This document shows, piece after piece, positions 1 to 64,000 of a stretch of DNA of 64,000 bases. The notes under the pieces were generated by a model. The model was not told where the DNA came from. It saw only the letters and a list, made by a program, of their open reading frames with translations, and did no database searches. Positions within the stretch are counted from its first letter, which is position 1. Every line of letters starts with the position of its first letter. A program made the position numbers and the translations under genes. Where the stretch lies: positions 1 to 64,000 of the IMG/VR virus record IMGVR_UViG_3300034012_003212; one strand, written 5' to 3'.

Positions 1-207
1 TCAAGGTCTTCAGGGATTGCAGGGAACTCAAGGAACTCAAGGAACCCAAGGTCTTCAGGGTCTTCAGGGTCTTCAGGGTCTTCAAGGTCTTCAGGGATTG
101 CAGGGAACTCAAGGAACTCAAGGAACCCAAGGTCTTCAGGGTCTTCAGGGTCTTCAGGGTCTTCAAGGTCTTCAGGGATTGCAGGGAACTCAAGGAACTC
201 AAGGAAC
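1..207 (+). repeat. Perfect 81-bp tandem repeat (about 2.5 copies) within collagen coding region
   Basis: Identical sequence restarts at 1, 82 and 163; the first mismatch is at 208. Confidence 0.9.
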
Positions 208-1474
208 TCAAGGTCTTCAGGGATTGCAGGGAACTCAAGGAACTCAGGGGGTTCAGGGATTGCAGGGTCTTCAGGGCTCTAGAGGAAGACTTAATGGATG
301 CTCAAGATTTAGATTTGAGACTTCCGTTGATCTTTCCGGAGATATGGAAACATCCAATGGTTCGTTTGATGGCTCAACGACTTCTGTAACTTTATGGGAT
401 GTTGATTACGACGGAAATAATATTGATGTTGAATTGTCGTTGCTGACGGTGGGTTCTTATATATCTGTTTCGTCTGGTGGCAATGGCCCAGTAACATACA
501 AAATAACATCTTCCACTAAATCAGGAAGTTTGTACACTTTCGGCGTTACTTATGTTTCTGGAACAACATACAGCCCTTCTCCTGGAACAATAGTGAATGT
601 GTGTTGGTTCTATTTAGGGCCTCAAGGATTACAAGGATTACAAGGATTACAGGGGATTCAGGGGAATCAAGGACCAATAGGATCAGGAACCCAGGGACTT
701 CAAGGACTTCAAGGACTTCAGGGGGCAAGAGGAACGCAAGGAGCAGAAGGAACTCAAGGCCTTCAGGGACTTCAGGGATTACAGGGTCTTCAAGGACCCC
801 AAGGAGTTCAGGGATTCACAGGCCCGCAGGGTCCTTCTAATGGAGGCGGCCCAGGAGGAGAGGGTGCACAGGGACCACAAGGTCTTCAGGGTTTTCAGGG
901 CCTTCAAGGTTTTCAGGGCGTTGCCGGTCTCAATGGTTCAGGAACACAGGGTGTGCAAGGCGTTCAAGGAACTGCACAGAGCAACATGATTGTCCTTGCT
1001 GCAAGTGGGGGTATACCTTCAGGAACTGATGGTGCTATAGGACCGTTACAAACAGAAACCCCGACAAATAAACAGAACTATGTGACACTAGAATTCATAG
1101 ATGACACCAAGAAACACTATGCACAATGGAGTGTGTTCATGCCCCCTCAGTATTCAGGAGGAACCGTGACTGCTAAGTTTGTATGGTATGCTGCATCGTC
1201 ATCAACAAACTCAGTGGTTTGGGGCTGCCAGGCGTATGCATTTGGAGATATGGTGAATTACGATCAATCATGGGGGACTGCGCAGGAAGTTACCGATGCG
1301 CATAGTAGCACAGCAAATGATGTACAAATATCTTCTGCTACAAGTGCAATAACTATAGGAGGCTCCCCTGGTGCAAATAAAATGGTGCAATTTAGAGTGT
1401 ATCGAGACCCATCCAACGGAAGCGATACGCTAGCACAGACAGCTTCATTGTTAATGGTAATAATAGAATACTAA
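1..1474 (+). CDS. Collagen-like (G-X-Q repeat) virion fibre protein, 5' truncated by window edge
   Basis: Frame is open from base 2. Long GTQ/GLQ triplet runs are interrupted by a globular segment and end in a beta-rich C-terminal domain. Confidence 0.85.
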   Translation, partial: QGLQGLQGTQGTQGTQGLQGLQGLQGLQGLQGLQGTQGTQGTQGLQGLQGLQGLQGLQGLQGTQGTQGTQGLQGLQGTQGTQGVQGLQGLQGSRGRLNGCSRFRFETSVDLSGDMETSNGSFDGSTTSVTLWDVDYDGNNIDVELSLLTVGSYISVSSGGNGPVTYKITSSTKSGSLYTFGVTYVSGTTYSPSPGTIVNVCWFYLGPQGLQGLQGLQGIQGNQGPIGSGTQGLQGLQGLQGARGTQGAEGTQGLQGLQGLQGLQGPQGVQGFTGPQGPSNGGGPGGEGAQGPQGLQGFQGLQGFQGVAGLNGSGTQGVQGVQGTAQSNMIVLAASGGIPSGTDGAIGPLQTETPTNKQNYVTLEFIDDTKKHYAQWSVFMPPQYSGGTVTAKFVWYAASSSTNSVVWGCQAYAFGDMVNYDQSWGTAQEVTDAHSSTANDVQISSATSAITIGGSPGANKMVQFRVYRDPSNGSDTLAQTASLLMVIIEY

Positions 1475-1475
1475 A

Positions 1476-2174
1476 ATGACGTTTAATTCATTAACAAGTT
1501 TTATTGATCAAGGTTCATACCTTAACTATACAACGAATACATTTTACCCGACAGCAGGAAGAATAATGTTTGCGTTTATAGTTGTCTCCAATAATGATGA
1601 TACCCTTGATTCTGTAACAGGATCACAATATACATGGGAAAAAGTAACATCCATACAATTTACCGGAGACGGAGGCGGGGGTTATGGATATTCAGGGTTA
1701 AATCTCTATTGGGCATATTGCGATTCTGGAAATAGTGACACTTTAAGCGTACAATGTCCTGGATCCTCAAACCCGAACACATGCATGATTTCTGTTTTTG
1801 AGATAGCTTCATCGTTTGGAAAGAATTGTTTTACTCCAAGGCAGATAACCTCAAATAAAACTAATGGTACAATTTTCCAGACAACATTCAATGCTAGCAA
1901 ATTAGAATCCAATGGTGCTTTTACGTTTGTAGCAGCGATTGATAAATTGACAACAAGCACAGCACCTACAAGTTATTCAGTCCTTGATACTATATCAGGA
2001 GGCACTCCGTTTGACTGCGGGGCGAGATTGGGGGTGATTGGATCAGGCACCAGTGGAACAAACGTACAATGGGGGGCGAATGATAGTTCTGTTGAATACG
2101 GGATGATAACAGTGGAGGTTTGGAATCCTCATACTGTTACAGGAACTGCCTACAGTTCTCCTATGGCATATTAA
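1476..2174 (+). CDS. Hypothetical S/T/G-rich virion or fibre-associated protein
   Basis: 232-aa ORF starting 1 nt after the collagen gene; beta-strand-rich composition. Confidence 0.6.
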   Translation: MTFNSLTSFIDQGSYLNYTTNTFYPTAGRIMFAFIVVSNNDDTLDSVTGSQYTWEKVTSIQFTGDGGGGYGYSGLNLYWAYCDSGNSDTLSVQCPGSSNPNTCMISVFEIASSFGKNCFTPRQITSNKTNGTIFQTTFNASKLESNGAFTFVAAIDKLTTSTAPTSYSVLDTISGGTPFDCGARLGVIGSGTSGTNVQWGANDSSVEYGMITVEVWNPHTVTGTAYSSPMAY

Positions 2175-2189
2175 AAAAAAAGAAGGTGG

Positions 2190-2200
2190 GATATATATAA
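2190..2200 (+). promoter_or_regulatory. Candidate phage late-promoter motif (ATATATA)
   Basis: GATATATATAA 23 nt before the ATG at 2224; the motif recurs before several other genes. Confidence 0.4.
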
Positions 2201-2223
2201 AGAACAAAAATTATCGGATATTT

Positions 2224-2610
2224 ATGATTTACATCGAAAAAGTAGTACAGCGTTTTTTACAGACAAGAGACCAGGCACACTCACTGCACTGGACAACAAA
2301 GAGTTACGCGGCACACAAAGCACTAGGAGATTTTTATGATTCTCTTCTCGACGGAATCGATAATTTCATAGAAGCATACAGCGGAAAGCATCCTGAAGCT
2401 TTCTCACAGAAAGCAAAAATCCCCGTGAGCATATCAATAGAACCTAACGCATCGCCCGATGGAATGATGTCATATTTCATGGATTTCAATAAATTCCTCG
2501 AAACTCTTTGTGCTGATCTCGTAGAGAACGGAGACGGAGACTTAGAGCATCTTGTGCTCGACCTTAAGAACGACACAAATAAGCTCCTCTACCTCTTACG
2601 TTTAAAATAA
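2224..2610 (+). CDS. Ferritin/Dps-like four-helix protein (DUF5856-like)
   Basis: QAHSLHW..KSYAAHKALGDFYD..D.FIEAY motif typical of phage ferritin-like proteins. Confidence 0.7.
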   Translation: MIYIEKVVQRFLQTRDQAHSLHWTTKSYAAHKALGDFYDSLLDGIDNFIEAYSGKHPEAFSQKAKIPVSISIEPNASPDGMMSYFMDFNKFLETLCADLVENGDGDLEHLVLDLKNDTNKLLYLLRLK

Positions 2611-2637
2611 GAGAACAATCACAAACAAACAAAATTT

Positions 2638-2832
2638 ATGAATCCTGAAATAAAGACAAAAAACGGCTCCGATAAATCATATGATAGCAGCGAAACCATC
2701 GCTAAATCAGAAGAAATTGAAAACACATCGGCATGTTATTTGAAGGTTATAGAAGAGATATGCAATCTCAAAGACCGTATGAAAGTGGGAAGGTCTAGTA
2801 CAAAGAAAGCAAAATTTAAGTGGGTGTACTAA
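2638..2832 (+). CDS. Hypothetical protein
   Basis: 64-aa ORF with AT-rich leader. Confidence 0.45.
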   Translation: MNPEIKTKNGSDKSYDSSETIAKSEEIENTSACYLKVIEEICNLKDRMKVGRSSTKKAKFKWVY

Positions 2833-3026
2833 CGACGTTTTTTTCGTTGTTTTTTCTTCTTACGCTGTCTCCAGGTCATAAAATCCATCAGATTAGGCCA
2901 AACATCCCCGCTACCCCTCTGCTCAGCAGAGGGTAGCACAACATCCCCCATTCCAGGAGTATCCTGCGGTGTAGCAAACCCCTGCGCATCCGCAGAGACT
3001 GCCCCTTCGTTCTCGTTTGTTTTCAT
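2829..3026 (-). CDS. Small hypothetical protein (TPGMG..V.P...GSGD motif, basic tail)
   Basis: Start reassigned to ATG 3026, which follows a GATATATA motif (3031-3038, minus strand). Confidence 0.55.
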   Translation of the reverse strand: MKTNENEGAVSADAQGFATPQDTPGMGDVVLPSAEQRGSGDVWPNLMDFMTWRQRKKKKQRKKRR

Positions 3027-3053
3027 ACTGTATATATCAAAAAATTTTATGAG

Positions 3054-3710
3054 ATGAAGAAAAGTGTTATTTTGAGTCCTATGATCATTAGATTGTTTAT
3101 CTTTTTGTGCCTCTTCTTTTCGGCGCATGCGAAAGAATGGGTCTATTTCGTTTCCCCGGATGACGTGTCTATCGTGATGTCAAAAAGGGCCATGACATCG
3201 AAGGAATGGAAAAAAACAGGACACAGCAATTTCGTGAACCTCTGTTTTTTTGAATCCCGGAATGTCGTCGGCACTCTCATCATAAACGGAAAGCACCAGG
3301 GAAGAACAAGGTCAAAGTGGCCATTCTTCTCCATCAGGCCTACTGCAGGAGAACTTCTGAAGTGTGTAAACGTGATCGACGGATTCTCCGGCAGCCACGA
3401 GCTTGTTGTCGATTATACTGCCACCAGATTCAAGAATACTAAGTTCTCGCGAAGGAGATGCCAAAGAACCTGCATCGGGGTGAATTCTCAAGGATGTATT
3501 GTGATATTCGTGAGCACGGGGATAAACCTCAACGATGCAGCAAAGAGGATGCAGGAAATAGGCTGTTCGTACGCAGTGAACGCAGACGGCGGATCTTCAA
3601 CGATGCTCACAAAATCAGGAAAACATCTCTGCAACACGAGTAGAAAGGTCCCTGTTATACTGAGCTGGAAGGAAACAAACAAAACCGAATATGTGGTTCC
3701 TATTCGTTAA
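3054..3710 (+). CDS. Phosphodiester glycosidase (NAGPA/DUF2233-like), probably exported
   Basis: AVNADGGSST resembles the family NLDGGGS motif; RTCIG motif; hydrophobic N-terminal signal-like segment (possible start 3081). Confidence 0.7.
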   Translation: MKKSVILSPMIIRLFIFLCLFFSAHAKEWVYFVSPDDVSIVMSKRAMTSKEWKKTGHSNFVNLCFFESRNVVGTLIINGKHQGRTRSKWPFFSIRPTAGELLKCVNVIDGFSGSHELVVDYTATRFKNTKFSRRRCQRTCIGVNSQGCIVIFVSTGINLNDAAKRMQEIGCSYAVNADGGSSTMLTKSGKHLCNTSRKVPVILSWKETNKTEYVVPIR

Positions 3711-3940
3711 GTATTGGTATGTCATAGAAATTCGGGTGCTCCATAGAAACATGCACCCAAAATCCCTTCTTTTTAAAGTCGACATCGACATCCACCCTGG
3801 ACGTTATCACACGCCGAAGTTTGAGTTCATTTTTAGCATATCGCAGTTAACAATCTTTTCACTGTATGTGTATAATAGACGAAACGAAAGGTCTGTGTTC
3901 GACTTTGACGATGAATTTGATTCAGAAGATGTAATCCGTT

Positions 3941-3984
3941 GAAAAAAATATTTTTTTCTTCGTGCTCGATTGTTTATATTTGCA
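3941..3984 (+). promoter_or_regulatory. Bacteroidota-type sigma70 promoter with upstream A7-TA-T7 palindrome
   Basis: GAAAAAAATATTTTTTTC at 3941-3958, then TATATTTG at 3975-3982 (TAnnTTTG -7 consensus). Confidence 0.7.
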
Positions 3985-4004
3985 CAACAACAAGGAGAAA
4001 CGGT

Positions 4005-4541
4005 ATGAACATCTTTGCGATAGATTCGGATCCTCTGATGGCAGCTTCATGGTTGGTAGACAAGCACGTTGTGAAAATGCCAGTCGAATATGCCCAGATG
4101 TTATGTACTGCGCATTGGGTTTCCGCTGGTATATCCAAAAGGAAATCCGTGGGTGAAAACGATGCCGATGGAATATTTAGGAATTTCCCTGATGGATGTA
4201 GTCCGTATCTACCCACACACGTGAACCATCCAAGTTCCGCGTGGGCCAGAGAAACGTTGGGGAATTACATGTGGCTCGCGGCTCACGCAAAGGCCACATG
4301 CAAGGAGTACACACGAAGGTACAAAAGAATCCATGCATCTGAGGCTGTCATAGATTGGTGTGCAACAAACATACCAACTGTTTGCGGAAATGACGTGCAC
4401 ATAACTCCGTTTAAACTCGCAATGCCAATTGAATTCAAGATCGACGAAGATCGGATAGAATCATATAGAAACTACTATCGGTATGCAAAAACCCATATAC
4501 ATTCATGGAAGATACCAGAATGCAAACCGAATTGGATCTAA
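4005..4541 (+). CDS. Pyrimidine-dimer DNA glycosylase / endonuclease V-like family protein
   Basis: MNIFAIDSDP..A...DKHVVKMP.EYAQMLCTAH and HVNHPSS.W motifs; AGGAG at 3993-3997 supports start 4005. Confidence 0.7.
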   Translation: MNIFAIDSDPLMAASWLVDKHVVKMPVEYAQMLCTAHWVSAGISKRKSVGENDADGIFRNFPDGCSPYLPTHVNHPSSAWARETLGNYMWLAAHAKATCKEYTRRYKRIHASEAVIDWCATNIPTVCGNDVHITPFKLAMPIEFKIDEDRIESYRNYYRYAKTHIHSWKIPECKPNWI

Positions 4542-4562
4542 TCACTTACACAGGAAATACAT

Positions 4563-4823
4563 ATGTTTAACGTTCGATACAAGAACTATACAGATCAAAC
4601 TCCCTCAGGGGATATAAGCATGAACATGGAATGGAAGCCGTTTGTTGCAACAGACGGTTACGACCAAAACAAATACTACATGGTCTGGTCTGACAATTCG
4701 TTTTCACTCCACAGAGGGACTTCTGACGTGCAGGAAAAAAACATAATCTGCGAGGGGGATGTTTACATTGCAGAAGTGACATGCCCTCAGGTACACCGTT
4801 TCCCACTTGCAGCAGGCTGCTAA
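4563..4823 (+). CDS. Hypothetical protein
   Basis: 86-aa ORF inside a co-directional cluster. Confidence 0.55.
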   Translation: MFNVRYKNYTDQTPSGDISMNMEWKPFVATDGYDQNKYYMVWSDNSFSLHRGTSDVQEKNIICEGDVYIAEVTCPQVHRFPLAAGC

Positions 4824-4835
4824 TCAAAGGAACAC

Positions 4836-5987
4836 ATGCAAACAACTCAATACTACGATGAATTTCTACGTTACTTCCAGTTGGCGCAAAAACAGCAGGA
4901 ACTGTGTAATTTAGGATCCGTCCCTCATCAGGAGAGTGATATCGGAGACGATCTCATGCACAACGTAGAACTGTATGATGTCGTCGAGAGAAAGTACGCC
5001 GGATTTTCACAGATAGTCAACGATGTGTTCTACGGATGGTCTGAAGAACACCCGTACTGGGAAAAAATGAAAAACGGTCTTATCACAAAACAGAGATCAA
5101 GGGTATCGAAGAATTGGACCGGGAAGCAATCTGATTTTTCATTGCCTGAATGGCTCTACCTGTTCCTTCTTCACAGGATAACAGGGTCTGCTATAAATTA
5201 CGCAACCAAACCTTCCGGGTATCATAACACACTTTTGTTCTATCTGCATGAATCAAGATCTATAGAAGATATGATCGGCCATGTAAACCGCCACAATGAG
5301 CCGTTCTACACTTCAATAGGATACCAGTTTCCCAGTTTTCCAAAACCACCAAGAGGGTCAATATATCGCAGGGGCGGTGATTATTACCTATCGGAATACG
5401 CCCCGAAACTCATAAGAGAACTATCGGATTGGCTCGAACAAGGAGGCAAACGAGATTTGAGAGAAATAGGACAATGGATGTTCGATTGGAACACTAGAAA
5501 CGGTCTGAGGGTTTACAGATTTCAGTACGCCGCATTCGTGGCCGATATAGCGGACTGGTACCCCAAATATGCGAACAGGGAATCGATGTTCTACTACGGA
5601 ACGAACGCAAGAGAGTGTTTATCATATCTCACCGAGGATAGAAAGAACAAAAAGGATGAGCACCTGGATTCCATAATGATGAAGATATATGAGGACACTG
5701 GATCTTTTCCGTACAATGCAGAAGACGTAGCGTGTGATTTCATACGTTGGGTGGAAAACTACATAAGACCCGGAGCGGACTATGACCATCTTGACCTCGA
5801 TGGGTTGTGGTCATCCTGCAGAATAAAAGACCATCCATACGGAAGACAAAAGGCGATGGTCGATCTAGGGCTCGTTGAGACCTTCAATGGCATCAGCTCA
5901 CATCCGTCGGATGACTATATTTTAAGAAAAAACAACATATCAGAAGAACAATACAAACACATGGTAAGAAAACATTATGCCTCATAA
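4836..5987 (+). CDS. Putative DNA base-hypermodification protein (aGPT-Pplase / amino acid:DNA transferase-like)
   Basis: 383-aa ORF overlapping a PLP enzyme gene. Family assignment is from recalled similarity to phage hypermodification loci and is not verified. Confidence 0.4.
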   Translation: MQTTQYYDEFLRYFQLAQKQQELCNLGSVPHQESDIGDDLMHNVELYDVVERKYAGFSQIVNDVFYGWSEEHPYWEKMKNGLITKQRSRVSKNWTGKQSDFSLPEWLYLFLLHRITGSAINYATKPSGYHNTLLFYLHESRSIEDMIGHVNRHNEPFYTSIGYQFPSFPKPPRGSIYRRGGDYYLSEYAPKLIRELSDWLEQGGKRDLREIGQWMFDWNTRNGLRVYRFQYAAFVADIADWYPKYANRESMFYYGTNARECLSYLTEDRKNKKDEHLDSIMMKIYEDTGSFPYNAEDVACDFIRWVENYIRPGADYDHLDLDGLWSSCRIKDHPYGRQKAMVDLGLVETFNGISSHPSDDYILRKNNISEEQYKHMVRKHYAS

Positions 5988-6849
5988 TAATCATACGATC
6001 GATGGTAAAAACATGGACATTGGTCTTTTGTCAAAAGAGGAGGCAAAGGATTACTACCTTTCTCTGTGCGAAGGCTGGGAGCCATATAATCCAGACCCTG
6101 TTGTCGTTGAACACAATGGCGTGAGGGTTGTTCGAGACGATGTCATAGTTGGAACAAAGACCCGAGCTGGTGATCTTTTGGCGTCAAAATTAGAATCAGA
6201 AACCATAGTATACTGCCAACCAAGAACAGGCCTGGCCGGAGTTTCTCTATTGGACGTTGCAAAAAACAGAGGAAAAAAGGTTGTGCTATTTATGCCAGCA
6301 TCCAAGAGGATCTCTCTTCACCAGGCATGTTGTATAGAACAAGGTGCTGAACCCATTTTCAAAAGAATAGCAGCGATGCCGAATCTCAATATCGCGGCAA
6401 AACAGTATGCAATCGATAACAAATTCGCATTCGTCCCGCTCGGTTTAAAGCATGAGTATGCAACAGCTGGTATAGTATACGCAGCAAGCAAGATAAAAGA
6501 ACCCGAAGATGTTTATGTGGCCGTGTCGACTGGCGTGTTATGCAGAGCGTTGCAGATCGCGTGGCCGAATGCAAAATTCCATCTCGTTGCAGTGGCAAGA
6601 AACCTGAAGGCTGGTGAAGCTGGGTGCAACGTCTCTGAAGTTATTTCAGAACCCCTTGAATTCCAGACGCCGGAAAAAAAGGAGAATCTACCCCCATTTC
6701 CTACTGTTTCTACCTATGACGGAAAGGTTTGGAAATACGTTCCCAAAAACTCAGGAAGGGACGTACTCATGTGGAATGTGGGCACGGATCCAGTTCTCCG
6801 AAATGAAAGCATATACGATGAGATAAAATCCCAGAGGGATTGGAGATAA
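5977..6849 (+). CDS. PLP-dependent enzyme, fold type II (TrpB/cysteine synthase-like)
   Basis: VRDD...GTKTR with candidate PLP lysine, G..GVS, and VAVSTGVL phosphate-binding loop. Confidence 0.7.
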   Translation: MPHNNHTIDGKNMDIGLLSKEEAKDYYLSLCEGWEPYNPDPVVVEHNGVRVVRDDVIVGTKTRAGDLLASKLESETIVYCQPRTGLAGVSLLDVAKNRGKKVVLFMPASKRISLHQACCIEQGAEPIFKRIAAMPNLNIAAKQYAIDNKFAFVPLGLKHEYATAGIVYAASKIKEPEDVYVAVSTGVLCRALQIAWPNAKFHLVAVARNLKAGEAGCNVSEVISEPLEFQTPEKKENLPPFPTVSTYDGKVWKYVPKNSGRDVLMWNVGTDPVLRNESIYDEIKSQRDWR

Positions 6850-6885
6850 TAGAAATACATCAAAAAAACCAAGCCGAAAACGTTT

Positions 6886-7038
6886 ATGGATCAGATAGCA
6901 TACATCGTCGGATACTTTTGCTTAGGTTATACTATAACTTCTCTCATGTTTGCTGTATGCATACGGCATTCGCTCACTCCAAGGAAAAAATTCAGGAGAA
7001 AACAGAAGCCATACAACAGAGATGGGATGATACATTGA
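6886..7038 (+). CDS. Small membrane protein (50 aa)
   Basis: Hand translation MDQIAYIVGYFCLGYYITSLMFAVCIRH...; hydrophobic helix then basic tail; below ORF-track cutoff. Confidence 0.35.
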   Translation: MDQIAYIVGYFCLGYTITSLMFAVCIRHSLTPRKKFRRKQKPYNRDGMIH

Positions 7039-7110
7039 TCGAGCATACCTCCCAACCAAACACCTCCTCGTAAGACAACACACCCCCAGAAAAAAAACAT
7101 CTGCATTTTT

Positions 7111-7149
7111 CAAATTTTTTTTTCACACATCCAAAATTTGTTATTTTTG
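7111..7149 (+). promoter_or_regulatory. Bacteroidota-type promoter, candidate driver of array block 1
   Basis: A/T tract at 7112-7123, then TATTTTTG at 7142-7149. Confidence 0.55.
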
Positions 7150-7178
7150 TAACGAATATTTCAACAACTTTTCAAGGA

Positions 7179-7466
7179 GTGCCAGAAATGGAACAAGTTA
7201 GAAAAGGTGCGTTTGATTGGTCAAAGCACCCATCAGTGTCGGGTCGTATGGTGTTCATTGCAAACCCAAACGAGTTTGCAACATTCGGAGATGATACGTC
7301 AAAGGAAGAATTTGTGCACATGCTTCGTAGGCACAATATCGAAAAGGAATTTGATTTCAAAAAGCAATTTTTGAAGTATTGGGCTCTTGTTATTGCAGGA
7401 GTTCTACCTTGGGCGTTCTTGATAATCAGAGCTCTGTTTGACGCGTATAATGTGTTTAAATCCTAA
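7179..7466 (+). CDS. Hypothetical protein with C-terminal transmembrane helix
   Basis: 95-aa ORF (alternative start 7188); WALVIAGVLPWAFLIIRAL. Confidence 0.6.
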   Translation: MPEMEQVRKGAFDWSKHPSVSGRMVFIANPNEFATFGDDTSKEEFVHMLRRHNIEKEFDFKKQFLKYWALVIAGVLPWAFLIIRALFDAYNVFKS

Positions 7467-7688
7467 TTCACTAACATTACAAGTACCATAAATGGCAACA
7501 GCACTTTCATTTTTTCTCATGATCCTTGTTTGCGAAATAGTGATATACGGATCATACAGGTTGGTCGTGGCCATCATCGATTTTATACACAAACATCAGT
7601 AGCATTTGCTGCTATAAACCTCGATTGTGTGAATTACGGTGATACACCTAACCCGTGCGTATTTCTATTTATACTAACAACAGAATCC

Positions 7689-7886
7689 ATGGACTTAGAG
7701 AATGCTAATGTTAAGATTTTTAACTTCTTGCGCACCTCTGTGTGTAACTCCGTGTATGACTCCATATGGGACCCCAGAAGGGACTCCACATGGGACTCCG
7801 TATGGGACTCCTTGAGGAATCCCGTGTTGGACTCCGTTGTTATTAGATTACAGGAACCCATAAGAGAAGAAAGGAAACGAGGATGA
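7689..7886 (+). CDS. SVxx array unit 1 (65 aa)
   Basis: MDLENA head; start reassigned from 7530. Confidence 0.7.
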   Translation: MDLENANVKIFNFLRTSVCNSVYDSIWDPRRDSTWDSVWDSLRNPVLDSVVIRLQEPIREERKRG

Positions 7887-8086
7887 ACTTAAAGAATATT
7901 GATATTAAGATTGGTAGGTCCATGCGGATCTCCGTGGAAAAATCCGCGTGGAACTACGTGTTGGACTCCGTGAGGCACTCCGAGTGGAATTCCGTGTGGT
8001 GGTCCGTGAGTTACTACGTGGAGAATTCCGCGTTGGACTCCGTGAATGATGGACTACAAAGACTCATAAGACAAGAAAGGAAATAA
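7883..8086 (+). CDS. SVxx array unit 2 (67 aa)
   Basis: MNL head, SVxx core, ATGA overlap. Confidence 0.75.
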   Translation: MNLKNIDIKIGRSMRISVEKSAWNYVLDSVRHSEWNSVWWSVSYYVENSALDSVNDGLQRLIRQERK

Positions 8087-8088
8087 GG

Positions 8089-8283
8089 ATGAACTTAGAG
8101 AATGTTAACTATAAGATCTGTGATTCTGCGTATGTATCCTCGTGGAACTCTGTGAGGGGCTCTGTGGTGGTCTCCGTGTGGAACTCTGTGAGTAACTCCG
8201 TGAGTAACTCCGTGAATGATAGACTACAAGAACCCATAAGAGAAGAAAGAGGAAGCGAAGATGAACTTAGAGAATGTTGGTAA
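8089..8283 (+). CDS. SVxx array unit 3 (64 aa, shifted tail)
   Basis: Tail runs 23 nt into unit 4. Confidence 0.7.
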   Translation: MNLENVNYKICDSAYVSSWNSVRGSVVVSVWNSVSNSVSNSVNDRLQEPIREERGSEDELRECW

Positions 8284-8455
8284 AAATATAGAATTCGCAT
8301 CGATCTCCATGGAAAACTTCGCGTTGGGCTCCGTATGGGACTCCTCTATGTACTACTCCATATGTGACTCTGTGAATTTCTTCGTGGAAAACTCAGTGGA
8401 AAACTCAGTGAATTTTAGACTACAGCAACCCATAAGACAAAAAAAACAGGGATGA
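8261..8455 (+). CDS. SVxx array unit 4 (64 aa)
   Basis: Head, core and tail present. Confidence 0.75.
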   Translation: MNLENVGKNIEFASISMENFALGSVWDSSMYYSICDSVNFFVENSVENSVNFRLQQPIRQKKQG

Positions 8456-8646
8456 ACTTAAAGGATGTTGAAGATAAGATTGAGGAGTCTGTGTCATACC
8501 CGTTGCACTCCGTGAGGGACTCCGTGAGGAATTCCATTAGCAACTCCATATGGCCCTCCAATTGGTACTCCGTGTGGAACTCCGTGGGGGGCTCTGTGAA
8601 TATTGGACTAAAAGGATCCATAAGAAAAGAAAGGAAACGAGGATGA
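8452..8646 (+). CDS. SVxx array unit 5 (64 aa)
   Basis: Head, core and tail; ATGA overlap. Confidence 0.75.
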   Translation: MNLKDVEDKIEESVSYPLHSVRDSVRNSISNSIWPSNWYSVWNSVGGSVNIGLKGSIRKERKRG

Positions 8647-8855
8647 ACTTAGAGAATGTTGGTAGGAAGATTTGGGATTACCCTAGGTCAGACTATATGT
8701 TGAACGATGTGTTTGATTGTGTGTATGGATCCGCCTTTACCTTCGCGCGGGACTCCGCGTCCGGTTTCGGGAGGGACTCTGTGTTTGAACCCGCGTGGGA
8801 ATCCGTGTATTATGGAGTGCAAGAACCCATAAGACAAGAATGGGAACAAGAATGA
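8643..8855 (+). CDS. SVxx array unit 6 (70 aa)
   Basis: Internal start of track ORF 8550-8855. Confidence 0.75.
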   Translation: MNLENVGRKIWDYPRSDYMLNDVFDCVYGSAFTFARDSASGFGRDSVFEPAWESVYYGVQEPIRQEWEQE

Positions 8856-9061
8856 ACTTAGAGAATGTTGATAATAAGATTGGTAAGTCCGTGGAGAACT
8901 CCGTTTTGGGCTCCGTGTGGAACTCCGTGTGGAACTCAATGGAGGACTCTGCGGGGAACTCCGTATGGTGCTTTGTGGGGGACTCTGTGGAGGACTCTGT
9001 GCAGAATGGACTACAAGAATCCATAAGAGAAGAGAGAAAACGAAAGAGGAAACGAGGATGA
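8852..9061 (+). CDS. SVxx array unit 7 (69 aa)
   Basis: Identical to unit 21. Confidence 0.75.
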   Translation: MNLENVDNKIGKSVENSVLGSVWNSVWNSMEDSAGNSVWCFVGDSVEDSVQNGLQESIREERKRKRKRG

Positions 9062-9267
9062 ACTTAGAGAATGTTAATTATAAGATCTGTGATTCTGCGT
9101 ATGTATACTCGTGGAGCTCCGTGAGGGACTCTGCGTGGAACTCTGTGATGGACTCCGTGTGGGGGGTGGTGTGGGCATCCGTGGATCATCCCATGAGTAA
9201 CTCCGTGGGGGACTCTGTGGATTTTGGACTACAAAGACCCATACGAGAAGAAAGGAGTCAGGGATGA
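9058..9267 (+). CDS. SVxx array unit 8 (69 aa)
   Basis: 5' part nearly identical to unit 3. Confidence 0.75.
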   Translation: MNLENVNYKICDSAYVYSWSSVRDSAWNSVMDSVWGVVWASVDHPMSNSVGDSVDFGLQRPIREERSQG

Positions 9268-9482
9268 ACTTAGAGAATGTTGGATATATGAGTGTGAATT
9301 ATGTGAGTGACTTGGTGAGTTTATCCATGAGAGACTCCGCGTGGAACTCCGTGTGGGACTTTTTGAGGGACTCCGTGGGGAACTCTGTGAGGGACTCTGT
9401 GGTGGTCTCCGTGTGGAACCCCGTGTGGGACTCCGTGAATATTGGACTACAAGAACCCATAAGAGAAGAAAGGGGCCGGTAA
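9264..9482 (+). CDS. SVxx array unit 9 (72 aa)
   Basis: TAA stop abuts the next ATG. Confidence 0.75.
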   Translation: MNLENVGYMSVNYVSDLVSLSMRDSAWNSVWDFLRDSVGNSVRDSVVVSVWNPVWDSVNIGLQEPIREERGR

Positions 9483-9692
9483 ATGAACTTAGAGAATGTT
9501 AGAGATAAGATTGGGAACTCCGTGAGTATCTCCGTGAATAACTCCGTGTGGTTGTCCGTGTGGAACTCCGTGGATAACACCATGTGGAACTCCGTGAGGA
9601 ACTCCGTGTATTTCTCCATGGGGAACTCCGTGAGAAACTCCGTGAATTTTAGACTACAAAGACCCATACGAGAAGAAAGGAGTCAGGGATGA
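9483..9692 (+). CDS. SVxx array unit 10 (69 aa)
   Basis: Head, core and tail present. Confidence 0.75.
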   Translation: MNLENVRDKIGNSVSISVNNSVWLSVWNSVDNTMWNSVRNSVYFSMGNSVRNSVNFRLQRPIREERSQG

Positions 9693-9874
9693 ACTTAGAG
9701 AATGTTAAAGATAATATTATGAACTCCGTGAGGAACTCCGTGTATTTCTCCGTGGGGAACTCCGTGTGGGACTCCGTGTGGTACTCCGTGTGGCGCTCCA
9801 CGCAGAACTCCGTGAGGAAGTCCGTGGATATTGGACTAACAGAACCCATACTACGAGAAAGGAGACGAAGATGA
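9689..9874 (+). CDS. SVxx array unit 11 (61 aa)
   Basis: ATGA overlap. Confidence 0.75.
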   Translation: MNLENVKDNIMNSVRNSVYFSVGNSVWDSVWYSVWRSTQNSVRKSVDIGLTEPILRERRRR

Positions 9875-10077
9875 ACTTAAAGAGTATTGAGGATGAGATT
9901 CATTCATGGATTGACTCCGTGGAGAGTTCCCTGAAAAACTCCATGTGGAATTACGTGTGTATTTACAGGTCGTATTCCGTGTGCGACCCCGTGTATAGCT
10001 TTGTTGAGAACTCTGTGCGGGATTCTGTTTATATTAGAATACAAAGACCTATAATAGAAGAATTAAAACGAAGATGA
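9871..10077 (+). CDS. SVxx array unit 12 (68 aa)
   Basis: ATGA overlap. Confidence 0.75.
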   Translation: MNLKSIEDEIHSWIDSVESSLKNSMWNYVCIYRSYSVCDPVYSFVENSVRDSVYIRIQRPIIEELKRR

Positions 10078-10250
10078 ACTTAAAGAATGTTGAAAATATG
10101 ATTTGGGAATCCGTGAGGGACTCCTTGTGGTATCCCATGCGGATATCTATATCAAACTCCGTGAAAAAGTCCGTGTGGGTCTCCGCTAGGGAATCTGTTT
10201 ATTATGGAGGAATACAACTACCCATAGCACGAGAAAGGAGACGGGGATGA
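10074..10250 (+). CDS. SVxx array unit 13 (58 aa)
   Basis: Hand translated; below track cutoff. Confidence 0.75.
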   Translation: MNLKNVENMIWESVRDSLWYPMRISISNSVKKSVWVSARESVYYGGIQLPIARERRRG

Positions 10251-10444
10251 ACTTAGAAGATGTTGGTAGGAAGATTGGGGGCTCCATGGATGACTTCGTG
10301 ATGAACTCCGTGTGGTGGTCCGTGGCCAACTCCGTGTGGAACTCCGTGTGGAACTCCGTGTACAACCCCGTGTGGAACTTTGTGAGGAACTCGGTGTATG
10401 ACGGAATAAAACTACCCATAAGAGTAGAGAGGAAACGAAGATGA
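10247..10444 (+). CDS. SVxx array unit 14 (65 aa)
   Basis: ATGA overlap. Confidence 0.75.
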   Translation: MNLEDVGRKIGGSMDDFVMNSVWWSVANSVWNSVWNSVYNPVWNFVRNSVYDGIKLPIRVERKRR

Positions 10445-10650
10445 ACTTAGAGCATGTTGAAAATAAGATTCGGGATTTTGTAAATATCTCAGTGGGGTTT
10501 TCTGTACAGGAATTTGCGTGGAACACCATGACTAAACCCGCGTGGTATTCCATATGGTGCCCCGCGTATAGCTCTGTGGAGAACTCCATGTGGGACTCCG
10601 TGAATATTGGACTACAAAAACCTGTAAGAGAAGAAAGAAAACAAAGATGA
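10441..10650 (+). CDS. SVxx array unit 15 (69 aa)
   Basis: ATGA overlap. Confidence 0.75.
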   Translation: MNLEHVENKIRDFVNISVGFSVQEFAWNTMTKPAWYSIWCPAYSSVENSMWDSVNIGLQKPVREERKQR

Positions 10651-10820
10651 ACTTAGTGCATGTTGGACATAAGATTGTGAAGTCCGTGGAGAACTCCGTG
10701 TGGAACTCCGTGTGGAACTCCGTGTGGAACTCCGTGAGGTTCTCCGTGTGGGACTCCGTTTTGGACTCCGTGAAGACTAGACTACAATTACCCATAAGAG
10801 AAGAAAGGGTACAGGGATGA
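10647..10820 (+). CDS. SVxx array unit 16 (57 aa)
   Basis: ATGA overlap. Confidence 0.75.
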   Translation: MNLVHVGHKIVKSVENSVWNSVWNSVWNSVRFSVWDSVLDSVKTRLQLPIREERVQG

Positions 10821-11011
10821 ACTCAGAGAATGTTAGTGGGAAGATTTGGAAGTTTCGGAGCTCCGTAGATAACTCCGTGTGGAACTTCGTGTGGAACTCT
10901 GTGAGGTTCCCCGGGAGGAACTCGGTGAGGGACTCTGTGAGGAACTCCGTGTGGGACTCTGTAAATATTGGACTAAAAGAACCCATAAGAGAAGAGAGGA
11001 AACAGGGATGA
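10817..11011 (+). CDS. SVxx array unit 17 (64 aa)
   Basis: ATGA overlap. Confidence 0.75.
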   Translation: MNSENVSGKIWKFRSSVDNSVWNFVWNSVRFPGRNSVRDSVRNSVWDSVNIGLKEPIREERKQG

Positions 11012-11193
11012 ACTTAGAGAGGGTTGAAGATAAGATTTGGGGCTACGTAGAGTATTCCGTATGGATATCTGTGGATAAACTTGTGTGGGACTCCGTGTGG
11101 TACTCCGTGTTTGACTCTGTATGGAACTCCGTAAGGGACTCTGTGAATTTTAGACTCCAAGAACCCATAAGAGAAGAGATGAAACAAAGATGA
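11008..11193 (+). CDS. SVxx array unit 18 (61 aa)
   Basis: ATGA overlap. Confidence 0.75.
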   Translation: MNLERVEDKIWGYVEYSVWISVDKLVWDSVWYSVFDSVWNSVRDSVNFRLQEPIREEMKQR

Positions 11194-11387
11194 ACTTAGA
11201 GAATGTTGGAAATAAAATTAGAACAAACGTATGGTATTATGAGTGGGGACATAGTTTCAACTATGCTAATGAATCGTTAGGACGTTCCATATATTTATCT
11301 GTTTATGCCCACATCTTTGATGGCATATTGAACTCTTTATATATTAGACTCCGAGAACCCATAATAGCACAAAAGAAACAGGTATGA
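11190..11387 (+). CDS. SVxx array unit 19 (65 aa, diverged non-repetitive core)
   Basis: Head and tail conserved, core unique. Confidence 0.75.
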   Translation: MNLENVGNKIRTNVWYYEWGHSFNYANESLGRSIYLSVYAHIFDGILNSLYIRLREPIIAQKKQV

Positions 11388-11581
11388 ACTTAGAGAATGC
11401 TAGAGATAAGATTGCGAACTCATTGTGGAAATCCGTGGAGGGTCCTGTGTGTACCTCCACGGGGAAATCCGTGCAGGACGATGGGTGGTTCCCCCTGATG
11501 ACCTCCGTGTGGAACTCCGTGAGGGACTCAGTGGATATTGGACTAACAGAACCCATAAGAAAAGAAAGGAAACAAGGATGA
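11384..11581 (+). CDS. SVxx array unit 20 (65 aa)
   Basis: ATGA overlap. Confidence 0.75.
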   Translation: MNLENARDKIANSLWKSVEGPVCTSTGKSVQDDGWFPLMTSVWNSVRDSVDIGLTEPIRKERKQG

Positions 11582-11787
11582 ACTTAGAGAATGTTGATAA
11601 TAAGATTGGTAAGTCCGTGGAGAACTCCGTTTTGGGCTCCGTGTGGAACTCCGTGTGGAACTCAATGGAGGACTCTGCGGGGAACTCCGTATGGTGCTTT
11701 GTGGGGGACTCTGTGGAGGACTCTGTGCAGAATGGACTACAAGAATCCATAAGAGAAGAGAGAAAACGAAAGAGGAAACGAGGATGA
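11578..11787 (+). CDS. SVxx array unit 21 (69 aa)
   Basis: Identical to unit 7. Confidence 0.75.
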   Translation: MNLENVDNKIGKSVENSVLGSVWNSVWNSMEDSAGNSVWCFVGDSVEDSVQNGLQESIREERKRKRKRG

Positions 11788-11981
11788 ACTTAGAGAATGT
11801 TAATTATAAGATTGGGAACTCGGTGAGGGACTCTGTGAACAACTCCTTGTGGAACTCCGTGTGGGACTCTGTGTTTAACCCTGTGAGGTACTCTGTATGG
11901 GATTCTGTGAATGACTCCATGGGGAGCTCTGTGAATATTGGACTAAAAGGATCCATAAGAAAAGAAAGGAAACAAGGATGA
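11784..11981 (+). CDS. SVxx array unit 22 (65 aa)
   Basis: Tail shared with unit 5. Confidence 0.75.
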   Translation: MNLENVNYKIGNSVRDSVNNSLWNSVWDSVFNPVRYSVWDSVNDSMGSSVNIGLKGSIRKERKQG

Positions 11982-12175
11982 ACTTAGAGCCGATTGATAA
12001 CAAGATTTGGATCTCCATACGGGACTCCGTGGATAACACCGTGCGGAACTCCGTGAATAAATCCGCGTGGAACCACGTAAGTTTCTTCGTGTGGAACTCC
12101 GTTTTGGACTCCGTGTGGATCTCTGTGAATATTGGACTACAAAACCCCATAAGAGAAGAGAGGAAACAGGGATGA
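11978..12175 (+). CDS. SVxx array unit 23 (65 aa)
   Basis: ATGA overlap. Confidence 0.75.
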   Translation: MNLEPIDNKIWISIRDSVDNTVRNSVNKSAWNHVSFFVWNSVLDSVWISVNIGLQNPIREERKQG

Positions 12176-12378
12176 ACTTAGAGAGTATTGAGGATGAGAT
12201 TCATTCATGGATTGACTCCGTTTCGGGCTCCATGTGGAAACCTGTGTGGGATTATATGTTGTACTCCGCGAGGGGCTCCGTGTGGGCCTCCGTGATGGAC
12301 TCCGCTGGGGACTATGTGGAGGACTCTGTGCAGAATGGACTACAAGAACACATAAGAGAAGAAAGGGCCGGTAAATGA
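12172..12378 (+). CDS. SVxx array unit 24 (68 aa)
   Basis: Head shared with unit 12. Confidence 0.75.
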   Translation: MNLESIEDEIHSWIDSVSGSMWKPVWDYMLYSARGSVWASVMDSAGDYVEDSVQNGLQEHIREERAGK

Positions 12379-12581
12379 ACTTAGAGAATGTTGATAAACC
12401 ATATTTTCACATTGTAGATAACACCCTATGGAATCGTGTGTACTCAGTATGGAAATCGTCATTAACAGTTTCCTCACATAATTTCGTGCGTGATTCTGTA
12501 GATATATCCATGAGATCTGTACAACTCTCGTTGCACGAGGGCGTATTAAGACCCGTAAGAGAAGAAAGAAAACAAGGATGA
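12375..12581 (+). CDS. SVxx array unit 25 (68 aa, diverged core)
   Basis: Head and tail conserved. Confidence 0.75.
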   Translation: MNLENVDKPYFHIVDNTLWNRVYSVWKSSLTVSSHNFVRDSVDISMRSVQLSLHEGVLRPVREERKQG

Positions 12582-12739
12582 ACTTAGAGGATGTTGGATA
12601 TAAGATCGGTGATTCTGTGTGTGTATCCGTGTGGTATTCTGTGAGTGACTATGCGTGGAACTCTGTGCAGGACTCCATAAAGGACCTTGCGTATAATGGG
12701 CTAAAAGAACCCATAAGAGAAGATAACAAACAAAGATGA
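12578..12739 (+). CDS. SVxx array unit 26 (53 aa)
   Basis: Hand translated. Confidence 0.75.
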   Translation: MNLEDVGYKIGDSVCVSVWYSVSDYAWNSVQDSIKDLAYNGLKEPIREDNKQR

Positions 12740-12909
12740 ACTTAGAGAATGTTGGAACTAAGGTTTGGGGCTCCGTGTGGAACTCCATGAGGTTCTTCGA
12801 GAGGGACTCCATGTGGGACTCCGTGAGGGACTCTATGTATAACTCCGTGTGGGACTCCGTGTTCGATGGGTTACAACTACCAATAAGAAAAGAGGGGAAA
12901 CAAGGATGA
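12736..12909 (+). CDS. SVxx array unit 27 (57 aa)
   Basis: Hand translated; head shared with unit 31. Confidence 0.75.
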   Translation: MNLENVGTKVWGSVWNSMRFFERDSMWDSVRDSMYNSVWDSVFDGLQLPIRKEGKQG

Positions 12910-13103
12910 ACTTAGAGAATGTTAAAGATAGGATTTGGTACTCCGTGGGGAACTCCGTGAGTGACCCCATGCGGAAATCCGTGTGGGACTTTTTGAGGGA
13001 CTCCGTGAAGTATCCTGTGTATAACTCCGTGGTGGTCTCCGTGTGGGACTCCGTGGATATTGGACTACAAGAACCCATAAGAGAAGAAAGGGCACAGGGA
13101 TGA
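12906..13103 (+). CDS. SVxx array unit 28 (65 aa)
   Basis: ATGA overlap. Confidence 0.75.
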   Translation: MNLENVKDRIWYSVGNSVSDPMRKSVWDFLRDSVKYPVYNSVVVSVWDSVDIGLQEPIREERAQG

Positions 13104-13270
13104 ACTTAGAATCGGTTGGTGTGAAGATAAGAGACACCGTGTGGAACTCCGTGTGGCCCTCCAATTGGTACTCCGTGTGGAACTCCGTGTTTGACCCCGT
13201 GAGGAACTCCGTGTGGGACTCCTTGAATATTGGACTACAAGAACCCATAAGAGAAGAAAGGGGCCGGTAA
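13100..13270 (+). CDS. SVxx array unit 29 (56 aa)
   Basis: Core shared with unit 33. Confidence 0.75.
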   Translation: MNLESVGVKIRDTVWNSVWPSNWYSVWNSVFDPVRNSVWDSLNIGLQEPIREERGR

Positions 13271-13528
13271 ATGAACTTAGAGAATGTTGGACATAAGATT
13301 TGGGGCTCCGTGTGGAACTCCATGAGGAAATTCGTGGGTATCTCCGTGAGGGTCTCTGCGTGGAAATCTGTGAGGTACTCCATGGGTATCTCCGTGGGAG
13401 ACTCTGTGTGGGACTCCGTGAAGGGCTCCGTGGGGGTCTCCGTGTTGAACTCTGTGTATGGAATACAAGACGCAATAAGAGAAGAAAGATTCAACAATGA
13501 GGCGGCACAAAAAAATATTTTTTTTTGA
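13271..13528 (+). CDS. SVxx array unit 30 (85 aa, tail broken by inserted module)
   Basis: Junction motif is cut after GAAGAAAG (13488); the frame runs on into promoter DNA. Confidence 0.7.
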   Translation: MNLENVGHKIWGSVWNSMRKFVGISVRVSAWKSVRYSMGISVGDSVWDSVKGSVGVSVLNSVYGIQDAIREERFNNEAAQKNIFF

Positions 13529-13551
13529 AAGTAGGATTGTGTATGTTTGCA
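13509..13551 (+). promoter_or_regulatory. Bacteroidota-type promoter P1 upstream of DUF6745-like gene
   Basis: A7-TA-T9-G, then TATGTTTG at 13542-13549. Confidence 0.7.
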
Positions 13552-13613
13552 TAGATATTTTTTCCAGGGAATATGAACCTGATTTGACATCAAGATTTTT
13601 TTAGTTTTCCAAT

Positions 13614-13653
13614 AAAATATTTTTTTTTGAAATCAGAAGTACGTATATTTGCA
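13614..13653 (+). promoter_or_regulatory. Bacteroidota-type promoter P2 upstream of DUF6745-like gene
   Basis: A4-TA-T9-G, then TATATTTG at 13644-13651; same spacing as P1, 102 bp downstream. Confidence 0.7.
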
Positions 13654-13699
13654 GAGGGTATAACCTCACAGTTTTTACAACTTTTTAAGGATAGCCATT

Positions 13700-14692
13700 A
13701 TGGCAAAAAAATATTCACCAAGCAATCCGCTTGAGAAACTCACTCCTGAAATGGAGGCGCTCATCCCAGTCGTCAGGGATGAATGGATTAACCGAGCATA
13801 CAAAGGGTTGAATCCAAATGATATTGACGAGAAGAAGGTGAAGAGTGCTGTACATTGGATATACAAAAAATCGGACTTGCCCAAGCCGATGGTCATCATA
13901 ACGGATTCGCCAAAAGCTGCTCAAGATGCAGCAAATGAATTGTATAAGAAGCATGTTGACCCATCAGCAAAGCGTCAGTATTTTCCATTTTCTGACAGTC
14001 TTTCTGTATCCGACTTCCGCTGGGTTGCATTCTATGATTACTTCACCCGCATTGGCGTCTTGCAAGACAAGACATTCAATAAATACATGGAGTACACAAA
14101 ACTTGGCATTTATGACACAATCAAACTTCACGATGTTTGTATTGTTGTGAAAATGCCTGAGTATGTTAAATCCACTATTGTGCGTGATGTTCGCGTCCCG
14201 CACAGTGAGGATTCTCCTGCTGTTAAGTTCATTGATGGTGATTCTTATTATTTCTGGAATGGTACATTGGTTCCGGAGAAATGGATCATGCGCAAAGACG
14301 AGATCACACAGAATGATATCATCTCAGAAGACAATGCCGAAAAGCGTCGTTGTCTCATGGAAATCCTTGGAGCAAAGAGGTATTATGACATCATCTCTGA
14401 TGGAAAGGGTCTTAAACTCATTGACGAGGACACAGACAATCAGGGATTCCCTATGAGATTGTATGAGACAACAAAGAATGATTCTATCGTCAACAAAAAG
14501 GTTCAATTCCTTGAAGTGACTGATCCATCAACAGGGCGAGTGTATAACATCTACCCTCCTAATCAGAATGCAAAGAATGTATGGGATGCGAAGGCACAGA
14601 CATTCAGTTCTGAGAAATTGTACGTCCGTCAGGGTGATGTTGGACTGACGAAGATAGGATACGATGAAGCGCATCCTGTGCAAGAAACATAA
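13700..14692 (+). CDS. DUF6745-like protein (330 aa)
   Basis: KLTPE.EALIP..RDEWI, DSP, W.AFYDYF, YFWNG..VPE.WI, I..E.NAEKRRCLME.LG, V.DPSTGR.Y...P and C-terminal RQGDV motifs. Confidence 0.7.
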   Translation: MAKKYSPSNPLEKLTPEMEALIPVVRDEWINRAYKGLNPNDIDEKKVKSAVHWIYKKSDLPKPMVIITDSPKAAQDAANELYKKHVDPSAKRQYFPFSDSLSVSDFRWVAFYDYFTRIGVLQDKTFNKYMEYTKLGIYDTIKLHDVCIVVKMPEYVKSTIVRDVRVPHSEDSPAVKFIDGDSYYFWNGTLVPEKWIMRKDEITQNDIISEDNAEKRRCLMEILGAKRYYDIISDGKGLKLIDEDTDNQGFPMRLYETTKNDSIVNKKVQFLEVTDPSTGRVYNIYPPNQNAKNVWDAKAQTFSSEKLYVRQGDVGLTKIGYDEAHPVQET

Positions 14693-14709
14693 TGTAATTT
14701 TTATAGTAT

Positions 14710-14718
14710 AATATATAC
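14710..14718 (+). promoter_or_regulatory. Candidate late-promoter motif (AATATATAC)
   Basis: ATATATA motif upstream of 14752; AGGAG at 14742-14746. Confidence 0.4.
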
Positions 14719-14751
14719 ACCTAATTAACTTTTTTTTCAATAGGAGATTTT

Positions 14752-15048
14752 ATGGATAAGTCAGAAAGAATCCGCAGAGTGATTGCTCGTGGTGAGCATT
14801 CCAACCATTCACATGTTGTGTGTGGTGATGATGTAACAATTCGTGAAGAGAAGGGCACAATTTTTGTCACAGTTGGCAATAGTGGTGCAGTTCTTCGTCA
14901 CTTGCTTGAGATGGAGTACATCGAAACAGGCAAGGAAGTATGGACAAAGGAACATGAAGATGTGCCGCTTCCTCAGGGTGAATATAAATTTGTTCCCCAG
15001 ATTGAGTACAATCCGCTCGATGAAACCATCCAAAGAACAAAGGACTAA
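14752..15048 (+). CDS. Small His-motif beta protein, usual DUF6745 partner
   Basis: ARGE.SNHSH...LRH...EHEDVPLPQGEYK..PQIEYNP......KD resembles the GE.tGHaH/HeEH..i.lp.G.Y...Q.EY partner family (recalled). Confidence 0.7.
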   Translation: MDKSERIRRVIARGEHSNHSHVVCGDDVTIREEKGTIFVTVGNSGAVLRHLLEMEYIETGKEVWTKEHEDVPLPQGEYKFVPQIEYNPLDETIQRTKD

Positions 15049-15075
15049 TCATATTAGTTCAAAAGATTGGTACAT

Positions 15076-15109
15076 AAAAATGGCACGCCTTAAACGTGCC
15101 ATTTTTTTT
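15076..15109 (+). terminator. Intrinsic terminator (possibly bidirectional)
   Basis: A5-TGGCACG-CCTTAAA-CGTGCCA-T8. Confidence 0.85.
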
Positions 15110-15125
15110 AACAGAGGAAACAAAG

Positions 15126-15323
15126 ATGAACTTAGAGAATGTTGGAACTAAGGTTTGGGACTCCATGTGGAACTCCATGAGGTTCTTCGAGAGGGACTCC
15201 ATGTGGGACTCCGTGTGGAACTCCGTGTGGGGTTCCGTAAGGGTCTCCGTGTGGGACTCTGTGTGGGATTCTGTTTATATTAGAATACAAAGACCTATAA
15301 TAGAAGAATTAAAACGAAGATGA
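15126..15323 (+). CDS. SVxx array unit 31 (65 aa)
   Basis: Preceded by the 3' half of a junction motif. Confidence 0.75.
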   Translation: MNLENVGTKVWDSMWNSMRFFERDSMWDSVWNSVWGSVRVSVWDSVWDSVYIRIQRPIIEELKRR

Positions 15324-15505
15324 ACTTAGAGAATGTTGGATATGAGATTTGGAAATCCGTGAGTTCCTCCGTGAGGAACTCTGTGGATGACTCCGCGTGG
15401 AACTCCGTGTGGGGTTCCGTGAGGGTCTCCGTGTGGGACTCTGTGCGGGATTCTGTTTATATTAGAATACAAAGACCTATAATAGAAGAATTAAAACGAA
15501 GATGA
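15320..15505 (+). CDS. SVxx array unit 32 (61 aa)
   Basis: Tail shared with units 12 and 31. Confidence 0.75.
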   Translation: MNLENVGYEIWKSVSSSVRNSVDDSAWNSVWGSVRVSVWDSVRDSVYIRIQRPIIEELKRR

Positions 15506-15723
15506 ACTTAGAGATTGTTGAAGATAAGATTTGGAGCTCCGTGGAGTATTCCGTGTGGATCTCTATGGATAAAATCGTGTGGAACTCCGTGTGGCCCTCC
15601 AATTGGTACTCCGTGTGGAACTCCGTGTTTGACCCCGTGAGGAACTCTGTGATGGACCCTGTGAGGGACTCTGTTTATGGTGGATTACAAATACCCATAA
15701 GACAAGAAAGGGAACGAGGATGA
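15502..15723 (+). CDS. SVxx array unit 33 (73 aa)
   Basis: ATGA overlap. Confidence 0.75.
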   Translation: MNLEIVEDKIWSSVEYSVWISMDKIVWNSVWPSNWYSVWNSVFDPVRNSVMDPVRDSVYGGLQIPIRQERERG

Positions 15724-15905
15724 ACTTAGAGAATGTTAAAGATAAGATTTGGAACTCCGTGAGGAACTCCGTGTATTTCTCCATGAAGAACTCCATGAGG
15801 AAATCTGCATGGAACTCCGTGATGGGCTCTGTGTGGGCCTTTGTGTGGGACTCTGTTTATGGTGGACTACAAGAACCCATAAGAGAAGAAAGGAGACAAG
15901 GATGA
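15720..15905 (+). CDS. SVxx array unit 34 (61 aa)
   Basis: ATGA overlap. Confidence 0.75.
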   Translation: MNLENVKDKIWNSVRNSVYFSMKNSMRKSAWNSVMGSVWAFVWDSVYGGLQEPIREERRQG

Positions 15906-16108
15906 ACTTAGAGCAGGTTGAATATAAGATTGGTAACTCCTTGTATGACTCCAAGTGGAACTCTGTGAGGTTCTCCGTGAGGAACTCCGTGTGGAAGTCC
16001 CTGTTGAGCGTGTGGGACTCCGTGTGGAAATCCGTGTTGGTCTCCGTGAGGGACTCTGTGCAGAATGGACTAAAAAACCCCATAAGAGAAGAATGGGGGC
16101 AAGAATGA
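15902..16108 (+). CDS. SVxx array unit 35 (68 aa)
   Basis: ATGA overlap. Confidence 0.75.
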   Translation: MNLEQVEYKIGNSLYDSKWNSVRFSVRNSVWKSLLSVWDSVWKSVLVSVRDSVQNGLKNPIREEWGQE

Positions 16109-16302
16109 ACTTAGATCTGGTTGGTGGGAAGATTTGGGATTCCATGTTGAACTCCGTGTGGGAATCCGTGTGGAACTCCGTGTTTGACTCCGTGAGGGAC
16201 TCTGTGGGGGGCTCCGTGAAGTATTCCGCATGGAACTCCGTGTGGGACTCTGTGAAAGTTGGACTACAAGAACCCATAAGAGAAGAAAGGAAACGAGGAT
16301 GA
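16105..16302 (+). CDS. SVxx array unit 36 (65 aa)
   Basis: ATGA overlap. Confidence 0.75.
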   Translation: MNLDLVGGKIWDSMLNSVWESVWNSVFDSVRDSVGGSVKYSAWNSVWDSVKVGLQEPIREERKRG

Positions 16303-16484
16303 ACTTAGAGCATGTTGAATATAAGATTGGTAACTCCGTGTATGACTCCATGTGGAACTCTGTGTGGGGTTCCGTGAGGGTCTCCGTGTGGGACTCCGTG
16401 GTGGTTTCCGTGGCGTATTTTGTGGGGGACTCCGTGAATATTAGACTACAGATACCCATAAGACAAGAAAGGGAACAGGAATGA
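16299..16484 (+). CDS. SVxx array unit 37 (61 aa)
   Basis: ATGA overlap. Confidence 0.75.
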   Translation: MNLEHVEYKIGNSVYDSMWNSVWGSVRVSVWDSVVVSVAYFVGDSVNIRLQIPIRQEREQE

Positions 16485-16735
16485 ACTTAGAGCCGGTTGA
16501 ATATAAGATTGGTAACGCCGTGTATGACTCCAAGTGGAACTCTGTGAGGTTCTCCGTGTGGAACTCCGTGTGGAAGTCCCTGTTGAGCGTGTGGGACTCC
16601 GTGTGGAAATCCGTGTTGGTCTCCGTGAGGGACTCTGTGGGGGGCTCCGTGAAGTATTCCGCATGGAACTCCGTGAGGGATTCTGTGTATTTTGGACTAA
16701 CAGAACCCATAAGACAAGAAAGGAAACGGGGATGA
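16481..16735 (+). CDS. SVxx array unit 38 (84 aa, chimera of units 35 and 36)
   Basis: 5' core matches unit 35 and 3' core matches unit 36. Confidence 0.75.
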   Translation: MNLEPVEYKIGNAVYDSKWNSVRFSVWNSVWKSLLSVWDSVWKSVLVSVRDSVGGSVKYSAWNSVRDSVYFGLTEPIRQERKRG

Positions 16736-16851
16736 ACTTAGAGCATGTTGGTAGAAAGATTTGGGAATCCTTGAAGAACTTTGCGTGGGATTTTGTGGGC
16801 ATTGGACACAAAAACACCCATAAGACGAGAAAGAGAAAAATGGGGACGAGG
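16732..16851 (+). pseudogene. SVxx array unit 39, shortened and frameshifted, fused in frame to unit 40
   Basis: GGACACAAAAACACCCAT has one extra nt versus canonical GGACTACAAGAACCCAT; no stop before 17025. Confidence 0.65.
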
Positions 16852-17025
16852 ATGAACTTAGAGAATGTTGGTAGGAAGATTGATATCCGCATGTGGTTCT
16901 CCGTGAGGATATCCGCGGAGAACCACACATTAAACTCCGTGGATATCTTCGTGTATTTCCCCGTGAGGGACTCTGTGTATGATGGAATACAACTACCCAT
17001 AAGAGAAGAAAAGAAACAAGGATGA
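16852..17025 (+). CDS. SVxx array unit 40 (57 aa)
   Basis: Own ATG at 16852. Confidence 0.7.
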   Translation: MNLENVGRKIDIRMWFSVRISAENHTLNSVDIFVYFPVRDSVYDGIQLPIREEKKQG

Positions 17026-17177
17026 ACTTAGAGAATGTTGGATATAAGATTTGGGATTTCGCGCCCATCCGATTGGAACAACCCACATGGTACTCTGTGA
17101 TGGAACCTGTGAATATTAGACTAATACAATCCATAAGTAACGAAAGGGAACACGAAGATGAACTTAGAGAGTGTTAG
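17022..17177 (+). CDS. SVxx array unit 41 (51 aa, shifted tail)
   Basis: Hand translated; overlaps unit 42 by 20 nt. Confidence 0.65.
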   Translation: MNLENVGYKIWDFAPIRLEQPTWYSVMEPVNIRLIQSISNEREHEDELREC

Positions 17178-17355
17178 TTGGAAGATTTCAAGATGTGTAC
17201 ATTCTTATGTGTATATTCCTGCTGAAAGTTTCATATTGAACTCCGTGAATGTCTCACGTTGGATTTCTATATGGGATTTTACTATGGATCCGTTATTACA
17301 ATCGGTTAACAACAGGATACAAACGCATATAAGACAAGAAAGGGGACGGGGATGA
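17158..17355 (+). CDS. SVxx array unit 42 (65 aa, diverged core)
   Basis: Head and tail conserved. Confidence 0.75.
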   Translation: MNLESVSWKISRCVHSYVYIPAESFILNSVNVSRWISIWDFTMDPLLQSVNNRIQTHIRQERGRG

Positions 17356-17486
17356 ACTTAGAGAATGTTAAAGATAAGATTTGGAACTCCGTGAGGAACT
17401 CCGTGGAGATTTCCGTGTGGGACTCTGTGGGAAAATCTGTGGATGGACTACACGGATCCATAATAAAAGAAAGGGAACAGGGATGA
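17352..17486 (+). CDS. SVxx array unit 43 (44 aa)
   Basis: Hand translated. Confidence 0.7.
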   Translation: MNLENVKDKIWNSVRNSVEISVWDSVGKSVDGLHGSIIKEREQG

Positions 17487-17689
17487 ACTTAAATGCTTTT
17501 ACTACAAATAATATAAAGGTGAGTAACTTCATGTGGAACTCCGTAGCGGACTCCGTGTGGAACTCCGTGTTGAACTCCGTGGAGATTTCCGTGTGGGGCT
17601 CCGTGTATAACTCCGTGAGGGACCCTGTGTGGAACTCTGTTTATGATGGACTTCAAGAACCCATAAGAGAAGAAAGGAAAAAAAGATGA
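17483..17689 (+). CDS. SVxx array unit 44 (68 aa)
   Basis: ATGA overlap. Confidence 0.75.
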   Translation: MNLNAFTTNNIKVSNFMWNSVADSVWNSVLNSVEISVWGSVYNSVRDPVWNSVYDGLQEPIREERKKR

Positions 17690-17883
17690 ACTTAGAGAAT
17701 GTTGAAGATAAGATTTGGGAATCCGTAGGGAACTCCGTGTGGGACTCCGTGGTGGTCTCCGTGAGGGAGTCCGTGGTGGTCTCCGTGAGGGGCTCTGTGG
17801 CGTATTCTATGGGGTACTTTGTGGCGAACTCCATGGATATTGGACTGCAAGAACCCATAAGAGAACAAAGGGAAAGAAGATGA
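17686..17883 (+). CDS. SVxx array unit 45 (65 aa)
   Basis: ATGA overlap. Confidence 0.75.
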   Translation: MNLENVEDKIWESVGNSVWDSVVVSVRESVVVSVRGSVAYSMGYFVANSMDIGLQEPIREQRERR

Positions 17884-18065
17884 ACTTGGCGTATGTTGGT
17901 ATTGAGATTGGGGACTACGTGATGGTCTCCGCGCTGGAGTCCGTGAGGATTTTCGTGCCAGACTCTGTAAGTGAGTCTGTGGATGACTTCGTGTGGGTCT
18001 CCTTGAGGGCCTCCGTGAATTTTAGACTACAAAGACCCATACGAGAAGAAAGGAGTCAGGGATGA
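17880..18065 (+). CDS. SVxx array unit 46 (61 aa)
   Basis: ATGA overlap. Confidence 0.75.
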   Translation: MNLAYVGIEIGDYVMVSALESVRIFVPDSVSESVDDFVWVSLRASVNFRLQRPIREERSQG

Positions 18066-18296
18066 ACTTAGAGAATGTTAGTGTTAAGATTTGGAACTCC
18101 GTGTGGTGGTCCGTGGGAAACTCCGTGTGGGTCTCCATGCGGGACTTTTTGAGGAGGGATTCCGTGGGGAACTCTGTGAGGGACTCCGTGGTGGTCTCCG
18201 TGAGGGACTCCGTGGATCTCCGTGAGGAACTCTGTATATAACTCAGTGGATTTTAGACTACAAGAACCCATAAGACAAGAAAGGAGACAGGGATGA
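18062..18296 (+). pseudogene. SVxx array unit 47, frameshifted
   Basis: Frameshift near GTGGATCTCCGT (~18215) gives TAA at 18239-18241; the tail motif is intact in another frame. Confidence 0.7.
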
Positions 18297-18487
18297 ACTT
18301 AGAGAATGTTAAAGATAAAATTTGGAACTCCGTGAGGAACTCCGTGTATATCTCCATGGAGAACTCCGTGTGGTACTCCATGAGGAAATCTGCATGGAAC
18401 TCCGTGAGGAACTCTGTGTGGGACTTTGTGTGGGACTCTGTGGATGGACTACAAGAACCCATAAGACAAGAAAGGAGACAGGGATGA
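18293..18487 (+). CDS. SVxx array unit 48 (64 aa)
   Basis: Close to unit 34. Confidence 0.75.
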   Translation: MNLENVKDKIWNSVRNSVYISMENSVWYSMRKSAWNSVRNSVWDFVWDSVDGLQEPIRQERRQG

Positions 18488-18621
18488 ACTTAGAGAATGT
18501 TAGAGATAGGATTTGGTACTCCGTGAGGAACTCCGTGATGGGCTCTGCGAGGATCTCTGTGAGGGATTCTGTGTATTTTGGACTAACAGAACCCATAAGA
18601 CAAGAAAGGAGACAGGGATGA
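18484..18621 (+). CDS. SVxx array unit 49 (45 aa)
   Basis: ATGA overlap. Confidence 0.75.
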   Translation: MNLENVRDRIWYSVRNSVMGSARISVRDSVYFGLTEPIRQERRQG

Positions 18622-18791
18622 ACTTAGAGAATGTTAGAGATAGGATTTGGTACTCCGTGAGGAACTCCGTGTATTTCTCCATGGAGAACTCCGCGGGGTA
18701 CTCCGTGGATAAATCCGTGAGGGACCCTGTGAGGGACTCTGTGGATTTTGGACTAGCAGCACCCATAAGACAAGAAAGGAGACAGGGATGA
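18618..18791 (+). CDS. SVxx array unit 50 (57 aa)
   Basis: Head identical to unit 49. Confidence 0.75.
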   Translation: MNLENVRDRIWYSVRNSVYFSMENSAGYSVDKSVRDPVRDSVDFGLAAPIRQERRQG

Positions 18792-18979
18792 ACTTAGAGA
18801 ATGTTAGAGATAAAATTTGGAACTCCGTGGATACCCCCGTGTGGCACTCCGTTTTGGACTCTGTGAATAACTCCTTTTTCTTGAGGGAATCCGTGTGGAA
18901 CTCTGCGAGGAACTCCGTGTGGAAGTCTGTGAATACTGGACTACAGTACCTAATAAGACGAGAAAGGGAACAGGAATGA
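18788..18979 (+). CDS. SVxx array unit 51 (63 aa)
   Basis: ATGA overlap. Confidence 0.75.
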   Translation: MNLENVRDKIWNSVDTPVWHSVLDSVNNSFFLRESVWNSARNSVWKSVNTGLQYLIRREREQE

Positions 18980-19158
18980 ACTTAGAGAATGTTAGAGATA
19001 TGATTTGGTACATAGGAGACGATGTTTTCTCGAGATTTGTTAAAATCCTCTGGTACCCGCCAGCAGAATCAGGGTATCAAAACATATTGACTCCTATGTG
19101 TGACTGCTTATACAATAGACTACAGACATCTATAAGACACCAAAGATGGCTCGGATGA
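18976..19158 (+). CDS. SVxx array unit 52 (60 aa, diverged core)
   Basis: Head conserved, core unique. Confidence 0.7.
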   Translation: MNLENVRDMIWYIGDDVFSRFVKILWYPPAESGYQNILTPMCDCLYNRLQTSIRHQRWLG

Positions 19159-19280
19159 ACTTAGATAATATTTGGAAATCCATGAGGCGTTCCGTGGATA
19201 AATCCATGAATAACTCCGCGTGGAACTCCGTGAATTTTAGACTGCAAAACCCCGTAAGACGAGAAAGAAGACATGGATGA
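19155..19280 (+). CDS. SVxx array unit 53 (41 aa)
   Basis: Hand translated; shortest intact unit. Confidence 0.7.
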   Translation: MNLDNIWKSMRRSVDKSMNNSAWNSVNFRLQNPVRRERRHG

Positions 19281-19474
19281 ATTTAACTGATGTTGATGGT
19301 ATAACCCAACATTTCATATGGCGTCTTATTACACGGCCCGCATGGGATTCTATTGTGAATTTTACAGGTGGATCCATGAGATCAGTTGATCACCCGGTGA
19401 AGGAATCGGTATGTAAAAGTCTACAAATGAAAATAAGATTCAACGTGCCGGTGGTAAAAATTCTATCGGATTAA
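19277..19474 (+). CDS. SVxx array unit 54 (65 aa, highly diverged)
   Basis: MNLTDV head with ATGA overlap. Confidence 0.6.
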   Translation: MNLTDVDGITQHFIWRLITRPAWDSIVNFTGGSMRSVDHPVKESVCKSLQMKIRFNVPVVKILSD

Positions 19475-19538
19475 TTCAATGGCGCCGTGTTAGATAATTT
19501 ATTGATATGATTTGTTTGTTAAAAAAAAGGAAATAGTC

Positions 19539-19760
19539 ATGAATTTACAAAACGCTGATTGTTTAAATGGATCAGTATTAGAATCCATTCTAAAATCTTG
19601 TTTTAGTTCCATCGAGAAACCTTTAGTGGAAATCACTTTGAGTTCAGTCGACCCCAAGATGTTAGAATATATTTGGGAAAACACGAGAGGAATGTTGTGG
19701 AACTCTGTTCTTTTAAGATTACAAAATCCAATAAGGGACGATTTCGCTACCAAAATTTAG
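19539..19760 (+). CDS. SVxx array unit 55 (73 aa, highly diverged terminal copy)
   Basis: MNLQNA head and WNSVLLRLQNPIR tail. Confidence 0.6.
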   Translation: MNLQNADCLNGSVLESILKSCFSSIEKPLVEITLSSVDPKMLEYIWENTRGMLWNSVLLRLQNPIRDDFATKI

Positions 19761-19816
19761 AACAATAGCCGCAGAGGGCTTTGTTGAATACCGTCATTTT
19801 TAGCAATCGTTGCGAT

Positions 19817-19825
19817 AATATATAC
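19817..19825 (+). promoter_or_regulatory. Candidate late-promoter motif (AATATATAC)
   Basis: 16 nt before the ATG at 19842. Confidence 0.4.
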
Positions 19826-19841
19826 AATAAACTTAAGTTCG

Positions 19842-20990
19842 ATGAAAAATGTGTTATTATCATTCAACGATTTCATAAAAAATAGGCTAAATGAAGGGGT
19901 TCGAGTCAGAGAAGACGGGGAATCAGGATGGATATTTGATTTTGATCGTGATCGGGAAGAAGATTTCATGTCATTGAAATTTTTAAACAGACCATCAAGG
20001 ACGCAAATATACAAGAATACTGACGTTAGCTATGAGTATTTTTATTGTTACAAGCTTGAAAAGGAAGAAGATACATCGGATTTTGTGAAGGCTGTAAAAT
20101 ACATAGATGAAGCACTCATAAATCCACAGGATCTTGAAAGATTTGTGAAAAAGGGAGTGATCGCACTCGACAAGAAACACGACCTGACTAAATTTAATTG
20201 CATCATCTACCCAAAATCGACTTCGAAGATATTAACAGAATTCGCCAAATTTGCTTCAGAAAAAAGTGGTGTGGCAAAACTGATCCCAGACGCACTTGTT
20301 AAAGTTCCAAATGAGGACATCACGTTAGATTTTGCAGCAATAGGAAGGCTCAAAGACCCAAAGACGAGGAAGGAAATTCTTAGGAACTTCAATAGAGCTG
20401 TAAAGGATCCGAATGGAAATTGGAAACGAAAGCCATTCAAGATGACAGATGTATATGTCAAATTTCGTAAGTTCATAACAAACTTTTTGAAATTCGGGGA
20501 TTCTGTGATAGAAAATAACCGGATGAAAAGAGACGTCTATAATGCAATAACTGCAAGTAATGTTCTCCTCATAGATGACTTCAGGACAACGGGGTCCACG
20601 ATCAAGGAGATGATCAAGAACATCGCAGAAATAGGTCCTAAACACATCGTCATATGTTGTCTGATTGTAATAGAAAAGTACAAGGAAAAGGACGTAGAAC
20701 GAGATAGAGACCGGATGGAAAGGAATATGCTTGACAATGCCGGAATACCATACAATGTCATAAAGAAGGACGGAAAAGACGTAAGAGTGGTCGACAAATC
20801 AAAGCTTGATAGGAAGTACATGGAATATGTATACAGTCATGAAGCGGGCGATTGGATCAAAAACCCGGGATTTGTGGGTGAATTTGAACACCAAGAAAGA
20901 ATAGAAGATAAATTCGGGAACGTGATACCCAATCCTTTTTATGACCCAAACTATAAACCCCTGAAAGAATCAAAAAAATTTTTCAGGTAA
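19842..20990 (+). CDS. Phosphoribosyltransferase-domain protein
   Basis: VLLIDDFRTTGSTI PRPP-binding motif; N-terminal MK...F..F.....NE leader. Confidence 0.7.
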   Translation: MKNVLLSFNDFIKNRLNEGVRVREDGESGWIFDFDRDREEDFMSLKFLNRPSRTQIYKNTDVSYEYFYCYKLEKEEDTSDFVKAVKYIDEALINPQDLERFVKKGVIALDKKHDLTKFNCIIYPKSTSKILTEFAKFASEKSGVAKLIPDALVKVPNEDITLDFAAIGRLKDPKTRKEILRNFNRAVKDPNGNWKRKPFKMTDVYVKFRKFITNFLKFGDSVIENNRMKRDVYNAITASNVLLIDDFRTTGSTIKEMIKNIAEIGPKHIVICCLIVIEKYKEKDVERDRDRMERNMLDNAGIPYNVIKKDGKDVRVVDKSKLDRKYMEYVYSHEAGDWIKNPGFVGEFEHQERIEDKFGNVIPNPFYDPNYKPLKESKKFFR

Positions 20991-21009
20991 GAGGAAATTT
21001 GTATTTTTG
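20972..21009 (+). promoter_or_regulatory. Bacteroidota-type promoter
   Basis: A7T5 tract, then TATTTTTG at 21002-21009. Confidence 0.55.
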
Positions 21010-21041
21010 CCCATGTATTTGAAACTATACGGGATCGTGCA

Positions 21042-21560
21042 ATGTTGAAGATCATATCGGGAGGTCAAACTGGTGTTGATACTGCCGGACTCATGGCGGC
21101 AAGGAACTGTGGATTGACGACAGGAGGATACATGCCAAAGGGGTTCATTACCGAGAGTTCCCCTGCTCCGCACTACAAAAACCTCTATGGAATCCAGGAA
21201 CTAGGTTCAAGCGACTACACAGTAAGGACCGACATGAACATAAAGAGTTCTGACGTGACCATGATATTCCACAATGGAACTGTGGGAAGAGGGACAAGAC
21301 GAACCATGGACAAATGTTTATCGTTCGGGAAGAAGCACTTTGTCTACAATATGCTCGAGAACATGAACGACCTAAATGGATTCATCGATATCATAGCAAA
21401 TGATCTGATCACATGTCGTGAAAAATTCGGAGATGATTTTACTGTCAACATAGCAGGAACAAGAGGATCGAAGCTTGGCATGAAGAATGAAAACATACTT
21501 GTGATAGTCCTGACAGAAGCCTTCAACAAATATAAACTTCACACTCAATCATATCAATAA
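21042..21560 (+). CDS. SLOG-family protein (putative molybdenum carrier / YpsA-like)
   Basis: KIISGGQTGVD.AGL, RT.MNI..SD and VNIAGTR motifs. Confidence 0.8.
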   Translation: MLKIISGGQTGVDTAGLMAARNCGLTTGGYMPKGFITESSPAPHYKNLYGIQELGSSDYTVRTDMNIKSSDVTMIFHNGTVGRGTRRTMDKCLSFGKKHFVYNMLENMNDLNGFIDIIANDLITCREKFGDDFTVNIAGTRGSKLGMKNENILVIVLTEAFNKYKLHTQSYQ

Positions 21561-21685
21561 GAACATCGAGATGTTGTATCACAGTAGATGACATATTGAA
21601 CCCAGATACAGGATCAGTTGTCTGGTCTCTGTTGTAATCCAAGAACTTACCCGGTTAGTTATTTTTTCAATTTTATAGGATTTAT

Positions 21686-22306
21686 ATGAACAAATTTTTT
21701 GTTTCAGCAGTAGCATGTCTAGTTATTTTTTCAAATTCTAGCACAGCTAACGGGGTCGTTGAATCGTCCCCTTTGAATTTTGTTGCACAGCAGCCCGCTT
21801 GCTGCTCAACATCATGGATAAGTGAAATCGGCATGTCGTTTCCGGTAAAGACCACGACATACAGAGATTTTTTAACGTCTAGCGGCGTGATCACAACTCC
21901 CATCACATCAGGAATGGGATACGGAGTTCAGTTCGGCAGGCACTATGTTGCGCGAGATGGTGCAACACTCGGTGTTGTTGTTGCTGCAAATGCATTCTAC
22001 TCGAATACCCCGGCAACAAATCAAGTTTATCAGGTGGCCGCATACTTCACTGGTCGTGCGTACTTTAGCCAATCTTGGCATGAAGGAATTTTTGCCGAGA
22101 TCGGCGCGGGCCCCGAAGTCGGAGGGACCTCAATAAATAGTGGCGACTTCCGTTATCAAGCGAATCTCTCTGCGAGGTTCGGCCTTGGCTATAACTACAG
22201 GTTCAATGACGATGTTTCCATCGGATTGTCTGTTGTTGCATCACCTTCGGTTATGTCTAGCAGCATAGTCGATGGATCCAGGGTATTGGTAAATATGCTC
22301 TGGTAA
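21686..22306 (+). CDS. Outer-membrane beta-barrel protein
   Basis: Signal peptide, alternating hydrophobic strands (RFGLGYNYRFN) and a terminal Trp. Confidence 0.65.
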   Translation: MNKFFVSAVACLVIFSNSSTANGVVESSPLNFVAQQPACCSTSWISEIGMSFPVKTTTYRDFLTSSGVITTPITSGMGYGVQFGRHYVARDGATLGVVVAANAFYSNTPATNQVYQVAAYFTGRAYFSQSWHEGIFAEIGAGPEVGGTSINSGDFRYQANLSARFGLGYNYRFNDDVSIGLSVVASPSVMSSSIVDGSRVLVNMLW

Positions 22307-22336
22307 AAAAGAGTATATGAAGGAAAGGGTAAGGAG

Positions 22337-22366
22337 ATCCTCCACGAAAGTGGGGGATTTTTTTTT
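22337..22366 (+). terminator. Intrinsic terminator
   Basis: ATCCTCCAC-GAAA-GTGGGGGAT followed by T8. Confidence 0.85.
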
Positions 22367-22394
22367 CTAGAATAGATTTTTTAGTATATTTGCA
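22357..22394 (+). promoter_or_regulatory. Bacteroidota-type promoter overlapping terminator T-tract
   Basis: TATATTTGCA at 22385-22394. Confidence 0.6.
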
Positions 22395-22428
22395 CCGCTA
22401 AATACTACACAACACATTAGGAACTTAG

Positions 22429-22665
22429 ATGGACGAAAGAAAATTGAGACTCATGATCATAGGCCGTGAAATGAACGCAGGCCGTATGACTGTGCAAGAA
22501 GGTCTTCGTGCGTGCGCAAACCTCGACGAAAAAGAATCGTTGGCGCAAAGGATGGAAACGCTCGCAAGACGGAGAGAAAAGGACAGAGAACGAAGGGCGA
22601 GAAAGAAACAGGAGACGCTACAACAAAAGTCTCTGCCTGAGAAGAAGGTCAAAACTCGCAGATAG
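22429..22665 (+). CDS. Basic hypothetical protein
   Basis: 78-aa ORF downstream of the promoter. Confidence 0.6.
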   Translation: MDERKLRLMIIGREMNAGRMTVQEGLRACANLDEKESLAQRMETLARRREKDRERRARKKQETLQQKSLPEKKVKTRR

Positions 22666-22677
22666 TTGTGCCGAAAT

Positions 22678-22749
22678 GATCTCGTAGCTCAGTGGTAGAG
22701 TATCTGACTTTTAATCAGAGTGCCGCGGGTTCAAGTCCCGCCGAGATCA
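22678..22749 (+). tRNA. tRNA-Lys (UUU)
   Basis: Acceptor GATCTCG/CGAGATC, D arm GCTC/GAGT, anticodon stem TCTGA/TCAGA with loop CTTTTAA, T arm GCGGG-TTCAAGT-CCCGC; no encoded CCA. Confidence 0.95.
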
Positions 22750-22774
22750 CGTGAAAAAAATTTTACCAAAGCTC

Positions 22775-22813
22775 AAAAATATTTTTTTCTCAGGTGAAAT
22801 TGTATTATTTTAG
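22775..22813 (+). promoter_or_regulatory. Probable promoter (one mismatch to TAnnTTTG)
   Basis: A5-TA-T7, then TATTTTAG at 22806 with the same 26-nt offset as 3941, 13509 and 13614. Confidence 0.5.
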
Positions 22814-22884
22814 CATCAGAAACGAGTGAGGGACTTTGGCTGTCTACTCACTTACATTGTACAACATATCAAAGGAGTAACCCT

Positions 22885-23190
22885 ATGATGAATAGAGCCA
22901 AAGGTAGAAACAAGACGAGCATCGATTACATCAAATCGGTTGCGAAAACTGCAACAGTAGTTGATCAGCGTGAGATCAATGTTTCAGTTGTTGGCAATTC
23001 GATATTTTCTCCGCTTGCCAATAAGATCCTTGCGCTTCCTCATGGTAAAGCCCTCGTTGCCGATTTCGGTAACAATGAGTTCATGAGTCGCAATGTATCA
23101 TTGCGGGATATCTGCAAGAAGAATGGAAAGAAACTCCACACAAAACGAATCAATGGAACTTGGTACGCCATGTGGACAACAAAGCGGTAA
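22885..23190 (+). CDS. Hypothetical protein
   Basis: 101-aa ORF between a promoter and a hairpin. Confidence 0.6.
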   Translation: MMNRAKGRNKTSIDYIKSVAKTATVVDQREINVSVVGNSIFSPLANKILALPHGKALVADFGNNEFMSRNVSLRDICKKNGKKLHTKRINGTWYAMWTTKR

Positions 23191-23212
23191 ACAAGCAATC
23201 TTCTGTTTGATG

Positions 23213-23247
23213 AAGGGTTTCGCGCTTTAATCTGGCCCGAAACCCTT
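23213..23247 (+). terminator. Hairpin, probable terminator
   Basis: AAGGGTTTCG / CGAAACCCTT 10-bp stem, 15-nt loop, T-rich tail. Confidence 0.55.
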
Positions 23248-23363
23248 ATTTATTTGATATATAGCACACGGTGTCTTCATGCTGACCGTCACTTCACATA
23301 GAATCTGTTGGATCAGATTATGAACATCGAAAAAATCTAGGTGTATAAAAAAACACATGTGCT

Positions 23364-23498
23364 ATGAAAAAGAAAGAAAACAATCAAAAACAAAAGGCAA
23401 AGCCGAAAAAAACCAGACAGGGATCAAGCATCAACACAAAGCTCTCGGCTGCCCCTAAAACTAAAAAAAGGAGCAAATATCGTGGTCAGGGAAGATAA
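23364..23498 (+). CDS. Small basic phage protein (KKTRQG...KYRGQGR)
   Basis: Hand translated, 44 aa; motif recalled from small basic proteins of T4-like phages. Confidence 0.55.
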   Translation: MKKKENNQKQKAKPKKTRQGSSINTKLSAAPKTKKRSKYRGQGR

Positions 23499-23658
23499 TC
23501 GAGGTATACTGCAGGATTGGCTTGGGATTATTGCTATATTGTTTCTCATAGTCGTGGTTCCCATCATATTAGGGTTCCTGTATATAATACTCCTACCATT
23601 GAGGATGTATACATCCATAAAAGAACGAATTGATGAATTTTACGAATCAAATCTGTAA
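23482..23658 (+). CDS. Small membrane protein (58 aa, GTG start)
   Basis: WLGIIAILFLIVVVPIILGFLYIILLPL hydrophobic stretch. Confidence 0.4.
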   Translation: MVREDNRGILQDWLGIIAILFLIVVVPIILGFLYIILLPLRMYTSIKERIDEFYESNL

Positions 23659-23678
23659 CACTACTACATAAAAAAATT

Positions 23679-23927
23679 ATGAGTAAGTCGAAGAACTACG
23701 ATAAGATAATGAGGAGGGGTGAGATAGCTCCTAAAATGCACATTGGTGCATCATCAGAACTTATAACACTTAGGCACAAAAAACTGATACCCATCAAAGA
23801 ATCGATGCCACTGTCTGATGTACCGGTTGAAAACTGCCCACATCTCGAGAAACTGCTAAAACAATACCCCGATAGTACGGTGATGGACTTCGGGGGCACA
23901 CCCATACTAAACGTTCACATCAACTAA
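23679..23927 (+). CDS. Hypothetical protein
   Basis: 82-aa ORF. Confidence 0.55.
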   Translation: MSKSKNYDKIMRRGEIAPKMHIGASSELITLRHKKLIPIKESMPLSDVPVENCPHLEKLLKQYPDSTVMDFGGTPILNVHIN

Positions 23928-23936
23928 GAGGGAACA

Positions 23937-24803
23937 ATGAAAGGAATAATCCTTGCCGGCGGTAGGGGTACGAGATTGTATCCGATGACGGAAGTCTGCA
24001 GTAAACAACTCCAGCCTATATACGACAAGCCCATGATATATTACCCTCTTGCGACATTGATGCTTGCAGGAATCAGGGACATACTCGTCATAAGCACACC
24101 GAGGGACACACCACTCATAAGCAATCTTCTAGGAGACGGTAGTCGTTGGGGTGTAAACATTTCATACGAAGTACAAAAAGAGCCCAAGGGTATAGCAGAG
24201 GCGTTCATATACGGGGCCGATTTTATAGGAAACGATCAGGTGTGCCTGATATTGGGAGACAATCTTTTCTACGGCAGTTTGGATTTCCTGAGAAACGCGA
24301 TAGCAATGAACACTGGAGGGACAATATTCGCGTACCAGGTGAATGATCCTGAGAGATACGGCGTCGTGGAAGTGGATGAAGATGGCAAAATACTCTCGAT
24401 AGAAGAAAAACCAAAAACGCCAAAATCAAATCTTGCTATTCCAGGTCTTTACATATTCAATTCAGATGTAGTTAATATCGCCAGAAACATATCCCAGAGC
24501 GCACGTGGTGAGCTAGAGATAACAGAGGTGCAGAACCAGTACCTAAAGAACAATTCGTTAAGGGTTGAGCGAATGGGGCGCGGAATGGCATGGCTGGATA
24601 CTGGAACTCCCGAGAGCCTAATAGAAGCAGGACAGTTCATATACTTGATAGAAAAGAGGCAAGGCATAAAAGTCGCATGTTTGGAAGAAATAGCTCTTAG
24701 GATGGGTTACTACGACAGTGATGATAAATTCATGGATGCAGTGGAACTTATACCACAGAGTCCATACAAACACTACTGCCTAAAAATATATAGTGAGATC
24801 TGA
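23937..24803 (+). CDS. rfbA: Glucose-1-phosphate thymidylyltransferase
   Basis: MKGIILAGG.GTRLYP, SKQL.P.YDKPMIYYP, LILGDN, EEKP..PKSN, RGELEIT and WLDTGT motifs. Confidence 0.95.
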   Translation: MKGIILAGGRGTRLYPMTEVCSKQLQPIYDKPMIYYPLATLMLAGIRDILVISTPRDTPLISNLLGDGSRWGVNISYEVQKEPKGIAEAFIYGADFIGNDQVCLILGDNLFYGSLDFLRNAIAMNTGGTIFAYQVNDPERYGVVEVDEDGKILSIEEKPKTPKSNLAIPGLYIFNSDVVNIARNISQSARGELEITEVQNQYLKNNSLRVERMGRGMAWLDTGTPESLIEAGQFIYLIEKRQGIKVACLEEIALRMGYYDSDDKFMDAVELIPQSPYKHYCLKIYSEI

Positions 24804-25323
24804 TTCCATACTTCGGTTCAATGCGGTCGGGGTGACACAAAAAAATGGTTATATGGCAATATCGATAAAGATAGCTCCTGATACAAAAGTACGCGTATCG
24901 GATAAATGTGTATTAAATAGCGGTGCGAAAGTAAAAGGGACACTGGTATTTAATAAATTTATGCAGAAAGGGAATCGTTCTATGCTAATAGCCGATACCA
25001 TCATAAATTACAATTCATATTTTTCCAATGGGGTTTGTAAATCACTCCATCATGGTGGAGATTTTTCTAATCTTTATTTCTACGACATACTTTTTTCCGA
25101 TGATTTAGTTATAGAAATTCAATTTGATTATTATCAAATTTCTAAATATTTAGACCCCCCTGGAATAGATGAAGAAAGAGCACTTGAGTATTTAGCAGAA
25201 AATTTTATAACAGATGATGCAGACGTTAATGAGTTATTCGATTTTTACGACCAAGACCTTTCGGTTAACTATACAGTGAGTACTGATACCGACTCTGTTG
25301 TTTACACGCTAAAAAGGGTCTAG
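24793..25323 (+). CDS. Hypothetical protein
   Basis: 176-aa ORF overlapping rfbA; start uncertain. Confidence 0.5.
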   Translation: MRSDSILRFNAVGVTQKNGYMAISIKIAPDTKVRVSDKCVLNSGAKVKGTLVFNKFMQKGNRSMLIADTIINYNSYFSNGVCKSLHHGGDFSNLYFYDILFSDDLVIEIQFDYYQISKYLDPPGIDEERALEYLAENFITDDADVNELFDFYDQDLSVNYTVSTDTDSVVYTLKRV

Positions 25324-25327
25324 CAGC

Positions 25328-25930
25328 ATGCCATATTCTGGTATTGCAAAAATAGAAATTCAGAAAAAGATGCAAATGGATAATTCAAATATCAGCGAAA
25401 GCTTAAAATGGCACCTGGAAAAAAACATTGGAGTGGTATCAAATATTTTCCGCCCCACCTCGAGGTCCTTTTTTGAGATCATAAACGAAGCTAGGATGTT
25501 ATACATTGATGGTTCCATTTCCCTTAATGAGAATGACCGCATTGTTCTGGATGAGACTGATATAGGAAAATTTGGAATGTTTCGTGGTAAACACGTTCCA
25601 CTTGATATGCCCATGTGGAAAGAAGAGGATGTATCAGAAGCAGAATACAAAGGCAGGAATGTTGAACTAAACAAACCAAAAAGGGGCGGAAAGAAGAAGT
25701 ATTACGTCTACACAATAAATCCGGAGACCAAAAAGGTCATAAAAATATCTTTCGGCGATGTCCATGGAGGATTGACCGCGAAAGTTTCCGATGCACAAGC
25801 TAGGAAGAGTTTTGCGGCTAGGCACAAATGTAGCACAAAGAAAGATAAGACAAAAGCAGGATACTGGGCATGTAGGATAAATAGGTACGGGTACCTATGG
25901 GGAGGAAAAACTTATCCGGGGTATTGGTAG
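25328..25930 (+). CDS. Conserved phage protein (basic C-terminal domain SFGD...ARKSF.ARHKC...KAGYWAC)
   Basis: Motif recalled from large dsDNA viruses; function unknown. Confidence 0.65.
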   Translation: MPYSGIAKIEIQKKMQMDNSNISESLKWHLEKNIGVVSNIFRPTSRSFFEIINEARMLYIDGSISLNENDRIVLDETDIGKFGMFRGKHVPLDMPMWKEEDVSEAEYKGRNVELNKPKRGGKKKYYVYTINPETKKVIKISFGDVHGGLTAKVSDAQARKSFAARHKCSTKKDKTKAGYWACRINRYGYLWGGKTYPGYW

Positions 25931-26203
25931 ATGCGCCTTCCATTTGATGAACAAAAGATAACAAAAAACGTCGCAATTAGAATCTTCTCAGAAGATACTC
26001 CACAGGAGGAGTTGATGTGGCACATGGACCCAGAAGATAGAACGATTCAATCTATCGAAGAAACTGATTGGATGATTCAACTCGATGACGAGCTTCCTCG
26101 AAAATTAACAGGTGAAGTAAGGATACCCGCAAATGTCTACCATAGATTGATAAAGGGAATCGGGAAGTTGAGACTACAGGTGACTTTTTACGATGGTGTA
26201 TGA
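25931..26203 (+). CDS. Cupin-like small protein
   Basis: WH.D.EDR...W.IQLD...P...IP...YHRLIKG pattern. Confidence 0.6.
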   Translation: MRLPFDEQKITKNVAIRIFSEDTPQEELMWHMDPEDRTIQSIEETDWMIQLDDELPRKLTGEVRIPANVYHRLIKGIGKLRLQVTFYDGV

Positions 26204-26220
26204 TAGATGCATTTCGGACT

Positions 26221-27183
26221 TTACCCCTTTCTCAATTTGCGCTTCAGATGGTCAGGGATCACATTAGGATTCCTTTTGAGCTCTGTTGCGAATCCTGTTT
26301 GTAAATTATACCGAATTGTCGTATCTACCTGAAGATCATCGGGCAGCCTTGTGATCCCTGTGCAACCAATGAGATCCAGATACCCTCCCACCTTGAGGCC
26401 ATCAGGCAGCTTCGTGAGTCCTGTGCAACCCCCTAGATCCAAATGCCTTCTCACGGTAAGACCATCAGGCAGCTCCTTGAGTCCTGTGCAATCCCCTAGA
26501 CCCAAATCCCCGTTCACAATGAGATTCTCAGGCAGATTCCTGAGTCCTATACAGCCATTGAGATACAAATGATCTCCTGCGATGAGATCGGCGGGCAGCT
26601 CTCTGAGCCCTGTGCAATTATTGAGATTTAAGACCCATCCAACCTTAAGTCCCTTAGGCAGCTCCGTGAGTCCTGGGCAATTCATCATAAAAAAATGCCC
26701 ATTCACTGTGAGGGCCTCAGGCAGCCTTGTGATTCCTGTGCAGTGATTTAAAGACAAAGTTCCATTTACCGTAAGGCCCTCAGGCAGTCTTGTGATTCCT
26801 GTGCAGTAATCCAAAACCAAACCCTTATTGGCCTCGAGGCCCTCAGGAAGCCTCGTGATTCCTGTGGAGGCGAAATTGAATTCACCTTTAACCTTGAGGT
26901 CTTCGGGCAGCCGCGTGATTCCTGTGCACAACCCGATATTCAAACCCCCATTGGCTTCGAGGACGTCAGGCAGCCTCGTGAGATACGAGCAACCGGCGAG
27001 ATTCAAATACCCGTTCACCTTGAGGACGTCAGGCAGCCTCGTGAGCTTTCTACATTCATAGAGAAACAAGCCCCCTCCCACAATGAGACGATCAAGAGTT
27101 CCTAAGGAGTCCAATGCTTTCTTTGAACAGTTCCTAAGATTTATTTCTGTCTGTTTTTCTATCTTTATCTTCTTCTTTATCAT
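26221..27183 (-). CDS. Leucine-rich repeat protein (12 repeats of ~21 aa)
   Basis: Repeats of L.V.G.L.L..CTG(I/L)T.LP. Confidence 0.9.
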   Translation of the reverse strand: MIKKKIKIEKQTEINLRNCSKKALDSLGTLDRLIVGGGLFLYECRKLTRLPDVLKVNGYLNLAGCSYLTRLPDVLEANGGLNIGLCTGITRLPEDLKVKGEFNFASTGITRLPEGLEANKGLVLDYCTGITRLPEGLTVNGTLSLNHCTGITRLPEALTVNGHFFMMNCPGLTELPKGLKVGWVLNLNNCTGLRELPADLIAGDHLYLNGCIGLRNLPENLIVNGDLGLGDCTGLKELPDGLTVRRHLDLGGCTGLTKLPDGLKVGGYLDLIGCTGITRLPDDLQVDTTIRYNLQTGFATELKRNPNVIPDHLKRKLRKG

Positions 27184-27243
27184 ATTCTATTTCTATTTTT
27201 GTAGCCCCTTTAACCCTTTCTCAATTTATTTAAGGGTAAGGCA

Positions 27244-27429
27244 TCATCGTATGGTTTCACCATTGATGATCTTGGCCTTAATATCAAGCGGAAGTTCACT
27301 TATACTGGAAGCGCTGTACCTCTTGAGCACATCTTCTATGTTCTTCATCTCAAAACTCCTATCAGTTTCCTTTCCTATTTCTTTGAGATTTCTCTTGACC
27401 AATGGCGCTATTTCTGAATATTTTTTCAT
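27244..27429 (-). CDS. Hypothetical protein
   Basis: 61 aa; 4-nt overlap with upstream gene. Confidence 0.55.
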   Translation of the reverse strand: MKKYSEIAPLVKRNLKEIGKETDRSFEMKNIEDVLKRYSASSISELPLDIKAKIINGETIR

Positions 27430-28001
27430 ATGCGTTTATTTTTTTGTATCCATCTCTCCGCAGAACTTACTATCTTTGGATGAGCATTTTTCAATATGGT
27501 TTTCCACTTATTATCTATTATAGGAGTGTAGTATTCGCTGAATATCGAGTACCGCAGAGGCCTCCCCTGTTTCAACAAATCTGGATTTGTTATGAATAGT
27601 CTGGCAGCCTCTGCCATCCTTTCATCCACATTCTTATCATCCCGATCTGATATATTTTCTTCTCTTGATTTTAGCTTTACGAAGTTTTTGCGAAAGCTTT
27701 TACCCAACTGATCAGATATGTAGTGTCCCATCTCATGGGCTATTATTCCGTAGGGCGTTAAATCCTCAACAAAACCAGGAAAAGACCAATCATGGCCGGG
27801 CACCTTTACAATAGGCCTGCACAACTTTCTATTTATATATATGACATTGTTCCAGTAGAATATTCCATAGAACGAATCATCCATGCTATTATCTATGATG
27901 ACCTTAGGGACTTCTAATTTATTTAGTTTGCAGAAGTCATGAGCAAGTTCAAGACCAGCTGATAATAAATGCTCTTTAGTTTCGAGCCCTTTGAAAATCA
28001 T
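27426..28001 (-). CDS. Zincin-like metallopeptidase domain protein
   Basis: IAHEMGH (HExxH) with downstream E (ERMAEA). Confidence 0.6.
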   Translation of the reverse strand: MIFKGLETKEHLLSAGLELAHDFCKLNKLEVPKVIIDNSMDDSFYGIFYWNNVIYINRKLCRPIVKVPGHDWSFPGFVEDLTPYGIIAHEMGHYISDQLGKSFRKNFVKLKSREENISDRDDKNVDERMAEAARLFITNPDLLKQGRPLRYSIFSEYYTPIIDNKWKTILKNAHPKIVSSAERWIQKNKRI

Positions 28002-28002
28002 T

Positions 28003-28437
28003 TCAGAAATCGCCCTTCTGCACCTGCAGACACGTCAAACCTAGTTCCCTCCACATATCAACAACAGAATTCCTATCATCAAGGACAAACCAAACATCGT
28101 GCCTCGGCGCTATTTTGTTCATATATATCTCCCTTTTTACTATATGATCAGGGCGGTTATCACCTTTCTTCCTCATATACAGTTCAATTGGAGTTTCTAT
28201 TCCATCGAAAACGTATTTACGAATCCACTGTTTTGTCGCATCCATACACGAATCTTCTCGGCCGGAACAAAATACTATGTCATTCCACTGTAGGTACAGG
28301 AGTTTAACGAGTTTTATGATATCCTTCTTGGGCATATCTTCCATGACCCTAGAATAATCATATATGTCCCTATCAGTCTTTTCTGATATAGTTCCATCTA
28401 TGTCGACGATTATGGTAGTCTTATTCTTATTTTTCAT
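28003..28437 (-). CDS. HAD phosphatase (T4 PNK 3'-phosphatase-like)
   Basis: IVDIDGT, CSGR, RPD..VK and LDDR..VVDMWR.LGL.CLQV motifs. Confidence 0.85.
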   Translation of the reverse strand: MKNKNKTTIIVDIDGTISEKTDRDIYDYSRVMEDMPKKDIIKLVKLLYLQWNDIVFCSGREDSCMDATKQWIRKYVFDGIETPIELYMRKKGDNRPDHIVKREIYMNKIAPRHDVWFVLDDRNSVVDMWRELGLTCLQVQKGDF

Positions 28438-29116
28438 CTTTACCCTCTTGAAAATACTTCATTTTATCCCTTATTTTTGCAGCTGCCTCGTAGTCTTCGT
28501 TCTTTATTGCTGCGTCCAACTCGTCTTGCAATGTCATTGATTCTCCTTCTTCTTTATCCTCTTCGATGTCATCGAAATGATCTTCAAATTCATCTTGGGG
28601 TTTATCCGTTGAATCAATTGATTTCTTGGATAAATTCATTATGACATCATTTGTTATGAAGATAGGCGCGTCGGCCCTCAATGATATTGATATTGCATCA
28701 CTCGGCCTGGAATCAAGGACGATGTGTCCTCCCTCATCTTGCACGATTATGGAAGAATACACTGTATCAAAACTATTCTTCTCAAAATCAATTCCATCTA
28801 TTACAACATACAATAGACGACCTTCCATTTTATCCATAAGTGTTACAAAGAGGTCGTGTGAGAACGGCCTGGATGTCATCCTTTCATCATTCTGGGCTTC
28901 AAGGAATATCGCTATTGACTGCGCCTCTGATCCACCTATTGTTATAGACACCATCTTCCCAGACTTGTTCTTTTCGCGGAGTATGAGGTTGTATGCATCC
29001 AAGATCTTATCGCTGGGAACAATGCCATATATCGTGAACTCGGAAGAATTCTTTGGCGTGCTGAAACTGTAATTTTCAATCCCATCATCATCCTCGTCGT
29101 CAAAAAAATCACTCAT
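28427..29116 (-). CDS. Bifunctional nuclease (DUF151) with C-terminal UVR domain
   Basis: IG..EAQSIA, RP.SHDL, DSRPSDAI..LRA.APIF; C-terminal LD.AI..EDYE.AAKIRD. Confidence 0.85.
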   Translation of the reverse strand: MSDFFDDEDDDGIENYSFSTPKNSSEFTIYGIVPSDKILDAYNLILREKNKSGKMVSITIGGSEAQSIAIFLEAQNDERMTSRPFSHDLFVTLMDKMEGRLLYVVIDGIDFEKNSFDTVYSSIIVQDEGGHIVLDSRPSDAISISLRADAPIFITNDVIMNLSKKSIDSTDKPQDEFEDHFDDIEEDKEEGESMTLQDELDAAIKNEDYEAAAKIRDKMKYFQEGKDEK

Positions 29117-30667
29117 TTATATCTCCATTGTATAAATTTTGTATGGAAATTCCTCATCCTTGTATATGTCAATCCTGGATTCGCCATGCTTTAGAAGGTA
29201 GTTTTTTTCTGCTTTAACTGACCTCTTAGAACCATCATGCTTCTTCCATGATAGATCATCTTGTATATCTATTATGGTCACAACATCTTTGTTTGCATTG
29301 AGCCTCATTCCCCTTCCGATGGATTGCTTTATGATCTTCTCAGACTTATAACTCTCCACAAAAAATATGTTGTGTATGTTATTTATACTTATTCCGGTGG
29401 AAAAAGTACCAAAAGATGCTATCAGAATTTTATCCCCGCTTTCTTCCATCAACTTCTTGTACTCATCCCTTATATTTATTGACGTCGAACCATCGACGTA
29501 ATGTATACCCCTATCGTCAGTTTCTTCGCGAAGTTGGTCGTATATCCTTCTTCCGTAGTTATCCTTTATGTTCTGGAAAAGAACCAGACTGTTGTTTTTT
29601 GATTTCTTTATGAGGTCACAAATGACCCTGAATCTTTCATTTGACTTTATGACGAGTTCCCGTTCCAGCGCTAGTTGTTTCTCCCCGGTCACTGTGTCTT
29701 TTATCAGCCTCAGATCAAACAGTTTTTTGCAGAGTTCATTGTTCTTGTATTTGAGCCTCACAACTTTTATGTTCACAGGCGTGGCGACTTTCTTTTCGAA
29801 GAGATCAATGGGTCGTATTTTATTGATTAACGGACCTATGAACGCTTGTATTGTTAATGCATCTGCTGTATCATCCTGTTGCAGAGTTCCAGAAAGCCCA
29901 AATTTTATCTCAGCATCTCGGCACTTTGATATGACAACCTTTACGCTCTTTGCATTTGTGAAATGCGCTTCATCCACACACACGACATTTATGCCTTCGA
30001 ACCAGGATTCATTCTGCTTAACAAGAGATTGAAACGTTCCTATTACAATATCCACATCCTGTTTTTTCTTCTCATTGACTTCACCGGACACCATCTGGGC
30101 CTTGAACTTCGTGAGCTTCTTCTCGAATGAATATTCTTCAAATGCATCCAATGTCTGTATTATCAAGCTCGTGTTGGGAACCACTATAAGCATCTTCGAC
30201 AACTTCCCCACATGCTTAAGATATGCAAAGATCATGAATATTATCAGAGTCTTACCAGCAGAAGTGGCAAGTTCACTTATAGATCTCTTGTATTTTAATA
30301 TCTTCAGGGCGGCATCTATCTGATAATCCCTCGGCTTCTTCTCATGGTCTTTGAAATATTCCTCTGCCCACTCGCTGAAGTGTTTTTCGTCGAAATCCGA
30401 CCATATGCTTCTTTCTATTCCATCAATTTCTATGGGTATACCGAATTTTGCACAGACATCTTTCACCTTTGCTATCAAACCTATAGGAACTCGGTTTGCT
30501 TTATCAAGAAATGAAATATTACCATCCCATAACTTTTTTCTCACTAGAGGATTGAACATCCAGTTCCGAATCTTCTTTGTGAGGGATGATCTCATCTGTT
30601 GCAATTCTCTGTCGGTGTACTCAGTGAACACCAACCAATTAGAATCTTCTGTGACAACTGCTTTCAT
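29117..30667 (-). CDS. uvsW: UvsW-like SF2 DNA helicase
   Basis: PRDYQ, ATSAGKT, DEAH, GLSGT, STGISI..IHN and QSIGRGMR motifs. Confidence 0.9.
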   Translation of the reverse strand: MKAVVTEDSNWLVFTEYTDRELQQMRSSLTKKIRNWMFNPLVRKKLWDGNISFLDKANRVPIGLIAKVKDVCAKFGIPIEIDGIERSIWSDFDEKHFSEWAEEYFKDHEKKPRDYQIDAALKILKYKRSISELATSAGKTLIIFMIFAYLKHVGKLSKMLIVVPNTSLIIQTLDAFEEYSFEKKLTKFKAQMVSGEVNEKKKQDVDIVIGTFQSLVKQNESWFEGINVVCVDEAHFTNAKSVKVVISKCRDAEIKFGLSGTLQQDDTADALTIQAFIGPLINKIRPIDLFEKKVATPVNIKVVRLKYKNNELCKKLFDLRLIKDTVTGEKQLALERELVIKSNERFRVICDLIKKSKNNSLVLFQNIKDNYGRRIYDQLREETDDRGIHYVDGSTSINIRDEYKKLMEESGDKILIASFGTFSTGISINNIHNIFFVESYKSEKIIKQSIGRGMRLNANKDVVTIIDIQDDLSWKKHDGSKRSVKAEKNYLLKHGESRIDIYKDEEFPYKIYTMEI

Positions 30668-31131
30668 CGTGTTCTAAAATTTTCTAAGTCCAATCGATGT
30701 TTTATTCCGAAAATCATGCTATCGAGGGTCTTGATCGTCTCGTACATGTAGCCGGAATGGGACTTCATTATATTTATATGGTGAATGTGATCAGAGCACG
30801 CCCCGTCAATTAAATTGTTCATATCAGTCCTGCCGTATCTGACATCCATGTTATTCAGTTCTTCTATGAGCTTTTTCTTCTTTTTGTTCAACCTAGACTC
30901 AACCCTTGAAATACTCATGGTTATGTTGTATTGATACTCAACTGCTTCCTGCCTTGAAGTGTATAGGTCAACCTGAAGCTCAGCTAGATTATGAACATCT
31001 CTGATCCTTTCAGCCATCTCTTTGATCCTGTTCCTCCAATCTTCCCGCTCATCAAGGAAGCGTTCACGCATTCCGTTGAGTTCTTCTTCTACTGTTTTAG
31101 AAGAGTCCCGTGTTTCTGTTTCTTTTTCCAT
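30664..31131 (-). CDS. uvsY: UvsY-like recombination mediator
   Basis: Helical; C-terminus ETIKTLDSMIFGIKHRLDLENF resembles UvsY; coupled to uvsW. Confidence 0.55.
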   Translation of the reverse strand: MEKETETRDSSKTVEEELNGMRERFLDEREDWRNRIKEMAERIRDVHNLAELQVDLYTSRQEAVEYQYNITMSISRVESRLNKKKKKLIEELNNMDVRYGRTDMNNLIDGACSDHIHHINIMKSHSGYMYETIKTLDSMIFGIKHRLDLENFRTR

Positions 31132-31315
31132 GTTCTTCGATCTTTACTTTAATTTTTTCTTTCTTCTTTATATCACCAATAGAAAATGATTTCAAATCCG
31201 GAAAGCTCAATTCACTTGCCGAAAATTCAATTTCACCCTTTAACTTCTGCTCAATGGGAGTGTCATCGGTAAAATCAACATGCTCCGTATTTTCTCTATA
31301 GTAAAACGATATCAT
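31097..31315 (-). CDS. Hypothetical protein
   Basis: 72-aa ORF filling the primase-uvsY gap. Confidence 0.4.
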   Translation of the reverse strand: MISFYYRENTEHVDFTDDTPIEQKLKGEIEFSASELSFPDLKSFSIGDIKKKEKIKVKIEEHGKRNRNTGLF

Positions 31316-32384
31316 ACTTGTTATTGGTAAAATAACTTGATATACCCTGTATCCTTTTGTTATTCATGACGCAATGAACGATAGTATCATTCCAATCGAC
31401 CTTGCTCTTCTTCATTTTTATTCCATTATCGTCCAAAAACTTCTTCCACATAAAAACATACTGGCCACTCTTCAGCAGTTCCATTGATTTCTTTTTACCC
31501 GGTTCGTCGTAATCAAAGAGATAGCGGAATCCCTCAAATTCAAACGGAACACTAGCATGGAGTGATGCAAGTGCTATGCTGTTGGGAAAAAGGAAACAAT
31601 CCATCGGTCCTTCAAATATTGTGATGACTTTGGAAAAGTCTACATTGAATATGTTGAATGTGTTGCTCAACTTATCCATTGACTGCACATCAAGGTCTTC
31701 AATGGACTCGTTCCTCTTCAATATATCCCTTGCCTTTGACCATTTGTATGTCATATACTTCTGGCCCTGCATTTCACGCATGCCAAAATTCCTGATCTGC
31801 CAACCTATAACTTTGTTGTCCTTTCTACAGATGTTGAGGACAAAAAGCCTTTTGTACTTTGGATCCCACAGAAAGTTTTCAAAATCTCTCTGCATCCGTT
31901 TCTCCAGATACACCTCTATGGCGGAACCCTCTATTTCGGTTAGATGCAGTTTGGTTTTGAGTTCTTCTCGATCAAACATGAAATCCTTCACTCGCGGATC
32001 GAATATAGATTCTATGAGCGTGTCTGGATTAAAACTCTTTGTTTTATTGTGCTTAAAAATAAGGGATTGCACCGCCAATTCACGTAGTTTATCCCATCCG
32101 CTTTTAAGCAAATCAAAATCGCGCAAGAACTTATCAAGATTTGCATGCATTTCACAGTTAAAGCAGTGAAAGCTAAGGCTGCTGAGGTAGAGATTTCCTC
32201 TTTTTTTGAACTGATTTGAACTGGAATCACCACAGTATGGGCACGCAAAATTTAGATTATCCTTTCCAATTTTGACCACAGACTTCTGCGAAGATTCACC
32301 GAATCTAATATTCAGTATCTCCCTAACACACGCTAGTATAATTTCTGACTTCTCTTCGTCAGAAATTGCAAATTCTTTTATCAT
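31296..32384 (-). CDS. DNA primase (T4 gp61-like)
   Basis: CPYCGDS...KRG...FHCFNC zinc finger; TOPRIM EGPMD and FDYDEPG; start reassigned to 32384, after the terminator. Confidence 0.9.
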   Translation of the reverse strand: MIKEFAISDEEKSEIILACVREILNIRFGESSQKSVVKIGKDNLNFACPYCGDSSSNQFKKRGNLYLSSLSFHCFNCEMHANLDKFLRDFDLLKSGWDKLRELAVQSLIFKHNKTKSFNPDTLIESIFDPRVKDFMFDREELKTKLHLTEIEGSAIEVYLEKRMQRDFENFLWDPKYKRLFVLNICRKDNKVIGWQIRNFGMREMQGQKYMTYKWSKARDILKRNESIEDLDVQSMDKLSNTFNIFNVDFSKVITIFEGPMDCFLFPNSIALASLHASVPFEFEGFRYLFDYDEPGKKKSMELLKSGQYVFMWKKFLDDNGIKMKKSKVDWNDTIVHCVMNNKRIQGISSYFTNNKYDIVLL

Positions 32385-32397
32385 ACTAATAGATATT

Positions 32398-32432
32398 AAA
32401 AAATCAGGGGGTTTAGTGTAAAACCCCCTGAT
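32398..32432 (-). terminator. Intrinsic terminator after SSB gene
   Basis: ATCAGGGGGTTT / AAACCCCCTGAT 12-bp stem, followed by a T-tract on the minus strand. Confidence 0.8.
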
Positions 32433-32453
32433 ATGATGCACAGAATTTGTATC

Positions 32454-33437
32454 TTAATCTAAATCATCGTAGGAATCAAGTCCCATGTCATCTATCGGAT
32501 CCAATTTTTTCTTTGAACTCGAGCTCGGGGCGGGAATGTCATCATCCAATATATCATAGACTGATGTCACTTTTTGAGACTGAGCATTCTTTTGCCTGGG
32601 TTCTGTGCGTTTCGATGATGTATTTATCTCATCAAAAGCATCTTCTATGATCTTCGCAGGATTGATTGAACCTGACTCAACACTCTGGATCAATCGATTC
32701 ACGAGATCATGCGTCTCGTCATCCCAGTCCTTGTATCCGTTATCCTCAAGGTTCGGCGAATTCTTCTCCAGCCAATCAGCAATTTCCTTCTTCTTTTCCT
32801 TGTCCTGCATAGCTTCTTCTATGCTAACCTTCTCGCCGTCTATGTGCAAGTATGGATATGAATCACCGTCGAACTTACAGCCCGAAACATCATCCCAATC
32901 TCCACTCTTCGTAAGATGGAGGACGAATCGCCTTCCGGTCAAGAGATTAAACGGATCACGGGGTGAGCCGATTTCGGGATTTATCTCACTCTCAATCTTG
33001 TCCTTTATCTTCTTTCCGAACTTGTAGATCATGATCTTGCCAACGAGTTCAGGTGCGTTGTCATCCTTGATGACTTGAACAAGGGCATAGCATGAAAGCT
33101 TTCTTGAGAATTTTTCGGCCTGTGCCTTCATGGTCACATCCTCAGAATCTCTGAGCTTCTTCCACATCTGATAAAGAACGCTCGATTTTCCTATAGAAGA
33201 GGGGCAATCGACGAGTTGACCTGAACCTGTTGAGGGATCAACCAACCAAGCGGTCCATTTTTGGATGATTGATTTTTGTTTGTTTTTGTACCAGGGTACA
33301 AATCGAACAACGGACTTATAGACGCCGTTGTTTCCGTTTTTCGTGTTCGGGCGATAGTAGATTCCACCCTCACTTTTTGCGCCTTTAAAGGCGTCAAGAC
33401 TATCGCTCGTGAGCAATGAGTCAAAATCAAAAGACAT
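32454..33437 (-). CDS. Single-stranded DNA-binding protein (T4 gp32-like)
   Basis: VRFVPW, CP.SIG, Y.LV.VIKD..PE..GKI..YKFGKKI and DPF.L..G..F.L motifs; acidic C-terminal tail. Confidence 0.85.
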   Translation of the reverse strand: MSFDFDSLLTSDSLDAFKGAKSEGGIYYRPNTKNGNNGVYKSVVRFVPWYKNKQKSIIQKWTAWLVDPSTGSGQLVDCPSSIGKSSVLYQMWKKLRDSEDVTMKAQAEKFSRKLSCYALVQVIKDDNAPELVGKIMIYKFGKKIKDKIESEINPEIGSPRDPFNLLTGRRFVLHLTKSGDWDDVSGCKFDGDSYPYLHIDGEKVSIEEAMQDKEKKKEIADWLEKNSPNLEDNGYKDWDDETHDLVNRLIQSVESGSINPAKIIEDAFDEINTSSKRTEPRQKNAQSQKVTSVYDILDDDIPAPSSSSKKKLDPIDDMGLDSYDDLD

Positions 33438-33560
33438 AAGAACTCCTTAGAAATTTAGAAAAATATAGAAAAACGCTAACGCGTTGAATAGTAGTATCGA
33501 AAGAATTTTTAGTTATCTAAGTCATTGTACTGTCAGCAAACGAAAAGGTTACTGCCGCCA

Positions 33561-36500
33561 TCACAAAAATTTAGCCAATGTTCCAGGGGGTACCCCTGTG
33601 ATGTAATCGCAGATTTCGTATTCATCAGTCTGGTTGTATTTGTAACTCTTTCCAGCCAGGGTGAGTGTCATGACCCTGGGTATTCTCTTCGAGAATGTGT
33701 TCTTGGTCTCAACAATCACCCTGGGCTCTTGCTCCATGAAATCTGTCACAACGTCATCTATCACATAGAATGTGTTTGAAACGAACTCGCCGGAGCCAGA
33801 ATATGGAGATCCGGACTTCGTGGTGCGTATCACGACGCGCTTGTAATTGACAGTCCTTTCTCCGTTCTGTTGGCTTGTCGTTACGGATTTGAAATTAGTC
33901 ATGTTTGTTATCAATGTCCTCGTGACGTTGTTAACTGAGTCATTTCTTCCGTTATACAGGGAAATAAGAAGAGAGTCATAGAACTTCGCAAGCGTTACCT
34001 GCCAATCATTGTTCGCTGCCGTTTGATTGGGGACGGTGAATGAAAAATCCCCAGCGCCCTTATTAGAATATAGGGCCTTAAATATGCCATCCCATCCTAC
34101 ATACTCCTGGATACCGAACTTCAATATTTTGTTCGCAGAATCTGAATTCAGGAATATATCTATCTTTGTTCCCACCTCGGATGCAACATCTGTTATCGTG
34201 TTAAGAAGCGTGTCGGTGTATGAATACGATTGTGAGTAGAAGAACGATTTAGAGTCCCTTCCATTCGTCGTACTGTTGACGGTTGGAACGTCTTTCTCGT
34301 ACGTATTCACCGTCAATGAGTCTATGTATTTGCTATATCCTGCCAAAAACGTGTTCTTTTTGTTTACAACATCTTGCTTTCCCTGATCGTAGTTCGAATC
34401 CAAAGCAACTTCAACCCTAAACGTCGGTAAACTTCCTATGGTCCTCGTGTACATGGAATATGCAGTGGTGTACGATGAATTTCCGGTTTCAACTGAATAT
34501 GGTATGTTCAGCTTCTGACCTTGGGTACTTTTCATCTTTTCACCATTGAATTCCAGCAACGCGAATTTGAGTTTTGTCGCACTACCACCCTGAGTCATAT
34601 TGATGTCAGTGGTCTGTGAACTAGAATCCTTTTCTATGAACCACTTTGAATCGTACGGTGTTTCTGTTGTCAAAAAAGTCCTAGGCTGTTGTTTCCTCAG
34701 TTCTGCATATTTTCCACCATTAGTCCTGGCATCATTCACGAATTCGGTGTTGAAAAGTTTTTCTATCTTCGACTGGAACAATTTATTATTGCTTGTTCGT
34801 ATTTCATACCTTCCTGTGAAATTAGGAGTTTTTACAAAATAGACGTCATAATACACAGTATACGCCGAAGCCTCCGAGGATCCAGAAGATGACATACCCT
34901 CAGAACTTCCTGATTTAATGTCAGTCGCAAAGGAACTCTTCAGGGGATCTTGCCATGTGTTCACGTCTCTGAAAACGCTATCAACATTTATTCTTCTGAA
35001 TGTGGTATTGTTATCGTTAGCCCCTGATACTGTGCCTGTTCCGGTTGTTGTTCCAGTAGTTGTCGCAAAATTACCACCCGTACTCGATACATTCGTTGCA
35101 TTTTTTCCTGTGCCTGTCGTGGTACTACCAGTTCCCGTGCTTGTGCCAGTTCCGGTTCCTGAGCCAGTTCCAGATCCTTGGCTGGTGCCTGTTCCGGTTC
35201 CAGCGGATGAAGAGGAACCAGCGGTTGTTGTTCCAGTGGTCGTTGTTGTTCCAGTAGTTGTAGTATTCTGTGAATTTAGGTTCTGTATCTGTTCGCGTAG
35301 CGAATTTATGACATCCGATATTTCACGAACCGAGGATGATTGATTCTGTTTTGCTGCATCCATCGCAGCCTTTAGATCATCTTCACGTTTCTTCAAAAGT
35401 GCATTACGTTGATCGAACTCGGTCTTTTGGTCCTGCAGTGATGAAGTTTGATCTAGGAGTGTTTTTTGTTGTCCAAGCAGCGCAGTTTCAAGCGCCTTCA
35501 GACTCTCTTCCTTCGAGTTCAGGAGTGATTCCCTGGAATTCAGCGATGACTCTCTTTTATCGAGAGATGCTTCCTTTTCCTTTATTCCCGCAAGTCTCGT
35601 CGATATCGCATTGTTTCTCATCAACTCAACTTTATCGAGAACCTTCTGATAATTATCAAAATTCTCAACGCTCCCCTTGTATATTACAGTCTCCTCTCCG
35701 GTGTTCCCGTCAGACAGAACCTCCACCACCGATATGTACTTCTTCTGTATAGAATAGCTCTTTGTGTTATAGAGGACGTTTATGAATTCTTCTGCGGACT
35801 TGGAGGACCATTCGGCAAATGGAACAAGTACTTCTTTTCCGCGTATGTCTGATGCTATATCCAGGCTGACAGTTCCTCTGACTGTATTCGTGTTTCTAAC
35901 CGTTATGAAGAATTTTCCTGGGAGGTCATCAATCATCCTAGAAGCATCGGCAGCGGGGACCCTGAACATCAACATGCCATTTTTGGGATCGTTGATCTGA
36001 AGATTCGCAGAAGAAGTCTCTCCTATGAAAGGAGAATACGTCGCATACCTATACCTCGATCCAGTGGATGATTCGATGATGATATTTATCTCCTGCGCAT
36101 CAGAAAGATCCAATGTTTGTATCTCTTCTGGAGTCACACGATACACCCTAAATCTAAAATAATTATCAAACGGGTTCACGAGTATCACAGCATCGGATTG
36201 ACCGAACACTATATCCCATTCAAATAATTCCTCTGGTACATATTCACCGGTTTTAGATAAAAACAACTTAGCAGTGCTCACTGAAACGTTCACAGAGTCG
36301 TAGAACGAAGGCGACACTATTCGTCGTATTCTCACATCCTGTTTCTGAACAGGGAATGTGAACTTAGGACCTTCTGTTATAGCGTTGTAGATCTTCATAG
36401 GAACAAGTTCAGAACCTATGTCAAGCTTCAACGAATTCTTTCCAAATTTCTTCGGCTCAAATGATGTCACAGATGAACTTCTTATTATCTGTGTTCCGTC

Positions 36501-37547
36501 GTCTTCGTTCGTCAGACGCATCGTGTAATCAATGGAAAATGAGAACGCAGTGTCCGCATTCTTGAGTATTGGCCTGTACAGAAACGGTTGATCGAAATCC
36601 TCCTTCTGCAAAATAACGTTACTTGAGCTGTACACCTCAGAAAAACCTATCTGTTCTGTGACGGTCAATTCATGGATGACAACATAACGGCCCCGGGTCT
36701 CATTCAGGACTGCGATATAATCTGCTATGAATTCGCCCTTCCATGTTGGATAATATTCAAAATAATCACCATTTTGTGTTATGACTGCGGCAAGGTCTCC
36801 GTACTGATCCTGCTGTTCAAACGAGGTGTATGACGGAAGCCCAGTTCGAACATAATCGAATCCGTTAAAATTTGTCACCTCCTCGATCTCATAGAAATTC
36901 ATCTTTATAAGACCGTCGGTGGAGAATCCGCTCCCATCGCTCGTCAGATAATATGCTAGCGCGTCTGTTTTTACCGGAGCAGAATCAAATTCCGTCACAA
37001 GATCTGCTAGCGACGGTATCCTAAACTCAACATACTTGTCGTAATTTGTTCCGTTTATTATGACAGGCTTTGTGTTTAGTTTTATGTAATCATCGCCATT
37101 GACATACGTAAATAAACCAACCCTTGCATCAGATAAACCATTGTTCTCGGGATATGCGATTTCTAGGACGAAACCATTCGCCGCGCTGAATGTAAATCCA
37201 GAGCGTATGTGAACGCGAATGCTGTCATAGTTCACATTCCATGATTGTCCCGGGGATGCGAGATCCGAGAGGCTCGTTACTTCAAACCTAGGATCCGTAG
37301 GAAGGTACAGTATAGGAATGTCTTGTTCGGTTCGAACCCATTGATTTTTTCCTATCTGTACGCTCGACCGATCTAGGACATTTCCTGTCTTGGAATAAGA
37401 CCTATTATCATTGACAGAATACCGATAACCGAGGATTGTGTTATCGATCAATGTAAATGTTGCATCTGATGAAGAAGCGGTATAATCACTATACTGTATC
37501 TCTATCAGAGCATAATCTGTAATTTGTATTAGTCTTGACTTTGGCAT
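33561..37547 (-). CDS. Large putative virion protein with coiled coil and T/G/S-rich linker
   Basis: 1328-aa ORF in the structural operon. Confidence 0.6.
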   Translation of the reverse strand: MPKSRLIQITDYALIEIQYSDYTASSSDATFTLIDNTILGYRYSVNDNRSYSKTGNVLDRSSVQIGKNQWVRTEQDIPILYLPTDPRFEVTSLSDLASPGQSWNVNYDSIRVHIRSGFTFSAANGFVLEIAYPENNGLSDARVGLFTYVNGDDYIKLNTKPVIINGTNYDKYVEFRIPSLADLVTEFDSAPVKTDALAYYLTSDGSGFSTDGLIKMNFYEIEEVTNFNGFDYVRTGLPSYTSFEQQDQYGDLAAVITQNGDYFEYYPTWKGEFIADYIAVLNETRGRYVVIHELTVTEQIGFSEVYSSSNVILQKEDFDQPFLYRPILKNADTAFSFSIDYTMRLTNEDDGTQIIRSSSVTSFEPKKFGKNSLKLDIGSELVPMKIYNAITEGPKFTFPVQKQDVRIRRIVSPSFYDSVNVSVSTAKLFLSKTGEYVPEELFEWDIVFGQSDAVILVNPFDNYFRFRVYRVTPEEIQTLDLSDAQEINIIIESSTGSRYRYATYSPFIGETSSANLQINDPKNGMLMFRVPAADASRMIDDLPGKFFITVRNTNTVRGTVSLDIASDIRGKEVLVPFAEWSSKSAEEFINVLYNTKSYSIQKKYISVVEVLSDGNTGEETVIYKGSVENFDNYQKVLDKVELMRNNAISTRLAGIKEKEASLDKRESSLNSRESLLNSKEESLKALETALLGQQKTLLDQTSSLQDQKTEFDQRNALLKKREDDLKAAMDAAKQNQSSSVREISDVINSLREQIQNLNSQNTTTTGTTTTTGTTTAGSSSSAGTGTGTSQGSGTGSGTGTGTSTGTGSTTTGTGKNATNVSSTGGNFATTTGTTTGTGTVSGANDNNTTFRRINVDSVFRDVNTWQDPLKSSFATDIKSGSSEGMSSSGSSEASAYTVYYDVYFVKTPNFTGRYEIRTSNNKLFQSKIEKLFNTEFVNDARTNGGKYAELRKQQPRTFLTTETPYDSKWFIEKDSSSQTTDINMTQGGSATKLKFALLEFNGEKMKSTQGQKLNIPYSVETGNSSYTTAYSMYTRTIGSLPTFRVEVALDSNYDQGKQDVVNKKNTFLAGYSKYIDSLTVNTYEKDVPTVNSTTNGRDSKSFFYSQSYSYTDTLLNTITDVASEVGTKIDIFLNSDSANKILKFGIQEYVGWDGIFKALYSNKGAGDFSFTVPNQTAANNDWQVTLAKFYDSLLISLYNGRNDSVNNVTRTLITNMTNFKSVTTSQQNGERTVNYKRVVIRTTKSGSPYSGSGEFVSNTFYVIDDVVTDFMEQEPRVIVETKNTFSKRIPRVMTLTLAGKSYKYNQTDEYEICDYITGVPPGTLAKFL

Positions 37548-38287
37548 CAGAAATTTATTATGTTTAATCCTACAGTCAAACTCAGCGCGGGAATTATGCC
37601 TAATTGGCCCGATGGTGAAATTCCATATCCTATAGAAGGACCTATTGACAATGAAAATCTCTTGTTGTCGTTTATAAAAGGTTTCTCCGGATCCTTTACT
37701 GCGCCTTCCACATCAAAATATACTCCAGGAAAATCCGTTCTTGCGTATGCCTTGATTTTTCCATCTTCTTCCTTTATCCCAGTAAAAATCTTAATCCTCA
37801 GCTTAAAATCTTCAATTGTCGATTGTTTTGAATCCAACACGAGATTTGAATCCTTTGTCCTTATTCTAATGGGCGTTGTTCCCTTGAACGCAATGCTATT
37901 CAATGAATCGTGGTTCTTCTCATAATTGAATTTTATAGAAAACGTAGAGTCTCCCGTCTTATAGATATAATTATCCACAAATATGGTATCTACTCCTATT
38001 GTTGTTGAAGCCCCTGTTATTGTCTTACCCTTCTGTGCTATGAGCTCTTTTGTCAACTGTGAGTTAAGCTTCTTAAGAGTTTCAATGTCTCCAATGTATA
38101 CCATTCGCTCGTACACAGCCCTTCCAAGCGCATCCACGCTCTTCTTTGTAACATCTCTCAACGCTTCAATGTTCTGATTAGCCTCATTTATGTCCCTCTG
38201 CTTTGAACTACATGACTTTATGCTAGCAAAAAGAGCTATACATAGTCCTAGTATCACGGCAGAAAAAATCAGATCCTTCTTTGTCAT
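37547..38287 (-). CDS. Membrane-anchored protein, possible spanin-like
   Basis: N-terminal TM segment, coiled coil, C-terminal beta strands ending in Phe. Confidence 0.4.
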   Translation of the reverse strand: MTKKDLIFSAVILGLCIALFASIKSCSSKQRDINEANQNIEALRDVTKKSVDALGRAVYERMVYIGDIETLKKLNSQLTKELIAQKGKTITGASTTIGVDTIFVDNYIYKTGDSTFSIKFNYEKNHDSLNSIAFKGTTPIRIRTKDSNLVLDSKQSTIEDFKLRIKIFTGIKEEDGKIKAYARTDFPGVYFDVEGAVKDPEKPFINDNKRFSLSIGPSIGYGISPSGQLGIIPALSLTVGLNIINF

Positions 38288-38298
38288 TTTTAAATCCT

Positions 38299-38553
38299 CT
38301 ATTTATTTGAAAGTATTGCGTTGTAGATATTAAAACCTTTACCATACTTCTTTTCACAACGAAGCTTCAATTCATTTTCGCTGTTTTTTATATCCTCTAG
38401 TTCAACATGTAATTCAGAATTCAAATTCTCTAACATCTTTATAGAATTTGTGATATTCTCGAATTTTTCCATCAATAGCGCGTAGTTTTTTATTATACGC
38501 CTAGCTTCGAACAACTCCTTACTGAAATCTGAGTCATTTTCGGGTCTCATCAT
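38299..38553 (-). CDS. Small coiled-coil protein
   Basis: 84 aa with heptad pattern. Confidence 0.6.
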   Translation of the reverse strand: MMRPENDSDFSKELFEARRIIKNYALLMEKFENITNSIKMLENLNSELHVELEDIKNSENELKLRCEKKYGKGFNIYNAILSNK

Positions 38554-41117
38554 AATTGATTGCTTCCTATTAGTTCAAAATTCACATGTGCATAAATAAC
38601 ATTAATACCAGATCGTATTATCTTCAGGGGAACTGTTGGTATTCCAGTCTGCCTTGATGTATACATCTTAAAATCTTTTGCGACGCCCCACGGATGTGAT
38701 AGTTCGTAATCCTTTTCCATAATGAATCCAACTTCTGCAACTTCATTATACCTCAAAGGAACAACATCACTGGATTCAACCTTTATCACGTGATTACTCA
38801 TCACAGTATTCTTGAAGTTGTATGTGTTCACTGAGTTGTTTTTTGACAGATTTATGCCAGAGACAAAATCAGAACTCGTTCCATTTAATGCATAGTAGTC
38901 GGCAAAAACAGGTGACTCAGAATTTCCTTCACCGAACTGCGCGGGCGCTACTTCTCTTGTATGTGTTGAAAGATACGAATATATCACAGGTGATGCGTAT
39001 GTTGAACCATCTCCATAATACGAATCATAGAATGGCGATGGACCTGCTGTATCTGGAATCCTCTGACCCCAGGGGACAGTCGCATCATAGACCATGACAG
39101 CTGTGTGAATAGGTATAGGAGAACCAAGGCCTGTGTAAAGTTCCTGAAGAAGTGTTGGACTACTGTCCGTATTTCCTAATACGCTGTTAACGTATGCATA
39201 CGCAACAACCGAGACGCGATAGAACGACACCTTATCATCATTCGAAGAAGCGGACTTTATCTTGTTCAGAACAAGAGGAGCTCTACGATAGTCCATAGGG
39301 AGTGCATAATTCCTTGACGTCACCGTATCGGTATACTGGCTAGTGTTTGCAACTCCAGCGTAATTGTCTATCAAAGAAGAAACACTCGGCGCATTCGACG
39401 TCTTGAAATCAGTGAAATCATACTCAAGTTTTGCCGTCTGCCTGAGCTGACCTATTCCCATCTTTGCCTGTTTTATCGGAGTGTATAACACATTTTTTTG
39501 GTACTTGTGTGCTAAGTCGGACGATGAGTTCGGCCAACCCCAGGATGATACCCTGTTGTTCTTAACCTGTAAACCCACATCCGGTGAAATATCTGCCCTC
39601 CATGCACTTGCCAAAATGGAACTAAAGTATTCGTACCTGGAAGGATCCTGGGCAAAACTCAGGTACTCTGCTCCCCATTGCATATCACCTACCGATGGAA
39701 GATATCCCAGTCTCGAACCAAGTTCATTCGATTTATGGAGCCACGCAGATGAATATGTTATCCTCGAACCAAGAAAATTCATACTCTCCGGAGTAAGAAC
39801 ACTGTTACTGGATGCGTTATAGCTTATGTTTATATAGTTACCTACAACATCGACTTCTAGGTCGTCTTGTATGTTAAGATAAAAAGAATCCTCTCCAGAT
39901 GAATTAAGTGTGCTGAGAGTTACGCCATCCTTTTGAACAACAACATTGGAGAATGAATTCGAAACTCCGCCTCCGCCGCCCGGACCGGAAATTCCTAGTA
40001 TCTGTATCGGGCCTCCTGATGTTTCATCAGAAAATCCGATTCCGTTCATTGCTTTTATCTGGAATGATGTTGTTGGAAACACGGAGGTTTGACTACTCAG
40101 AGTTATTGTTGCCAATCCATATGTTGGGCCCGATCCAAGAGAATCAAAAACTATGCTAACAACTGGATCAACTACAGGCGCTTCCTGTTCAAAACTATTC
40201 CACTGCCCAGAATAGAAATATTCAAAGTGATCTGTATTCCACCTGAAAGCTCCATCATTGAAATCAGTTCCACTTGTTGTGTTGGAAACAAAACGAACTG
40301 GTCCTCCTATTATTCCATAGGTCTTCTGGTCATTTGAATTTATGAGAGTCTCACTGGCCCCCAAAAGAAAGAATGGCCCGTTTGTACCTGGATTATCAGA
40401 TGGCTTATTGATACTTATGCGATCGAATATTATGCTGGCGTACTGTTTATGAGTGGAGTAATCTCCATTTCTTAGTCCCTGTATTATGAGTCTTTCTATC
40501 TGCGGATTTGCTGAATTCCAGAATGAATTTATCACTGTACCCGAATAATCCATCCATAGGGAATCGGATTGCCTTGCATCCTGGTTGGCGAGTCTGATGT
40601 TATTGCCGTTCAATCCTGAATTGAACACCTTTAATTTATACGTGCCGCCGATGTTGACTCCTGTTTCGGTGGAATCACTCGTTAGCAGCAGGGAATATTC
40701 ATCACTTGAATTTGTTACAGTATTGCTTGTGGTGTCCTTTTTGAAGAAGTTTCCAGCGATTCCCTGTGATGTTCCGAGTGAACCCATTAGAATCCATATG
40801 CTTCCATCGAATTGATATATGTCAGATGTCGTTAGGTCGATGTACATGTCGCCATCAAACGCCCCAGTTCCTGACGCAGGAGAGCCATTTCCCGTTGTCC
40901 ACTGACTGCCACGTATGCCATCATCGCCTTTTGCTCCAGGAATACCCGCCGGGCCTGGAGGGCCGGAAACACCAGGAAGACCCGTGAGGCCCCTTTTTCC
41001 AGTGGGACCGCCTCCGTTTAAAGAAATCTGCTCGAAGTTAAAATTTATCTTCTCGATTGCTCTAAATAGAGCGTCCGTTTGCTCTATTCTATGTAAATTA
41101 ATCTGGTTCAATGGCAT
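38550..41117 (-). CDS. Tail-fibre-like protein with short collagen segment
   Basis: GPTGKRGLTGLPGVSGPPGPAGIPGAKGDDGIRG followed by G..GD.Y.D...W motif. Confidence 0.65.
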   Translation of the reverse strand: MPLNQINLHRIEQTDALFRAIEKINFNFEQISLNGGGPTGKRGLTGLPGVSGPPGPAGIPGAKGDDGIRGSQWTTGNGSPASGTGAFDGDMYIDLTTSDIYQFDGSIWILMGSLGTSQGIAGNFFKKDTTSNTVTNSSDEYSLLLTSDSTETGVNIGGTYKLKVFNSGLNGNNIRLANQDARQSDSLWMDYSGTVINSFWNSANPQIERLIIQGLRNGDYSTHKQYASIIFDRISINKPSDNPGTNGPFFLLGASETLINSNDQKTYGIIGGPVRFVSNTTSGTDFNDGAFRWNTDHFEYFYSGQWNSFEQEAPVVDPVVSIVFDSLGSGPTYGLATITLSSQTSVFPTTSFQIKAMNGIGFSDETSGGPIQILGISGPGGGGGVSNSFSNVVVQKDGVTLSTLNSSGEDSFYLNIQDDLEVDVVGNYINISYNASSNSVLTPESMNFLGSRITYSSAWLHKSNELGSRLGYLPSVGDMQWGAEYLSFAQDPSRYEYFSSILASAWRADISPDVGLQVKNNRVSSWGWPNSSSDLAHKYQKNVLYTPIKQAKMGIGQLRQTAKLEYDFTDFKTSNAPSVSSLIDNYAGVANTSQYTDTVTSRNYALPMDYRRAPLVLNKIKSASSNDDKVSFYRVSVVAYAYVNSVLGNTDSSPTLLQELYTGLGSPIPIHTAVMVYDATVPWGQRIPDTAGPSPFYDSYYGDGSTYASPVIYSYLSTHTREVAPAQFGEGNSESPVFADYYALNGTSSDFVSGINLSKNNSVNTYNFKNTVMSNHVIKVESSDVVPLRYNEVAEVGFIMEKDYELSHPWGVAKDFKMYTSRQTGIPTVPLKIIRSGINVIYAHVNFELIGSNQL

Positions 41118-41118
41118 T

Positions 41119-44100
41119 TTAGTTCCTGGTTATGTTGAATGCTAATAAAACTCTATATGCTCCGTCCAGGGGAAACGACGTGACAAATCCATTCTGGTCA
41201 TTCACCTGTAGTTCATCCATTTTTCTATAGTCCTTTAAATCTTTTGGATCGTTTACGGAAGAAATCACTTCAGTGACTGAAGATGGGCAAGTGTATATTT
41301 CAACACTCTTTATGGAATAAGCATTTATTAGTTCTGATTCTATATATTCCCTTGCAACAGCATACGGATTGGAAGATGAGAGAACTGATCTAACATTATC
41401 AAAAAACTTAGCAAGCCCCTTGGAAAATATCTCATCTGCTATTATCTTTTTCAAGTTTACTTGCAGTGTCAAATAATTAGATGTTGTTACATACGAAACA
41501 CTAAAATTTTCATCATTCACCGAATGATCGTACTGATGGCTTCTGAGGTACCGAGGAAGATTACACTCCCTGGATCCAAGGAAAAACCTTCCAGTACTCT
41601 TTGCATCGATTCCGATGACACCAACATCAATTGTTTTATCCTTTGCTTTCGCGTACATCGCATTCTTCCATATATCAATATTCGGCTGTATGAAAATCCT
41701 GCCGACTGCGAAGGGAAGTCTAACGCGGTCACCGTTAACTGCAGTGATGCCATCGCTTATGACATTATCGGATACCCGTCTGAACCATAAACCAATATTG
41801 TTCGTTCCGACGACATTTGTGTTCATTCCATTGAATGAATTGTAGAAGATTTTTGATAGAAGCTTATCTTCTGATGATGAAAAATGAAGAACATCCTTGT
41901 ATGATGGTTCAAAGTCACCGTCGACCCTGAATATGTTCAAATCATTCTTGCTATCAGTAAAGGTTATCTTCCCTGAAAAATCAACAAATGCACTCTTATA
42001 CGAATTTGGTTTTAATTTCTGAGGGGTGTTGTACTCAAATTGAATTTTAGACTGTGAAAGTTTTCCAGAAAGGCCGACGTAAATATCATGGAATAATCCG
42101 TATGATATATCTTCTAGCACCTTTTGTGCAACACATGAATTTATTGTATCAGCGTACACTGGTTGGTCTCCTACAGCATATACGACAGGCGACGATATTT
42201 TTGTCAATATACCTGATACATCAACCGGTGCTGAATTCTGACCATATAGCCTAAGGCTTCCATCACATGTGATACTATCTTTTCCATCAAATTTAAAGAG
42301 TGTTTTGATAGGACCCGTAGTAGAGTCGCACACCATAGAAAAGAATGAATCGAGATATGAACCATCGACGAATGTCCTCTTCCTCATGAGCACAGGATCA
42401 TATACACCCCTGATACGTTCTCTAGGGATGCACATAGAAATTTTCACATTCTCTTTATACAACAATCCTTCTATTATGTAATCGCAGTTGGGATAATATG
42501 GAACTTTTAACAGTTCAATATCATTCGGTGCCGCATAATCATATTCGATTGTTACCTTCGTTTCGTACTCTTCTCTCCTGAAACCATCATGCCTTTGGGC
42601 ATCATCATATGAATTCGTTGGGTTTATGTAAGAATTCTTTTTGATAATTTTCTTGTCATTATATGCCCTAGGAGATAGATCAAATCTCAGAATATCATCG
42701 GATCCAAATATGCACATAGGACCATACAATTGGCCGTATTGGGTGTTTAATTGGTTATTCGACAGATTATAGAGCTCTTTTACTGTCAACGATCCGTCTA
42801 TTGAACTCGTGGACAATGACACACTAACAAGAAGCGTGATGCATCTCCATTTTTCGTTCGTGATGACTGTTATTTTCCTTGGTCCAAAATTACCATCTTC
42901 TACCTGTAGAACCGAGCAGAATCTATAACCATCGATGTTGTTCTTGGAGATCAATCTCAATGGAAGACCTTTAAACATCGTCTCAAATTTATCGTCATCT
43001 GATGTTTTTACTTTAGACCAAAGAGTCCTATAACTCCTCCTATTTCCACTTGTGAATTTTTCAGAACCATCTCCGACTGAAAAATATGCAGTGAAATAAT
43101 CGTAGTCCACTGATTTCAAGAGTTCAGGATCAATTCTTTTTCCTGTGTAATCATACGTAAATTCATCCTCCGGTGTTGCATCCATCGGCCACCCAGAAAT
43201 CACATAAAAATCGAGCGGAAACGTGTCAGGTATCGCGTCGTTGTATGGTATTCCAGTGAAGTTATCATACTGAAGTTGAAGGGGGTCGGCGTTCAATGTG
43301 TATGGTTCCAAATTTGCATTGCTGGAATCAGACTTCTTCCATCTTCCAACATTCGGAAATGTTTTACCCCTCTGCGATCTCATAGACGATGCTATGTTAT
43401 TTGTCGATTGTTCTTTTGTTATAGATGAACGATTTCTCACCAAAACTTCTTTTGTGTACTCTTCTCCGTTTAGATTATTGAACGGATAATCCTGGGATAA
43501 GCCAACCCTTGAAAAACTAATCCCCTGTGAGTCTCTGTATGGGAGTTCATCAAAGAAGTTAAGGTCAACAAATCTTTTGAACGATAATAGATGAATAGAG
43601 GTCTCAAGCTCCTCTACTAGTTTGATCCTTCCGTCCTTGATGAATGGCTCTGAATCAAGCGATATGAGAATGCTGTTCTCCCTTGCCTGCTTTGCTCCCA
43701 ATACATCAGGGATGAACAGATTTCTTTCATCAAGGGAAATAATCCTACAATTTTTTCCAGAAGGGGAAAACACAGAAGTAGATTCTTTTATGAGACCAGA
43801 GAACGATTCGGGTATGGAATAGACGTTATCAGAAGACCTGAACACGAATCTCGAGAATGCATATGTTATTTTCCTATCGTAATTGATGAACTGCTTGCGC
43901 GCCATCCTTCCGTTTATCTTTATGCTCCTGTTAAAATAATTGGAAATCATTATAGAAGAATCTCCGGTGTCATCGTCCATGATAACACATAAGTTTCCAG
44001 ATTCTATGGAACATTTGAAAGGAGGATTCTTAAACGATTGTAAACCAATGAGAAACATTGATTCAAGTGTCTGAGAATTTACTATAGGAGAATAAACGAT

Positions 44101-46965
44101 TTCGTGTTCTACGTTTTCAACCTGAAGATATCCGTAAAGGGATACATCATATTTACCCCCTGAAAAGTACAGCCTGTATTTATTATTTCCTACGTTTTCA
44201 GTGGAAACATATTCCAACGTGACGTTATTAGATGGATCCTCTGATACAAGAGTGTATATGAAATGTCCTTCTGGATACAATTCATCTGATGATACCTCAA
44301 GTGTGGTCCAATCTTTATTCGAATTAAATCCTGTGAACTGTATTGTTTTCTTCCACCCTCCCATCGATGAATGATCTACTGTTTGCCTATTATCAAGCAT
44401 GACGTTCCAACGTTTTACTGATGTTTTCGTCTTCCTCTCTATGATGATTGAATCACCAGGAGTCGGAGTAAAATCGGGCTGTGTTACGAACTTGATGCTA
44501 CACAGAGGTTTAAAATCTTCAACCTTTTTTGCGGGAATTGCAGTGGAACCGATATTGGCCTTTGTGTTCCCGAAATCAAGAACATTTGATTTTATCGATG
44601 CTATGGCGTTCATCTCATTTCCGGCATCAATCACATCGATCGTACTTATAGAATAGAAAGAATTCTTCGTCTGTAATACATACTGTCTTCCAGGGGATGA
44701 AATTGATGTGCTCGGCGGGAAACTGACTGATTTTCCATCAGAAAGGAGATCGAGCGTAACAACTCCTCCGTTGGAAAGGTTTCCATTATTTTCCAACAAC
44801 TCAAAGAATACCGTGTAGTAATCGTCGGTCGACGTGATGTATTTAGGCAAAAACGTGACGTTAGAAAGCCTTGTTGTATCATAGAGAACTATGGCCTGTC
44901 TAACATCAAGTTTTTGATCGGCAACACCATCAAGCCAACGTGAAAGTTCATTGTCATCGAGATCCTGCTTTGATAAAACAATGCACGATGATTTTGATGC
45001 ATCGCTTGCATCCAATCTAAAAGATCCGTTCGATGTAGTTGTTTCATCTGGATCAAAATCAAAAAATCTCACGTAATACTTATTGCCATCAGTGGAATAC
45101 ACATCATCGTCCGTACATGTTAATGTGGCAATACCTGTTAATGATTCATACGCGCAACCAGTTACATTAAGATACTGCACGAGTGTTCCGTCTTCCTTCT
45201 CTAAGCGAACTGTGAATGATCCGGATTTTAGTTCTTCCGGATCAAACATGGAGTATATGGTGACTATAAGTTTCTTTGATGCGGATGATTCACTCTCAGT
45301 TGTAGCGTAATGGCGTAGTTTGTAGATGTTAGAATTCTTTGAAGCCTCGTCAGATGACCTAGATACCATCCGTGCTTCATTGAACCTCTTCGCACTGAGA
45401 ACCACCTTTACATCATCTTTGCTAGAAATCACGAGACTGTCTGTTAAAAACTTATCAGGAGATGATGAGAAGTCCTGCGTGAAAAGTGAAGATGTTTTTT
45501 GTAAATCAACTGAGTACTTTCCGATTTCTATGGAATCACAATAGAGTCCAAAGTATTGATATATTTCAAATGGACTTGCATCTTTATCATCGAATAAGAA
45601 TTCGATGTTCATGAACTGAGGGGAATATATTCCGCCTCTGGAGAATCCAGAAGTTATAAGGTCATTGAACTCAAAATCAGATAATCCTGATTGTATATCA
45701 GAACCAAGGAATTCTATATGTTCTGTCCATTCTCCATTCTTTACAGAAAGTCCAGTCCATGTAACTTTGTAATTGGATTGAGTGTCGATGTGAACAGGGC
45801 TCACATTAAATTTATCGTTAGACTTTATATTATCCAGATACGGGCCAAGCTCCGAATTTTTAATATCAATAATCTTTACGACCCTGGACTCTGAAAATAG
45901 ATCGCTTGTTTCCGATGTGACGGGTTTTGCAAATATTGCAAAATATTGGGGCACTTTTCCTTTAATCCACAGGGGCGCAAATGCCTTTAGCGATTCCCGG
46001 TTTCCTATCGTTCGCTCCACCCCTGCGTTTATTCCAGTGAAATATTGTTCAGAGAATTTATCAGTGGAATATTTTAGGTCTATCTCATTGAACGAATATA
46101 TCGAATCGGCGGGAACATATTCAAAAAATTTAGAAGAGTCCCTGGCAAGGCCCAAATTTGTGCAGCGCCTCCTGTAACTCATATGGAACGGGGATGACGA
46201 CGCCCATATCTTGTCCATATACAGTTTTCCTCCAGAATCCAACTGAAGTGTCATGGAACTGGATATGGGAACGAATGATCTAGCAAGTTGAAGGGTATCA
46301 TCCTGGTCATTTACCGAAGGAGGATTCAAGTTCGGTTGGATCTTTTCTTCCTCAGGTGTGACATAAAATTCATAGAATAATGAGCGCTTTCCTGGTATTT
46401 CTAGTTTTACGCTAGCGTATTTTTCTGTGTAATCATACGTTCTTGAACTTATGCGTAGGTATACTCTGGTCTCAGGCTGTAATGCTATGGTATATGAACC
46501 ATTTGCAACAACTGGCGAATTAACATCAGGAAGGTTTCCTCCAAGTAGGCGAGCCAAAGAAAATTGATCAACAGAAAATCTAGGAAAACCGCCGACTGTA
46601 GTGACATATTCCAATTCGATTCCGGTGAACAATCCTTCTTCCGAAAACAAATAGAACTTATTTCCAGAATCGAAATGTTGATATTCTGCAAAGGATGGTA
46701 TGTGTATCTCAAGGAAATACACAGGAGAGCCGGTAGAATACGACCGTATTGCAACAAGCTTATCGTTCTCGATAAAAAATCCAGGTATCTTTGGAACTGT
46801 TATGTATCGGCTCTCTCCAGGGGAATAGAGTGTTTCGTTGTTCTCGATGGAAAGAATACCATAAACATCATTTATCCGCACACGATAGTTCAGGTCGTCG
46901 CGGCATGAATTATTTGTAACAGGTAAGAAAAAATTATCTATTTTTTTCCTGGAATATATTTTCAT
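41119..46965 (-). CDS. Very large putative tail/baseplate protein (1948 aa)
   Basis: Uninterrupted ORF in the structural operon. Confidence 0.55.
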   Translation of the reverse strand: MKIYSRKKIDNFFLPVTNNSCRDDLNYRVRINDVYGILSIENNETLYSPGESRYITVPKIPGFFIENDKLVAIRSYSTGSPVYFLEIHIPSFAEYQHFDSGNKFYLFSEEGLFTGIELEYVTTVGGFPRFSVDQFSLARLLGGNLPDVNSPVVANGSYTIALQPETRVYLRISSRTYDYTEKYASVKLEIPGKRSLFYEFYVTPEEEKIQPNLNPPSVNDQDDTLQLARSFVPISSSMTLQLDSGGKLYMDKIWASSSPFHMSYRRRCTNLGLARDSSKFFEYVPADSIYSFNEIDLKYSTDKFSEQYFTGINAGVERTIGNRESLKAFAPLWIKGKVPQYFAIFAKPVTSETSDLFSESRVVKIIDIKNSELGPYLDNIKSNDKFNVSPVHIDTQSNYKVTWTGLSVKNGEWTEHIEFLGSDIQSGLSDFEFNDLITSGFSRGGIYSPQFMNIEFLFDDKDASPFEIYQYFGLYCDSIEIGKYSVDLQKTSSLFTQDFSSSPDKFLTDSLVISSKDDVKVVLSAKRFNEARMVSRSSDEASKNSNIYKLRHYATTESESSASKKLIVTIYSMFDPEELKSGSFTVRLEKEDGTLVQYLNVTGCAYESLTGIATLTCTDDDVYSTDGNKYYVRFFDFDPDETTTSNGSFRLDASDASKSSCIVLSKQDLDDNELSRWLDGVADQKLDVRQAIVLYDTTRLSNVTFLPKYITSTDDYYTVFFELLENNGNLSNGGVVTLDLLSDGKSVSFPPSTSISSPGRQYVLQTKNSFYSISTIDVIDAGNEMNAIASIKSNVLDFGNTKANIGSTAIPAKKVEDFKPLCSIKFVTQPDFTPTPGDSIIIERKTKTSVKRWNVMLDNRQTVDHSSMGGWKKTIQFTGFNSNKDWTTLEVSSDELYPEGHFIYTLVSEDPSNNVTLEYVSTENVGNNKYRLYFSGGKYDVSLYGYLQVENVEHEIVYSPIVNSQTLESMFLIGLQSFKNPPFKCSIESGNLCVIMDDDTGDSSIMISNYFNRSIKINGRMARKQFINYDRKITYAFSRFVFRSSDNVYSIPESFSGLIKESTSVFSPSGKNCRIISLDERNLFIPDVLGAKQARENSILISLDSEPFIKDGRIKLVEELETSIHLLSFKRFVDLNFFDELPYRDSQGISFSRVGLSQDYPFNNLNGEEYTKEVLVRNRSSITKEQSTNNIASSMRSQRGKTFPNVGRWKKSDSSNANLEPYTLNADPLQLQYDNFTGIPYNDAIPDTFPLDFYVISGWPMDATPEDEFTYDYTGKRIDPELLKSVDYDYFTAYFSVGDGSEKFTSGNRRSYRTLWSKVKTSDDDKFETMFKGLPLRLISKNNIDGYRFCSVLQVEDGNFGPRKITVITNEKWRCITLLVSVSLSTSSIDGSLTVKELYNLSNNQLNTQYGQLYGPMCIFGSDDILRFDLSPRAYNDKKIIKKNSYINPTNSYDDAQRHDGFRREEYETKVTIEYDYAAPNDIELLKVPYYPNCDYIIEGLLYKENVKISMCIPRERIRGVYDPVLMRKRTFVDGSYLDSFFSMVCDSTTGPIKTLFKFDGKDSITCDGSLRLYGQNSAPVDVSGILTKISSPVVYAVGDQPVYADTINSCVAQKVLEDISYGLFHDIYVGLSGKLSQSKIQFEYNTPQKLKPNSYKSAFVDFSGKITFTDSKNDLNIFRVDGDFEPSYKDVLHFSSSEDKLLSKIFYNSFNGMNTNVVGTNNIGLWFRRVSDNVISDGITAVNGDRVRLPFAVGRIFIQPNIDIWKNAMYAKAKDKTIDVGVIGIDAKSTGRFFLGSRECNLPRYLRSHQYDHSVNDENFSVSYVTTSNYLTLQVNLKKIIADEIFSKGLAKFFDNVRSVLSSSNPYAVAREYIESELINAYSIKSVEIYTCPSSVTEVISSVNDPKDLKDYRKMDELQVNDQNGFVTSFPLDGAYRVLLAFNITRN

Positions 46966-46966
46966 C

Positions 46967-49900
46967 TCAGATTTGGATAGTTGAAGTTAGTTGAGAAGTA
47001 TACCTTGTGCTTCCGTCAGAAACATATGATGAAGAGATTATGAAATCAAAAGAGAACAGTGGATCCCCCTTACAACTTATGTCGATGCCAAGACCTCGTA
47101 CCGATGTTAAATTGGAAAAATTCCTGTTTACAAGACCGCCGAGGTTATTCAGCTTATCGGTAAATCTGTACTGGAATATTATAGGTATCACAACTTTATA
47201 CTCTTCACCCATTGGAAGTTCCTTGAATGAATTTAACCCGCTTCCATTAACTTTTATTGTTTCAATCGATGGGCTCTGAATATAAAGATATGATCCAACT
47301 GTGTCGCTTCCAATCAAGTATGGATCGTCGTAGCTAAACCCTAGTTTCATAGGATATGGCCACTGTGAATTTTCAGAGAACTGAGCATATCCAGCCTGAG
47401 GCTTCGGCCTCGTTGGATCATCACTCGGAGATACGACAAAAGCTGAATTGTGGTGAAACTGAGGATATCTAAACGGAGCATTCGATGCCATGCTATCTAC
47501 TTTACTATTCAACATAGGAGAATTGAAGTAATTAGCCAATGTTGGTTTGTTTGTTGTGCTTGGCGAATACTGATCGGTTCCAACCTTTACAAATTTTATG
47601 GCCGGATGATCCACGCTTACGCAGAACGATGTTAGACTGCCTCCACCCAACGGGGAAAGGTATTCAATGTCACCGACTGTATTCGTTGTATTTGAATCAA
47701 AATCGTTGGACCAAACGTTCGCATGAGTAGGAGCATTATATCCAAGATCCGAATTTGGGATCAACTGGGTCGGAGGCGCAAACTGATCATAGAAATTATA
47801 GAGACCGTTCAATGAAACTGCCCTGGAATATATGAACTGGCTCGCCTGTTGGGACGATTGATATGGTATGGGCTGGTTTGCGACATACTCCGGAAGATAG
47901 TACGAATCCCTCGTTCTCATTGGGGCAGCCGCGAGTCCTATCGGAACTCGATTGTATGCCTTGTTCGAGTAATCCTGGGGGACCTGAACGCCGTTAAAAA
48001 TATTTCCAGCAGACGAAGGAAGACCATCTCTAAGAAGGCCCGGGAACTGTGATAACAGCATCAATGGAGTTGCTGATGAGTTTTCTATCACAAGATTGTA
48101 CTGTTTTGTGACTATCGCCCCTGGCCTTTCAGATTCAGAAACTAATTTTAGGTCCTCTACATAGAATCCAGCGTTGGCAGAAATCGTAGCTCCGTTTGCG
48201 ACAGATATAGAGTTTCCATATGGATCTATTATTGAAACCTTTAGCATGCCCTTTCCTGTTTCAACCTTCGTCCTAAGCGCTGATAACTGTGCCTCAAGAT
48301 CTTTTATCTTCTGGGCAAGCGTTACTACGCTGTTGGCATCTATCGAATAAGAGATCTCATCTGCATTATGTGCAACGTACACTGATCCAACTTGAGTGGA
48401 GTTCTGTATGTGCTCTGTTATTCCAATGTTGGTTAAAGAATCCTGGAGTCCCTTTTGGGCTAATTTTGTCTGTATGCTTGTGACAAGATTAGCGACATCG
48501 GGTTTAACAAGTGATTCAGGAAAATCAACAACGATACTGGTGGAAAAATCGCTTTCGATCGGATTCGCCGGCCATCCTGCTTCTGAAATACTTGAAACTT
48601 GTATTTCTACCCTTTCTCCTTGCGTGATCGCAACCTCAAGCTGCTGCGTATTGACTTCATCCGGATTCTGTATATCGCTCTGCCTCCATACAACGGATCC
48701 ATCAGGAAGAACGACTCGATTCCTTGGTTTTGTGACAAACTCCTGCCACCTAGAAAAATATGCACTCGCAGTGCTTCCATCCTGGCTAGTGAACGGAACC
48801 TCCCTCGCCGATGCAGTAGATTCATTCATTGGTAGATACCGGTAACGAACCCTGAATGCAATGACCTCCTGCTTTTTCCCCTGTATAGATACGCGGGCTG
48901 CTGGTATTTCCCAGAAACCAAAGATGGAGTATTTCGAAGGTGTTGTTGAAATATTAGGATTCTGTGCCAATATATTTTCAGCCTTCGTCAACAGCCCAGA
49001 ATTCATCTCATTCAGGGAATTTATCTGTTTCTGAATAGATTCCTTGGAAGACTGATACGCAATCGACGCAGTGGATGTTGCGCTAACAGTATCTGTTGCA
49101 GTGAGATTCTGGTTTAACTTATTGAGTTCGATGTTAAGACTCGATATCTTCTTATCGTTGTTGTGTATCTGAGAATATATCTGATTTAATTCATTTTCAG
49201 CCTGGGTTCCGTCTATCTGATCATTGAGACGCTTTACAACGAAATTATCCTGTCTGAGTTCGGGTGGTGATGGTTTAGTTCCTGTTAGTATGCTCACCCT
49301 CTTTTCGCGCGCATGGGAAACTAAATCTTCGCTGAGATCTATGACATATGTGTCATAAAAATCTGATATTCCTACATTTCCCTTAGAAGACTGGTAGAAT
49401 AAATCATTGGTATAAAATCCAACACCAGGAGACCACTCGGATGAAGTTATGTTATCTTGTATAGGTTTCATGAAGAGTATTTCGTACTCATTCATTGCTA
49501 TGGGAACATTCAATATCTGAGGATTGTATAGCTCACTTTGTATGCTTAAAACATCCACACCTATTTCTATAGAATCTGCTCCTTGCGTTCTCTTCAACGT
49601 CACAATATTCTTTGTTTCATCTATCTCGGTGACAGAAAAAAGAGATGAACCCTTTATGAGAACGTCGCCGGGTTTCAATGCCTGATTCGATTTCACCCTT
49701 GATATAGAATCAGTGTAATTCAGAGAATCAAGCACATACCTCCTGATGTTGTTTTGGCCCGATACTCGATCAAGTATCTTAACAACGCTAAATGTTCCGT
49801 AGTACCTTGGAGTTGCTGGAGGCAGCTCCATCGTCTCATCATCTATGTTAAAGTTAATGAGAGAATCGGTTAAAAAGAGAACACAATCATCGAATGATAT

Positions 49901-50428
49901 ATCGTTCTTTCCCTTAAATGCATTTTCGAATATTGTCTTTTTATCGGCTGTATCAGCATCAACAAGTAATCTCCTGACCTGTACGTGTTTTACATTAGAA
50001 TCTATCTTTCCTGATAGATCAAAACGAACCGTCATGAGAGGTGACATGAGGTTCTTAAAGAAATAATTGTCCTGTGGAACGAACGTCGTGGGAGTCGTCA
50101 GCGATGTTATTCTCCTAGGAGATGGGGACAAATTAACAGCTATTATCCTCTTGAATGAACCGTCGGATTGGCGAACAAGAACATCCGATTCTCCTATTCC
50201 ACTCATGTTGGACACATTGGTGTCGATCCTTCGCAATTCTGAACGAAGATAACCAAGGGACGGTATGCTCAGCGTGGAAGTGTTTCCGTTATCAAGGGTT
50301 ACACTAACATCTATCGTCTCATTCGGAGTGCTAGAAGCAAGCGCAAGCGCGTTAAGTATTTCAATCGCATTTTTGTGCAATCTTACTATATCTAGCAAGT
50401 ATGATGAAGAACTATTCGTTGCTGCCAT
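46967..50428 (-). CDS. Putative baseplate/tail protein (1153 aa)
   Basis: Coiled-coil and Ig/FN3-like beta segments; operon context. Confidence 0.55.
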   Translation of the reverse strand: MAATNSSSSYLLDIVRLHKNAIEILNALALASSTPNETIDVSVTLDNGNTSTLSIPSLGYLRSELRRIDTNVSNMSGIGESDVLVRQSDGSFKRIIAVNLSPSPRRITSLTTPTTFVPQDNYFFKNLMSPLMTVRFDLSGKIDSNVKHVQVRRLLVDADTADKKTIFENAFKGKNDISFDDCVLFLTDSLINFNIDDETMELPPATPRYYGTFSVVKILDRVSGQNNIRRYVLDSLNYTDSISRVKSNQALKPGDVLIKGSSLFSVTEIDETKNIVTLKRTQGADSIEIGVDVLSIQSELYNPQILNVPIAMNEYEILFMKPIQDNITSSEWSPGVGFYTNDLFYQSSKGNVGISDFYDTYVIDLSEDLVSHAREKRVSILTGTKPSPPELRQDNFVVKRLNDQIDGTQAENELNQIYSQIHNNDKKISSLNIELNKLNQNLTATDTVSATSTASIAYQSSKESIQKQINSLNEMNSGLLTKAENILAQNPNISTTPSKYSIFGFWEIPAARVSIQGKKQEVIAFRVRYRYLPMNESTASAREVPFTSQDGSTASAYFSRWQEFVTKPRNRVVLPDGSVVWRQSDIQNPDEVNTQQLEVAITQGERVEIQVSSISEAGWPANPIESDFSTSIVVDFPESLVKPDVANLVTSIQTKLAQKGLQDSLTNIGITEHIQNSTQVGSVYVAHNADEISYSIDANSVVTLAQKIKDLEAQLSALRTKVETGKGMLKVSIIDPYGNSISVANGATISANAGFYVEDLKLVSESERPGAIVTKQYNLVIENSSATPLMLLSQFPGLLRDGLPSSAGNIFNGVQVPQDYSNKAYNRVPIGLAAAPMRTRDSYYLPEYVANQPIPYQSSQQASQFIYSRAVSLNGLYNFYDQFAPPTQLIPNSDLGYNAPTHANVWSNDFDSNTTNTVGDIEYLSPLGGGSLTSFCVSVDHPAIKFVKVGTDQYSPSTTNKPTLANYFNSPMLNSKVDSMASNAPFRYPQFHHNSAFVVSPSDDPTRPKPQAGYAQFSENSQWPYPMKLGFSYDDPYLIGSDTVGSYLYIQSPSIETIKVNGSGLNSFKELPMGEEYKVVIPIIFQYRFTDKLNNLGGLVNRNFSNLTSVRGLGIDISCKGDPLFSFDFIISSSYVSDGSTRYTSQLTSTIQI

Positions 50429-50429
50429 T

Positions 50430-52574
50430 TTATCTTATTTTTTCAATGTTAAATGTGTACGTCTTTGGATCAAGACAAACTACTTCAAAATAGGGCTGAT
50501 TTCCAGAGAACGAGAACTGCGACGCGTTGAATGTGCCTATTATTTTGCTGTACGGGACCGCCGCGCCAGATCTGTTAGTCGAATCAGTGATTATAGAGAA
50601 CTTCTTCTCAAACGGGTTGTAACCGCTCTGTAAGTTAACCGGAGAAGAAAAACAGATGCGTATTATTTGTCCAGACTGAAACTGAATATTAGAATCATCT
50701 ATGAGGAGCGTCATGTCCATGTTCGGATCAAATGGAGATGAATCATCGGTCTTAAATAGAACATAATTACTTCCATCAAGGAGCGTGTGAGTATATTGGA
50801 AAACCGAATTCACTTCACTGTATTCATTAAGATCGATGTACGGTTTAGCTACATCGATGGAATAACCTGCCCGAGTGTTGGAAATTTCAACCTTTCCTGC
50901 GCGTTTCTTTAGGTTTATACCACGTCCTGACGTGAGAACATCAACGTTGTATTGCATCAAAACACTGGTCTTGTTGTTATAGATATCTATGATTGCATCA
51001 TAGTTTCTCTGTATCAGATCTATTATGGATTTTGAATTGCTGAAATATGCCTGAGAATCTATAAAATCCTGTTCCAGCGTCGTCACACGCGAATCCAAAG
51101 AATCCACAGAATTCTGTGTCAACAGTTGTTCCTCTATGTCATCAATCCTTTTTTGAAGAAGGGATATATTTGCTAACTGCGTGAGCAATTGATCACTTGC
51201 GCCCCTCAATTCAGTCAATGCTTCATTGAATAATTGAAGGGAAAATGTGTTGTAATCATTTATGCTCGATTGAACAGAAGTGTCCTCAACATTCGTATCG
51301 AGCCTTAAATTAACTCTAAGACCATACGAATTTCCGTTCATGTTAGTTTCAACATTAGGACGGTACTTCGTGAATCTCGGTATGTATGCGCCGCTCGTGG
51401 AAGGCTGCAGATCATCGAGGAACAGCACCCCGAAGAGGTTTGTTGCCTTCTGCGTCGGATCATCCTTTGACACAATGTCATAATATATGAGCACTGTATT
51501 AAAGTCAAAGGATGTACTTCCTGGTGTCTTGTTGAACGAATACCACGAATTGGTAGCAGCCTCTTGGTTTGCCAATTGGTAGTTCGTGAGATCAAAGTCT
51601 ATACCAATTCCGTCTAATCGGCTTCTTCTGAAATACACGTCATTTCCGGCTTCTGCTCCTATTCCGACTATCTTTAGATCATCGTTCCTTGAATCATTGA
51701 GCCTCACGGGTTCAAGGAAATACGTGTTATCACTTGTGTATGGCCACCACCATGAATCCGATTGGTAGTTTCCTGATGAATCCTTCTTGTACAATTCGTA
51801 TGTTGATCCATCGGTGTATGAGCCCTCACAATCATAATACGCGCGCGTATCTAGGCCTGAAGGTTGCACATCATCAGCGGTTCTTCCAGATATGTACGCC
51901 TGATCCAACGGATTCAACGGAGAATACCGAAGCGCGGTGTTCGCTGCGTAATTGGTATCCTTTGTCTCGCTCGTGAACATTACATATGGGCTCCTTCCTG
52001 CATCTGTTGGAACGTGGATGTAGATCTCTGCTTGAGTACTTCCGTTCACGCTAGATGTATTAACGAGGTCAACTTCACCGACGTACTTTATAACCCTTGA
52101 ATATTGGAGACTTTCGTCCTCTTCAACAAATCTTTGACCAGTGCTTGTGTTATTCGTCGATGTCTCGGATGCGTTCGATTCCCTGAACCTCAATGCTCCG
52201 ATTTCCTTCAGCCATTTGAAAAAGACTCGTTCTGATACGGTATGCAGGGCAGATGAATCATAACTGTCCTGACTCTGTATGAGAGTCTCAAGGTTGAATG
52301 CGTAATCCTGTAGCGAATTTGCAAATGCTATATTAGCCGAGCTTGATGCGTCATATACCTTGGAATACGCTCCTGGAACAGAACGAAGCTGTACATAATT
52401 CTCATAGTTCTCGGGAGTGGCTATATTCGGTATGTCGAGTAATGCAAATTTTGAGAACGTCACATCATAGCTAGGATTGGAGAACGTGAAATTGATGTCC
52501 TCTACGCTAGAAGGGAATGTATAGACGGTACCGCCTTGTACTCGTATCGGCCTTATGAATGGTGCTACTGCCAT
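50430..52574 (-). CDS. Putative virion structural protein (714 aa)
   Basis: Operon context; ATATATA motif at 52582-52588 upstream. Confidence 0.55.
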   Translation of the reverse strand: MAVAPFIRPIRVQGGTVYTFPSSVEDINFTFSNPSYDVTFSKFALLDIPNIATPENYENYVQLRSVPGAYSKVYDASSSANIAFANSLQDYAFNLETLIQSQDSYDSSALHTVSERVFFKWLKEIGALRFRESNASETSTNNTSTGQRFVEEDESLQYSRVIKYVGEVDLVNTSSVNGSTQAEIYIHVPTDAGRSPYVMFTSETKDTNYAANTALRYSPLNPLDQAYISGRTADDVQPSGLDTRAYYDCEGSYTDGSTYELYKKDSSGNYQSDSWWWPYTSDNTYFLEPVRLNDSRNDDLKIVGIGAEAGNDVYFRRSRLDGIGIDFDLTNYQLANQEAATNSWYSFNKTPGSTSFDFNTVLIYYDIVSKDDPTQKATNLFGVLFLDDLQPSTSGAYIPRFTKYRPNVETNMNGNSYGLRVNLRLDTNVEDTSVQSSINDYNTFSLQLFNEALTELRGASDQLLTQLANISLLQKRIDDIEEQLLTQNSVDSLDSRVTTLEQDFIDSQAYFSNSKSIIDLIQRNYDAIIDIYNNKTSVLMQYNVDVLTSGRGINLKKRAGKVEISNTRAGYSIDVAKPYIDLNEYSEVNSVFQYTHTLLDGSNYVLFKTDDSSPFDPNMDMTLLIDDSNIQFQSGQIIRICFSSPVNLQSGYNPFEKKFSIITDSTNRSGAAVPYSKIIGTFNASQFSFSGNQPYFEVVCLDPKTYTFNIEKIR

Positions 52575-52591
52575 ATTGTATTATATATTTC

Positions 52592-53932
52592 TTATGAGAA
52601 TGTGTTAAATATCGTGGAATCAGAAAACGAAGAGAAATCCCTCTTCGATGCACCGAATCCCATGATCTGAACTTCATACCGACAATTTGTCAATATCGAA
52701 TGAATTCGCGTATCCCTCTCATTGACCGTGACGTACCGCCAAGAACTCGAAAAAACTGGCTTGAAGCGGGCAGTATAGTATGAAAATTTCTTGTTCTTTT
52801 TGACCTGAATTCTGAAAGAACTGCTGGGATTTTCCAAAATGTAGTCAACGAGATCACTGTTTTGTAATCCATGAAGAGCGTCAGAATTTTCTATAGGTAT
52901 GTTGATCCTTGGGTCTTCCGTCACGATGTACCAAGAAGTAGAATTGCGAGATGCGCCGGATGGCTTATATATTGTTTTTAGGGTGAAAGAATTACCAGAA
53001 GATGACGAAACGATCCCGATAAAATACTTTGACCCAAGATCCTGTGATTCCAGATCTAACGGGGTTGCTGAAACGTATACTCTTTTTCCTACTTCGTATT
53101 CCCCGGATGGATTCAAGAGAGAAACTACAACAGAATCCGATAGCTTCAATTGAAGGAGATTCACCTGAAGCGAATTCGTAAAATCATATGTTTGATTACT
53201 AAAAGAGCAGTCCCCTGATATTATCAACTCCCTCGTATCATCACTTCCATTGGAATTTCTTAAAAGAACTGGATTACCTGGTTCAAAGTTCCCGTTTTCA
53301 AACTGGGTGCGTGATGCTTTTACCCATATGTTCGGATTCGGCGTCTCTACATCAGAGTAAGAAAGAACCCTAGAGGACACGTGATTGCTCGAATCATTTG
53401 TGATGTAATTAATTGAAAAACTAATATCGTTGCTTAACCGGAATAGATCTTCCTGTGATACATCAAGATCTCGTGAATAAACGACTGAATACTTTTTATC
53501 AGTCTCAGAAACGTATGAATCAAAATCTGAATCACATGAATCATCTAGCAATACTGCATATGTGTTTGTCATCCTCCTCTGAACAGCAACGACAGTGAAT
53601 TTCCAACATCTCGATGTGTAATCATCGATGATTAGCAAAGTATCCCTTCCGTTTAATGATGATCCATATAGGTCGTCATCATTTATCAGTCCATTGAAAG
53701 TAATCTGATACAAACATCCGCGTGATATTTCATTTCCACCATTCTGATTCAAACTCCTGGAGTAAAAAACAGAATCGACTGTTATTGTTTTTGTGAGGCC
53801 TGATACTTCATTTTCTTCAGATTTCAAAAAAGAATAGCGTGAAGCATCAAGAGAAGATGCTCCTAAAAAATTAGAATTATCAAGCCCTGGTACGCTCGGG
53901 TATTTTACGTCGCAGTTTAATCTATAGGACAT
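52592..53932 (-). CDS. Putative structural protein with C-terminal FN3-like domain
   Basis: W.YVTV......L....YEVQIMG pattern. Confidence 0.5.
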   Translation of the reverse strand: MSYRLNCDVKYPSVPGLDNSNFLGASSLDASRYSFLKSEENEVSGLTKTITVDSVFYSRSLNQNGGNEISRGCLYQITFNGLINDDDLYGSSLNGRDTLLIIDDYTSRCWKFTVVAVQRRMTNTYAVLLDDSCDSDFDSYVSETDKKYSVVYSRDLDVSQEDLFRLSNDISFSINYITNDSSNHVSSRVLSYSDVETPNPNIWVKASRTQFENGNFEPGNPVLLRNSNGSDDTRELIISGDCSFSNQTYDFTNSLQVNLLQLKLSDSVVVSLLNPSGEYEVGKRVYVSATPLDLESQDLGSKYFIGIVSSSSGNSFTLKTIYKPSGASRNSTSWYIVTEDPRINIPIENSDALHGLQNSDLVDYILENPSSSFRIQVKKNKKFSYYTARFKPVFSSSWRYVTVNERDTRIHSILTNCRYEVQIMGFGASKRDFSSFSDSTIFNTFS

Positions 53933-56900
53933 GATTCTCTTTCCATTTTTTCGTATGTTTCATACACAGAAACGAATCCGGTTTTTTCGATAGTCTTCGT
54001 GTTGTTATTGACATCAACCACTGTTGCAATTACATTGTAATTACCTGCTCTTTGAAACGTCCATGCCAAATTCTCAGACTTAATTTTCACGAGTGTGACA
54101 CCGGATCTGGAATCTTCCAACTCCCATATGACATTCTTGGCTCCAGGTATTTTACAGTTTGCTAACGAAAAGAACACAGTAGAAAACACAGGTGCATCCA
54201 CATGGTCCACTCCTATGTACGAGTCATTCCAACAGAAACTACCGTTCAGATACGGCGAATATTGTCTGCGAAGATCTTTGACAAAATCTTCTGCGCAAAG
54301 ACTGAAATGTTTATTAGGCGGATATGTTGCACCACCTTCCAACCAACCACGGGTGATTGAATAATCCAAAGGATTATAGCTTCCTAATTCTTCGGTGAGA
54401 CTATCATTCTTGAAATCATACACAGGATACGATGTGCCCCTTGTCAGAAATTCAGGATCACTTCCATACACACCATTATCATACTCGAGGTAACACAATC
54501 CTGATGTTCCAGGAACCTTAGCACTTGCTAGTATAAAATACTCAGGTTGTACATATTTCTCGGTATCCGTTTCTGGGTCATACACTATAACATCCTGTAA
54601 TTCTGCCCATTCTGTGAAGTACACTCGATAATCTGTCACATCAACAACATTCTGATAATCAGTATTATGTTCAACGGGTATAGAAATTATCGCATTTATC
54701 GGATCGAATGAGGAAGCATCACTTATCGTGAGTTCTATTGTATCAGTTCCATCTGAGCTTTTTATGCGTATCGTCTTTCCTATCTCAAAGTATGGAAGTG
54801 AAGTTATGTCATTTTCGAAATAAAAACTAACGTTCTGGCTAACGCTTCCATTGTCTGAATAATTCGAAAGAACATACGCATCACCGACCTTGTATCCACC
54901 GGACATATAATATGGCCAGAATCCATATGAAATTGATGTGTAATAATCAGTCTTCACAGGAGACGATGAATTATTGTAGAAGACAGCGTTTTCTGATACC
55001 TTTCCATCGAAGTCATTTGAGCCAATAGAAGCTGGTTCGACTATAACATAATCCCCTTGGGATAGTTCATCCAGAGACATCTTGGAATACGGAGTGCTCT
55101 TGTACTCTCCATAAATGGAAGTAGTTCCAACCGAAAGAACCCGGAAAGCATACGTATTCTCATCATACTGGCCAAGGTAAACGAGTTTTGCAGAAGGACT
55201 ACGATGTGCTTGAATCTTTCCATCAATTGGTGTTCCAGGTAACATAAAGCAAACATCCCCTGTTTCAAATGATGCATATTGATCGTTTGCCTCTACGAGT
55301 ATTGTGTATGGCTCTATTCGCACAAGGCCAATAGATTCATCATACAATGCGACGCTGTAATTGAATTTTGAAATTCCCTCATCGTTCGATGATCTAAGAG
55401 CTTCAACCGCGTCTCCGAGTGTCATGAATTGCGTGTTGGGAAATTCAAATAATTCTCCTGAGTCAACGCGAATCGTGCCGCCAGGGGAAACTGCATTAAG
55501 TTTAAATCCACATATCGCCGGTGAATGGTAATCAAATGATCCCCATGTCCTCGAAAAGGAATCCTGCCATCGCACTTTTGCTGATTTCCACTTTGAAACT
55601 GCATCCACGCCGTACCACTCCTGTGCGTAATCAAGATCAAAATCAGAAAATTGGATCATGTAACTAAGATCTATTTTTCTTAGATTATTGAATGGATCAT
55701 CGAGTACTAGAGAAGTCTTTCCATTTGCATATGTTATTCCATTGATGTAGAACGAAACATCCGAGTCAACGTTATTCCAATACGCAACAATATCATTTGA
55801 TGGATCATTCGGATCTGGAATAAAAGATAATGCGTTATTCTGTGAACTTGCATATATGATGGTCTTTCCGTTATATGGCGTAATCGTTCCAGGGAGAAAT
55901 CTTGCAATAAAATCAAAGTACCTTATAGAACAATTTTCTAGTGATTCTATTCTTGAACTATTGATCAATTCAGATGGATCAAAATTAAATGGCCTTTCGT
56001 CCAATGATTCAAACACTATAGTGGTTGTGTTTCCGTCGCTATCGTACCGGGATTGTTTAATTAAACCCTCATTAAAGGAAGTCTGACCATACAATTTGTA
56101 CTCAATTGATGTATTTGTTCTCATGCGACTGGTTACATCACCAGTGACGCCAAACATGTATCTTGGGCGATATCCATCATACCGTAGATCTGTTGACATT
56201 GAATAAAATGTCAAATCTCCTATTTCTTTTCTGGATATTATGGATATCTGTTTTCCATACAGTTCAGATTCTGAATGCTCACCTTCAATTGTTATGAGTT
56301 TTTGGGTGCTATCATAGTACTTTACTTTGTATCCTTCTCGATTTTCTTGCACAGTAAACCGAACAAACATGCCAGACTTTATCATCTGTGCATTTGGTTC
56401 ATCCGGGTTGAAGTAATTTCCACTTATTTTTACTATGCTCTTGTTGTAATCTATTTCAGATATAGGAAGAATAATAGATTCAAGCACTTCGTCTTTTCCT
56501 AGATAAGAAGAAACAGACGAATCTTTCCACCTGATTCCACAATTCTGCCATGTTGTATTCTTGAGTGATCGATAAAGACTATTCACGTCGGATCGCCTCT
56601 TTCTCTTCGGACGGAGGACCCCCTGGTTTCTTTCTGCCCAAGACCATGCCCCTTGTTTCCATGTCTGGTTTACATCAGTCCACAACTCAATCTTATTTGA
56701 TGCTCGGTATATCCCTGCGATGTTCGTCGATTTCATCAGCACCTGGAAAAGAGATTTCTTTGTCCTCGACTGACTTCCGCTGCTCGTGAGATAATACGCG
56801 AGTGTTACATCGTAGTTGCCTTCGTATGGAACCACCACATCGTGTACTTCAAGGTCTTCTATCTTTCCTCGTTTTCTGTACGTAAATGGAACTTCCCTTT

Positions 56901-59325
56901 CGGCTGATTTGACTCTCCATTCCATTTCATACGCATCTTTGGATGCTATACCTTTCCATGAATACTGGGTTCCCGGGAGCTCTTGCTCCGAAGACATCAT
57001 ATTCTTCCATGTCTGTTTTAGATCCGACCATGTGACACTGAACGTATTTGCCGTAAGTGTGACGGTCGCTCCTATGTTTGCCTGAGAATCATCAACAAAG
57101 TTAGAATAACTCTTGTTGACATAGAAGCTTCTTAATTCGAAGTCTTTGATGTCCTGAATAGAAAATTGAGCAAGATCCTGAACCTTAACGCCATCTCCTA
57201 TGTTATCGTCGGTGCGGTACCCGGTTCCAAGATCCTCTATGTATGCTATCGACGGTTCTGCCGTAAAATCTATGTCAAGATAATCTGGGGATGCTGTGAT
57301 AGTTTCATTCTGAGTCAGCCAACTTTCTATTGCATACGTTTCAAAATAAACCCCCTCGCCCGTTATGTCGACTATTCTTGCATTCAGAGGAAGGAAATAC
57401 TTCTTTAGAACATTCTTAAGAGAGAATAACTTTATGAGTATCTCATCATTCGTGAAATCAAACACATCCTGTGTCACAGGCTGGCCGTATTCATCATATG
57501 TTCCAGTGAGCCTATTTATGTCGTAGAATAGGCTAAACTTATTTGTCTTTTTCCAGTTTTGACTGGGAATTAATTTATCATTATTTACATCTGTCAGATT
57601 CAATGGCACTTCCACCTGACGATATTTACCGTAGATGGTGGATTGCATATCTATGTTCTTCCAATATTCTTTGAGACGGAGATCACCGTAGCCAAAAAAC
57701 TTTATAGCATTTATGAAACCCTTGTACGATCCAGTATATGGAAATATGTGATCGCCTGCCGCTAGTAATTCCTTCCTCTTCTCATTCACTATAAGGTAAT
57801 CAGGGAGTATCTCATTCACATCGGAACCTCGGAAAATAGGTCCAACATCTGGAACTATATCCATGCCCAGGTTCTGCAAAAGCATCTTGAATCGTTCATC
57901 TTCTCCTTCTACTTCCCCGTAGAATGCAACTTCGGCAACCTTCTGTTCATTCTCTATCGGGGTGCAACGAAACACTATGAGTGAATTCTGCTGAGGTATT
58001 ATCCCGTGCTCACTGTTTCCAAAATCAAGTGTCACTAGAGACGGAGTCCTCCTTGTTATCTGGACAACTGATTCTTCTTTTTCATATCCTGTGATGTCAT
58101 ACACAACTGAGATATCTTGCACATCCTGTTTTGAATATGCAATCCTATATTTAGATATGTCATCAACAAGCGACAGCGCAGCGTTATCTTCTATGTAAAC
58201 CGTTGTCGTGTCTTCTACTGGATCGTGCTCACTGTATACAATCTTGCACAGAAAGTTCTTTGATATGTCGCCGTCCTTATAAACAACAATATCCCCGTTC
58301 TGTGAAAGATTGGGCTCAGTTGCAATTGATTTATGGGATTCAAAAGTGAGACTCATTGAACCCAGATCAAGAGAAGATGAAGACTGCAGCTTTGTTCCGC
58401 TCCCTGGCGGTATTAGGTATACGTCAAACGAGTTGTTCTTAAACGAGAAGTCTTCTGGAACATCGAAAGGAAAACTCTGTGATTGCAGGCCAGTTCCAAG
58501 GAATGATTGGACTTCCGAACTTTCTACAGATGATAGATTTTTATAGTATATTTCAAGAGTTCTTGCGAATCTGGATTCTTCGTCCGAATGCAACGCTATG
58601 TTGACCTGCATGATCTTTTTATTCAGATCGTCAGATGGATCAATTATCCTGTATAATGTTGCATCAGAGTCGACTGAAATAGGTATATCACCAGAAAATG
58701 TCACCCCTTCGATATCATCCCCGGAACCATTATTAAGTAATATATCCTGAGTCTCTACTCTTTTTATGATAGCAGAATTTGCGCTTGTCTCCGCCTGAAA
58801 AAGAAATATGTTCTTCTCAAACTCGTACTCCCTCCATTTAAAAAAGAAGTATGAATCGGCATCGCCTCTTGGGTGTACATATGTAAATGTTTCAAGCCTC
58901 CACGAAGAATGGCTTCCACTTCCCTGTGAATAGACTATTCTTATGTGGGCATAACCAGTGGTTTCATTATATCCGAGTATATCTGCAACAAAATAATTCG
59001 AAGCATCGGATGTATCATATGATTTAAAGCTCTTTCCGGGCTTTAGAATTTTTGCGATTCCCAAAGATCCCGTCGGATCCGGTGTAAGAGGTATATCGGC
59101 ATATGTTGCAGTCTCTTTAGAAAGCGCATCAAGGTCTATAGATTGAGTGAATTCTTCCTTGTACTTCACCTCCTCAACTATAAAAAGATGCTGTACTTCA
59201 TGCAGAGAAGAAGACACTCTTGGGAAATAAGACATACCATACCAGACACCGTGTGTCCTTGTGAGGTTTAGCTCATTGCCGTTTTTATCAAAAAACTTTA
59301 AGTGTCTTCCTACTTCTACAAGCAT
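53917..59325 (-). CDS. Large baseplate/tail protein (1802 aa) with C-terminal PKD-like domain
   Basis: IFPYTGSYKGFINAIKFFGY wedge-like segment; WTFQRAGNYNV.ATV.D. Confidence 0.55.
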   Translation of the reverse strand: MLVEVGRHLKFFDKNGNELNLTRTHGVWYGMSYFPRVSSSLHEVQHLFIVEEVKYKEEFTQSIDLDALSKETATYADIPLTPDPTGSLGIAKILKPGKSFKSYDTSDASNYFVADILGYNETTGYAHIRIVYSQGSGSHSSWRLETFTYVHPRGDADSYFFFKWREYEFEKNIFLFQAETSANSAIIKRVETQDILLNNGSGDDIEGVTFSGDIPISVDSDATLYRIIDPSDDLNKKIMQVNIALHSDEESRFARTLEIYYKNLSSVESSEVQSFLGTGLQSQSFPFDVPEDFSFKNNSFDVYLIPPGSGTKLQSSSSLDLGSMSLTFESHKSIATEPNLSQNGDIVVYKDGDISKNFLCKIVYSEHDPVEDTTTVYIEDNAALSLVDDISKYRIAYSKQDVQDISVVYDITGYEKEESVVQITRRTPSLVTLDFGNSEHGIIPQQNSLIVFRCTPIENEQKVAEVAFYGEVEGEDERFKMLLQNLGMDIVPDVGPIFRGSDVNEILPDYLIVNEKRKELLAAGDHIFPYTGSYKGFINAIKFFGYGDLRLKEYWKNIDMQSTIYGKYRQVEVPLNLTDVNNDKLIPSQNWKKTNKFSLFYDINRLTGTYDEYGQPVTQDVFDFTNDEILIKLFSLKNVLKKYFLPLNARIVDITGEGVYFETYAIESWLTQNETITASPDYLDIDFTAEPSIAYIEDLGTGYRTDDNIGDGVKVQDLAQFSIQDIKDFELRSFYVNKSYSNFVDDSQANIGATVTLTANTFSVTWSDLKQTWKNMMSSEQELPGTQYSWKGIASKDAYEMEWRVKSAEREVPFTYRKRGKIEDLEVHDVVVPYEGNYDVTLAYYLTSSGSQSRTKKSLFQVLMKSTNIAGIYRASNKIELWTDVNQTWKQGAWSWAERNQGVLRPKRKRRSDVNSLYRSLKNTTWQNCGIRWKDSSVSSYLGKDEVLESIILPISEIDYNKSIVKISGNYFNPDEPNAQMIKSGMFVRFTVQENREGYKVKYYDSTQKLITIEGEHSESELYGKQISIISRKEIGDLTFYSMSTDLRYDGYRPRYMFGVTGDVTSRMRTNTSIEYKLYGQTSFNEGLIKQSRYDSDGNTTTIVFESLDERPFNFDPSELINSSRIESLENCSIRYFDFIARFLPGTITPYNGKTIIYASSQNNALSFIPDPNDPSNDIVAYWNNVDSDVSFYINGITYANGKTSLVLDDPFNNLRKIDLSYMIQFSDFDLDYAQEWYGVDAVSKWKSAKVRWQDSFSRTWGSFDYHSPAICGFKLNAVSPGGTIRVDSGELFEFPNTQFMTLGDAVEALRSSNDEGISKFNYSVALYDESIGLVRIEPYTILVEANDQYASFETGDVCFMLPGTPIDGKIQAHRSPSAKLVYLGQYDENTYAFRVLSVGTTSIYGEYKSTPYSKMSLDELSQGDYVIVEPASIGSNDFDGKVSENAVFYNNSSSPVKTDYYTSISYGFWPYYMSGGYKVGDAYVLSNYSDNGSVSQNVSFYFENDITSLPYFEIGKTIRIKSSDGTDTIELTISDASSFDPINAIISIPVEHNTDYQNVVDVTDYRVYFTEWAELQDVIVYDPETDTEKYVQPEYFILASAKVPGTSGLCYLEYDNGVYGSDPEFLTRGTSYPVYDFKNDSLTEELGSYNPLDYSITRGWLEGGATYPPNKHFSLCAEDFVKDLRRQYSPYLNGSFCWNDSYIGVDHVDAPVFSTVFFSLANCKIPGAKNVIWELEDSRSGVTLVKIKSENLAWTFQRAGNYNVIATVVDVNNNTKTIEKTGFVSVYETYEKMERESCPID

Positions 59326-59353
59326 TATTGTATTGATTCTTTAAAAATTTATC

Positions 59354-60157
59354 TTAGACTGTTTCTATGTATGCGCCATACATGTTAAGTATCAACCATT
59401 CTGAACCAGTCCATGCCAATTCGACGCAGCTGTAATACAGATCCGATCCAACCGCAGTGCTATTATTTGCCAGAAGTATTCCTTCGCCTGCTGCCACGCC
59501 GACGATGCTTCCACCGGTAGGAGCAAGTAGGTAGTGGCCTGCCACATTAGTCACATCTTCATTTAATTTCGTGCATATGGTTATCCTCTGACCTATATCA
59601 CCGGTGTTAGGGAGTCTTACGTCCTTTATCGTGAATCCATCTGCTGTATTCGAAGGATCATACGATGATGTCCATTGAAGGAGGAACACAGATTTTTTTG
59701 TCGTTGTTATCGTTCCAGTTGTTCCACTTACGGTTGCATATGATGCAGAGTCGTAAGCTGCGATGAATGAATCTGCGAATCCATTCTGCACAACCGATCC
59801 AGAACTCGCAAGATTGTACGCAGAGATCTTGTATGTCGAATTTGACTGTGTGATATCCCCGCTGCTTGCAGTGATGCCTCCTGTTGAAGTCATCGTGTTC
59901 ACTGTAGTCGAACCAGATACAGAAACGTTACCTGCAACAGTAGCAGATTTCTGAAGCTCCAGTCCTACTACTGAAGTGGCTTCACTTTGTACCTTTTCTA
60001 TCACCACGCTCGAAAGAACTGCATCTCCGGATGATGAATCGACGAATTCGTTCAAAGAGTCAACTGAGTCCTTGAGTTTTGTGAAATTGTCATTTATTGT
60101 GATCCTCGATGATGCGATCTCATCGGTTTCGAGGATTTCTGTTATATTTATCGCCAT
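59354..60157 (-). CDS. Putative virion/fibre protein
   Basis: SRITINDNFTKL N-terminal motif typical of fibre attachment segments. Confidence 0.5.
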   Translation of the reverse strand: MAINITEILETDEIASSRITINDNFTKLKDSVDSLNEFVDSSSGDAVLSSVVIEKVQSEATSVVGLELQKSATVAGNVSVSGSTTVNTMTSTGGITASSGDITQSNSTYKISAYNLASSGSVVQNGFADSFIAAYDSASYATVSGTTGTITTTKKSVFLLQWTSSYDPSNTADGFTIKDVRLPNTGDIGQRITICTKLNEDVTNVAGHYLLAPTGGSIVGVAAGEGILLANNSTAVGSDLYYSCVELAWTGSEWLILNMYGAYIETV

Positions 60158-60185
60158 GGTTTACCTCTTGTATTATTTTAAAATT

Positions 60186-61907
60186 TTACTTACTCTTTAA
60201 TTTTTTTATCTTCTCAGTGGAATACCTGTTGTATATCGATTGACTGAGGATGTCTTTTATCTCTATGTTCACAGGTGAAGCTGTGTTGAAATCTATTGTA
60301 TCATTATAGAAATTACCATATCGATCATACCAACCTCCTCGTATCACAGGCAACTCGCCTTTTCCTATTATTATATCCCCCTGCGCATCAAGGCCTATGT
60401 CAACGGGCTCAACAGCATTCGGATTTGTACTCAGCTCAGCAAGCCATTTTTCTTTGCTTCTTTCATTTTCTTCACACATAAACCTCACATTGACCGAATC
60501 AACACCTTCGATTCCTTCAATGACTGACACAATATCACTCTGCGGTATTCTATCTCTTCTCACAAATGTTAGAAGGTACTCGTTGATACTGGAAACAATA
60601 GAACTTCGTATGAGGTCAAGAGAATAGTTCTCGAACACAACAATGCTTATATTCAGTACATACTTCTTTATAACTGGTCGGAGTATCCTCATCTCAGATG
60701 TTACAAGCATTGAACCGGATTCCCTTACGTACTCTCGTATTTTTGAAACCTCATCATCAAACAAGTTAAATTTTGCAATGTCTATACTAAAATAATTCTC
60801 ATTTGATTTTAGCCTTTTTGTTATATCAGGAACCAAATACACGTAGATGATGTTATCATCGTCAAGGTAATCATCGTTAAACGTATCAAATGCGTCAACT
60901 ATTGAGAAGTAATTGAGTTTCTGAAGAAAGTATATGTAATTCTCTGCTCGGGCAAGCACAAAACTTTTTGATGCCCTAGGAGCTAATAATTTTGTGAGCT
61001 CAATAGGTTCCGGCGATGTACCAAGAACGACCTTTGTTGCCAATTTTATACTAAGGGCACTGTTTGCATCTATAGTTCTACCGAGGGCGTCAAAAACAGG
61101 ATCTATGAATATGAACTTGGCCCTATCGGTCATGTCGATAATGTTTCCAAATGAACCGAGTGTTAGTAGGTATTGGACTGTTATGGTAGAACCAGGCTGA
61201 GGTATTTTTCCATATTGACCATTCCCGAATATTATATCGATACCGCTATTCAGTGAAGTTCGAACTAGGCAAGAAGGGGATTCCGGTGGCATATCATAAA
61301 AACTATCGTATGCCTTATATTCTTCTCCATTTACGTAGATGTTCACGAAATGATTATCTATGTTATCGTTGTTCTGAACTACAGCATTGAATGATTGCAA
61401 AGGGAGTCCAGTTCCTGTGAAATTCTGGGTTTCTATTTTTCCCTGAATTATCTTTGTTCTTACTTGCGCAGGACTTCCAACGGTCATACGTATCTCTTCC
61501 CTTGCGGCAAGGATTACATAATCTATGTTTGTGTTCACGCAACGTATGAGCGTGAGATTTGGTATTACGATCTGATTGTTTGCTGCTTGTACACTTTCAC
61601 CGGTGAAACTTATGTAAATATCACCCGTCGCACCCATTGCCCTCGTTGGATTATGGCCAGTTAATCTAGAGAGACCATATACTGAACTCTTTCTTGTTGC
61701 TGTATTTATGTTCAGCTCATTTACGCTATCCTCTATGTAAAACATGACCTTCTGTGCAAATGCAGCGATGGCGATCATTATCTGTCCGTACGCAGACGAA
61801 GGGCCGAATACAGCCAAGGATTGGGAGTACGTATTTGAAAAATAGGTCCTTACGTCTTCGTATACCTGCGAAAAGAGGACACTTACTTTTTTAATTAGTG
61901 GGTTCAT
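60186..61907 (-). CDS. Baseplate wedge subunit (T4 gp6-like)
   Basis: ELNINTATRKSSVYGL.RL.G.NP, FG.G..G..P and IYVYLVP motifs. Confidence 0.8.
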   Translation of the reverse strand: MNPLIKKVSVLFSQVYEDVRTYFSNTYSQSLAVFGPSSAYGQIMIAIAAFAQKVMFYIEDSVNELNINTATRKSSVYGLSRLTGHNPTRAMGATGDIYISFTGESVQAANNQIVIPNLTLIRCVNTNIDYVILAAREEIRMTVGSPAQVRTKIIQGKIETQNFTGTGLPLQSFNAVVQNNDNIDNHFVNIYVNGEEYKAYDSFYDMPPESPSCLVRTSLNSGIDIIFGNGQYGKIPQPGSTITVQYLLTLGSFGNIIDMTDRAKFIFIDPVFDALGRTIDANSALSIKLATKVVLGTSPEPIELTKLLAPRASKSFVLARAENYIYFLQKLNYFSIVDAFDTFNDDYLDDDNIIYVYLVPDITKRLKSNENYFSIDIAKFNLFDDEVSKIREYVRESGSMLVTSEMRILRPVIKKYVLNISIVVFENYSLDLIRSSIVSSINEYLLTFVRRDRIPQSDIVSVIEGIEGVDSVNVRFMCEENERSKEKWLAELSTNPNAVEPVDIGLDAQGDIIIGKGELPVIRGGWYDRYGNFYNDTIDFNTASPVNIEIKDILSQSIYNRYSTEKIKKLKSK

Positions 61908-61918
61908 TTCATAATTTT

Positions 61919-63262
61919 TTAAAGACGCATGACCGAAGTCTTATCGTCAATACCTGCGAGGTCGGATATATCACCGGAACGTACTATACACTTTTTAAGA
62001 TCGCCTTTAACGTTGTGTGGTGCATTGTCAATATAGCAATCAAAAAAGGTGTTATGGGGTGTAGCAATATGACATGATTTTATCTTTGAGAACTCTATGT
62101 TGTTGTCCAGCGAGATGTTACAGTAAAACAAATGAGACTCTTTTACTTTACATCCTATGAAGGTGCACTGTTCTATCACAGCACCTTTTATGTAACAGTC
62201 GACGAAATCCATATCAGAAAATTTCCACGATCTAAGAAACTTTCCATCTTTTACTTGATACCGATGTAGGTCGTTATCAAGGTTTATCATGCCAGACTTC
62301 AACCCGTTTGTATATATCAGATTGAATAGGATGTTTCTTATCTCATTCCAGTATGTTGCCAACAGCTGATCATCGTCCTTGAGATCGACAAAAACTTTGA
62401 TCTTTGGATACATCACCTTAAAAACCCTGTGATTTATTATACTATTGACAAACTTTTTATGGTCTATCATCCTCTGTCTCAGGCTATCGACATCCGCTTG
62501 ATCGTATGATGGAACCCTCAGGCATTCATATATGGTCAGAGCTGTATAATCAATGAGACTTAGTATATCTTCTATCTTTTCCTCATAATCCCGCCCTCCC
62601 ATATACCTCATTTCAAGGTAACCAAATTCAAGCTTTGAGAAATTGAAACCAAAGTACTTGTCACTTGGTACGGTAAAACTCGAACGATTTATCGTCTTTA
62701 TGTTATCTGTGAAGGAAAAAAGATTATTCGGAAGGACAAAATCTATAGACTTTGCAAAAACATTGTCCATCCTCTCGGGAAACTTATCGAATACATTATT
62801 CTCATCGTAGGATAATATGAGTTTTAATGGATCCAACCCTGATAAATTTATGGTTTTATCAGGGGTCTTAAATGGATCAAAACTTATATTTACGTGTATG
62901 CCAGAACGAGATGTGGTTTTTCCATTATCTCGTATGTAATTAAGAACTTTAGCTAGTATTATTTTTGCCTCATAATAAGGAGTAGGACCGGTGACCAATT
63001 CCATCATCGCCGGCCCTCCTGAAAAATCATGCTCTAGCTTATAGTTATAGTAAGAAACCTTCATCTCTGTGTGAGCTCCGGGTATCTTTTTTCCGCTAGG
63101 ATCTGTCTTAAATGCAGCAACGACCTTTTTTTCAAGGATATCTGATAGTTCGCGCGCAACTTTATTGAATCCCTTCTTACAAAAGAATTCAAACTCAAAT
63201 CCTATTATAACAGAATTCAGTATCGCGTTCTTATTTAAAAAATCCCTTGTTTTAAGGTTCAT
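61919..63262 (-). CDS. Putative amidoligase (COOH-NH2 ligase family) with C-terminal beta-helix-like repeats
   Basis: IGFEFEF, ELVTGP, SGIHVNISF and YLEMRYMGG motifs. Confidence 0.65.
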   Translation of the reverse strand: MNLKTRDFLNKNAILNSVIIGFEFEFFCKKGFNKVARELSDILEKKVVAAFKTDPSGKKIPGAHTEMKVSYYNYKLEHDFSGGPAMMELVTGPTPYYEAKIILAKVLNYIRDNGKTTSRSGIHVNISFDPFKTPDKTINLSGLDPLKLILSYDENNVFDKFPERMDNVFAKSIDFVLPNNLFSFTDNIKTINRSSFTVPSDKYFGFNFSKLEFGYLEMRYMGGRDYEEKIEDILSLIDYTALTIYECLRVPSYDQADVDSLRQRMIDHKKFVNSIINHRVFKVMYPKIKVFVDLKDDDQLLATYWNEIRNILFNLIYTNGLKSGMINLDNDLHRYQVKDGKFLRSWKFSDMDFVDCYIKGAVIEQCTFIGCKVKESHLFYCNISLDNNIEFSKIKSCHIATPHNTFFDCYIDNAPHNVKGDLKKCIVRSGDISDLAGIDDKTSVMRL

Positions 63263-64000
63263 TTTCTGTGTATAATGTTGCTTGGATCAAATTCCGTTTT
63301 TCATTTATACTACTAACTACGATTTTTACCGTGTCCCCTTGCTTTATCCTTTGTTGTGGAGCAGTCACTGATTTGATGGGAACTGTTGTAATTATGTTTC
63401 CGAATTTAATGGTAACATGTGATCCGCGTATAGATTCCACTAGAACATCGACGCACAGATCACTATCGTTAGTTTCTATGATATTTTTTAGGTTCTTCAA
63501 TTGTTCGTACAACGCCTGAACAAAACTTTCATTTTGCGTGAGAACAAAATTCTTAGGCGGTATGACATCCCGGATCCAAACTTCTATTTCAGAACCAGGC
63601 CTTAAAAGCTTTGAAGAAAAATCAGCCGCAGTCTGTTTATTCATATCACCCACGGACAGAAGACCTGTCATTATGCCGTTAAACTCAACAAAAACTCCAG
63701 CATCTATCGATCCCGTCACTATGCCAACGTACAGATTCCTTATATCAAGGTCTGCCACCATCTTAGGCATGATGTGATCTATGTACTTCTTATTGGAAAC
63801 GATGAACGTGTTATTCGCATGGATATACGAATCTACCATCACTTTTATAGTCTTTCCAATGAGTGCTTCAAAATTTGTTATCTTATTAGCACTTGCGAGT
63901 GAACCTGGCAAAAATGCTTCAATGCCATTGATATCAACAAAATATCCCCCTTTGTTCTTCTGAAGGACCTTTGCATCATACACTTTCGTTTGCGCATCAA
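63252..64000 (-). CDS. Multi-S1-domain RNA-binding protein (ribosomal protein bS1-like), 5' truncated
   Basis: A.V..KNKGGYFVDINGIEAFLPGS and G.VTG....GVFVEF.G..TGLL S1 repeats; frame open to the window edge. Confidence 0.8.
   Translation of the reverse strand, partial: DAQTKVYDAKVLQKNKGGYFVDINGIEAFLPGSLASANKITNFEALIGKTIKVMVDSYIHANNTFIVSNKKYIDHIMPKMVADLDIRNLYVGIVTGSIDAGVFVEFNGIMTGLLSVGDMNKQTAADFSSKLLRPGSEIEVWIRDVIPPKNFVLTQNESFVQALYEQLKNLKNIIETNDSDLCVDVLVESIRGSHVTIKFGNIITTVPIKSVTAPQQRIKQGDTVKIVVSSINEKRNLIQATLYTENEP

What the first reader, a model, noticed from the sequence alone, without database searches (positions are those of the whole stretch)
15902..16735. Unit 38 is a clean recombinant of units 35 and 36, crossing over in a shared 12-bp module
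Seen: unit 38 carries unit 35's core (DSKWNSVRFSV.NSVWKSLLSVWDSVWKSVLVSVRDSV) followed directly by unit 36's GGSVKYSAWNSV. The switch lies in CCGTGAGGGACTCTGTG, which both parents share. Inference: the 12-bp modules act as crossover points that create new combinatorial variants, possibly through the phage's UvsW/UvsY/gp32 recombination machinery.
Basis: partly seen in the sequence, partly recalled or inferred. Interest (0 to 1): 0.7.

Follow-up and report, generated by a model that had tools for sequence, protein, structure and literature searches.

The report
Mosaic mini-gene in a phage array
One small gene in a 12-kb run of about 55 repeated mini-genes of a lake phage is a real patchwork of three neighbouring mini-genes. 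This shows the run reshuffles itself by recombination, which is expected for tandem repeats, though the gene run itself is undescribed.

Summary
Unit 38 (16481-16735) matches unit 35 at 134/138 bases up to 16618; the next-best place in the array has 40 mismatches. A 19-nt stretch follows (16621-16639) that occurs only in units 35, 36 and 38. Then comes a 36-nt patch (16640-16675) identical to unit 36; the next best has 8 mismatches.

It is not a clean two-parent product. Bases 16676-16715 are identical to unit 49, while unit 36 has 8-9 mismatches there. The two switches give Fisher p = 6e-19 and 2e-6.

It is not an assembly artefact. An independent 135-kb assembly is identical over 6.2 kb, and contigs from other lake runs bridge the junction. 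One strain carries the junction about 25-45 nt further upstream.

Which unit gave and which received cannot be resolved. Other chimeras occur in this array and in a related phage, so module-phase exchange is general here.

The genome encodes a RecA-family (UvsX-like) protein, a gp32-like SSB and a helicase. Their role in this event is inference only.

The units are about 65-aa predicted single helices built of 4-residue x-S-V-x repeats. They flank a DUF6745 gene, and a complex model docks the unit's conserved tail on that protein (0.86 against 0.00 in controls).

The process is ordinary. The array is uncharacterised.

The parts
7689..13528 (+). First half of the tandem array (units 1-30). Each unit is about 195 bp: head MNLENV..KI, a run of 12-nt (x-S-V-x) modules, and tail GLQEPIREERKQG.
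   Evidence: 45 of 53 unit junctions are ATGA stop/start overlaps. Median unit length is 65 aa.
13700..14692 (+). DUF6745 protein (330 aa), sitting in the middle of the array.
   Evidence: Pfam PF20530, E = 4e-11. AF2 model pLDDT 92 with no fold match. The same position in the array is seen in the related phage L002.
14752..15048 (+). 98-aa ORF, a conserved neighbour of DUF6745 genes.
   Evidence: Homologues lie next to DUF6745 in L002, L019, L020 and L021.
15126..19760 (+). Second half of the tandem array (units 31-55).
15902..16108 (+). Unit 35. Its first 159 nt are 97.5% identical to unit 38. Its tail (from 16061) has no close copy in the array.
16042..16060 (+). Copy of the 19-nt shared stretch in unit 35.
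16105..16302 (+). Unit 36. Its head has no close copy. It carries the 19-mer (16188-16206) and the GGSVKYSAWNSV patch (16207-16242).
16299..16484 (+). Unit 37. Its head (first 60 nt) resembles the heads of u35 and u38. The rest is of another type.
16481..16620 (+). Unit 38, tract 1: u35-like (4 mismatches in 138-140 nt).
16621..16639 (+). Unit 38: the 19-nt stretch identical in u35, u36 and u38. This is the interval of the first switch.
16640..16675 (+). Unit 38, tract 2: 36 nt identical to u36 16207-16242.
   Evidence: 0 mismatches; next best 8.
16676..16715 (+). Unit 38, tract 3: 40 nt identical to the u49 tail (18562-18601).
16716..16750 (+). End of unit 38 and first 19 nt of unit 39. Closest to the u36/u37 junction (1 mismatch), but u5/u6 has only 2, so this is not diagnostic.
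18484..18621 (+). Unit 49, which carries the tail type found in unit 38.

Best explanation
Unit 38 is a real, in-frame mosaic gene. It was made by homologous (homeologous) exchange between paralogous units of a tandem array of about 55 translationally coupled mini-genes in a 260-kb T4-like lake phage.

Shown: unit 38 consists of three tracts.
- A u35-type head and core.
- A 36-57-nt u36-type patch, joined to the first tract through a 19-nt stretch identical in both.
- A 40-nt u49-type tail.

Inferred: the modules are in-phase 12-nt repeats (x-S-V-x). Strand invasion or template switching in any register that is a multiple of three therefore keeps the frame and yields a new helix of different length and residue pattern.

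The most economical history is as follows. A copy of the adjacent u35-u36 pair lost the 146 nt between its two 19-nt direct repeats, or equivalently a u35-type unit received a 48-nt patch from u36. A short conversion tract from a u49-type tail came before or after. I favour u38 as the recipient, at about 0.6, but the polarity is not resolved.

The enzymes are presumably the phage's own RecA-family (UvsX-like) recombinase, its gp32-like SSB and its helicase. This is inference only.
For: - Tract identities and their uniqueness.
- Switch statistics: p = 6e-19 and 2e-6.
- The 19-mer occurs only in u35, u36 and u38.
- u35 and u36 are adjacent. Removing 16061-16206 (146 nt, which compensates the -1 frame offset between units) reproduces the front of u38.
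- Every part of u38 has a near-identical copy elsewhere. The u35 tail and u36 head (16058-16154) have none, with 16-17 mismatches in 75-78 nt to the best donor.
- It is not an artefact. ENA contig L015 is identical over 13105-19302. A JGI contig from another sample has the same gene layout, including the 84-aa unit. Run X4's contig 16560-16698 bridges the junction with no differences, and run X3's 302-nt contig covers 16423-16724.
- Exchange is ongoing. X3's copy carries the four u36 states at 16597, 16609, 16618 and 16620, so its junction lies upstream. X9's u35 has the u38 base at 15980. In X6 a u35-type unit comes first after the leader.
- The pattern is general. There are other two-donor units, u7 = u21, and shuffled order plus a u45/u43 chimera in phage L002.
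- Recombination genes are present.
Against: - Polarity is unresolved. Three transfers out of u38 explain the data as well as three transfers into it.
- No reciprocal crossover product is present.
- The flank upstream of u38 is not specifically u34-like: 5 mismatches in 27 nt, and other units match better. u39 is not clearly a copy of u37 beyond 19 nt. A simple three-unit tandem duplication is therefore not demonstrated.
- The second switch has almost no exact homology.
- No outgroup copy of the u35, u36 or u38 types was found in other phages.
- Population evidence rests on Logan contigs of k = 31, not on raw or long reads.
Confidence: 0.85

Rival explanations
1. Reverse polarity. Unit 38 is an old unit. 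Unit 35 is a copy of it that lost 48 nt between its two SVRDSV modules and took another tail. Units 36 and 49 received short conversion tracts from unit 38. This is still intra-array recombination, but u38 is the donor and not the product.
For: - u38 carries two SVRDSV modules as direct repeats flanking exactly the 48 nt that u35 lacks.
- In u36 the SVRDSV module, which normally ends a unit, is internal. u36 therefore also looks modified.
- In run X9, a unit has part of the patch plus the u38 tail behind a different upstream sequence.
Against: - It needs u35's tail to have been replaced by a type with no surviving donor.
- In run X5, a contig carries u35 tail, u36 head and the patch, while the u35/u38 core has zero depth. 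This suggests the patch exists in u36 without u38. The evidence is weak: depth is about 3, and a hole proves nothing.
- u38 is the second-longest unit (84 aa against a median of 65), as expected for an insertion or fusion product.
Confidence: 0.3
2. Programmed diversification. The array is a cassette library, like vls or pilS silent cassettes or a DGR, and a dedicated mechanism copies segments between units at the SVRDSV module.
For: - The units have conserved ends and a variable middle.
- Both switches in u38 lie at SVRDSV modules.
- pN/pS is about 1.2 among recently related tracts.
- The array always flanks a DUF6745 gene and a 98-aa gene of unknown function.
Against: - There is no reverse transcriptase in the genome.
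- Every unit has its own ATG, and 41 of 55 have an SD-like motif. No separate expression site is visible.
- Breakpoints of other chimeras are not confined to one motif.
- The DUF6745 model has no fold match to any nuclease or recombinase.
Confidence: 0.07
3. Assembly chimera. The short-read assembler jumped between u35 and u36 through the shared repeat and invented unit 38.
For: - The array is highly repetitive.
- Logan contigs fragment at every shared stretch.
- The JGI 84.8-kb contig starts inside the array.
Against: - Identical sequence is found in an ENA assembly, and another sample has the same layout.
- X4's contig bridges 80 nt of u35-type core and 59 nt of patch plus tail without a difference.
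- X3's variant unit is covered end to end by one 302-nt contig.
- u38 has its own diagnostic bases (16494, 16517, 16520, 16559) and a tail that neither 'parent' has.
Confidence: 0.03
4. Chance or convergence. Independent slippage of common 12-nt modules produced the same strings in different units.
For: The modules are few in type and are homogenised at the DNA level: TCC makes up 62% of Ser codons and GTG 71% of Val codons.
Against: The shared tracts consist of rare modules (KSLLSVW, GGSVKYSAW) found nowhere else in the array. The next-best matches have 40/138 and 8/36 mismatches.
Confidence: 0.01

Closest known systems
Gene conversion and unequal crossing-over in tandem multigene families (concerted or birth-and-death evolution; general knowledge)
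   Same: Near-identical tracts are shared by otherwise divergent paralogues. Junctions lie in shared sequence. Whole-unit duplicates exist (u7 = u21). Copy order and number differ between strains.
   Different: The units here are whole mini-genes of about 195 bp that are themselves built of 12-nt in-phase repeats. Exchange can therefore occur in many registers, and it changes protein length in 4-residue steps.
Segmental gene conversion from silent cassettes (Borrelia vls, Neisseria pilS; from my own knowledge)
   Same: The product is a mosaic of short tracts taken from several donors. Conserved ends flank a variable middle.
   Different: There is no single expression site and there are no promoterless cassettes. 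Each unit has its own start codon, and most have an SD-like motif. No dedicated machinery was identified.
Recombination between intragenic tandem repeats of surface or coiled-coil proteins, such as streptococcal M and alpha-C proteins (from my own knowledge)
   Same: In-frame gain or loss of repeat blocks between short direct repeats. u38 gained 48 nt (four modules) relative to u35.
   Different: The exchange here is between separate genes of an array, and not only within one gene.
Poxvirus 'gene accordions' (from my own knowledge)
   Same: A virus carries a tandemly amplified gene that then diversifies.
   Different: This array is large (about 55 units), old enough to be about 40% divergent at the protein level, and stable enough to be identical in separate assemblies.
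DUF6745 proteins with an internal 4-residue repeat region (Pfam PF20530)
   Same: They have the same kind of x-polar-hydrophobic-x tetrapeptide repeat, such as NQVW, SELY or GNNI. There is also genomic linkage: the array flanks a DUF6745 gene.
   Different: In the window the repeats are in stand-alone 45-85-aa ORFs with their own conserved head and tail, and the DUF6745 protein has no repeat insert. One repeat-less DUF6745 gene elsewhere (L019) has no array within the 12.5 kb read.

Membership tests
Recombinant (mosaic) member of a tandem gene array | Adjacent tracts are each near-identical to a different paralogue, and those paralogues are unlike each other there. | tested here: met
   4/138 mismatches against 40 for the next best, and 0/36 against 8. 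Informative sites 42:0 then 0:25.
Recombinant (mosaic) member of a tandem gene array | The switch interval lies in sequence shared by both parents. | tested here: met
   A 19-nt identity at 16621-16639 = 16042-16060 = 16188-16206. These are the only three copies in the array.
Recombinant (mosaic) member of a tandem gene array | The structure exists in nature and is not an assembly artefact. | tested here: met
   Support comes from contigs and assemblies only, with no raw or long reads.
Recombinant (mosaic) member of a tandem gene array | The mosaic unit is the derived one (polarity). | tested here: inconclusive
   No outgroup copies were found. The parsimony arguments are about even.
   16676-16715 is 40/40 identical to u49, with 8-9 mismatches to u36.
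Reciprocal unequal crossover | The reciprocal chimera (u36 head + u35 tail) or a clear multi-unit duplication is present. | tested here: not met
   The u36 head and u35 tail have no close copy. u39 is not clearly a copy of u37.
Silent-cassette antigenic variation (vls/pilS type) | One expression site plus promoterless, start-less donor cassettes. | tested here: not met
   All units start with ATG, 45 of 53 junctions are ATGA overlaps, and 41 of 55 units have an SD-like motif.
Diversity-generating retroelement | A reverse transcriptase with a template/variable repeat pair. | tested here: not met
   No RVT_1 match in the 260-kb genome. The control genomes rang.
T4-type recombination system (UvsX/UvsY/gp32/UvsW) | The genes are present in this genome. 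| tested here: inconclusive
   A RecA-family hit at G000 249319-249885 lies over the cut-off. A gp32-like SSB and a helicase are in the window. The UvsY Pfam model gave no hit, but it also rang in no control.
T4-type recombination system (UvsX/UvsY/gp32/UvsW) | These proteins made the u38 junction. | not testable with these tools
   This needs genetics in an isolate.
DUF6745-linked tetrapeptide-repeat helices | A 4-residue x-polar-hydrophobic-x repeat selected at the protein level. | tested here: met
   There are 354 S-[VMA] dipeptides in the units. A distant member encodes the S-V pair as AGC GTG rather than TCC GTG. AF2 predicts one long helix.
DUF6745-linked tetrapeptide-repeat helices | The repeat region lies inside a DUF6745 polypeptide. 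| tested here: not met
   The window's DUF6745 protein has no repeats, and the units are separate ORFs.

The most novel reading that the evidence does not exclude
The array, the DUF6745 gene and the 98-aa gene may form one system. In it, about 55 alternative helical 'arms' dock by their conserved C-terminal tail on a common DUF6745 scaffold. This would be a split version of DUF6745 proteins that carry the repeat helix internally. Module-phase recombination, as caught in unit 38, would then be the engine that keeps producing new arms, for example in an arms race with host defences or receptors.
Probability: 0.2. Interest if true: 0.75.

Novelty: new member of a known kind. Interest (0 to 1): 0.4.

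Why it matters
By itself, unit 38 is a textbook-style mosaic. Its value is as a dated, well-resolved example, with three tracts at 0-2.5% divergence. It shows that this uncharacterised phage array is being reshuffled now, in frame and in 4-residue steps, and differently in co-existing lake strains.

This makes the array a candidate fast-evolving protein library. Its function could be approached through its conserved neighbour DUF6745, for which no paper was found in the library I searched.

Tried and rejected
- Megablast of the region against GenBank phages found no match.
- Pattern scans of IMG/VR for the unit junction and for the KSLLSVW marker found nothing.
- The degenerate marker scan of JGI metagenome contigs returned only 7 chance hits in unrelated genes.
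- The search for related loci with the DUF6745 alignment or the single protein in IMG/VR gave no usable pattern and no relative.
- MAFFT alignment of the four units hides the signal, because it aligns the u36 patch against other modules. I used fixed-register comparisons and a jumping alignment instead.
- Pfam and PHROGs gave nothing for the units.
- Rfam found nothing in the array.
- Promoter and terminator scans were not above shuffled controls.
- No RNA run was listed.
- Fold searches of the DUF6745 model in PDB and Swiss-Prot found no match.
- The 'split versus fused DUF6745' idea is not supported by the one test case: L019 has a repeat-less DUF6745 and no array within the 12.5 kb read.
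- The three-unit tandem-duplication model is not demonstrable: u39 matches u37 only for 19 nt plus scattered bits.

Full report
WHERE THE WINDOW COMES FROM

The window is the first 64 kb of a 260,658-bp single-contig virus record (G000, GC 41.6%). The record is NCBI GCA_043531265.1 JBFDBI010003367.1, which equals JGI 3300034012 Ga0334986_0000005. It comes from a lake metagenome, and CheckV estimates 88% completeness.

The genome encodes a gp32-like SSB, a helicase and a baseplate wedge protein, and a RecA-family protein at 249 kb. Its gp32 is at most 37% identical to anything in GenBank phages; the best hits are uncultured huge phages. I read it as a divergent T4-like phage.

THE ARRAY

From 7689 to 19760 on the + strand lie about 55 tandem mini-genes, with a median length of 65 aa. 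Each unit has three parts:
- a head, MNLENV..KI;
- a run of 12-nt modules encoding x-S-V-x (typically N/D-S-V-W/R);
- a conserved tail, GLQEPIREERKQG.

45 of 53 unit junctions are ATGA stop/start overlaps.

The array is interrupted at 13529-15125. That gap holds a DUF6745 gene (13700-14692), a 98-aa gene (14752-15048) and a hairpin followed by a T-run.

Are the units coding?
- For coding: the unit frame has no stops, while the other two frames have 165 and 81.
- For coding: a distant family member encodes the same S-V pairs with AGC GTG instead of TCC GTG, so the dipeptide is selected at the protein level.
- Within the array the modules are homogenised at the DNA level. TCC is 62% of Ser codons against 13% in the genome, and GTG is 71% of Val codons against 24%.
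- Recently related tracts differ with pN/pS of about 1.2. That fits relaxed or diversifying change at the x positions.

AlphaFold2, run with the paralogue alignment, predicts one long helix for unit 38: residues 6-83, mean pLDDT 75. Pfam, PHROGs and Rfam give nothing for the units. The ESM Atlas places them in unnamed, purely viral clusters.

CHECKING THE OBSERVATION

- u38 16481-16639 matches u35 15902-16060 at 155/159.
- u38 16619-16675 matches u36 16186-16242 at 57/57.
That 19-mer occurs only three times in the array, in these three units.

Hamming scans over the whole array show how specific this is:

| u38 segment | best match | next best |
|---|---|---|
| 16481-16618 (138 nt) | u35, 4 mismatches | 40 mismatches |
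| 16640-16675 (36 nt) | u36, 0 mismatches | 8 mismatches |

At sites where u35 and u36 differ, in fixed registers, u38 sides 42:0 with u35 up to 16620 and 0:25 from 16621 to 16675 (Fisher p = 6e-19).

The tail is not u36's.
- A jumping alignment against the whole array, with a switch costing five mismatches, gives u38 = 140 nt of u35 (4 mismatches) + 52 nt of u36 (0) + 63 nt of u49 (2).
- 16676-16715 is 40/40 identical to u49 18562-18601. u36 has 8-9 mismatches there and ranks fifth among all places.
- Informative sites for u36 against u49 are 21:0 before 16676 and 2:9 after it (p = 2e-6).
- The last 35 nt (16716-16750, the tail end plus the next unit's first 19 nt) are again closest to the u36/u37 junction, with 1 mismatch. 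u5/u6 has only 2, so this stretch is not diagnostic.

The second switch lies at another SVRDSV module. u36 and u49 share only a few bases exactly there. This points to a short conversion tract or a template switch rather than a crossover in a long identity.

IS IT AN ASSEMBLY ARTEFACT? NO.

- An ENA contig of 135 kb (L015) is identical to the window over 13105-19302.
- A JGI contig of 84.8 kb from another sample has the same gene layout, including the 84-aa unit.
- Among Logan contigs from four different studies, X4's 139-nt contig covers 16560-16698 with no difference. It joins 80 nt of u35-type core to 59 nt of patch plus u49-type tail.
- X1 has exact contigs at 16367-16639 and 16673-16875.
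- X3 has a single 302-nt contig over 16423-16724.

STRAIN VARIATION

- X3's copy of u38 differs at seven places. Four of them (16597, 16609, 16618, 16620) are exactly the u36 states, so in that strain the u35/u36 junction lies about 25-45 nt further upstream.
- X9's u35 has the u38 base at 15980.
- In X6, a u35-type head follows directly on the leader that precedes unit 31 in the window.
- X5 has a contig with u35 tail, u36 head and the patch, but no depth on the u35/u38 core. The depth is low and a hole proves nothing.

Exchange among these units is therefore ongoing in lake populations.

THE PATTERN IS GENERAL

- u7 and u21 are identical over 210 nt.
- u31 = u27 head (89 nt, 2 mismatches) + u32 tail (109 nt, 2 mismatches).
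- u29 = u33 (75 nt, 2 mismatches) + u9 (62 nt, 1 mismatch).
- u12 ends with 68 nt identical to u32.
- A related phage (L002, a 66-kb contig) has a smaller array around its own DUF6745 gene. It shares some units at 97-100% identity (u39-u40, u43-u44, u45), but in another order and with other neighbours. It also has its own chimera of a u45 head on a u43 body.

HISTORY AND POLARITY

u35 and u36 are adjacent. Deleting the 146 nt between their two 19-mers puts the u36 3' part in frame with the u35 5' part, because the units are offset by -1. This reproduces the front of u38.

The parts of u35 and u36 that u38 lacks (16058-16154) have no close copy anywhere. Every part of u38 does. At 84 aa, u38 is the second-longest unit. 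This favours u38 as the derived unit.

The opposite reading needs the same number of events: u38 is old, u35 is a 48-nt deletion derivative between u38's two SVRDSV modules, and u36 and u49 received tracts from it.

Other limits on the history:
- No reciprocal chimera exists.
- The upstream flank is not specifically shared.
- u39 matches u37 only for 19 nt.
- No outgroup copies were found in other phages.

I put u38-as-recipient at about 0.6. The existence of recombination does not depend on this.

MECHANISM

Shown: there are three tracts, two switch intervals at SVRDSV modules, and the frame is kept.

Inferred: pairing happens between homeologous 12-nt-periodic sequence in a shifted register, followed by crossover or deletion between the 19-nt direct repeats, or by short-patch conversion.

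The phage has the genes for a RecA-family recombinase, an SSB and a helicase. UvsY was not found, but the search was not validated, because the controls were silent. There is no reverse transcriptase, so this is not a DGR. There is no separate expression site, so it is not a vls/pilS-type cassette system.

CONTEXT THAT MAY MATTER

DUF6745 proteins elsewhere often carry an internal tetrapeptide-repeat region of variable length (NQVW.., SELY.., GNNI..) between their N- and C-domains. The window's copy has none, but it sits in the middle of the array.

A complex model of DUF6745 with unit 38 scored 0.86 (median ipSAE of three runs). The best of 3 controls scored 0.00.
- In calibration, this mark was reached by 58 of 80 solved complexes and by 2 of 110 mismatched pairs.
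- The three runs agree in 42%, 0% and 39% of their contacts.
- The partner's pLDDT is at least 52.
- I supplied my own alignments, so the calibration counts hold only roughly.
- The interface is unit residues 59-84, which is the conserved tail.

This supports binding as a hypothesis only.

The DUF6745 model itself (pLDDT 92) has no fold match. The 98-aa gene is a conserved neighbour of DUF6745 in four other phage contigs. One of those contigs has a repeat-less DUF6745 and no array within the 12.5 kb read, so a simple 'split versus fused' rule is not supported. No paper mentions DUF6745 in the library I searched.

VERDICT

The process is the known one of homologous exchange in a tandem family, so the novelty is 'new member of a known kind'. 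The array it acts on is uncharacterised and is the more interesting object.

Noticed in passing
window 13700-15048: A DUF6745 gene and a 98-aa gene (motif IARGEHSNHSH) sit in the middle of the array. The pair is conserved in four other phage contigs (L002, L019, L020, L021). A complex model docks the conserved tail of unit 38 on the DUF6745 protein (0.86 against a best control of 0.00).
   Followed up: partly
window 8822-9086 and 11548-11812: A 265-nt duplicate at 98.5% identity. Units 7 and 21 are identical over their full 210 nt, so a whole unit was copied 2.7 kb away.
   Followed up: partly
window 16732-17025, 8089-8283, 17022-17177 and 18062-18241: Damaged units. u39 is a 120-nt stub whose frame runs on into u40. 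u3 and u41 have shifted tails that read ..EDELREC into the next unit. u47 lacks the normal tail and is followed by a 51-nt gap. Not every unit is kept intact.
   Followed up: no
L002 3232-3477 (related phage, JGI 3300042554 contig of 66 kb): A unit with the head of window unit 45 (55 nt identical) joined to the body of unit 43 (97% identity). Shared units lie in a different order than in the window.
   Followed up: partly
window 15082-15109: A G+C-rich hairpin followed by eight T, right after the 98-aa gene and before unit 31. It looks like an intrinsic terminator, so the second half of the array would need its own promoter.
   Followed up: no
window 7689-19760: Codon use in the array is unlike the rest of the genome. 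Array against genome: TCC 62% vs 13% of Ser, GTG 71% vs 24% of Val, AAC 68% vs 40% of Asn, GC 45-46% vs 41.6%. Long ORFs in the other frames and on the minus strand (for example 12922-13593, 223 aa) are by-products of the repeats.
   Followed up: partly
window 17-1474: An ORF with long collagen-like G-x-y repeats (Pfam Collagen, E = 3e-27) built of 9-nt tandem repeats.
   Followed up: no
window 19842-21560: Directly downstream of the array lie a 382-aa protein with a phosphoribosyltransferase domain and a cpYpsA (SLOG) protein. The same two genes follow the array in the JGI 84.8-kb contig.
   Followed up: no
window 26332-26866: Three blocks of 63-nt tandem repeats (72-80% matches) inside the minus-strand ORF 26221-27183.
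   Followed up: no
proteins P0043, P0048, P0054, P0058, P0089 and locus L016: Other metagenomic proteins of about 135 aa carry the same SVWDSVRDSV-type repeats in front of a different conserved C-terminal domain (..SFDGKTWRLH..). In L016 the gene lies in a phage-like context with a DNA methyltransferase.
   Followed up: partly
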